20,000 nt of DNA from an uncultured virus (IMG/VR IMGVR_UViG_3300049489_000353) (lineage: Duplodnaviria; Heunggongvirae; Uroviricota; Caudoviricetes): the IMG/VR virus record IMGVR_UViG_3300049489_000353. One strand, written 5' to 3'. Below the pieces are notes generated by a model. The model ran no database searches. It was not told where the DNA came from and was given only the letters and a program-made list of their open reading frames with translations. The position numbers and the translations under genes were made by a program. Below are positions 1-20,000 of the stretch, one piece after another. How positions within the stretch are numbered: position 1 is the first letter of the stretch; each line of letters begins with the position of its first letter.

Positions 1-119
1 CTGATGCCGAAGCATTGAAAGTCATTGGCAAGGTTCTTCCCGCCGACAAGGCTGACGCCTGGTGGGATATGGCTAAACAAGCTTTTGATATGATGACAAA
101 AGCTAAGGGCGGCGGCTAA
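1..119 (+). CDS. 3' end of upstream hypothetical protein (partial)
   Basis: Open frame from position 3 (DAEALKVIGKVLPADKADAWWDMAKQAFDMMTKAKGGG) to TAA at 117-119. Confidence 0.65.
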   Translation, partial: DAEALKVIGKVLPADKADAWWDMAKQAFDMMTKAKGGG

Positions 120-355
120 TTCTTACTCTTAAGAAACGCATCAGCCTCTTGGTTGATGCTTTCTAACTTTCTGTCCGCATCGGACTTGTCAGCATCGGCT
201 TTGCGCTGCTTCAAGTGGCTTTCCATGCTGGACATGATTTCATCGGTCGAGTTGCTCATGGTTTTCTTCGCATCGGGGGTGCAGTACCACCCATATGCAG
301 CGGAACCAGCGACAACGCCGACCGTGAAGAAGAGGACGATGAAGAAGGTACGCAT
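116..355 (-). CDS. small membrane-anchored hypothetical protein
   Basis: ATG at 355 preceded by AAGGAG; hydrophobic N-terminus MRTFFIVLFFTVGVVAG, charged helical C-terminus. Confidence 0.7.
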   Translation of the reverse strand: MRTFFIVLFFTVGVVAGSAAYGWYCTPDAKKTMSNSTDEIMSSMESHLKQRKADADKSDADRKLESINQEADAFLKSKN

Positions 356-439
356 AGTGTTTCTCCTTGCGTGCATCCTAGCACCATTACTAAAAAAATC
401 TATAATGTGAGACTACCCCAGCTACGAGTGTATCACACA

Positions 440-670
440 TCACAGCGTGGGGGCATTGATGAATGCGCTTAGGGACTTCACTGTTCGTTCAAGCCGAGCA
501 TTCTCTTTTTTTAGATGTTGTATCTTCAATTCTGTTTCTTTTTTGGCTTGTTCTTCTATAAGCCGTAACTCTTCTTGAGCTTGGCATAAAAGCACCTTCT
601 TATCGTGTTCGGCTTTCAGCCATATAAAACTAACAGAGAAAATAAACAGTGCTGAGAGTACATAATACAT
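440..670 (-). CDS. small membrane-anchored coiled-coil protein
   Basis: N-terminal TM segment (MYYVLSALFIFSVSFIWL) followed by an E/K/Q-rich helix. Confidence 0.65.
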   Translation of the reverse strand: MYYVLSALFIFSVSFIWLKAEHDKKVLLCQAQEELRLIEEQAKKETELKIQHLKKENARLERTVKSLSAFINAPTL

Positions 671-714
671 TGCCGTATTATGCGTTTATTTTTTATACAA
701 CAAGAGGGAATTTC

Positions 715-722
715 TATAAATA
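715..722 (+). promoter_or_regulatory. T4-like late promoter TATAAATA
   Basis: Exact TATAAATA 6 nt before ATG 729. Confidence 0.7.
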
Positions 723-728
723 GTCTAT

Positions 729-1733
729 ATGTCGGATAATCTCTATAACCGTTTATATGAGTCTTATCAAGCCATGGAGCTTGATGAGTTGCTGATTCAT
801 GGCGATCCAAAAACGGGAAAGCATGTCATTGCACACAAGCAACACTTATGGGTTCTTCCAGATGACATTCCGAGAGAGACAGCCAACCAGATAGCAGAAA
901 TTTTATTGCCATCTTCATATGATAATGAAAATGTTCCGTTTGATGATGGGACACCACCAGAAACAAGTATTCATGATGTCACCCAATTGATCAATGACGC
1001 TGACCGCTCTGACATTCTCATGGGAACATTAAACAATGGCGTGTTGTTCTTGAATAATGCGGGACACTTCAAATTTGATCCGAAGTCATCGCTCTTGGTC
1101 AAGAAAGTAGCCAATGCGTTGAAGGTTAAGAAAGTCACCTACCAAGATGACTTAGAAGGAAACAGCGAGATTTCAACACCTAGAAAAAAGTTGACGGCAC
1201 AGATTCCCGATATTGCATTCCACGGCACATCGTTGAAGTATCTTGAAGATATTCTCAAAGTTGGTTTGGAACCAAGGGGACATCAGAGCAACTATGAGAA
1301 GCAGGGCATCTATCACGATGACAAGATTTTCTTCGCTACTCGATTCGGTGAGGCAAATCACCATGCTATTCATACAGGCAACTTGACAAAAAACTACCCT
1401 ATCGTCTTGGAAATGTTCATTCCCGATAAGAATCTCGTCATTGCTGACTATGATGTGGATATGCACGGTGGTGAAACGACTTATGACGCACCAAGTCGCA
1501 AGTCACATACCAAGTATGACACCGAAAAGAGTTTTGCGTTGAGTAAGGAATTCGGTGTGTATGGGTATAAAGGGAAGATTTTGCCCCAGCATATTCGTTT
1601 CGTCTACATTCTCTTCAATGAAGAGGCTTACGATGCCACCATCAAGGACTACAAGAAGTTCAGCCCAAAGAAGCTTCGCCAGTTCCTTGACCGCCATGGA
1701 TCGTTTGATGAATTGCAATACTTTGTCAGATAA
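729..1733 (+). CDS. ADP-ribosyltransferase/Tpt1(KptA)-fold protein, possibly virion-packaged
   Basis: Motif AFHGTSLKYLEDILKVGLEP followed by KIFFAT resembles the HGT...GL NAD-binding strand of the ART/KptA fold. Confidence 0.6.
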   Translation: MSDNLYNRLYESYQAMELDELLIHGDPKTGKHVIAHKQHLWVLPDDIPRETANQIAEILLPSSYDNENVPFDDGTPPETSIHDVTQLINDADRSDILMGTLNNGVLFLNNAGHFKFDPKSSLLVKKVANALKVKKVTYQDDLEGNSEISTPRKKLTAQIPDIAFHGTSLKYLEDILKVGLEPRGHQSNYEKQGIYHDDKIFFATRFGEANHHAIHTGNLTKNYPIVLEMFIPDKNLVIADYDVDMHGGETTYDAPSRKSHTKYDTEKSFALSKEFGVYGYKGKILPQHIRFVYILFNEEAYDATIKDYKKFSPKKLRQFLDRHGSFDELQYFVR

Positions 1734-1747
1734 CGAATTAAAAAATA

Positions 1748-1877
1748 TTGTTGACTCGTAAAATTCTATGGTATACTAAAACCCAGATAGACGAAGATGC
1801 TCTTTAAAAAGCCTACGGAAAATACCTCTTGCATGGGCAAGATTTTCTGCTAGACTGTGCCCAGACGCCTATAAATA
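1748..1877 (+). promoter_or_regulatory. stacked promoters upstream of leader ORF and tRNA array
   Basis: TTGACT(1751)...TGgTATACT(1772-1777); TTGCAT(1829)-16 nt-TAGACT(1851) with TG extension; late box TATAAATA 1870-1877. Confidence 0.6.
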
Positions 1878-1911
1878 ACCTTCAGAGAGAAACACTCACA
1901 AAGACTATCCC

Positions 1912-2040
1912 ATGACGAACACCCTCAACATCCTGAGCAAGCGCGAGCAGAAGTGGCTATCCCAGCCATTATCGAGCCGCCCCGTCATGGCTCGCCATAA
2001 TCTCTTTAATATCACCGATATTACGGAGAGTCCAGGCTAG
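1912..2040 (+). CDS. 42-aa putative attenuator leader peptide (MTNTLNILSKREQKWLSQPLSSRPVMARHNLFNITDITESPG)
   Basis: ATG 1912 to TAG 2038-2040; lies between the promoters and a terminator; codons match the array anticodons; last codons overlap the antiterminator arm. No strong Shine-Dalgarno. Confidence 0.75.
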   Translation: MTNTLNILSKREQKWLSQPLSSRPVMARHNLFNITDITESPG

Positions 2041-2078
2041 AGAACAGGAGAAATCCTAAACCCTCTCGAACCCTGGAC
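2030..2078 (+). promoter_or_regulatory. putative antiterminator hairpin
   Basis: GTCCAGG(2030-2036) pairs with CCTGGAC(2072-2078); inner AGAG/CTCT and AGGA-GAAA-TCCT tetraloop hairpin. Confidence 0.7.
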
Positions 2079-2104
2079 CCAAAAAGTCCAGGGTTCTTTC
2101 TTTT
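2068..2104 (+). terminator. intrinsic terminator (attenuator) before the tRNA array
   Basis: GAACCCTGGAC-CCAAAAA-GTCCAGGGTTC 11-bp stem followed by TTTCTTTT. Confidence 0.85.
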
Positions 2105-2208
2105 ACAACTACATATCTGTGGAAAACACAACAATTCCCGTGAAATGCACGGTAAGCCACCGTAGACCGCTACGGCACGGTAAGTCTAAAACACGGGAGT
2201 TGTGGTTT

Positions 2209-2296
2209 GGAAGGCAAAACGAACAGGGTCCGTCGTTCTTTGCTAAAGAAATGGGGCGCTCTTGCGCCTGTGGTTCAAGTCCACTACCTTCCGCCA
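2209..2296 (+). tRNA. tRNA-Ser(GCT)
   Basis: GGAAGG/CCTTCC acceptor, GCT anticodon, long variable arm, TTCAAGT loop, GCCA end. Confidence 0.85.
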
Positions 2297-2390
2297 GAAA
2301 GTCTAGCTGCTATTCCCGAGGCAGGACGAATAGACTAAAATTCACGAAGCTCTGATGTCTCGTCAATATCATCTTCGTGGTCGGGAGTAT

Positions 2391-2480
2391 GGAACAGAGA
2401 AGCATCGGGGAGATGCGTTCGCTTGGAAAGCGAAAGGGCGGTGCAAATCGCCAGAGTTTCGATTACTCCTTGTTCCGCCA
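2391..2480 (+). tRNA. tRNA-Ser(GGA)
   Basis: GGAACA/TGTTCC acceptor, TTCGC-TTGGAAA-GCGAA, long variable arm, GCCA. Confidence 0.85.
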
Positions 2481-2645
2481 GAGAGTGGCAAATCGGATGC
2501 AAACGCCGAGTGCAGGCAACCCAAAAGGTGAGGCACTAGTCTATGTAGTAAGACCCACTCGTTACCAGAGCCGGTGACAAGCATAACCAACTGCTTCTTT
2601 TCCCCCATATGGGAAATGTAGTTTGATCTAAAATGCCGGCAGTAT

Positions 2646-2720
2646 GCCCGTGTCGTATATGTGGTAATACGCGAGCCTGAAGAGTTCGATCAACCGATTC
2701 AAACGCGGTCGCGGGCACCA
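2646..2720 (+). tRNA. tRNA-Phe(GAA), atypical T arm
   Basis: GCCCGTG/CGCGGGC, CGAGC-CTGAAGA-GTTCG, ACCA. Confidence 0.8.
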
Positions 2721-2832
2721 AAGGTAGATTGTAGGTATGCTTCCCGATTAGGTATGCAACCTTCTAGGCGACTCTGGAGCCTCTCACTTTGAGTGAGTCT
2801 CATCGCAGGATGGGGAATAAACTGGAGGGTAT

Positions 2833-2925
2833 GCAGCCGTTCGCGTAGTCCGGTCGAACGCACCTGACTCTTAATCAGGATGGGTTACTCCCACATCGTA
2901 GGTTCAAATCCTACTGGCTGCACCA
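2833..2925 (+). tRNA. tRNA-Lys(CTT) with long variable arm
   Basis: GCAGCCG/TGGCTGC, CCTGA-CTCTTAA-TCAGG, extra hairpin TGGG-TTACT-CCCA, ACCA. Confidence 0.85.
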
Positions 2926-2928
2926 AAA

Positions 2929-3005
2929 TTCGCCTGCTCGTACAACGGCAGTATATTCCACGGTCGATGGAAAGAAGGCGGGGTTCGACTCCCCGGCTGG
3001 GCGAA
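2929..3005 (+). pseudogene. degenerate tRNA-Asp(GTC)-like
   Basis: TTCCA-CGGTCGA-TGGAA arm with G33 instead of U33, good T arm CGGGG-TTCGACT-CCCCG, bulged acceptor, no CCA. Confidence 0.55.
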
Positions 3006-3011
3006 TCGTAT

Positions 3012-3088
3012 GGGTTGCAAGCATAAATGGAAGGATGCAATCGCCTCTTAAGCGATAGAGCAGGGTTCGAATCCCTGGCGACCCACCA
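3012..3088 (+). tRNA. tRNA-Lys(CTT)
   Basis: GGGTTGC/GCGACCC, ATCGC-CTCTTAA-GCGAT, ACCA. Confidence 0.9.
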
Positions 3089-3179
3089 AAAAGCGCGAAT
3101 TGACTTGACAACGCTACGGTAATCCGAGTCGCTTTAGCGGGTGACTACGATGCACGGTCGGTGTTCGCGCCGGTTTTAT

Positions 3180-3259
3180 AGCGGGTTCGTATACTAGGTG
3201 TTTACGCTCGTCTGTTAAACGAGATAAGGTTTTGGGTTCGAATCCCCCGCCCGCTGCCA
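3180..3259 (+). tRNA. tRNA-Asn(GTT)
   Basis: AGCGGGT/GCCCGCT, CTCGT-CTGTTAA-ACGAG, GCCA; weak T stem. Confidence 0.8.
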
Positions 3260-3320
3260 AACTTGATTAAAAATTATTTCAACTTGTGTTATAATATAAA
3301 TACGAGTAAGGGAATAAAAT

Positions 3321-3854
3321 ATGTCAAGATTATCAGATAATGTAAAAGCATGGAGACGGAATAACAAGTTAAAAATTATAGAAGCAATGGGTGGTAAATG
3401 TGTATGTTGTGGATACCACAAATCTACATTCGCTTTAAGTTTACATCACATAGATCCAAATGAAAAGGATATATCTTTTAACCGAATTAGGGCTAATCCA
3501 ATTGCTTGGAAAAAAATAGTTGTGGAATTAAGAAAGTGCGTGCTTGTTTGCTCAAACTGTCATATGGAAATACATGAAGGTATAACAAATATTCCTAATG
3601 ATGCACCTAAATTTAATGAAGATTACTATACGGTTAAAGAAAAGGAAGATAAGTGTCCAGTGTGTCAGAAAAATAAAAGCATATATAGATTAACATGCTC
3701 ACGCACATGTGCAAGAAAATTATCATGGAAAACAAATTGGGAAAATATAAATCTGAAAAAAGAATTAGAGACTAAAAGTATAACTCAATTAGCAGATGAG
3801 TTAAACATATCTGATTCAGCTATTCATAAAAGATTGAAGAAATATCATTCCTAG
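3321..3854 (+). CDS. HNH homing endonuclease with C-terminal Zn-finger and HTH
   Basis: GGKCVCCGY...LSLHHIDP...CVLVCSNCHMEIH; CPVC...CSRTC; AT-rich insert with its own TGtTATAAT and TATAAATA (3295-3302). Confidence 0.85.
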   Translation: MSRLSDNVKAWRRNNKLKIIEAMGGKCVCCGYHKSTFALSLHHIDPNEKDISFNRIRANPIAWKKIVVELRKCVLVCSNCHMEIHEGITNIPNDAPKFNEDYYTVKEKEDKCPVCQKNKSIYRLTCSRTCARKLSWKTNWENINLKKELETKSITQLADELNISDSAIHKRLKKYHS

Positions 3855-3938
3855 GCAACATGACAGGACATGTACCGTGCTGTTAACACGGAGCGAGCGA
3901 AAGCCGATAAGGGGGTTCGAGTCCCTCCCTAGGAGCCA
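3849..3938 (+). tRNA. tRNA-Asn(GTT) with long variable arm
   Basis: TCCTAGG/CCTAGGA, CCGTG-CTGTTAA-CACGG, ~19-nt variable region with GC-GAAA-GC, GCCA. Confidence 0.85.
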
Positions 3939-3941
3939 CAT

Positions 3942-4018
3942 GACACATTAGCTCAATTGGATAGAGCAATAGACTACGGATCTATAGGTTGTAGGTTCAA
4001 CTCCTACATGTGTCGCCA
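3942..4018 (+). tRNA. tRNA-Arg(ACG)
   Basis: Canonical cloverleaf, ATAGA-CTACGGA-TCTAT, GCCA. Confidence 0.92.
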
Positions 4019-4021
4019 GTA

Positions 4022-4142
4022 AGGTTGTTTTCAGCAAATTAAATCCAAAACTAACTGATAATTAGAAGGTCTTGGTTCGAATCCAAGCTCGCCTTAAGCA
4101 AGCGATGTAGTGTAACGGCAGCACAAAATAAGGAACAACCTG
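4022..4142 (+). ncRNA. scaffold family A copy 1, carrying a permuted tRNA-Ile(GAT)-like domain
   Basis: AGGTTGTT-TTCAGCAA...AACAACCT-G closes, in order, an anticodon hairpin (GAT), T arm, looped acceptor and D arm. Confidence 0.7.
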
Positions 4143-4169
4143 TAACGCCCCAACGCTAAAGGGGCACAT

Positions 4170-4243
4170 GCCCGGTTCATCTAATGGAAGGATCCAACGC
4201 TACGAACGTTGGCATTTAGGTTCGAATCCTAAGCTGGGTGCCA
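4170..4243 (+). tRNA. tRNA-Arg(ACG)
   Basis: GCCCGGT/GCTGGGT, CAACG-CTACGAA-CGTTG, GCCA. Confidence 0.88.
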
Positions 4244-4245
4244 AA

Positions 4246-4324
4246 CATCGGAAGTTGCTGGTTTAAGTCCAGCCTAGAAGGCGAAAGCATTCTAAGTAGT
4301 TTTAAATGGATAAAATATCCGCTG
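4246..4324 (+). ncRNA. circularly permuted tRNA-like RNA (YrlA-like topology)
   Basis: CGGA/TCCG closing stem; GCTGG-TTTAAGT-CCAGC T arm; TAGAA/TTCTA acceptor capped by GC-GAAA-GC; GTTTT-AAATGGAT-AAAAT D arm. Confidence 0.6.
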
Positions 4325-4329
4325 CGTAT

Positions 4330-4405
4330 GGTGATATTGATGTAGTGGCAGCATCATCGGTTTGTGACTCCGAAAGTGACGGTTCGATTCCGTCATACCA
4401 CCCCA
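4330..4405 (+). tRNA. tRNA-His(GTG)
   Basis: G-1, TTGTGAC loop, GACGG-TTCGATT-CCGTC, CCCA end. Confidence 0.82.
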
Positions 4406-4541
4406 CATGAGCATGTACTAGTCTTGCTCTAGGAATGACTATTGCCTATATGCGCCAGGAGTGCGCGAGAAAGAAAGTCAGGCTTGGCAACCTAATGAAA
4501 GCGCGGATTAATTACCCGTTGCTCAACAAGTGGCTTGTTAT

Positions 4542-4627
4542 GGTGGGTGAAGTCCAACGGCAGGACAACAGATTGTGGCTCTGTGCTAGAAATAGCCTTG
4601 CGGGTTCGAATCCCGTCATCCACCCCA
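4542..4627 (+). tRNA. tRNA-His(GTG) with long variable arm
   Basis: G-1, ACAGA-TTGTGGC-TCTGT, extra hairpin GCTA-GAAA-TAGC, CCCA end. Confidence 0.87.
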
Positions 4628-4633
4628 TTTTCA

Positions 4634-4750
4634 AGGTTGGTTACAGCAATTCAAACGGTATAAACGACGCTCCTTCGGGATAGTTGCGAGAGTGGTTCAA
4701 CTCCGCTCGATCATACACGAAAAAAGTAAGTGTATGGAATACCCAACCTG
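4634..4750 (+). ncRNA. scaffold family A copy 2, carrying a T arm and hairpins
   Basis: AGGTTGG-TTACAGCAA...CCAACCT-G; internal TCC-TTCG-GGA, GAGTGG-TTCAACT-CCGCTC, CATACAC/GTGTATG. Confidence 0.65.
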
Positions 4751-4760
4751 TCTTTTTTCA

Positions 4761-4877
4761 AGGATGCCTACAGCAATTCAAAGCACACATACTAAGCCGT
4801 AGGTCACGAAGTTCGAATCTTCGTCGCAGCAACCATGCTGCGTAGCTCAGTGGTAGAGCAACGAAAAGTGCATCCTG
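4761..4877 (+). ncRNA. scaffold family A copy 3, carrying a permuted tRNA (3' half-CCA fused to 5' half)
   Basis: AGGATGC-CTACAGCAA...GCATCCT-G; T arm, CGCAGCA-ACCA-TGCTGCG, then TAGCTCAGTGGTAGAGCA. Confidence 0.75.
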
Positions 4878-4888
4878 TTTTTTTTTAT

Positions 4889-4974
4889 GCGCGAGTGGTG
4901 GAACGGCAGACACACTACCTTGAGGTGGTAGCGGGAGCAATCCCGTGAAGGTTCGAATCCTTTTTCGCGCACCA
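4889..4974 (+). tRNA. tRNA-Leu(GAG)
   Basis: Canonical class II cloverleaf, CTACC-TTGAGGT-GGTAG, ACCA. Confidence 0.93.
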
Positions 4975-4981
4975 TTTTCAT

Positions 4982-5058
4982 CTAGCCGTGGGATAGCAGT
5001 TTCTGTCCACTAGTCTTGGGAACTAGGGGTGCTGGTGCGACTCCAGCCGGTTAGACCA
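4982..5058 (+). tRNA. tRNA-Pro(TGG)
   Basis: CTAGCCG/CGGTTAG, CTAGT-CTTGGGA-ACTAG, ACCA. Confidence 0.85.
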
Positions 5059-5064
5059 AACAAT

Positions 5065-5179
5065 GGGGAGTTCCAACGGTGGTACGCTACCTATTGCCGT
5101 AGAGTAGCAACAGGGTGGAGAGAGGCGGCAAACCTTACCACGCCTGATTAGTCGGTTCGATTCCGACGCTCCCGACCCA
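5065..5179 (+). ncRNA. tRNA-like RNA with acceptor and T arm but non-tRNA centre
   Basis: GGGAGT/GCTCCC stem, GTCGG-TTCGATT-CCGAC, centre of GCTAC/GTAGC and CAGG-GTGG/CCAC-CCTG hairpins. Confidence 0.5.
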
Positions 5180-5184
5180 TTCAT

Positions 5185-5259
5185 GCTCGCATCTTCCATG
5201 TATTAGGAAACCCGATTCTCAATCGGATAAACAGAGTGAAAGTCTCTGTGCGAGTACCA
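5185..5259 (+). tRNA. tRNA-Glu(CTC), atypical T loop
   Basis: GCTCGCA/TGCGAGT, CCGA-TTCTCAA-TCGG, CAGAG-TGAAAGT-CTCTG, ACCA. Confidence 0.78.
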
Positions 5260-5302
5260 AAAGCAATGTAACGATTGAATCAATTTTTTTATAAATAAAG
5301 GT

Positions 5303-5680
5303 ATGACACAAGACAAAAGTAGCGAATCGGATAAACTTTTGCCTACATCGGTCCCTCCTATTGAAGAGATAGCTCATAGGACGGGAAGAATACCTAAAGG
5401 ATATGTTTGCCCATCGTGTGGTCATCTTGCCGTGGATGAGGACGAGTTGCTTGGTTTAACTTGTCCAAAATGCCTACAACAGTGGTTGGTTGATCAGCAA
5501 GTATCACAGATGGTGTCCATAAAGGAGATGGCAACAGATCGGGACAGCGCCTTAATGAAAACAGTAAAGGTAGGCAATGAACCGATGGGCAAACATCCTT
5601 ATGATGAAACGACGAAGATTGTGGCTGAAAAAGAGAAGAAAAAGAAAACCGAATCCGACGATAGGATTCCTGGTTTGTAA
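5303..5680 (+). CDS. zinc-ribbon hypothetical protein inside the tRNA array
   Basis: CPSCG...CPKC pairs; TATAAATA at 5290-5297 directly upstream. Confidence 0.7.
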   Translation: MTQDKSSESDKLLPTSVPPIEEIAHRTGRIPKGYVCPSCGHLAVDEDELLGLTCPKCLQQWLVDQQVSQMVSIKEMATDRDSALMKTVKVGNEPMGKHPYDETTKIVAEKEKKKKTESDDRIPGL

Positions 5681-5681
5681 T

Positions 5682-5758
5682 GTCCTTGTGATGGAATTGG
5701 CATACATACTACGCTTAGAACGTAGGTCTTGTGGGTTCGACTCCCACCGAGGATACCA
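5682..5758 (+). tRNA. tRNA-Leu(TAG), short variable loop
   Basis: Leu-type D loop GGAATTGGCATAC, CTACG-CTTAGAA-CGTAG, ACCA. Confidence 0.9.
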
Positions 5759-5761
5759 AAT

Positions 5762-5836
5762 GCGCGACTAGTTTAGTGGTCTAAACACTTGATTGACATT
5801 CAAGAGATTCTGGTCCGATTCCAGGGTCGCGTACCA
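5762..5836 (+). tRNA. tRNA-Val(GAC)
   Basis: GCGCGAC/GTCGCGT, CTTGA-TTGACAT-TCAAG, ACCA. Confidence 0.87.
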
Positions 5837-5840
5837 ATTA

Positions 5841-5895
5841 AGGTTGCTTCCAGCAAATTAAAAAATTACTATGTTAAGTAAAAAACAGCAACCTG
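5841..5895 (+). ncRNA. scaffold family A copy 4 (minimal), single hairpin cargo
   Basis: AGGTTGCT-TCCAGCAA...AGCAACCT-G around TTAC-TATGTTAA-GTAA. Confidence 0.65.
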
Positions 5896-5900
5896 TTTAT

Positions 5901-5972
5901 GGGGAACTAGTCCGAGAACAGCTAGGTCATCGAAACCTAGAAAGAATGGGTCAGCACCATGAGTCCCCGCCA
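5901..5972 (+). tRNA. atypical tRNA-Arg(TCG)
   Basis: GGGGA/TCCCC, CTAGGT-CATCGAA-ACCTAG, reduced D arm, non-consensus T loop, GCCA. Confidence 0.55.
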
Positions 5973-5976
5973 ATTT

Positions 5977-6053
5977 GGGTGTATAGTGTAGAAGTTTCTG
6001 CACACTTGATTGTCAATCACGAAGTATGGGAGCGTTACCCATTACACCCGCCA
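5977..6053 (+). tRNA. tRNA-Asp(GTC), atypical T loop
   Basis: GGGTGTA/TACACCC, TTGTCAA loop, GCCA. Confidence 0.8.
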
Positions 6054-6056
6054 GAT

Positions 6057-6132
6057 GGCTCCATCGTATAGTGGATTATTACGTTTCCCTGTCACGGAAA
6101 AAATGCGAGTTCGATTCTCGCTGGAGTCGCCA
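6057..6132 (+). tRNA. tRNA-Asp(GTC)
   Basis: GGCTCCA/TGGAGTC, TTTCC-CTGTCAC-GGAAA, GCCA. Confidence 0.92.
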
Positions 6133-6225
6133 AAAAGTGGTGTGCGCCACTCATCGCCGCACAGCGATGTTAAAGCAATGAGTAAAGGCTTTATAGACAC
6201 TCAGCTTGGAATCTAAAGTTTCCAT

Positions 6226-6297
6226 CGGGTGATAGTTAAGAGGTTATAACGCCAGTCATTAGACTGGAATCATCGGTTCGAATCCGGTTCATCCACC
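6226..6297 (+). pseudogene. tRNA body with shortened anticodon loop (undetermined isotype)
   Basis: Intact D and T arms; CCAGT-CATTAG-ACTGG has a 6-nt loop; ends ACC without full CCA. Confidence 0.6.
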
Positions 6298-6301
6298 TTT
6301 T

Positions 6302-6376
6302 GGGGACATAGTTCAGTGAGAGAACAATCGCTTCGCACGCGATAGACTTCGGGTTTGATTCCCAATGTCTCCACCA
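6302..6376 (+). tRNA. tRNA-Ala(CGC)
   Basis: G3:U70, ATCGC-TTCGCAC-GCGAT, ACCA. Confidence 0.85.
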
Positions 6377-6377
6377 A

Positions 6378-6479
6378 ATAAGCGAATGGAAATCCTACCG
6401 AAGTTCCAGACTTTGAATCTGGCTAAACGGGTAGCGTAAAAAGCGCGGCATACAGCAGGAGTAGGTCCGAGTAGCTTAT
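6378..6479 (+). ncRNA. scaffold family B copy 1, carrying a Gln(TTG) anticodon stem-loop
   Basis: ATAAGC-GAATGGAAATCCTAC...GTAGGTCCGAGTA-GCTTAT enclosing CCAGA-CTTTGAA-TCTGG. Confidence 0.6.
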
Positions 6480-6483
6480 ATAT

Positions 6484-6570
6484 GGAAAGTTAATCACTCA
6501 AGGAGTGACTTCGTTTCGAAAACGAATGGGCGGCATCGCCGCTATGGTGCGAGTCCATAACTTTCCGCCA
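6484..6570 (+). tRNA. tRNA-Ser(CGA)
   Basis: GGAAAGT/ACTTTCC, TTCGT-TTCGAAA-ACGAA, long variable arm, GCCA. Confidence 0.85.
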
Positions 6571-6574
6571 ACAC

Positions 6575-6648
6575 TGGATCTTGATGTAAGGGCTGCATAA
6601 CTGACTCTGAATCAGTTCGTGGAGGTTCGAATCCTCCAGATCCAACCA
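6575..6648 (+). tRNA. tRNA-Gln(CTG)
   Basis: TGGATCT/AGATCCA, ACTGA-CTCTGAA-TCAGT, ACCA. Confidence 0.9.
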
Positions 6649-6651
6649 TAT

Positions 6652-6725
6652 GGGGCAATCGTATATCGGTAATACACTAGCATGGCATGCTTGAAAGCAG
6701 GGTTCGATTCCCTGTTGCTCCACCA
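6652..6725 (+). tRNA. tRNA-Ala(GGC)
   Basis: G3:U70, AGC-ATGGCAT-GCT, ACCA. Confidence 0.9.
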
Positions 6726-6726
6726 G

Positions 6727-6886
6727 TTCAGTAAAATGGGAATCCTATCCGTGCTATGTCCAAAGTAGCATGCTAGTGGTTTGACTCCACAACGCCCGCC
6801 AATGGGCGTAAATGGCAACCGAGTTGCTGGTAGACTAAACAAGTCGCTCAAGTTGAATTGAGAGAAGTAGGTCCAAAGTAACTGAA
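6727..6886 (+). ncRNA. scaffold family B copy 2, carrying a permuted tRNA-Trp(CCA)-like domain
   Basis: TTCAGT-AAAATGGGAATCCTA...AGTAGGTCCAAAGTA-ACTGAA enclosing an anticodon-like hairpin, T arm and ACGCCC-GCCAAT-GGGCGT. Confidence 0.6.
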
Positions 6887-6891
6887 TATAT

Positions 6892-6965
6892 GCTGAATTC
6901 GGATAGTGGGAATCCGCTCGTTTCGTAATCGAGATACGGTTGTTCGATTCAACCATTCAGCACCA
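6892..6965 (+). tRNA. tRNA-Thr(CGT)
   Basis: GCTGAAT/ATTCAGC, TTCGTAA loop, ACCA. Confidence 0.88.
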
Positions 6966-6970
6966 TATGC

Positions 6971-7044
6971 GCTGCTTTCGGATAATGGCATTCCGCCTGC
7001 TTGGTATGCAGGATACGCTAGTTCGATTCTAGCAAGCAGCACCA
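6971..7044 (+). tRNA. tRNA-Thr(GGT)
   Basis: GCTGCTT/AAGCAGC, CCTGC-TTGGTAT-GCAGG, ACCA. Confidence 0.9.
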
Positions 7045-7048
7045 TCAT

Positions 7049-7122
7049 ACGTAGATCGTACAATGGCAGTACCTCAGATTCCAAACCTGATGATGTGGGT
7101 TCGATTCCTACTCTACGTGCCA
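7049..7122 (+). tRNA. tRNA-Trp(CCA)
   Basis: ACGTAGA/TCTACGT, TTCCAAA loop, GCCA. Confidence 0.88.
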
Positions 7123-7332
7123 GAGCAGTTGCTGAAATGACATGAAAAACTCATCGTAGGCAATTGATAACGCGGCTAACCGCAGTCTAACACCGCTATA
7201 CAATAAAGTTAAACGCCATCCTCGTAGGAGGACGCGGACTGCACCATCTTTAAGTGCCTTAAAAGCAGCTTCGGAAACGAAGAGCAGATTATCAACCTTG
7301 GTTCCTGCTAAAACAAAACAAGGTCCATTCAT

Positions 7333-7409
7333 GGTCACATAGCTCAGTACGGCAGAGCATTCGTCTGATACACGAAAGGTCGAAGGTTCCATTCCTTCTG
7401 TGACTACCA
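7333..7409 (+). tRNA. tRNA-Ile(GAT)
   Basis: GGTCACA/TGTGACT, TTCGT-CTGATAC-ACGAA, ACCA. Confidence 0.9.
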
Positions 7410-7412
7410 TAC

Positions 7413-7490
7413 GGACATCAGCTTCGCCGGTTGCGGAGGTTCGCCTGATAAGCGAAATTAGCATAGGTTCAACTCCTTGGGTGTCCACCA
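7413..7490 (+). tRNA. tRNA-Ile(GAT)
   Basis: GGACATC/GGTGTCC, TTCGC-CTGATAA-GCGAA, ACCA. Confidence 0.82.
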
Positions 7491-7491
7491 A

Positions 7492-7628
7492 GTAGCAATC
7501 GTCTAAACATAAAGACACTTCAAGGGGAAATAAAAAGCCTAACTATGTGGGTTGAAGTCCCACGATTAAGTTCCCAGGACGGGTAGTTATCTTGAAGATG
7601 AATGTGGCTTATGTAGCCGTCTTGCTAC
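7492..7628 (+). ncRNA. tRNA-like RNA with a 66-nt structured insert replacing the anticodon loop
   Basis: GTAGCAA/TTGCTAC acceptor, GTCT/AGAC D stem, CTTCAAG/CTTGAAG stem around the insert. Confidence 0.55.
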
Positions 7629-7636
7629 ATTTTCAT

Positions 7637-7711
7637 ATCTGTGTGGGATAGTGGTCTGTCCACTTGTTTTGGGAACAAGGGGTGTTGGTTCGATTCCAAC
7701 CATGGATACCA
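7637..7711 (+). tRNA. tRNA-Pro(TGG)
   Basis: ATCTGTG/CATGGAT, CTTGT-TTTGGGA-ACAAG, ACCA. Confidence 0.83.
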
Positions 7712-7825
7712 AGTCGTTAGTCCTGAAATAAAACTTACGGTTAAAAACCAAACAGTTCCGGTCTGTTAGTTCACAGTCAGAGTCGAGAAACTAACCGCTG
7801 CGCCGAGCGTTCTGACAGGCGTTAT

Positions 7826-7899
7826 CAGGCATTAGGATAATGGTAATCCACTAGCTTCGGGAGCTAGGGACGGCAGTTCGATTCTGCCATGCTTGACCA
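7826..7899 (+). tRNA. tRNA-Pro(CGG)
   Basis: CAGGCAT/ATGCTTG, CTAGC-TTCGGGA-GCTAG, ACCA. Confidence 0.9.
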
Positions 7900-7904
7900 G
7901 TTAT

Positions 7905-7979
7905 CGTGGTGACGTTCAATGGATGGACGGCTGTTTCATAAGCAGCTTCAAGTAGGTTCGATTCCTATCGCCACGACCA
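7905..7979 (+). tRNA. tRNA-Met(CAT), elongator type (Ile2 not excluded)
   Basis: CGTGGTG/CGCCACG, GCTGT-TTCATAA-GCAGC, ACCA; lacks the three G-C pairs of initiator tRNA. Confidence 0.85.
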
Positions 7980-7980
7980 T

Positions 7981-8298
7981 GAGTAAATCAGACAATCGCT
8001 AGAGGACTCCAAACTCTAGAGGAAAGTCGGGGCACCAAACAAAAATCTACTGGTTAACGACCAGCACACTTTTCAGTAGGTGTGAGGAAAGGGCAGTAAG
8101 AAATAAACCGCCGATGGCTTCGCAAGAAGATCAGGTAAGGGTTGAAAATTCGGCTTAAGAAACCGGACTTCTCATAGCGATATGAGTCGAGTGTAACCCC
8201 TAGATGGTGCAAGGCAGTAATTGCCGCTTGAGGTCAGCAGTAATGCTGATCCTAGACAAATGATTGTCCTAGACAGAACCCCGCTTACCGATTTACTT
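7981..8298 (+). ncRNA. rnpB: RNase P RNA (bacterial type)
   Basis: GAGTAAATC/GATTTACTT P1; GAGGAAAGTCGGGGC and ACAGAACCCCGCTTA (P4); GACAATCG/TGATTGTC; GGTGCAAGG and GCAGTAATGC hallmarks. Confidence 0.93.
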
Positions 8299-8370
8299 TA
8301 CTGATTTTTTATGCTATAATGGTTTACCGTATCTTATACTTTGCCGTATAAATACAATTAGGAGATCATT

Positions 8371-8898
8371 ATGGCAAAACCTCGTACATTTACCGATGAA
8401 CAATTTATAGATGTCGTTAAAAATTCTTATTCGATACGAGAATGTCTACGAAAATTAAAGCTTAAAACTACTGGTGGTAATTATAAGTCTTTTTATTGGA
8501 GAGTTAAAAAAATGGGCATTAAAACTGACCATTTCGTGGGACAGTCTCATATGAAAGGTAAGAAAAATCCATCTCATATTCAGATACCTCTCTCTGATAT
8601 ATTAAAAGAAAATGTATTTTATCAAAGTCATAGATTAAAATTAAGATTGATAAAAGTTGGATTGAAAGAACATAAATGTGAAATTTGTCGCAATACGGAG
8701 TGGAATGGGGCGGCTATTCCTCTTGAATTGGATCATAAAAATGGTGTACATACCGACAATAGAATAGAAAATATACAATTAATATGTCCAAATTGTCATG
8801 CTTTAACTCCAACATATCGGAGTAAGAATATAGGTAAACATAATGTGTCCGTAGCGCAATCGGCAGGAGGCGATAGTTTTAAAAACTATACAGTGTGA
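8371..8898 (+). CDS. HNH homing endonuclease
   Basis: CEIC...LELDHKNGVHTDNRIENIQLICPNCH; AGGAG RBS; TATAAATA 8347-8354 and TGcTATAAT upstream. Confidence 0.9.
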   Translation: MAKPRTFTDEQFIDVVKNSYSIRECLRKLKLKTTGGNYKSFYWRVKKMGIKTDHFVGQSHMKGKKNPSHIQIPLSDILKENVFYQSHRLKLRLIKVGLKEHKCEICRNTEWNGAAIPLELDHKNGVHTDNRIENIQLICPNCHALTPTYRSKNIGKHNVSVAQSAGGDSFKNYTV

Positions 8899-8922
8899 GT
8901 TCGAATCTCACCGGGCACACCA
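8845..8922 (+). tRNA. tRNA-Leu(TAA), short variable loop
   Basis: GTGTCCG/CGGGCAC, ATAGT-TTTAAAA-ACTAT, ACCA. Confidence 0.87.
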
Positions 8923-8928
8923 TTTCAT

Positions 8929-9004
8929 GGGCGTTTAGTTCAGCGGCTAGAATGTCGCTTTCACATAGCGAAGATCGTTGGTTCGATTCCAACAACGCCT
9001 ACCA
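8929..9004 (+). tRNA. tRNA-Val(CAC)
   Basis: GGGCGTT/AACGCCT, TCGCT-TTCACAT-AGCGA, ACCA. Confidence 0.92.
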
Positions 9005-9148
9005 GGGGACTTGGATTAAGATGGAAAATCAACCTAGTTGGGGCGGTAAACGCAACAAAGACAGGTGCCATAAAAGGAGCTTACAAGCTGCTACCGCGAG
9101 GGTGTGGTGACATAAGCTATGTCGGTTCGAATCCGATAGTCTCCACCA
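9005..9148 (+). ncRNA. Ala-identity tRNA-like RNA with ~90-nt expanded centre
   Basis: GGGGACT/AGTCTCC-ACCA with G3:U70, GATT/AATC D stem, GTCGG-TTCGAAT-CCGAT T arm; no canonical anticodon arm. Confidence 0.65.
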
Positions 9149-9153
9149 TTCAC

Positions 9154-9232
9154 GGGGTTGTAGCAGAATTGGCAAATGCGGTATGCTCAAACCATACGAC
9201 TTATGTGGGTTCGAATCCCACCAGCCCTACCA
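9154..9232 (+). tRNA. tRNA-Leu(CAA), short variable loop
   Basis: GGGGTTG/CAGCCCT, GTATG-CTCAAAC-CATAC, ACCA. Confidence 0.9.
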
Positions 9233-9373
9233 AATGATCCACTGGCGCAAGCCCAGCGGGGGACATCCACAAAATATTCGCCAGTAACGAATACTACGGA
9301 GAGTCCGCTGCCGTGCCGTGTAAGGACGGGGATCGTTATCAAACCACGTTGTGTTTTCCACAGATGCCCTCAT

Positions 9374-9450
9374 GTGTCTGTAGCCCAATCGGCAGAGGCG
9401 TTGCTCTCAGAAAGCAAATGATGGTGGTTCGAATCCACTCAGGCACACCA
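9374..9450 (+). tRNA. tRNA-Leu(CAG), short variable loop
   Basis: GTGTCTG/CAGGCAC, TTGCT-CTCAGAA-AGCAA, ACCA. Confidence 0.9.
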
Positions 9451-9454
9451 ACAT

Positions 9455-9529
9455 GCCGCTATCGTTCAACGGATAGGACAAGACCCTCCGAAGGTCAAAA
9501 TCTAGGTTCAATTCCTAGTAGCGGTGCCA
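9455..9529 (+). tRNA. tRNA-Arg(CCG)
   Basis: GCCGCTA/TAGCGGT, GACC-CTCCGAA-GGTC, GCCA. Confidence 0.9.
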
Positions 9530-9546
9530 TCTGTTATACTATATGT

Positions 9547-9930
9547 ATGATGCTTGTCCCGACCTATGTTGACAAGTCGCTTATACATGGGCTTGGAATG
9601 TTCACCACCAACGCTATTAAAAAAGGTGAAGTTATTTGGAGATTTATTCCTGGCTTTGACCAGCGGTTTACAGCAGCCGAATATTCGGCTTTACCGGAGC
9701 TTGCCAGAAACTATCTCGACACATACGCATGGACCAGTAAGAAAAGCGGCTTGTTAGTTATGTCCATGGATAACGACAAGTTTGTTAATCACTCCGATAG
9801 CCCCAATACATTATCAGAATACCGTGACGATGAATCAGAAGTCATAACCGTTGCTTTGCGCGACATCGAAGCTGGAGAAGAATTGACCGATAATTACCGT
9901 AGCTTTGAGGCATCTGAAAATTTGTTTTGA
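9547..9930 (+). CDS. SET-domain protein (putative lysine methyltransferase)
   Basis: IHGLGMF...IKKGEVI, FVNHSDSPNT, ALRDIEAGEELTDNY; start moved to 9547 because the longer ORF runs through tRNAs. Confidence 0.9.
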   Translation: MMLVPTYVDKSLIHGLGMFTTNAIKKGEVIWRFIPGFDQRFTAAEYSALPELARNYLDTYAWTSKKSGLLVMSMDNDKFVNHSDSPNTLSEYRDDESEVITVALRDIEAGEELTDNYRSFEASENLF

Positions 9931-9960
9931 TTTTTAAAAGTTATCAGTATAATCAAAATC

Positions 9961-10035
9961 ATGATGCCATTCGACTTCATGAACTGGCAAAAAATCATAG
10001 AAGGTTTAATTAGTCTTTTTAGAAGAAAAAGATAG
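9961..10035 (+). CDS. possible 24-aa amphipathic peptide (MMPFDFMNWQKIIEGLISLFRRKR)
   Basis: TATAAT 7 nt upstream; stop lies 3 nt before the next ATG. Confidence 0.4.
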   Translation: MMPFDFMNWQKIIEGLISLFRRKR

Positions 10036-10038
10036 TGT

Positions 10039-10371
10039 ATGCCAGTTTTAAAGCCAAAACTCAAGATGTTCATCGTCCTCCGATGGGATCTGTCGGCTGA
10101 TGCTGCCGTGGTCGCGGCTGCCCATGCTTCGTTGGGGACTTACTTGACTTTTATAGATAGTCCGCTCATGCAAGAGTGGCAAAAGACATCCTTCATCAAG
10201 AAGCTCTGTCAAGCGACAGATTTCAACCACTTCCAGCACTTGAAGTCGCTTGGAAGACACCGTGTTTTCACAGAATCATCACTGAATAATTCAGAAGTTT
10301 CTATTGGCTTCGACATAGTGCCGCCGCCATATCATGTTTTTGATGAAATACCTTTATGGAGAAATAAATAA
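10039..10371 (+). CDS. peptidyl-tRNA hydrolase 2 (Pth2)-like protein
   Basis: KMFIVLRWDL...AAAHAS...W...KKL pattern of the PTH2 family. Confidence 0.7.
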   Translation: MPVLKPKLKMFIVLRWDLSADAAVVAAAHASLGTYLTFIDSPLMQEWQKTSFIKKLCQATDFNHFQHLKSLGRHRVFTESSLNNSEVSIGFDIVPPPYHVFDEIPLWRNK

Positions 10372-10375
10372 GCGC

Positions 10376-10975
10376 ATGAAATCAATTTTCCTAGATATGG
10401 ACGGATGTATCGTCAACTTTCAAAAAGGTTATGAAGATCGTGTCAACGAACGAGAGCCTGGATTTTTGGAAAAAATAGGTTACGCGGGCGACTTCAAAAG
10501 CATCGAGGATAATATTGAACGATACTATGTGAGCATTGCTCCCAACGAAAAAGAGCGAAGCAAAGCCAAGTACAGAGCAGGAGCAAAATTCTGGAGCTTC
10601 GTATCGGGTGATATGCAATGGTGGCTTAATCTTGAGTGGCTTCCCGGTGGCATCATGTTGGTCGAAACCTTAAGTGGTTTACGGAAAAATGATGTCATTA
10701 AAGAATTTAATATTCTAAGCTCGCCGGGAAAATCAGATCCGGTTGTTGAACCAGGCAAACGCAAGTGGCTTGACAAGCAAAGTGTAAGCAACCGTTTTGA
10801 TCGTATCATTATCGATAGAGAAAAGTACAAGTATGTGCGAAACCATGACGATATTTTGATTGATGATACGCCGAAGAAAATCGATGAATGGATACATGCT
10901 GGTGGAACCGGCATTCTCCATAAAAATGTCGATGAAACACTTTCAAGTATCAATAAGATACTTTTAAATAAGTAA
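10376..10975 (+). CDS. HAD-family 5'(3')-deoxyribonucleotidase-like protein
   Basis: IFLDMDG motif I, ILSSP, GKRKWL, ILIDD...W..AGGTGILH. Confidence 0.85.
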   Translation: MKSIFLDMDGCIVNFQKGYEDRVNEREPGFLEKIGYAGDFKSIEDNIERYYVSIAPNEKERSKAKYRAGAKFWSFVSGDMQWWLNLEWLPGGIMLVETLSGLRKNDVIKEFNILSSPGKSDPVVEPGKRKWLDKQSVSNRFDRIIIDREKYKYVRNHDDILIDDTPKKIDEWIHAGGTGILHKNVDETLSSINKILLNK

Positions 10976-11008
10976 TTGATTTTTCAAGTATTCTAGTATA
11001 CTCTTAAT

Positions 11009-11779
11009 ATGAAAATTCAGGTGTTGTCGGACCTTCACATAGAGGTCAAACCATTTGCTGTTGTGCGGCATGCTCAAGCCGAAGTGCTTGTGCTAGCTGG
11101 TGATATCGTTGCTCTGCACAATGATTGTAAGAAAATCTATCACCTTGAGAACATCCTAAAGCATATTACTATTCCGATAGTATATATAACCGGAAACCAT
11201 GAGTATTATGGTTTCGGAAAGATTTCATACACAAACAAGGTCATCAAGACACTTGAACAGAAATATCCGCATTTTCATTTCTTGGACAATGAATGCTGGA
11301 TCTACAAGGATGTCGAATTCATTGGTTCGACACTGTGGAGCGACTTTGATTTGTCTCCGAATAAGCTTTGGTTCGCTTCCGCTATTGAAACGGCTATCAA
11401 CGACTTCGTGCAAATTCTATCTGACAAAGAGCCATATAAGCGGCTGTCTGGTCTGGAAATGATGGGCATGAATAAGCTCGCACGGGCATTCATAGGTAAT
11501 GCTGTGAAGAATGCGAACGGATTGAAGAAAGTGGTTGTAACCCACTTTATTCCAACCCCCATGTCCATTGGTGAGCAGTTTAAAAACAGTTCAATGAATC
11601 CATACTTCACATGTAACTGTGAAAATCTGATGCCAGGAGTCCATACATGGATTCATGGACATACGCACAATTCGTTTGACTACATGCTTAACGGAACACA
11701 CATTGTGTGCAATCCAAGGGGCTACGACAAGGAAAATAAAGAGGCATTTGAAAGCCAGAAAATTGTGGAGATTGTATGA
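11009..11779 (+). CDS. calcineurin-like metallophosphoesterase
   Basis: SDLH, LAGD, GNHE, VTH, HGHTH, NPRGY motifs. Confidence 0.92.
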   Translation: MKIQVLSDLHIEVKPFAVVRHAQAEVLVLAGDIVALHNDCKKIYHLENILKHITIPIVYITGNHEYYGFGKISYTNKVIKTLEQKYPHFHFLDNECWIYKDVEFIGSTLWSDFDLSPNKLWFASAIETAINDFVQILSDKEPYKRLSGLEMMGMNKLARAFIGNAVKNANGLKKVVVTHFIPTPMSIGEQFKNSSMNPYFTCNCENLMPGVHTWIHGHTHNSFDYMLNGTHIVCNPRGYDKENKEAFESQKIVEIV

Positions 11780-12024
11780 TGTATCCTTTGAGATATACTT
11801 TAGTATTAAGATATTATGTTAATGGTGCGGAACCCGCGTTTTATACAGCGGAAGCTGGTGAAAGGTTTGAAACAAGGTATGCTGGTCAAGGTATGTGGGT
11901 TGTACCGGAAGGTGTTTTTGATAGTATTGATGAATGTTTAGATGAAGCAGAAAATAAATTTAAAGATGCTGGTTATACATTTATTAGGGATGGGGATTGT
12001 GTCATGGAATCACATAAGGTTTAA
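11776..12024 (+). CDS. hypothetical protein
   Basis: ATGA overlap with upstream stop, GGAG RBS. Confidence 0.7.
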   Translation: MMYPLRYTLVLRYYVNGAEPAFYTAEAGERFETRYAGQGMWVVPEGVFDSIDECLDEAENKFKDAGYTFIRDGDCVMESHKV

Positions 12025-12042
12025 TTAGTATAAATAGTTGTT

Positions 12043-12501
12043 ATGTCAGATGCTTTGTTTAGAACCTTGTATGAAGCGTTCCAATCCATGGGTGATATAT
12101 GGTATCACTCGACCAATAAAAATAATCTAGCCAATATTCAACAAACTGGATTAATCATCAATCCAACTGTTAGTGGATATACACAAGCTGGTTCGTGGGT
12201 CAAGGATGTCTATGGCATTCAACCCATATATTTTTCCAAGGACATGGGGAAATATACAGGTGAAAATTTCGTGAATATTCAAGTGGATTTATCTGGTTTA
12301 GTGAAGTTTGCTGATTTGCCTAGTCTTGTTGATGCCGGAATGGAAGTTTTTGAAAATGGATATGTTTTAAATGACAAAGATGGTACATGGCGGGATTTTA
12401 TAGTTAAAGGAAAGCCCGGTCGTAAAACCGATATGGCTATAGCTCTTACAAAAACTTGCTGTGTTTTACAAAACATCGAGCCAAGCAGAATTAAGATTTA
12501 A
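12043..12501 (+). CDS. ART/KptA-fold protein related to 729-1733
   Basis: WYHSTNKNNLANIQQTGL...PIYFS...IEPSRI; TATAAATA at 12029-12036. Confidence 0.6.
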   Translation: MSDALFRTLYEAFQSMGDIWYHSTNKNNLANIQQTGLIINPTVSGYTQAGSWVKDVYGIQPIYFSKDMGKYTGENFVNIQVDLSGLVKFADLPSLVDAGMEVFENGYVLNDKDGTWRDFIVKGKPGRKTDMAIALTKTCCVLQNIEPSRIKI

Positions 12502-12627
12502 TCTTGAATCTAAAAACCATATGATATAATATGGTTGCTCGTTTACAATTGAGCAATGGGTGCATCAACCCTTGAGGACTTTAAACCAGTCGCTAGTCCT
12601 CCGACTTTAACCTAATAAGGAGATACC

Positions 12628-13422
12628 ATGATGCATTACGAAGATGTTGTTGTTACTTTAGTTGACAACACAAAGAAGCCTTTCCGTGAATTAAATTCGC
12701 AAAGGCAAGACAAAGGACGCAAGTGTGAGGTCTACGCTCCCGTAGATACCGAATATAAGTTCCTCATCAAAAACAATACCGACAGACGCATAAAGGTGGA
12801 TATTGACATTGACGGCACCAACGTCAGTGGAAATGGTCTTATCTTGAACGCTCACGAAACAGATTACATTGAGCGATTTGTCAATGTGGATCGGAAGTTT
12901 AAGACTTCAAGAGTAACTGGTGAAAATGTTGCCGATCCGACAAGTCCAGAGAACGGCATCATCAAGGTGCGCGTTCATAAGGAAAGCAATCAGTGGACAT
13001 TTATACCATCACCGCTTGTCATTGAGAAGCATGTTGTTCATCATTACCCAAATCCAAGCGATGTGTGGGGACCATACTACAGAAGATCGGTATGGGACTA
13101 TAGCAATGTACCGATGTGTGGTGGTAGTGTAGGTAGTGTACAACATCCAACAGTATATACAGCAAGTAATGCCACTACAGATATGCATATTGGTGCTACT
13201 GCTTCGTATACTGCGCAAGCGGTTCCACCAGCAGAAAGTCTTGCGACTGTTGAAGGAGCAAAGAGCCACCAATCGTTCATAACCACAACATGGAATGGCG
13301 ATGATACGGCATTTGGTGAAGTTGTATTCACCTTCTATCTCAAGTTGGATGCGCAAGCAGTCGATCCAGAATATGTAAAGTATCTGGAATTGAAGAAGAA
13401 GTACGAAGGTACATACAGGTAA
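12628..13422 (+). CDS. hypothetical protein with structured 5' leader
   Basis: 264-aa ORF, TAAGGAG RBS, TGaTATAAT promoter at 12522-12530. Confidence 0.85.
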   Translation: MMHYEDVVVTLVDNTKKPFRELNSQRQDKGRKCEVYAPVDTEYKFLIKNNTDRRIKVDIDIDGTNVSGNGLILNAHETDYIERFVNVDRKFKTSRVTGENVADPTSPENGIIKVRVHKESNQWTFIPSPLVIEKHVVHHYPNPSDVWGPYYRRSVWDYSNVPMCGGSVGSVQHPTVYTASNATTDMHIGATASYTAQAVPPAESLATVEGAKSHQSFITTTWNGDDTAFGEVVFTFYLKLDAQAVDPEYVKYLELKKKYEGTYR

Positions 13423-13429
13423 ATTAAAA

Positions 13430-13462
13430 GAAAAACCCCAGGTGCTGTGCCTGGGGTTTTTC
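13430..13462. terminator. bidirectional intrinsic terminator
   Basis: GAAAAACCCCAGG-TGCTGTG-CCTGGGGTTTTTC between convergent genes. Confidence 0.88.
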
Positions 13463-13482
13463 GTTTCTATTGTATTTTCGCT

Positions 13483-14526
13483 TTATTGAAGCTGATCAAG
13501 AACATCATCATCTGCGATAACGAAGATGTCATCGCCAAGGACGCTTAAGATTTGGTTTGCGTCAAGGCGATCTTGACCTTCTTCGGATGTCTCGCCGCGT
13601 GCTGTTGGTGAAACGAATTGGCTATCTTTGTTCAAGAAAGCTTTTTTCATACGACGAAGATATCTTTGAATAACGGGATTATGCTCGAAGTATCTCTTGA
13701 GAGCGTCTTTACCTTGCTTCAAAATTTCTTCTGGTATAACAGCGAATCCATGCTCTCTGATGAACTTCGAAACGGCTGCGGTATCTGCTACATCAACGCC
13801 AGCGGCTATAATGTCTTGGTCAGTTATTGATGTGTCTTTGATTTGTAGTCTGTCTTTTGCTGGGGCTTCGCGGCTTCTGTCAAGCGACTGCATTCCGGCT
13901 GCAAGTTTGTCAAATATTGAAGGATCGACTTTGTATGTATTCTTATCTTTGAGTGGTGTGTCTCGGGATATGGTAATGATTTTACTTGATGGATCGACTT
14001 TTGCGTGTTTTTTGTCTAAAATAAATGAGGTCATTTTCTTTCCAGAAACACGAATTTGTCTTGGGTCATCGTCTTGTACAGTATATCCTAAACGATATTG
14101 GATAATATTATCAGCACCAACATTTTTATCAATAAATGCGCGATCTGTTATGATTTCCGAAATTTGTAAACGCTGAACAGTTGATGGGTCAATCTCGTTA
14201 CCCTTATTGGTTATGAGTTTTCCGTTTGCTACTTGAACACCATTTGGTAATTTTTTACTCTTTACATATCTCTTTAATTTTCCGTCTTGTAAGGTATATA
14301 GTGCGTAGAATTCGCCGCTTTGGAGTGCTGCTTGTATTTTAGACGGATCTGTTTCGTCGCGGACAATACGAACGTTGATGATGTTTTCTGGTCCAAATTT
14401 TGCGGTGCCTGCTTGTATGTCGGTTACATCTGGTGCCACCTTGCTGGTCTTATCTTCAAATTCGTTGACTGCAAATTCCGATTCATACAGTTTAACCAAT
14501 TTATTCAAAAGATTATCATAGGACAT
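13483..14526 (-). CDS. hypothetical late protein (possible internal head protein)
   Basis: Start reassigned to MSYDNLL at 14526 with AGGAG RBS; minus-strand TATAAATA at 14544-14551. Confidence 0.8.
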   Translation of the reverse strand: MSYDNLLNKLVKLYESEFAVNEFEDKTSKVAPDVTDIQAGTAKFGPENIINVRIVRDETDPSKIQAALQSGEFYALYTLQDGKLKRYVKSKKLPNGVQVANGKLITNKGNEIDPSTVQRLQISEIITDRAFIDKNVGADNIIQYRLGYTVQDDDPRQIRVSGKKMTSFILDKKHAKVDPSSKIITISRDTPLKDKNTYKVDPSIFDKLAAGMQSLDRSREAPAKDRLQIKDTSITDQDIIAAGVDVADTAAVSKFIREHGFAVIPEEILKQGKDALKRYFEHNPVIQRYLRRMKKAFLNKDSQFVSPTARGETSEEGQDRLDANQILSVLGDDIFVIADDDVLDQLQ

Positions 14527-14543
14527 AAAACACTCCTGTTCTT

Positions 14544-14560
14544 TATTTATATTATAAATA
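14544..14560. promoter_or_regulatory. back-to-back divergent late promoters
   Basis: TATTTATA(14544-14551)-T-TATAAATA(14553-14560). Confidence 0.75.
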
Positions 14561-14567
14561 CAATTAT

Positions 14568-14975
14568 ATGCGATCAGAAGTTGACTATCGCAAAAAAATA
14601 ACGGACTTGGATTATAATTCTGTCGCATTATCACTAGCTACTGGTGGGGGAATGATTTTTGATCATGGCATTATGTCGGAAATTGTCATCTATACACCCA
14701 AAATAAACATGGACACGCTGTTTTTAGAAAAGAAGTTTTTAACCTATTGGATAGAGACGGCTTCACTATTCGAGCTTTATAATAAAATTTGGGACTTGCA
14801 AGAAGAGATGAATGTAGGCGAGCAGCAATGTGCGTACCTTGAAGAAGAGGTTAATAAGGCTATTATAAAAAATACGAAAAATAAAAAGAAAGCTGCTAAA
14901 ATGAATGACGAGCAGCCGCCCATGGACGATGAAGAAGACTCTGTGGAGCCAGAAAATCCAAGTGATGACGAATAA
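14568..14975 (+). CDS. hypothetical protein with acidic C-terminus
   Basis: 135-aa ORF directly after a late promoter. Confidence 0.7.
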   Translation: MRSEVDYRKKITDLDYNSVALSLATGGGMIFDHGIMSEIVIYTPKINMDTLFLEKKFLTYWIETASLFELYNKIWDLQEEMNVGEQQCAYLEEEVNKAIIKNTKNKKKAAKMNDEQPPMDDEEDSVEPENPSDDE

Positions 14976-15008
14976 CATCATATAAATACCATTATTAAGG
15001 AGTTACTT

Positions 15009-15503
15009 ATGAGTCTTGTTACCGAATATCGTAAGCAAATTAAAGAGAAGTTGGGATTGAAGGAAGAAGATCCTGCCATGGTTGGATCACCATCAGCCGC
15101 AAATCCATCCGATCAAATGGGTGGAATGGACATGATGGACGAGACTACCCTTAATACCATGTTGGAATTGTTAACAAAGGAAATCGCCAAGCGCGAAGCC
15201 GTTGGTGAAACCGATGACTTGAATGTTGACACCAAAGCGGCTGGTGCTGGTGGCGCACCATCTGCTCCAGCAGCCCCAGCCATTCCCGGTGCTGCACCAG
15301 CGCCTGGTGCCGCTGCTGGTAATATGAACGAAGCTGAAATGTTAGCTGACGATGTGTTCTTCGAAATGCTCAACACATTCAAAACAAATATTGCGAATTG
15401 TGAAGACGCCAACCGTAAGAATATGCTCCGTAAGTGCTACGAGACATGCTACGCATTCCGTGAGAAGTTCATCAAGGAAATGGTAACCCCAGACGAACAG
15501 TAA
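15009..15503 (+). CDS. hypothetical late protein with Ala/Pro linker
   Basis: TATAAATA 14981-14988, AAGGAG RBS. Confidence 0.85.
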   Translation: MSLVTEYRKQIKEKLGLKEEDPAMVGSPSAANPSDQMGGMDMMDETTLNTMLELLTKEIAKREAVGETDDLNVDTKAAGAGGAPSAPAAPAIPGAAPAPGAAAGNMNEAEMLADDVFFEMLNTFKTNIANCEDANRKNMLRKCYETCYAFREKFIKEMVTPDEQ

Positions 15504-15527
15504 GTTTCTAAAAAATTAATATACAAG

Positions 15528-15558
15528 AAAACCCCTTATAGAAAATAAGGGGTTTTTT
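15528..15558 (+). terminator. intrinsic terminator
   Basis: AAAACCCCTTAT-AGAAA-ATAAGGGGTTTTTT. Confidence 0.85.
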
Positions 15559-15583
15559 GTTATACTATGCGAAAGGAATTTAT

Positions 15584-16000
15584 ATGTCTGACCAACCAAA
15601 GCAACCACTCAACATCCAAGATCATGTCAATAACCAAAAAGCGGCTATTGTTGCGAGAGCGCAAGAGTTGGTGAATGTCTCAACCAATATCGTAGATTCG
15701 TGGCTCCAGAACTTCATGGTAACCGAGAAAATAAAGTCTCGTCGTACTGAACAAGTGAACCAAGTCTTAGGATTTATTAATCAATTGGCAAATGAAGGGC
15801 TAATGCCACTCAATCAATTGGGTAACGAAGTGAAGGATCCAACAGTATCGAATAAAATCTTGGAATGTAACAACGTATTGATGAATGCTGCAAGAAACTT
15901 GCTGACCACTATACAGTCACAAGAAGATGCTTTCCAGAAGGAAATAGCACAAATGACCCAACCACAAGGCAAAACGGAAGTAAAAGTAACCGAAGCTTAA
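15584..16000 (+). CDS. hypothetical helical protein
   Basis: AAGGA RBS, TGtTATACT upstream; start MSDQPK. Confidence 0.8.
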   Translation: MSDQPKQPLNIQDHVNNQKAAIVARAQELVNVSTNIVDSWLQNFMVTEKIKSRRTEQVNQVLGFINQLANEGLMPLNQLGNEVKDPTVSNKILECNNVLMNAARNLLTTIQSQEDAFQKEIAQMTQPQGKTEVKVTEA

Positions 16001-16024
16001 TATAAATAGTTGTTGGAGATTTAT

Positions 16025-16372
16025 ATGGCACCTATCGATATGTTTAAAAAGTCAATTCGTGAGTCATTGTATGGACAGGTATCTGAAAAAATAGATCCCA
16101 AGGTCAACGAATTGGCGGGCGCACTTATAGCCGCTGGTCCACAAAAAACTGGTGAAGCAATTAGTAAAATGGATCCAGGCGTATTTGCTGAATTCTGCTC
16201 GAAGATCGATGCAGATGGCATATTGAAGGTAACTCAACAATTCGCTACAACAGCCCCAGCAGCCGCGCCAGCAGCTACACCAGATGCTGGGGCTGCACCA
16301 GCAGCACCCGGCGCAGCAGCACCAGCTACTCCAGCCGCACCACCAGCAGAACCTAAATTAGCCGGTCTGTAA
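16025..16372 (+). CDS. hypothetical late protein with Ala/Pro-rich tail
   Basis: TATAAATA 16001-16008, GGAG RBS. Confidence 0.8.
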   Translation: MAPIDMFKKSIRESLYGQVSEKIDPKVNELAGALIAAGPQKTGEAISKMDPGVFAEFCSKIDADGILKVTQQFATTAPAAAPAATPDAGAAPAAPGAAAPATPAAPPAEPKLAGL

Positions 16373-16413
16373 TTTTCTGTTGCGGTCTAAAATAGTACAT
16401 TAAACTGTCATCT

Positions 16414-16779
16414 ATGAAGCGTGGTTTAGTTGTCATTCCTTTTTGTAAGGAATATGAAAAAATCGTAAATTTATATAATAGAATCGTATTAACCAACGAT
16501 GTTACATATATTGGTATTGAATCCTATAATTTTGAAACTTTTGAGAGATACAATTATATGCTGTCCGAATATAAAAGATATCTCGCTTTAAATCATCCAT
16601 ATATTTTCTGCAATTTTAAGATCAATAATGTAAAAAATCGCAGAGAATTTTTAGATTTGGCAACGAAAGCGAATTATTATAAACTTGGTTTGATTATTGA
16701 CATGAATGATACAGATCGTATAATCGGATCATCATTAGATTATGATGAAGGATTTGACCAAATAATCATTAGGACATAA
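16414..16779 (+). CDS. hypothetical protein
   Basis: 121-aa ORF abutting the next gene. Confidence 0.7.
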   Translation: MKRGLVVIPFCKEYEKIVNLYNRIVLTNDVTYIGIESYNFETFERYNYMLSEYKRYLALNHPYIFCNFKINNVKNRREFLDLATKANYYKLGLIIDMNDTDRIIGSSLDYDEGFDQIIIRT

Positions 16780-17184
16780 ATGGCACGCACACGATCAACA
16801 ATTTTTAGACCTATACTCGGCGGTATATATACTGTCAGAAATATAGAAACAAACGAAGAAAAGCCTTGTCAAGTCCTTCGTTTAAAAGATGGTGAAAAAT
16901 ACGGACCAGTTCGATCAGGTAAGATTTGTGTGCGTGGCGAAGAATATTTTAAAGTTTTTATTGATGGTGTCGTACATAAAATGGGAAATAGTTTGTTACA
17001 TAAAATAAGTGTCAGCGAAGATGGTAAGTGGGAATTTTTGGATAAGAAACTACCAGCTATACTAAAAGAAAAAGTTGTAAAAGTTGTTGAGAAAAAGTAT
17101 ATTCCGAAAATAGCCATGAAGCCAAAGAACGATCATATCGAATTCATTTCCGAACCAGCCTTAACAAAGATTTTAGGAGCGTAA
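16780..17184 (+). CDS. hypothetical protein
   Basis: AGGA RBS, operon packing. Confidence 0.75.
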   Translation: MARTRSTIFRPILGGIYTVRNIETNEEKPCQVLRLKDGEKYGPVRSGKICVRGEEYFKVFIDGVVHKMGNSLLHKISVSEDGKWEFLDKKLPAILKEKVVKVVEKKYIPKIAMKPKNDHIEFISEPALTKILGA

Positions 17185-17185
17185 G

Positions 17186-17524
17186 ATGAGCATCTTTCTC
17201 GCCATATGTCCCGTATTAGGAAAAGAAGTCCATGTCAGATGGCGCGGTCACGATACCATTGATGCCGCTTCTAAGGAAATGGCTTCGTTGCGAAAGCTTC
17301 TATTGGGTCAAGGTAAGAAACCATATGATTGCTACATTTATGAAGCCGAGGCTCCACCGTGGGGTTTGAAGGCGCATGAATTAGATGACGTAGACATGAA
17401 CTTCTACGAAGAATCAGCACCAGCAGATATCGAGCAGACCAAGAAAGTCTTGGATAAAGCCATCTATGAAGTTGGTGTGCTAGCCGAAGCCGAACGCAAA
17501 GGTGAATTTAAGGACAACAAGTAA
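17186..17524 (+). CDS. hypothetical protein
   Basis: AGGAG RBS, operon packing. Confidence 0.78.
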   Translation: MSIFLAICPVLGKEVHVRWRGHDTIDAASKEMASLRKLLLGQGKKPYDCYIYEAEAPPWGLKAHELDDVDMNFYEESAPADIEQTKKVLDKAIYEVGVLAEAERKGEFKDNK

Positions 17525-18054
17525 TGCTACAAGCAACGAATTATCTCAACGGAAAAGTCGCGTACCTGTGTGGACCAATCCATGCCGTAGCCGATGATGG
17601 GGTTGGTTGGCGCGATGCCATTACCCCACGCTTAAAGAATTTTGGGATCATCGTTGATGATCCCTGTAAAAAGACAGTAAACGGGATGGGTGAAGTAAAA
17701 GACGATAAAAAGATGCTTATTGAATTGATGAAAACTGGTGATTTCGGTCAAGTAAAAAAGAAATTCTATCCAATCGTCCGAAAGGACTTACGAGCCGTAG
17801 ATAAAGCAGACTTTTTAATCGTCGTGTATGACCCAACCATTCATATCTTTGGTACGATACATGAAATGATCATCGCTAGCCAGCAAAGAAAACCAATACT
17901 TCTATTTTTCGATAAGGCGAAGATAGATAAATTCAACCCATGGTGTTTGACACTTGTAAAAGAAAACATGATTTTCACCGAATGGGATGATATGTTCGCA
18001 TATCTCAATAAGATTGATTTAGGCGAATTCGACACAAGTTACTGGACACTCTAA
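17524..18054 (+). CDS. nucleoside 2-deoxyribosyltransferase/N-hydrolase-like protein
   Basis: AYLCGPI...WR...DP...DLRAVDKADFLIV...GTIHE...KPI. Confidence 0.78.
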   Translation: MLQATNYLNGKVAYLCGPIHAVADDGVGWRDAITPRLKNFGIIVDDPCKKTVNGMGEVKDDKKMLIELMKTGDFGQVKKKFYPIVRKDLRAVDKADFLIVVYDPTIHIFGTIHEMIIASQQRKPILLFFDKAKIDKFNPWCLTLVKENMIFTEWDDMFAYLNKIDLGEFDTSYWTL

Positions 18055-18063
18055 AGGAACCCT

Positions 18064-18258
18064 ATGACAAAGAAACTTTCAAAAAAAGAGCTGTGGGAAA
18101 TTAAGTTAAGAAACTATAATTTCTTTGCGGCTTGGTTTAAAGATATTCAAGACGAATTTCTTGCAGAGGCTAGGAAAGCAAAGTGCAAGTTCGACCATCC
18201 AAAAGATATCCCGCTGATGATGGCGGGTATTAAGAAAACCACCAAAGGAAACCCATGA
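18064..18258 (+). CDS. hypothetical protein
   Basis: AAGGA RBS, ATGA overlap with the next gene. Confidence 0.7.
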   Translation: MTKKLSKKELWEIKLRNYNFFAAWFKDIQDEFLAEARKAKCKFDHPKDIPLMMAGIKKTTKGNP

Positions 18259-18446
18259 AACTCAAGACAACCAAAAACCTCACAGTTGAAGTTACACCAG
18301 AGGAAATTCTATCACTTCTCACACGCCTCGTTGAGAAGAAATCTGGTAAGAAAGTAAGTCATGCTGGTGTATCTACCGATGGTACATATGTACTTGAACT
18401 TGTGCCAGAAGAAGAAGTCACCAACCTTGACGAACCAAAAGCTTAA
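18255..18446 (+). CDS. hypothetical protein
   Basis: AAGGA RBS, operon packing. Confidence 0.72.
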   Translation: MKLKTTKNLTVEVTPEEILSLLTRLVEKKSGKKVSHAGVSTDGTYVLELVPEEEVTNLDEPKA

Positions 18447-18454
18447 GGAGCGTT

Positions 18455-18973
18455 ATGAATTACCTCAAAGGCAAAACAGTTTATCTCTGTGGAGCGATGT
18501 CTGCTGTTGCTGATGACGGTAAACAGTGGCGCGAATATGTTACGAGCCTTTTAAAGCAAAAGGGTGTTCATGTTTTAGATCCAACGAGAAAGAAGTCTCG
18601 GTGTGCATCTGAAATAGATGAAAACAAAGAGTTGTTTAGAAAATTAGTCAAAGAACAAAATTTCGAACAGCTTGCTGATGTGTTTGCGCCCGTAGCCAGG
18701 TGGGATTTACGAAGCGTCGATAAGGCGGATTTTTTAATCGTCAATTATGATCCATCGGTACATACAGTCGGTACTATCGATGAGATTGTCGTTGCAAACT
18801 TCGAACGAAAACCTATCCTTGTGCGCTATGATCCGGCGCAGCTTGACAAGTTCAATCCTTGGCTCGTTGTGCGAATTAAACCAAAACATTTATTCCCATC
18901 GTGGAGCAAGCTTTTCGAACATTTAGATGTTGTAGATAGCGGAACCTTCGACCGAAGCCTCTGGACAATATAA
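18455..18973 (+). CDS. nucleoside 2-deoxyribosyltransferase/N-hydrolase-like protein (paralog)
   Basis: VYLCGAM...WR...DP...DLRSVDKADFLIV...GTIDE...KPI. Confidence 0.78.
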   Translation: MNYLKGKTVYLCGAMSAVADDGKQWREYVTSLLKQKGVHVLDPTRKKSRCASEIDENKELFRKLVKEQNFEQLADVFAPVARWDLRSVDKADFLIVNYDPSVHTVGTIDEIVVANFERKPILVRYDPAQLDKFNPWLVVRIKPKHLFPSWSKLFEHLDVVDSGTFDRSLWTI

Positions 18974-18983
18974 AAGGACACTT

Positions 18984-19484
18984 ATGTGGAACTACAGAAT
19001 AGTCAGAAAAGAATTTAAAAATCACCGAAACCAAGTCGAGTATACATACGGTATACATGAAGCATTCATGGATAAAAACGGCAAGGTGGTTACCGTTACC
19101 CAAGATGCTATCGAGCCGTTTGGGCAAACCGTAGCCGAGTTGCGAAATTCGTGGTTTATGATGATGGAAGCATTTGGGCAACCTATATTGGACTACAACA
19201 AGATTCCAGAAGAAGGACATGACAAAAAAGATCCATTGGTCGATACCACAGCACCAGTAATAGAAGGTGAAGAAAAAGAAGAATTCGTTGATATTCTTTC
19301 AGATTATAAGAAAATAGATTGGAACGAATTTCATAAGGAAGAAGAAGCCGAGCGGCTGCGTTGTGAAAATGAGCATAATGCAAATTTAGAACCAATGAAG
19401 AAGCTTGAAGATATCTTTAGATATATTCACACCAAGTATCTTGACCATAAGGAAACACAGGATGCCATACATAAAGCAGAATGA
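18984..19484 (+). CDS. hypothetical phage protein (MWNYRIV...YGIHE type)
   Basis: AAGGA RBS; 166-aa ORF. Confidence 0.78.
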   Translation: MWNYRIVRKEFKNHRNQVEYTYGIHEAFMDKNGKVVTVTQDAIEPFGQTVAELRNSWFMMMEAFGQPILDYNKIPEEGHDKKDPLVDTTAPVIEGEEKEEFVDILSDYKKIDWNEFHKEEEAERLRCENEHNANLEPMKKLEDIFRYIHTKYLDHKETQDAIHKAE

Positions 19485-19755
19485 TCGAATAAAATTTTCC
19501 CCAAGTATAAGTAATTTGGCACATGATGCTGAAAATGCTGGGGATCTAAATTTCATCCTTACAAGCATTATTCATACCTATCTTAAGAAAAAAGGTATTA
19601 AGTACGCCAATATAAATGAGGTTATTGGTATGTTGGAATGCTGCAAGCTTGAGCTATATAGGAAAATCGCAGCACCATATGAAGATATAAAAATTCAAGA
19701 GAATGGTGATGTTCTTATTATCCATCCCGATGATTTGACGGGGCAGAAATACTAA
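19462..19755 (+). CDS. DUF6899-like conserved phage protein
   Basis: MPYIK...AGDLNF...YANINEVIGMLECCKLELYRK..APYEDIKIQENGDV; AAGGA RBS. Family name is recalled, not searched. Confidence 0.65.
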   Translation: MPYIKQNDRIKFSPSISNLAHDAENAGDLNFILTSIIHTYLKKKGIKYANINEVIGMLECCKLELYRKIAAPYEDIKIQENGDVLIIHPDDLTGQKY

Positions 19756-20000
19756 TGTCATCGATTCTAACCAGTAAGAATAATTTACTACAATTACCCA
19801 TTAAGTTGAATAAGCTTTCTGCTGGTGAGCAAATTGTAGCTACAGATGCGTACATTGGTATGCTTTATATCGAGGAATCTTCAGAAACGGTGCATGATCT
19901 TTCTGAACTGGATCAAGATAAGTTACCAAACGGAACGCCGCTTATTGTCAAGTATGTCGAAGATATGCGCAGCATCGAAGGAGTCAACGATGTTGCGAAA
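19755..20000 (+). CDS. hypothetical protein, 5' part (runs off window)
   Basis: TAATG overlap; open frame MSSILTSKNNLLQLPIKL... to the window end. Confidence 0.7.
   Translation, partial: MSSILTSKNNLLQLPIKLNKLSAGEQIVATDAYIGMLYIEESSETVHDLSELDQDKLPNGTPLIVKYVEDMRSIEGVNDVAK

Follow-up and report, generated by a model that had tools for sequence, protein, structure and literature searches.

The general mechanism of leader-peptide attenuation is set out in PMC1183508. In trpL, hisL, leuL, thrL, ilvL and pheL of the enterobacterial amino acid operons, a short open reading frame (ORF) leads from the promoter to the controlled genes; in attenuators of the trpL type, moreover, the 5' arm of the terminator pairs alternatively with a strand near the leader stop codon, a hairpin stands just ahead of this antiterminator strand, and the terminator is stronger than the antiterminator, giving a kinetic switch. 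The pheM leader attenuator of pheST controls a synthetase and senses the Phe tRNA through a codon run. In T-box riboswitches, which precede translation-related genes, the state of a tRNA decides between antiterminator and terminator. An attenuator may also give rise to a small RNA, as with rnTrpL of Sinorhizobium (PMC6614838). In the full texts searched, which lie mostly outside the subscription journals, no paper was found that describes a leader peptide or an attenuator upstream of the tRNA genes of a phage.

The locus that we compared with these systems lies in a stretch of 20,000 nucleotides (hereafter, the window) from a freshwater, T4-like phage. We tentatively read positions 1751-2104, with a confidence a little short of even, as a leader-ORF transcription attenuator of the trp type, mediated by the ribosome and placed between promoters and a tRNA array. 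The following parts were found in silico:

1751..1777, plus strand: promoter-like site P1, read by eye (TTGACT at 1751-1756, 15-nt spacer ending in TGn, TATACT at 1772-1777)
1829..1856, plus strand: weaker promoter-like site P2 (TTGCAT at 1829-1834, 16-nt spacer ending in TGn, TAGACT at 1851-1856)
1870..1877, plus strand: TATAAATA, which we take to be a motif of the T4 late-promoter type
1910..1989, plus strand: predicted 8-bp helix of CCAUGACG (1910-1917) with CGUCAUGG (1982-1989), from minimum-free-energy folds
1912..2040, plus strand: leader ORF, ATG start, 42 codons (42 aa), stop codon at 2038-2040
2001..2029, plus strand: predicted ORF-terminal hairpin of 5+7 pairs, immediately 5' of the antiterminator strand
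2030..2036, plus strand: GTCCAGG, 5' strand of the antiterminator, ending 1 nt ahead of the stop codon
2047..2058, plus strand: small hairpin AGGA-GAAA-TCCT, within the antiterminator loop in the folds
2068..2104, plus strand: intrinsic terminator, stem 2068-2096 of 11 pairs (7 G-C) with a 7-nt loop, T-tract at 2097-2104
2113..2122, plus strand: conserved motif ATATCTGTGG, between terminator and first tRNA
2208..2306, plus strand: first tRNA-like gene, low confidence (Ser GCT at 2209-2296 by relaxed ARAGORN)
2391..9529, plus strand: tRNA array, 33 confident genes by ARAGORN at default settings

P1 and P2 are sigma-70-like as judged by eye only, and neither appeared in the output of the consensus promoter scan, P1 because of its 15-nt spacer; P2, by eye, agrees with the consensus at 7 of 12 positions. 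Thus, the promoters of an earlier, sequence-only reading of this DNA were legible but were not returned by the scan. The remaining parts named in that reading were all found where it had placed them: the 42-aa ORF by the ORF listing, the 11-bp terminator by the terminator scan, the complementarity of GTCCAGG with CCTGGAC (2072-2078) in the sequence and the AGGA-GAAA-TCCT hairpin in the folds. TTTCTTTT stands directly 3' of the terminator hairpin. Terminator-like sites numbered 39 in the window, against 16.3 expected from shuffles. TATAAATA also occurs 5 to 7 nt upstream of the ATG of ORFs 729, 5303, 12043 and 14568. No promoter-like site was found from the terminator to the first tRNA, either here or in the distant relative described below, by eye or in the consensus scans, so that the tRNAs seem to depend on read-through.

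The array, whose anticodons nearly all carry G34 or C34, also contains two HNH ORFs and an RNase P RNA. Relaxed ARAGORN or Rfam yielded further tRNA calls at 2209-2296 (GCT), 3180-3259 (GTT), and 5976-6052 and 6484-6570 (CGA). We put the array at roughly 35 tRNA genes. The first tRNA-like gene scored 32.6 bits with the tRNA-Sec model, below the gathering score of 47. A tmRNA reading was rejected, as ARAGORN found none.

The locus shares with the trpL-type attenuators the short ORF between promoter and genes, the alternative pairing near the stop codon, the preceding hairpin and the stronger terminator. Unlike them, its leader has no Shine-Dalgarno sequence and no run of codons for a single amino acid; instead, its 41 elongation codons sample 23 of the 28 array anticodons (the sequence-only reading had the 23 right but counted 29 in all). 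The leader is also three times longer than trpL, and phage tRNAs, not biosynthetic enzymes, are what it would control. With pheM it would have in common an attenuator directed at the decoding machinery and not at amino acid synthesis, although there a single tRNA species is sensed and a synthetase is controlled, whereas here the genes are those of tRNAs. It resembles the T-boxes in setting terminator against antiterminator before translation-related genes, but these bind the tRNA directly, without translation, and have a conserved T-box and a Stem I specifier.

In fold predictions of transcripts ending at 2080 or 2086, 2030-2036 paired with 2072-2078 (7 pairs). Both in the window and in the distant relative, truncated transcripts folded in silico as antiterminator and full ones as terminator; the two conformers proposed earlier are thus mutually exclusive. 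The terminator state is the more stable by about 16 kcal/mol (about 13 kcal/mol in the relative), so any switch must be kinetic. The hairpin 2001-2029 is a possible pause hairpin. Given the size of the ribosome footprint, a ribosome at the stop codon would mask the antiterminator strand in both phages. A stacked antiterminator run arose in 13 of 1000 shuffles of the window (at least 7 pairs) and 49 of 1000 of the relative, and with the partner no more than 15 nt from the stop codon in only 3 and 10 of the 1000, respectively. ATG-ORFs of at least 40 codons ending 15 to 40 nt before the stem were present in 1.98% (window) and 1.87% (relative) of 20000 dinucleotide shuffles each, and in about 4% irrespective of spacing.

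On this anatomy, transcription from the early-type and late-type promoters would run through the 42-codon ORF, and GUCCAGG would pair with the loop-proximal 7 nt of the 5' arm (2072-2078) as soon as these were made, the antiterminator letting the polymerase continue into the tRNA genes. A ribosome at the stop codon would instead cover GUCCAGG, allowing the 11-bp terminator to form and the transcript to end at about 2100. Slow or absent translation of the leader would lead to more read-through and fast decoding to less, which would amount to negative feedback on tRNA supply. We infer that the ORF is translated and that the position of the ribosome sets the fold; tRNA output would then probably track ribosome decoding through the putative switch.

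The same layout recurs in the distant relative (G001), a 331-kb IMG/VR contig whose version of the neighbouring 334-aa protein shows 46% identity. A promoter that agrees with the consensus at 10 of 12 positions comes first in its leader; TATAAATA, the ORF of 49 codons, the terminator and ATATCTGCGG follow in that order, and then tRNA-Ser, Ser, Tyr and Phe:

L051:3560-3567: TATAAATA
L051:3567-3716: leader ORF, 49 codons, stop codon at 3714-3716
about 3716-3724: antiterminator strand, abutting the stop codon
L051:3745-3773: terminator of 12 pairs
L051:3791-3800: ATATCTGCGG, counterpart of ATATCTGTGG in the window

Stop codon and terminator stem are 28 nt apart, compared with 27 nt in the window, the folds show an ORF-terminal hairpin in the same position, and 35 nt separate the terminator from the first tRNA. 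The antiterminator, CCCCAGG with CCTGGGG, has 8 pairs and a sequence unlike that of the window, and 2 of the 11 terminator pairs are kept through changes on both sides. The leader peptides of the two phages gave no alignment. These two are the only full DNA examples of the layout, and upstream of the second tRNA array of G001 no terminator-like site was found.

A motif shared by both phages, GGAGAGTCCA, lies inside the ORF in the window and 3' of the stop codon in G001, and both this motif and ATATCTGYGG are kept regardless of reading frame. Together with the conserved alternative of antiterminator and terminator and the weak translation signals (see below), this would fit a factor-dependent switch, in which a protein of phage or host origin, or else a tRNA, would bind the leader and stabilise either fold while the ORF remained uninvolved. 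However, such a switch does not account for the ORF statistics, neither a T-box nor any other riboswitch was matched, and the window has no evident candidate for a binding protein; we regard it as very improbable.

The codons of the leader were compared with the array using all 28 anticodons or the 26 confident ones, that is, without the low-confidence GCT and CGA tRNAs. In agreement with the earlier count, 39 of the 41 elongation codons were readable by the 28 anticodons, the exceptions being CCC and GGC; with the 26, the figure was 35 of 41. Relative to the window's 22 genes, in which 65.1% of the codons are readable, the probability of 39/41 is 5.8e-6 (1.1e-3 with the strict 26-anticodon set), so the concordance is statistically real. 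No 41-codon segment inside these genes reached 39 (0/2648; maximum, 37), and no mononucleotide or dinucleotide shuffle attained it (0/20000 each). Nor did any of 20000 redrawings of synonymous codons from gene usage with the peptide fixed, while shuffles that preserve codon position reached 39/41 at a rate of 4.5e-4. Among the codons that discriminate between the tRNA sets of the two phages, the window's leader has 10 readable by its own set only and 0 by that of G001 only.

The match was not reproduced in G001. There, 33 of the 48 codons are readable by the phage's own tRNAs (P = 0.053, 0.066, 0.063 and 0.18 under four nulls) and 26 of 48 by the adjacent array alone (P = 0.14), whereas the window's anticodon set reads 39 of 48 (P = 0.0015), better than the own set; the leader includes 5 Asp, 3 Gln and 2 Thr codons to which no tRNA found in the phage corresponds. 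Thus, of the codon mirror and its expected recurrence in related phages, the match in the window and the layout in G001 held, but the leader codons of G001 do not follow its own tRNAs. The leader ORF of the window has a G+C fraction of 0.46, 0.41 and 0.71 at the first, second and third codon positions (hand count), the third (GC3) being 0.38 in the window's genes. In both phages GC3 of the leader is about 0.3 above that of the genes, suggestive of an effect of composition, and both leaders are poor in A-ending codons relative to their own genomes, which alone would yield much of the match in the window. Sensing of the tRNA pool by codon mirroring, with the codon bias tuning the sensor, is possible, and a link to host anticodon nucleases would be purely conjectural.

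Signals for translation were scarce. As had been cautioned in the sequence-only reading, no Shine-Dalgarno sequence precedes the ATG at 1912, nor is the start promoter-adjacent (leaderless), and the predicted helix 1910-1917/1982-1989 has the start codon within its stem and two more hairpins inside it; by these signs, efficient initiation is not predicted. Among the 23 other listed ORF starts, 5 have AGGAG or GGAG, three or four a weaker AGGA-type sequence, and 5 have TATAAATA 1 to 7 nt upstream. In G001 the ATG overlaps TATAAATA and, from the start-site spacing of T4 late transcripts, its late transcripts probably lack the ATG. The attenuator as claimed beforehand stands as regards its anatomy, which recurs in G001 and beats shuffles, but its predicted translation signals are weak. 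No RNA runs containing the stretch are listed.

Close variants were available as DNA from a sequencing run (X2), hence unbiased as to an intact frame, and as proteins P0002 (42 aa) and P0003 (43 aa), whose database can show only intact ORFs. X2 retains both hexamers of P1, with 7 substitutions in the spacer and flanks, those of P2, and TATAAATA; its leader over 1861-2061 shows hardly any change, in contrast to the variable promoter spacers. The only indel inside the ORF is of 3 nt (a TCC insertion) and enlarges the loop of hairpin 2001-2029; the other 8 listed indels measure 1 or 2 nt, and the one that falls in the stop codon still leaves a stop. In the terminator stem, positions 1, 3 and 11 stay paired through two-sided changes (read by eye at a loose contig end). 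Base 2078 of the arm is changed, with a compensating change in the 3' arm and none at 2030, so that 6 pairs of the antiterminator are left (by eye). ATATCTGTGG at 2113-2122 is identical in X2 and X4, the latter contig being 82% alike over 1928-1966 and diverging upstream.

An ordinary small, fast-evolving gene for a 42-aa protein, with its own promoters and terminator and with the tRNAs reached by leakage or from unrecognised promoters, could account for an ORF of 42 or 43 aa in three close variants and 49 aa in G001, for the 3-nt indel and for the differing G+C among codon positions. Against it, the changes in the variant peptides are radical (L to Q twice, Q to K, T to G, with a rewritten C-terminus), the peptides of window and G001 are unalignable, no family or relative beyond the two variants was found, the Shine-Dalgarno sequence is missing, GC3 is far from the phage gene usage, and it gives no reason for the antiterminator complementarity that the two phages share at the stop codon. 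We hold this reading to be quite improbable.

The leader is also unusually structured. Positions 1885-2104 fold at -76.9 kcal/mol (z = -8.92), and 1885-2067, without the terminator, at -54.6 kcal/mol (z = -5.84; 0/200 shuffles as low); the 5' end inferred for the late promoter (about 1885) is predicted to pair with 2063-2067, just ahead of the terminator. The changes seen in the variants are confined to loops and the ends of helices (by eye), and over the 109 covered bases of the X2 ORF there are 0 synonymous and 3 amino-acid-changing substitutions, the third inferred from P0003. These observations, with the missing Shine-Dalgarno sequence and the better fit of the G001 ORF to the window's tRNA set, favor a structured leader or small RNA of 190 to 330 nt, made in abundance from the promoters and ending at 2100, which could act in trans or contribute to processing or stability. 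The ORF would be incidental, the terminator constitutively leaky, so that a fixed fraction of polymerases reads into the tRNAs, and the codon match a G+C-rich, A3-poor composition meeting by chance a G34/C34 array. As with rnTrpL, the terminated leader could then be a functional RNA, in line with its low folding energy, although no target or function in trans can be inferred for it. This explanation is unlikely in our judgment: the upstream structure is not common to G001 (z = -1.69), RNAalifold of both phages kept the terminator alone with confidence, the helix 1885-1889/2063-2067 is lost in X2, and no Rfam family beyond chance was found in 1700-2700. It also does not explain the 3-nt indel, the low rate in codon-position-preserving shuffles, or an ORF of at least 40 codons 27 to 28 nt before the stem in both phages (about 2% of shuffles).

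Searches for further examples were mostly negative. No counterpart of 1700-2400 was found by blastn among 50,697 phage records, and exact or degenerate DNA patterns (terminator, leader peptide, terminator plus motif) found only G001 in viral_contigs and nothing in metagenome_contigs or genome_contigs, three collections that do not contain the window itself; the tRNA sequences of window and G001 are too diverged to serve as patterns. The leader peptide matched none of 1.84 billion protein representatives beyond P0002 and P0003, and no Pfam family; a match to P0001 (3667 aa) was discarded as an artefact, since it came from 15 repeats with a weak match each. The Rfam 15 scan of 1700-2700 (E up to 5) gave only chance-level matches and no T-box, the sole one over 1885-2104 being to the terminator hairpin of Thr_leader (29 nt, 2068-2096; 17.7 bits, where the gathering score is 55; E = 1.7). 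Homologues of the HNH ORFs led to many unrelated arrays and were abandoned as a lead, as was synteny of the 334-aa neighbor, whose homologue is not near the array in Vibrio phage VH7D and is followed in G001 (L001) by a radical-SAM-like ORF and not by tRNAs.

In a screen of tRNA blocks, an ORF plus terminator was found upstream in 3 of 81, and in VH7D no terminator-like site lies between the promoter-like sites and the first tRNA. In one unrelated phage locus (L016), a promoter and an ORF of 37 codons are followed by a 14-bp terminator and, after 15 nt, by a tRNA-Pro. Of its 36 leader codons, 16 are readable by the 5 array anticodons (baseline, 0.197; P = 6.5e-4), a value reached by none of 2322 gene segments. 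It thus resembles the present locus in order and in its enrichment in codons of the downstream tRNAs, its sequence being unrelated; searches for look-alike stretches found none.

The attenuator reading draws on the layout of G001 with its similar stop-to-stem gap despite unalignable peptides, the rarity of such ORFs in shuffles, the antiterminator in both phages, the compensatory stem changes, the absence of a promoter-like site after the terminator, the conserved leader and 3-nt indel of X2, the codon bias of the window, and L016. Arguing against it are the missing Shine-Dalgarno sequence, the paired start codon, the G001 ATG over TATAAATA, the codon mismatch of G001, a structure like that of non-coding RNA, the uncompensated position 2030 in X2, the energy gap, the existence of just two DNA examples, the yield of the screen and VH7D.

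More broadly, large phage tRNA arrays may commonly be gated by leader-ORF attenuators whose codons the array decodes, each acting as a many-codon decoding probe with self-shutoff, a generalisation that we consider doubtful. If it were true, slow reading of the probe, through codon mismatch with the host, starvation or tRNA-cleaving defence nucleases, would switch the phage tRNAs on, and the array would go off again after they had accumulated; the window would be one member, its match written in synonymous codon choice. The purpose and regulation of phage tRNA genes have been debated for decades, between codon compensation and escape from tRNA-targeting defences (for the latter, see PMC10264068). 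Were the switch real, the phage would regulate its tRNA supply as a trait under feedback control, leader-peptide attenuation would extend from the sensing of single amino acids to a general probe of decoding, and the 350-nt cassette would constitute a compact, testable reporter of tRNA availability.

The leader region ahead of the tRNA array was found to contain the elements that the sequence-only reading had claimed for it, namely a 42-codon ORF, a terminator and, overlapping both, two complementary strands that could form a competing hairpin:

1912-2040, leader ORF (42 aa)
2030-2036, GTCCAGG, complementary to CCTGGAC at 2072-2078
2068-2096, terminator of 11 pairs, followed by TTTCTTTT

The small AGGA-GAAA-TCCT hairpin described there was also present in the predicted folds, and the absence of a Shine-Dalgarno sequence before the ORF was confirmed. 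As for the claimed promoters, two sigma-70-like ones were legible by eye, although they were absent from the consensus-scan listing.

The phage, an uncultured freshwater one (G+C content of 42% in the window), is T4-like as judged from its sequence. The best DNA match came from a freshwater sediment metagenome, and partial matches came from freshwater metagenomes. The 334-aa ORF at 729-1733 matched 51 Vibrio phages and one Salicola phage, each at less than 60% identity (about 28% among the matches listed), including schizo-T4 phages (VH7D among them). G001, a 331,849-bp IMG/VR contig, encodes a homologue with 46% identity to this protein, located elsewhere in its genome than the tRNA array. 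Downstream of the window's array, at 9313-9930, 10039-10371 and 17524-18973, were found an ORF with a SET domain (E 2.5e-15), a PTH2-like peptidyl-tRNA hydrolase match that was weak and just under the cut-off, and two nucleoside 2-deoxyribosyltransferase-like ORFs.

ARAGORN with default settings rendered 33 tRNA genes on the + strand (2391-9529), to which Rfam and relaxed ARAGORN added four weaker ones. These and the other features of the array were as follows:

2209-2296, weaker tRNA, Ser (GCT)
3180-3259, weaker tRNA
3321-3854, + strand, HNH endonuclease-like ORF
4798-4865, + strand, sub-threshold match to Y RNA-like YrlA (35.4 bits against a gathering score of 69)
5976-6052, weaker tRNA
6484-6570, weaker tRNA, Ser (CGA)
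7980-8303, + strand, full-length RNase P RNA, bacterial class A (190 bits against a gathering score of 100; model positions 1-367)
8371-8898, + strand, HNH endonuclease-like ORF

Nearly every anticodon had G34 or C34, the only U-initial ones being TGG, TAG and TAA; CTT, CTC and CTG were present without TTT, TTC or TTG, and neither default nor relaxed ARAGORN gave a Gly, Cys or Tyr tRNA in the array. The other phage arrays that were fetched show the reverse, their sets being rich in U34. Odd calls were observed at 2833-2925, 3849-3938, 4543-4627, 6226-6297 and 9005-9148, among them Lys, Asn and His tRNAs of 93, 90 and 85 nt, respectively, one "anticodon" of two bases and one possible intron-bearing Pro(GGG). 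The RNase P RNA, immediately 3' of tRNA-Met (7905-7979), was not found in G001 or VH7D, and no report of a phage-borne one was found in the portions of the literature available to us. The G001 array also contained a YrlA match (L053:4761-4888, + strand, 47.6 bits against 69); both may be diverged Y-like RNAs or merely reflect the tRNA-like domain. Relatives of the first HNH ORF were retrieved from 24 IMG/VR loci; tRNA genes were present at 20 of them, suggesting homing endonucleases that travel with the arrays.

The claimed match between leader codons and array was upheld by the counts. Under standard wobble rules the 28 anticodons read 41 sense codons, and 39 of the 41 elongation codons of the leader fell in this set, the exceptions being CCC and GGC (35 of 41 with the 26 confident anticodons only); 23 of the 28 anticodons were sampled. 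This concordance exceeded chance under all nulls used. With the 22 window genes as baseline (65.1% readable), P was 5.8e-6 (1.1e-3 with the strict anticodon set), and none of the 2,648 41-codon windows within those genes reached 39 (maximum, 37). The same value was reached by none of 20,000 mononucleotide or 20,000 dinucleotide shuffles, by none of 20,000 redraws of synonymous codons from gene usage with the peptide fixed (maximum, 38), and at a rate of 4.5e-4 when codon-position composition was preserved. The readable set amounts essentially to codons that do not end in A and do not encode Gly, Cys or Tyr. GC3 of the leader ORF was 0.71, versus 0.38 for the window genes; just four of its codons end in A (CTA, CCA twice and TTA), and all are read by the three U34 anticodons.

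When relatives were searched for a short ORF plus terminator before an array, the layout was found in G001, whose first array was located with a tRNA model (25 hits overall):

L051:3525-3552, promoter-like site (10 of 12 consensus positions)
L051:3560-3567, TATAAATA
L051:3567-3716, ATG-ORF of 49 codons
L051:3745-3773, terminator of 12 pairs
L051:3791-3800, motif ATATCTGCGG
from L051:3816 on, tRNA-Ser(TGA), Ser(GGA), Tyr and Phe

The gene order common to both phages was leader, Ser-like tRNA, Ser(GGA), a gap in the window, and then Phe. At the nucleotide level the leaders shared the terminator, the downstream flank TTTACAA.TA.ATATCTG.GG and GGAGAGTCCA, which is coding in the window and lies 3' of the stop codon in G001; BLASTP gave no alignment between the two leader peptides. 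The stop codon and the terminator stem were 27 nt apart in the window and 28 nt apart in G001. According to PMC4824070, a terminator was repressed when it followed a translated gene by only a few base pairs, with efficiency growing with distance, which fits the idea that the conserved gap matters. An ATG-ORF of at least 40 codons arose in 3.9% (window) and 4.1% (G001) of 20,000 dinucleotide shuffles of the leader, and one whose stop also lay 15 to 40 nt before the stem in 1.98% and 1.87%, respectively. Given these low rates, and since the sequences are too diverged for a common frame, two such ORFs would be unlikely to have arisen by accident. Between the terminator and the first tRNA, the motif ATATCTGYGG (2113-2122 in the window; L051:3791-3800) was kept in the window, in G001 and in DNA-level relatives from sequencing runs X2 and X4, amid surroundings that vary; a processing site and an element of an unrecognised promoter are both conceivable.

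Folding of both conformers gave, in both phages, the antiterminator in the truncated transcript and the terminator in the full one. When the transcript was truncated behind the 5' arm or the loop of the terminator, its fold of minimum free energy contained a predicted antiterminator of 7 pairs in the window (2030-2036 with 2072-2078) and 8 pairs in G001 (about 3716-3724 with 3749-3756, CCCCAGG with CCTGGGG), two pairs of the latter being changed on both strands relative to the window. Once the 3' arm was added, the fold flipped to the terminator (-75.8 versus -59.7 kcal/mol in the window and -63.2 versus -50.0 kcal/mol in G001). In both cases the antiterminator sequesters the loop-proximal portion of the terminator 5' arm, its partner strand abuts the stop codon, and a strong hairpin occupies the final ORF codons immediately 5' of that strand. 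A stacked run of the observed length occurred in 13 (window) and 49 (G001) of 1,000 dinucleotide shuffles of the upstream region, and with the partner at most 15 nt from the stop position in 3 and 10, respectively. The geometry is like that of a trp-type attenuator, a kinetic switch whose terminator exceeds the competing hairpin in stability.

Contigs from X2 were aligned at 80% likeness, a comparison independent of ORF calling. Their promoter region (1757-1860) carried 15 substitutions and 3 single-base indels, with all four promoter hexamers intact. Within 1861-2061 (1940-1959 uncovered) the only differences listed were three substitutions (1909 C>T, 2023 A>G and 2024 C>G) and three insertions (TCC after 2011, AC within the stop codon, turning TAG into TAA, and T after 2045). 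For the whole stretch nine indels were listed: one of 3 nt, within the ORF proper, and eight of 1 or 2 nt. Two JGI proteins were variants of the leader ORF, P0003 (43 aa, 93% identity) and P0002 (42 aa, 88% identity); their conserved frame is not independent evidence, since a protein database can show intact ORFs only. Among 1.84 billion representatives there was no further match, an additional hit being dismissed as a repeat artefact. The amino acid changes among the variants comprised L to Q (two instances), Q to K and T to G, besides ESPG becoming ERSR; they are radical, and the leader peptide itself is accordingly not conserved. Read by eye, they fall within loops of the predicted fold or at the ends of its helices. 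The X2 terminator was changed on both sides at stem positions 1, 3 and 11, which supports the helix. The X2 change at 2078 was unmatched at 2030, leaving an antiterminator of 6 pairs, a point against strict selection on this pairing.

The main rival explanation is that the leader serves as a structured RNA ahead of a leaky terminator, in which case the ORF would be incidental. Several features count against translation: the ORF has neither a Shine-Dalgarno sequence nor TATAAATA 1 to 7 nt before its start, the start codon lies within a predicted 8-bp helix (1910-1917 with 1982-1989), and the predicted fold of 1885-2104 reached -76.9 kcal/mol (z -8.92; -5.84 minus the terminator). Among the 23 other listed ORFs, AGGAG or GGAG preceded 5, weaker AGGA-type signals three or four, and TATAAATA, the T4 late-promoter consensus, 5, at 5 to 7 nt upstream of four ATG starts (ORFs 729, 5303, 12043 and 14568) and 1 nt before the TTG start at 16010. 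This placement suggests near-leaderless late messages; given the spacing of T4 late start sites from the late promoter, they would be leaderless or nearly so. RNAalifold on the window and G001 kept the terminator as the sole element with confidence. The G001 leader fold had a z of -1.69, the exceptional structure of the window's leader being absent there.

Whether leader codons track array content in relatives, a test proposed in the sequence-only reading, received a mixed to negative answer. With 21 distinct anticodons, G001 reads 33 of the 48 codons of its ORF (P of 0.053 against a gene baseline of 0.562, 0.066 by synonymous redraw, 0.063 against gene windows and 0.18 by position-preserving shuffles), or 26 of 48 with the adjacent array only (P 0.14). 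For the Asp, Gln and Thr codons of this ORF (5, 3 and 2, respectively) no tRNAs were found on the contig, estimated to be 92% complete. When the sets were exchanged, the window ORF scored 39/41 with its own and 29/41 with that of G001; the G001 ORF scored 33/48 with its own and 39/48 with that of the window (P 0.0015). Of the set-discriminating codons, the window ORF had 10 own-only and no G001-only ones, and the G001 ORF 4 own-only (GTA, TGC, TCA and TAT) and 10 window-only. GC3 exceeded that of the genes by about 0.3 in both leaders (0.52 versus 0.25 in G001). On one of two readings of these two genomes, both leaders may shun A-ending codons for another reason, the window match being partly a by-product of its G34/C34 array; on the other, G001 may have lost tRNAs to which its leader was formerly tuned.

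No terminator-like site was found before the array of VH7D. We also screened 81 tRNA blocks, each preceded by 320 nt of sequence or more, from the window, two G001 loci and 22 of the 24 IMG/VR loci reached via the HNH protein, some of them near-duplicates. A terminator of at least 7 pairs lay within 320 nt upstream of 10 blocks, and an ATG-ORF ended just before it in 3, one being the G001 leader. In the second, in locus L015 (block at 3271), a 23-codon ORF was followed by an 8-bp terminator whose end lay 156 nt from the tRNA. The third, on a 149-kb phage contig that is unrelated (leader region L016:4990-5340), had a promoter-like TTGACA, a 37-codon ORF (5078-5191) and a terminator of 14 pairs; tRNA-Pro came 15 nt further on, and after it Asn, Asn, Asp, Ala, Tyr, Pro and Tyr. 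Codons for Asn, Asp, Ala, Pro and Tyr abound in its ORF, and the 5 array anticodons read 16 of the 36 codons (baseline, 0.197; P 6.5e-4; 0 of 2,322 gene windows).

Codon mirroring was strongly significant in the window phage, was echoed at one unrelated locus and failed in G001, the only true relative available for the comparison. In the literature available to us in part, no description of phage tRNA genes controlled by a leader-peptide attenuator was found. That the codons mirror the array so as to sense the tRNA pool seems rather doubtful. A leader-ORF attenuator before the tRNA array, its anatomy real and conserved over a large evolutionary distance, is a tentative reading that may quite possibly hold.
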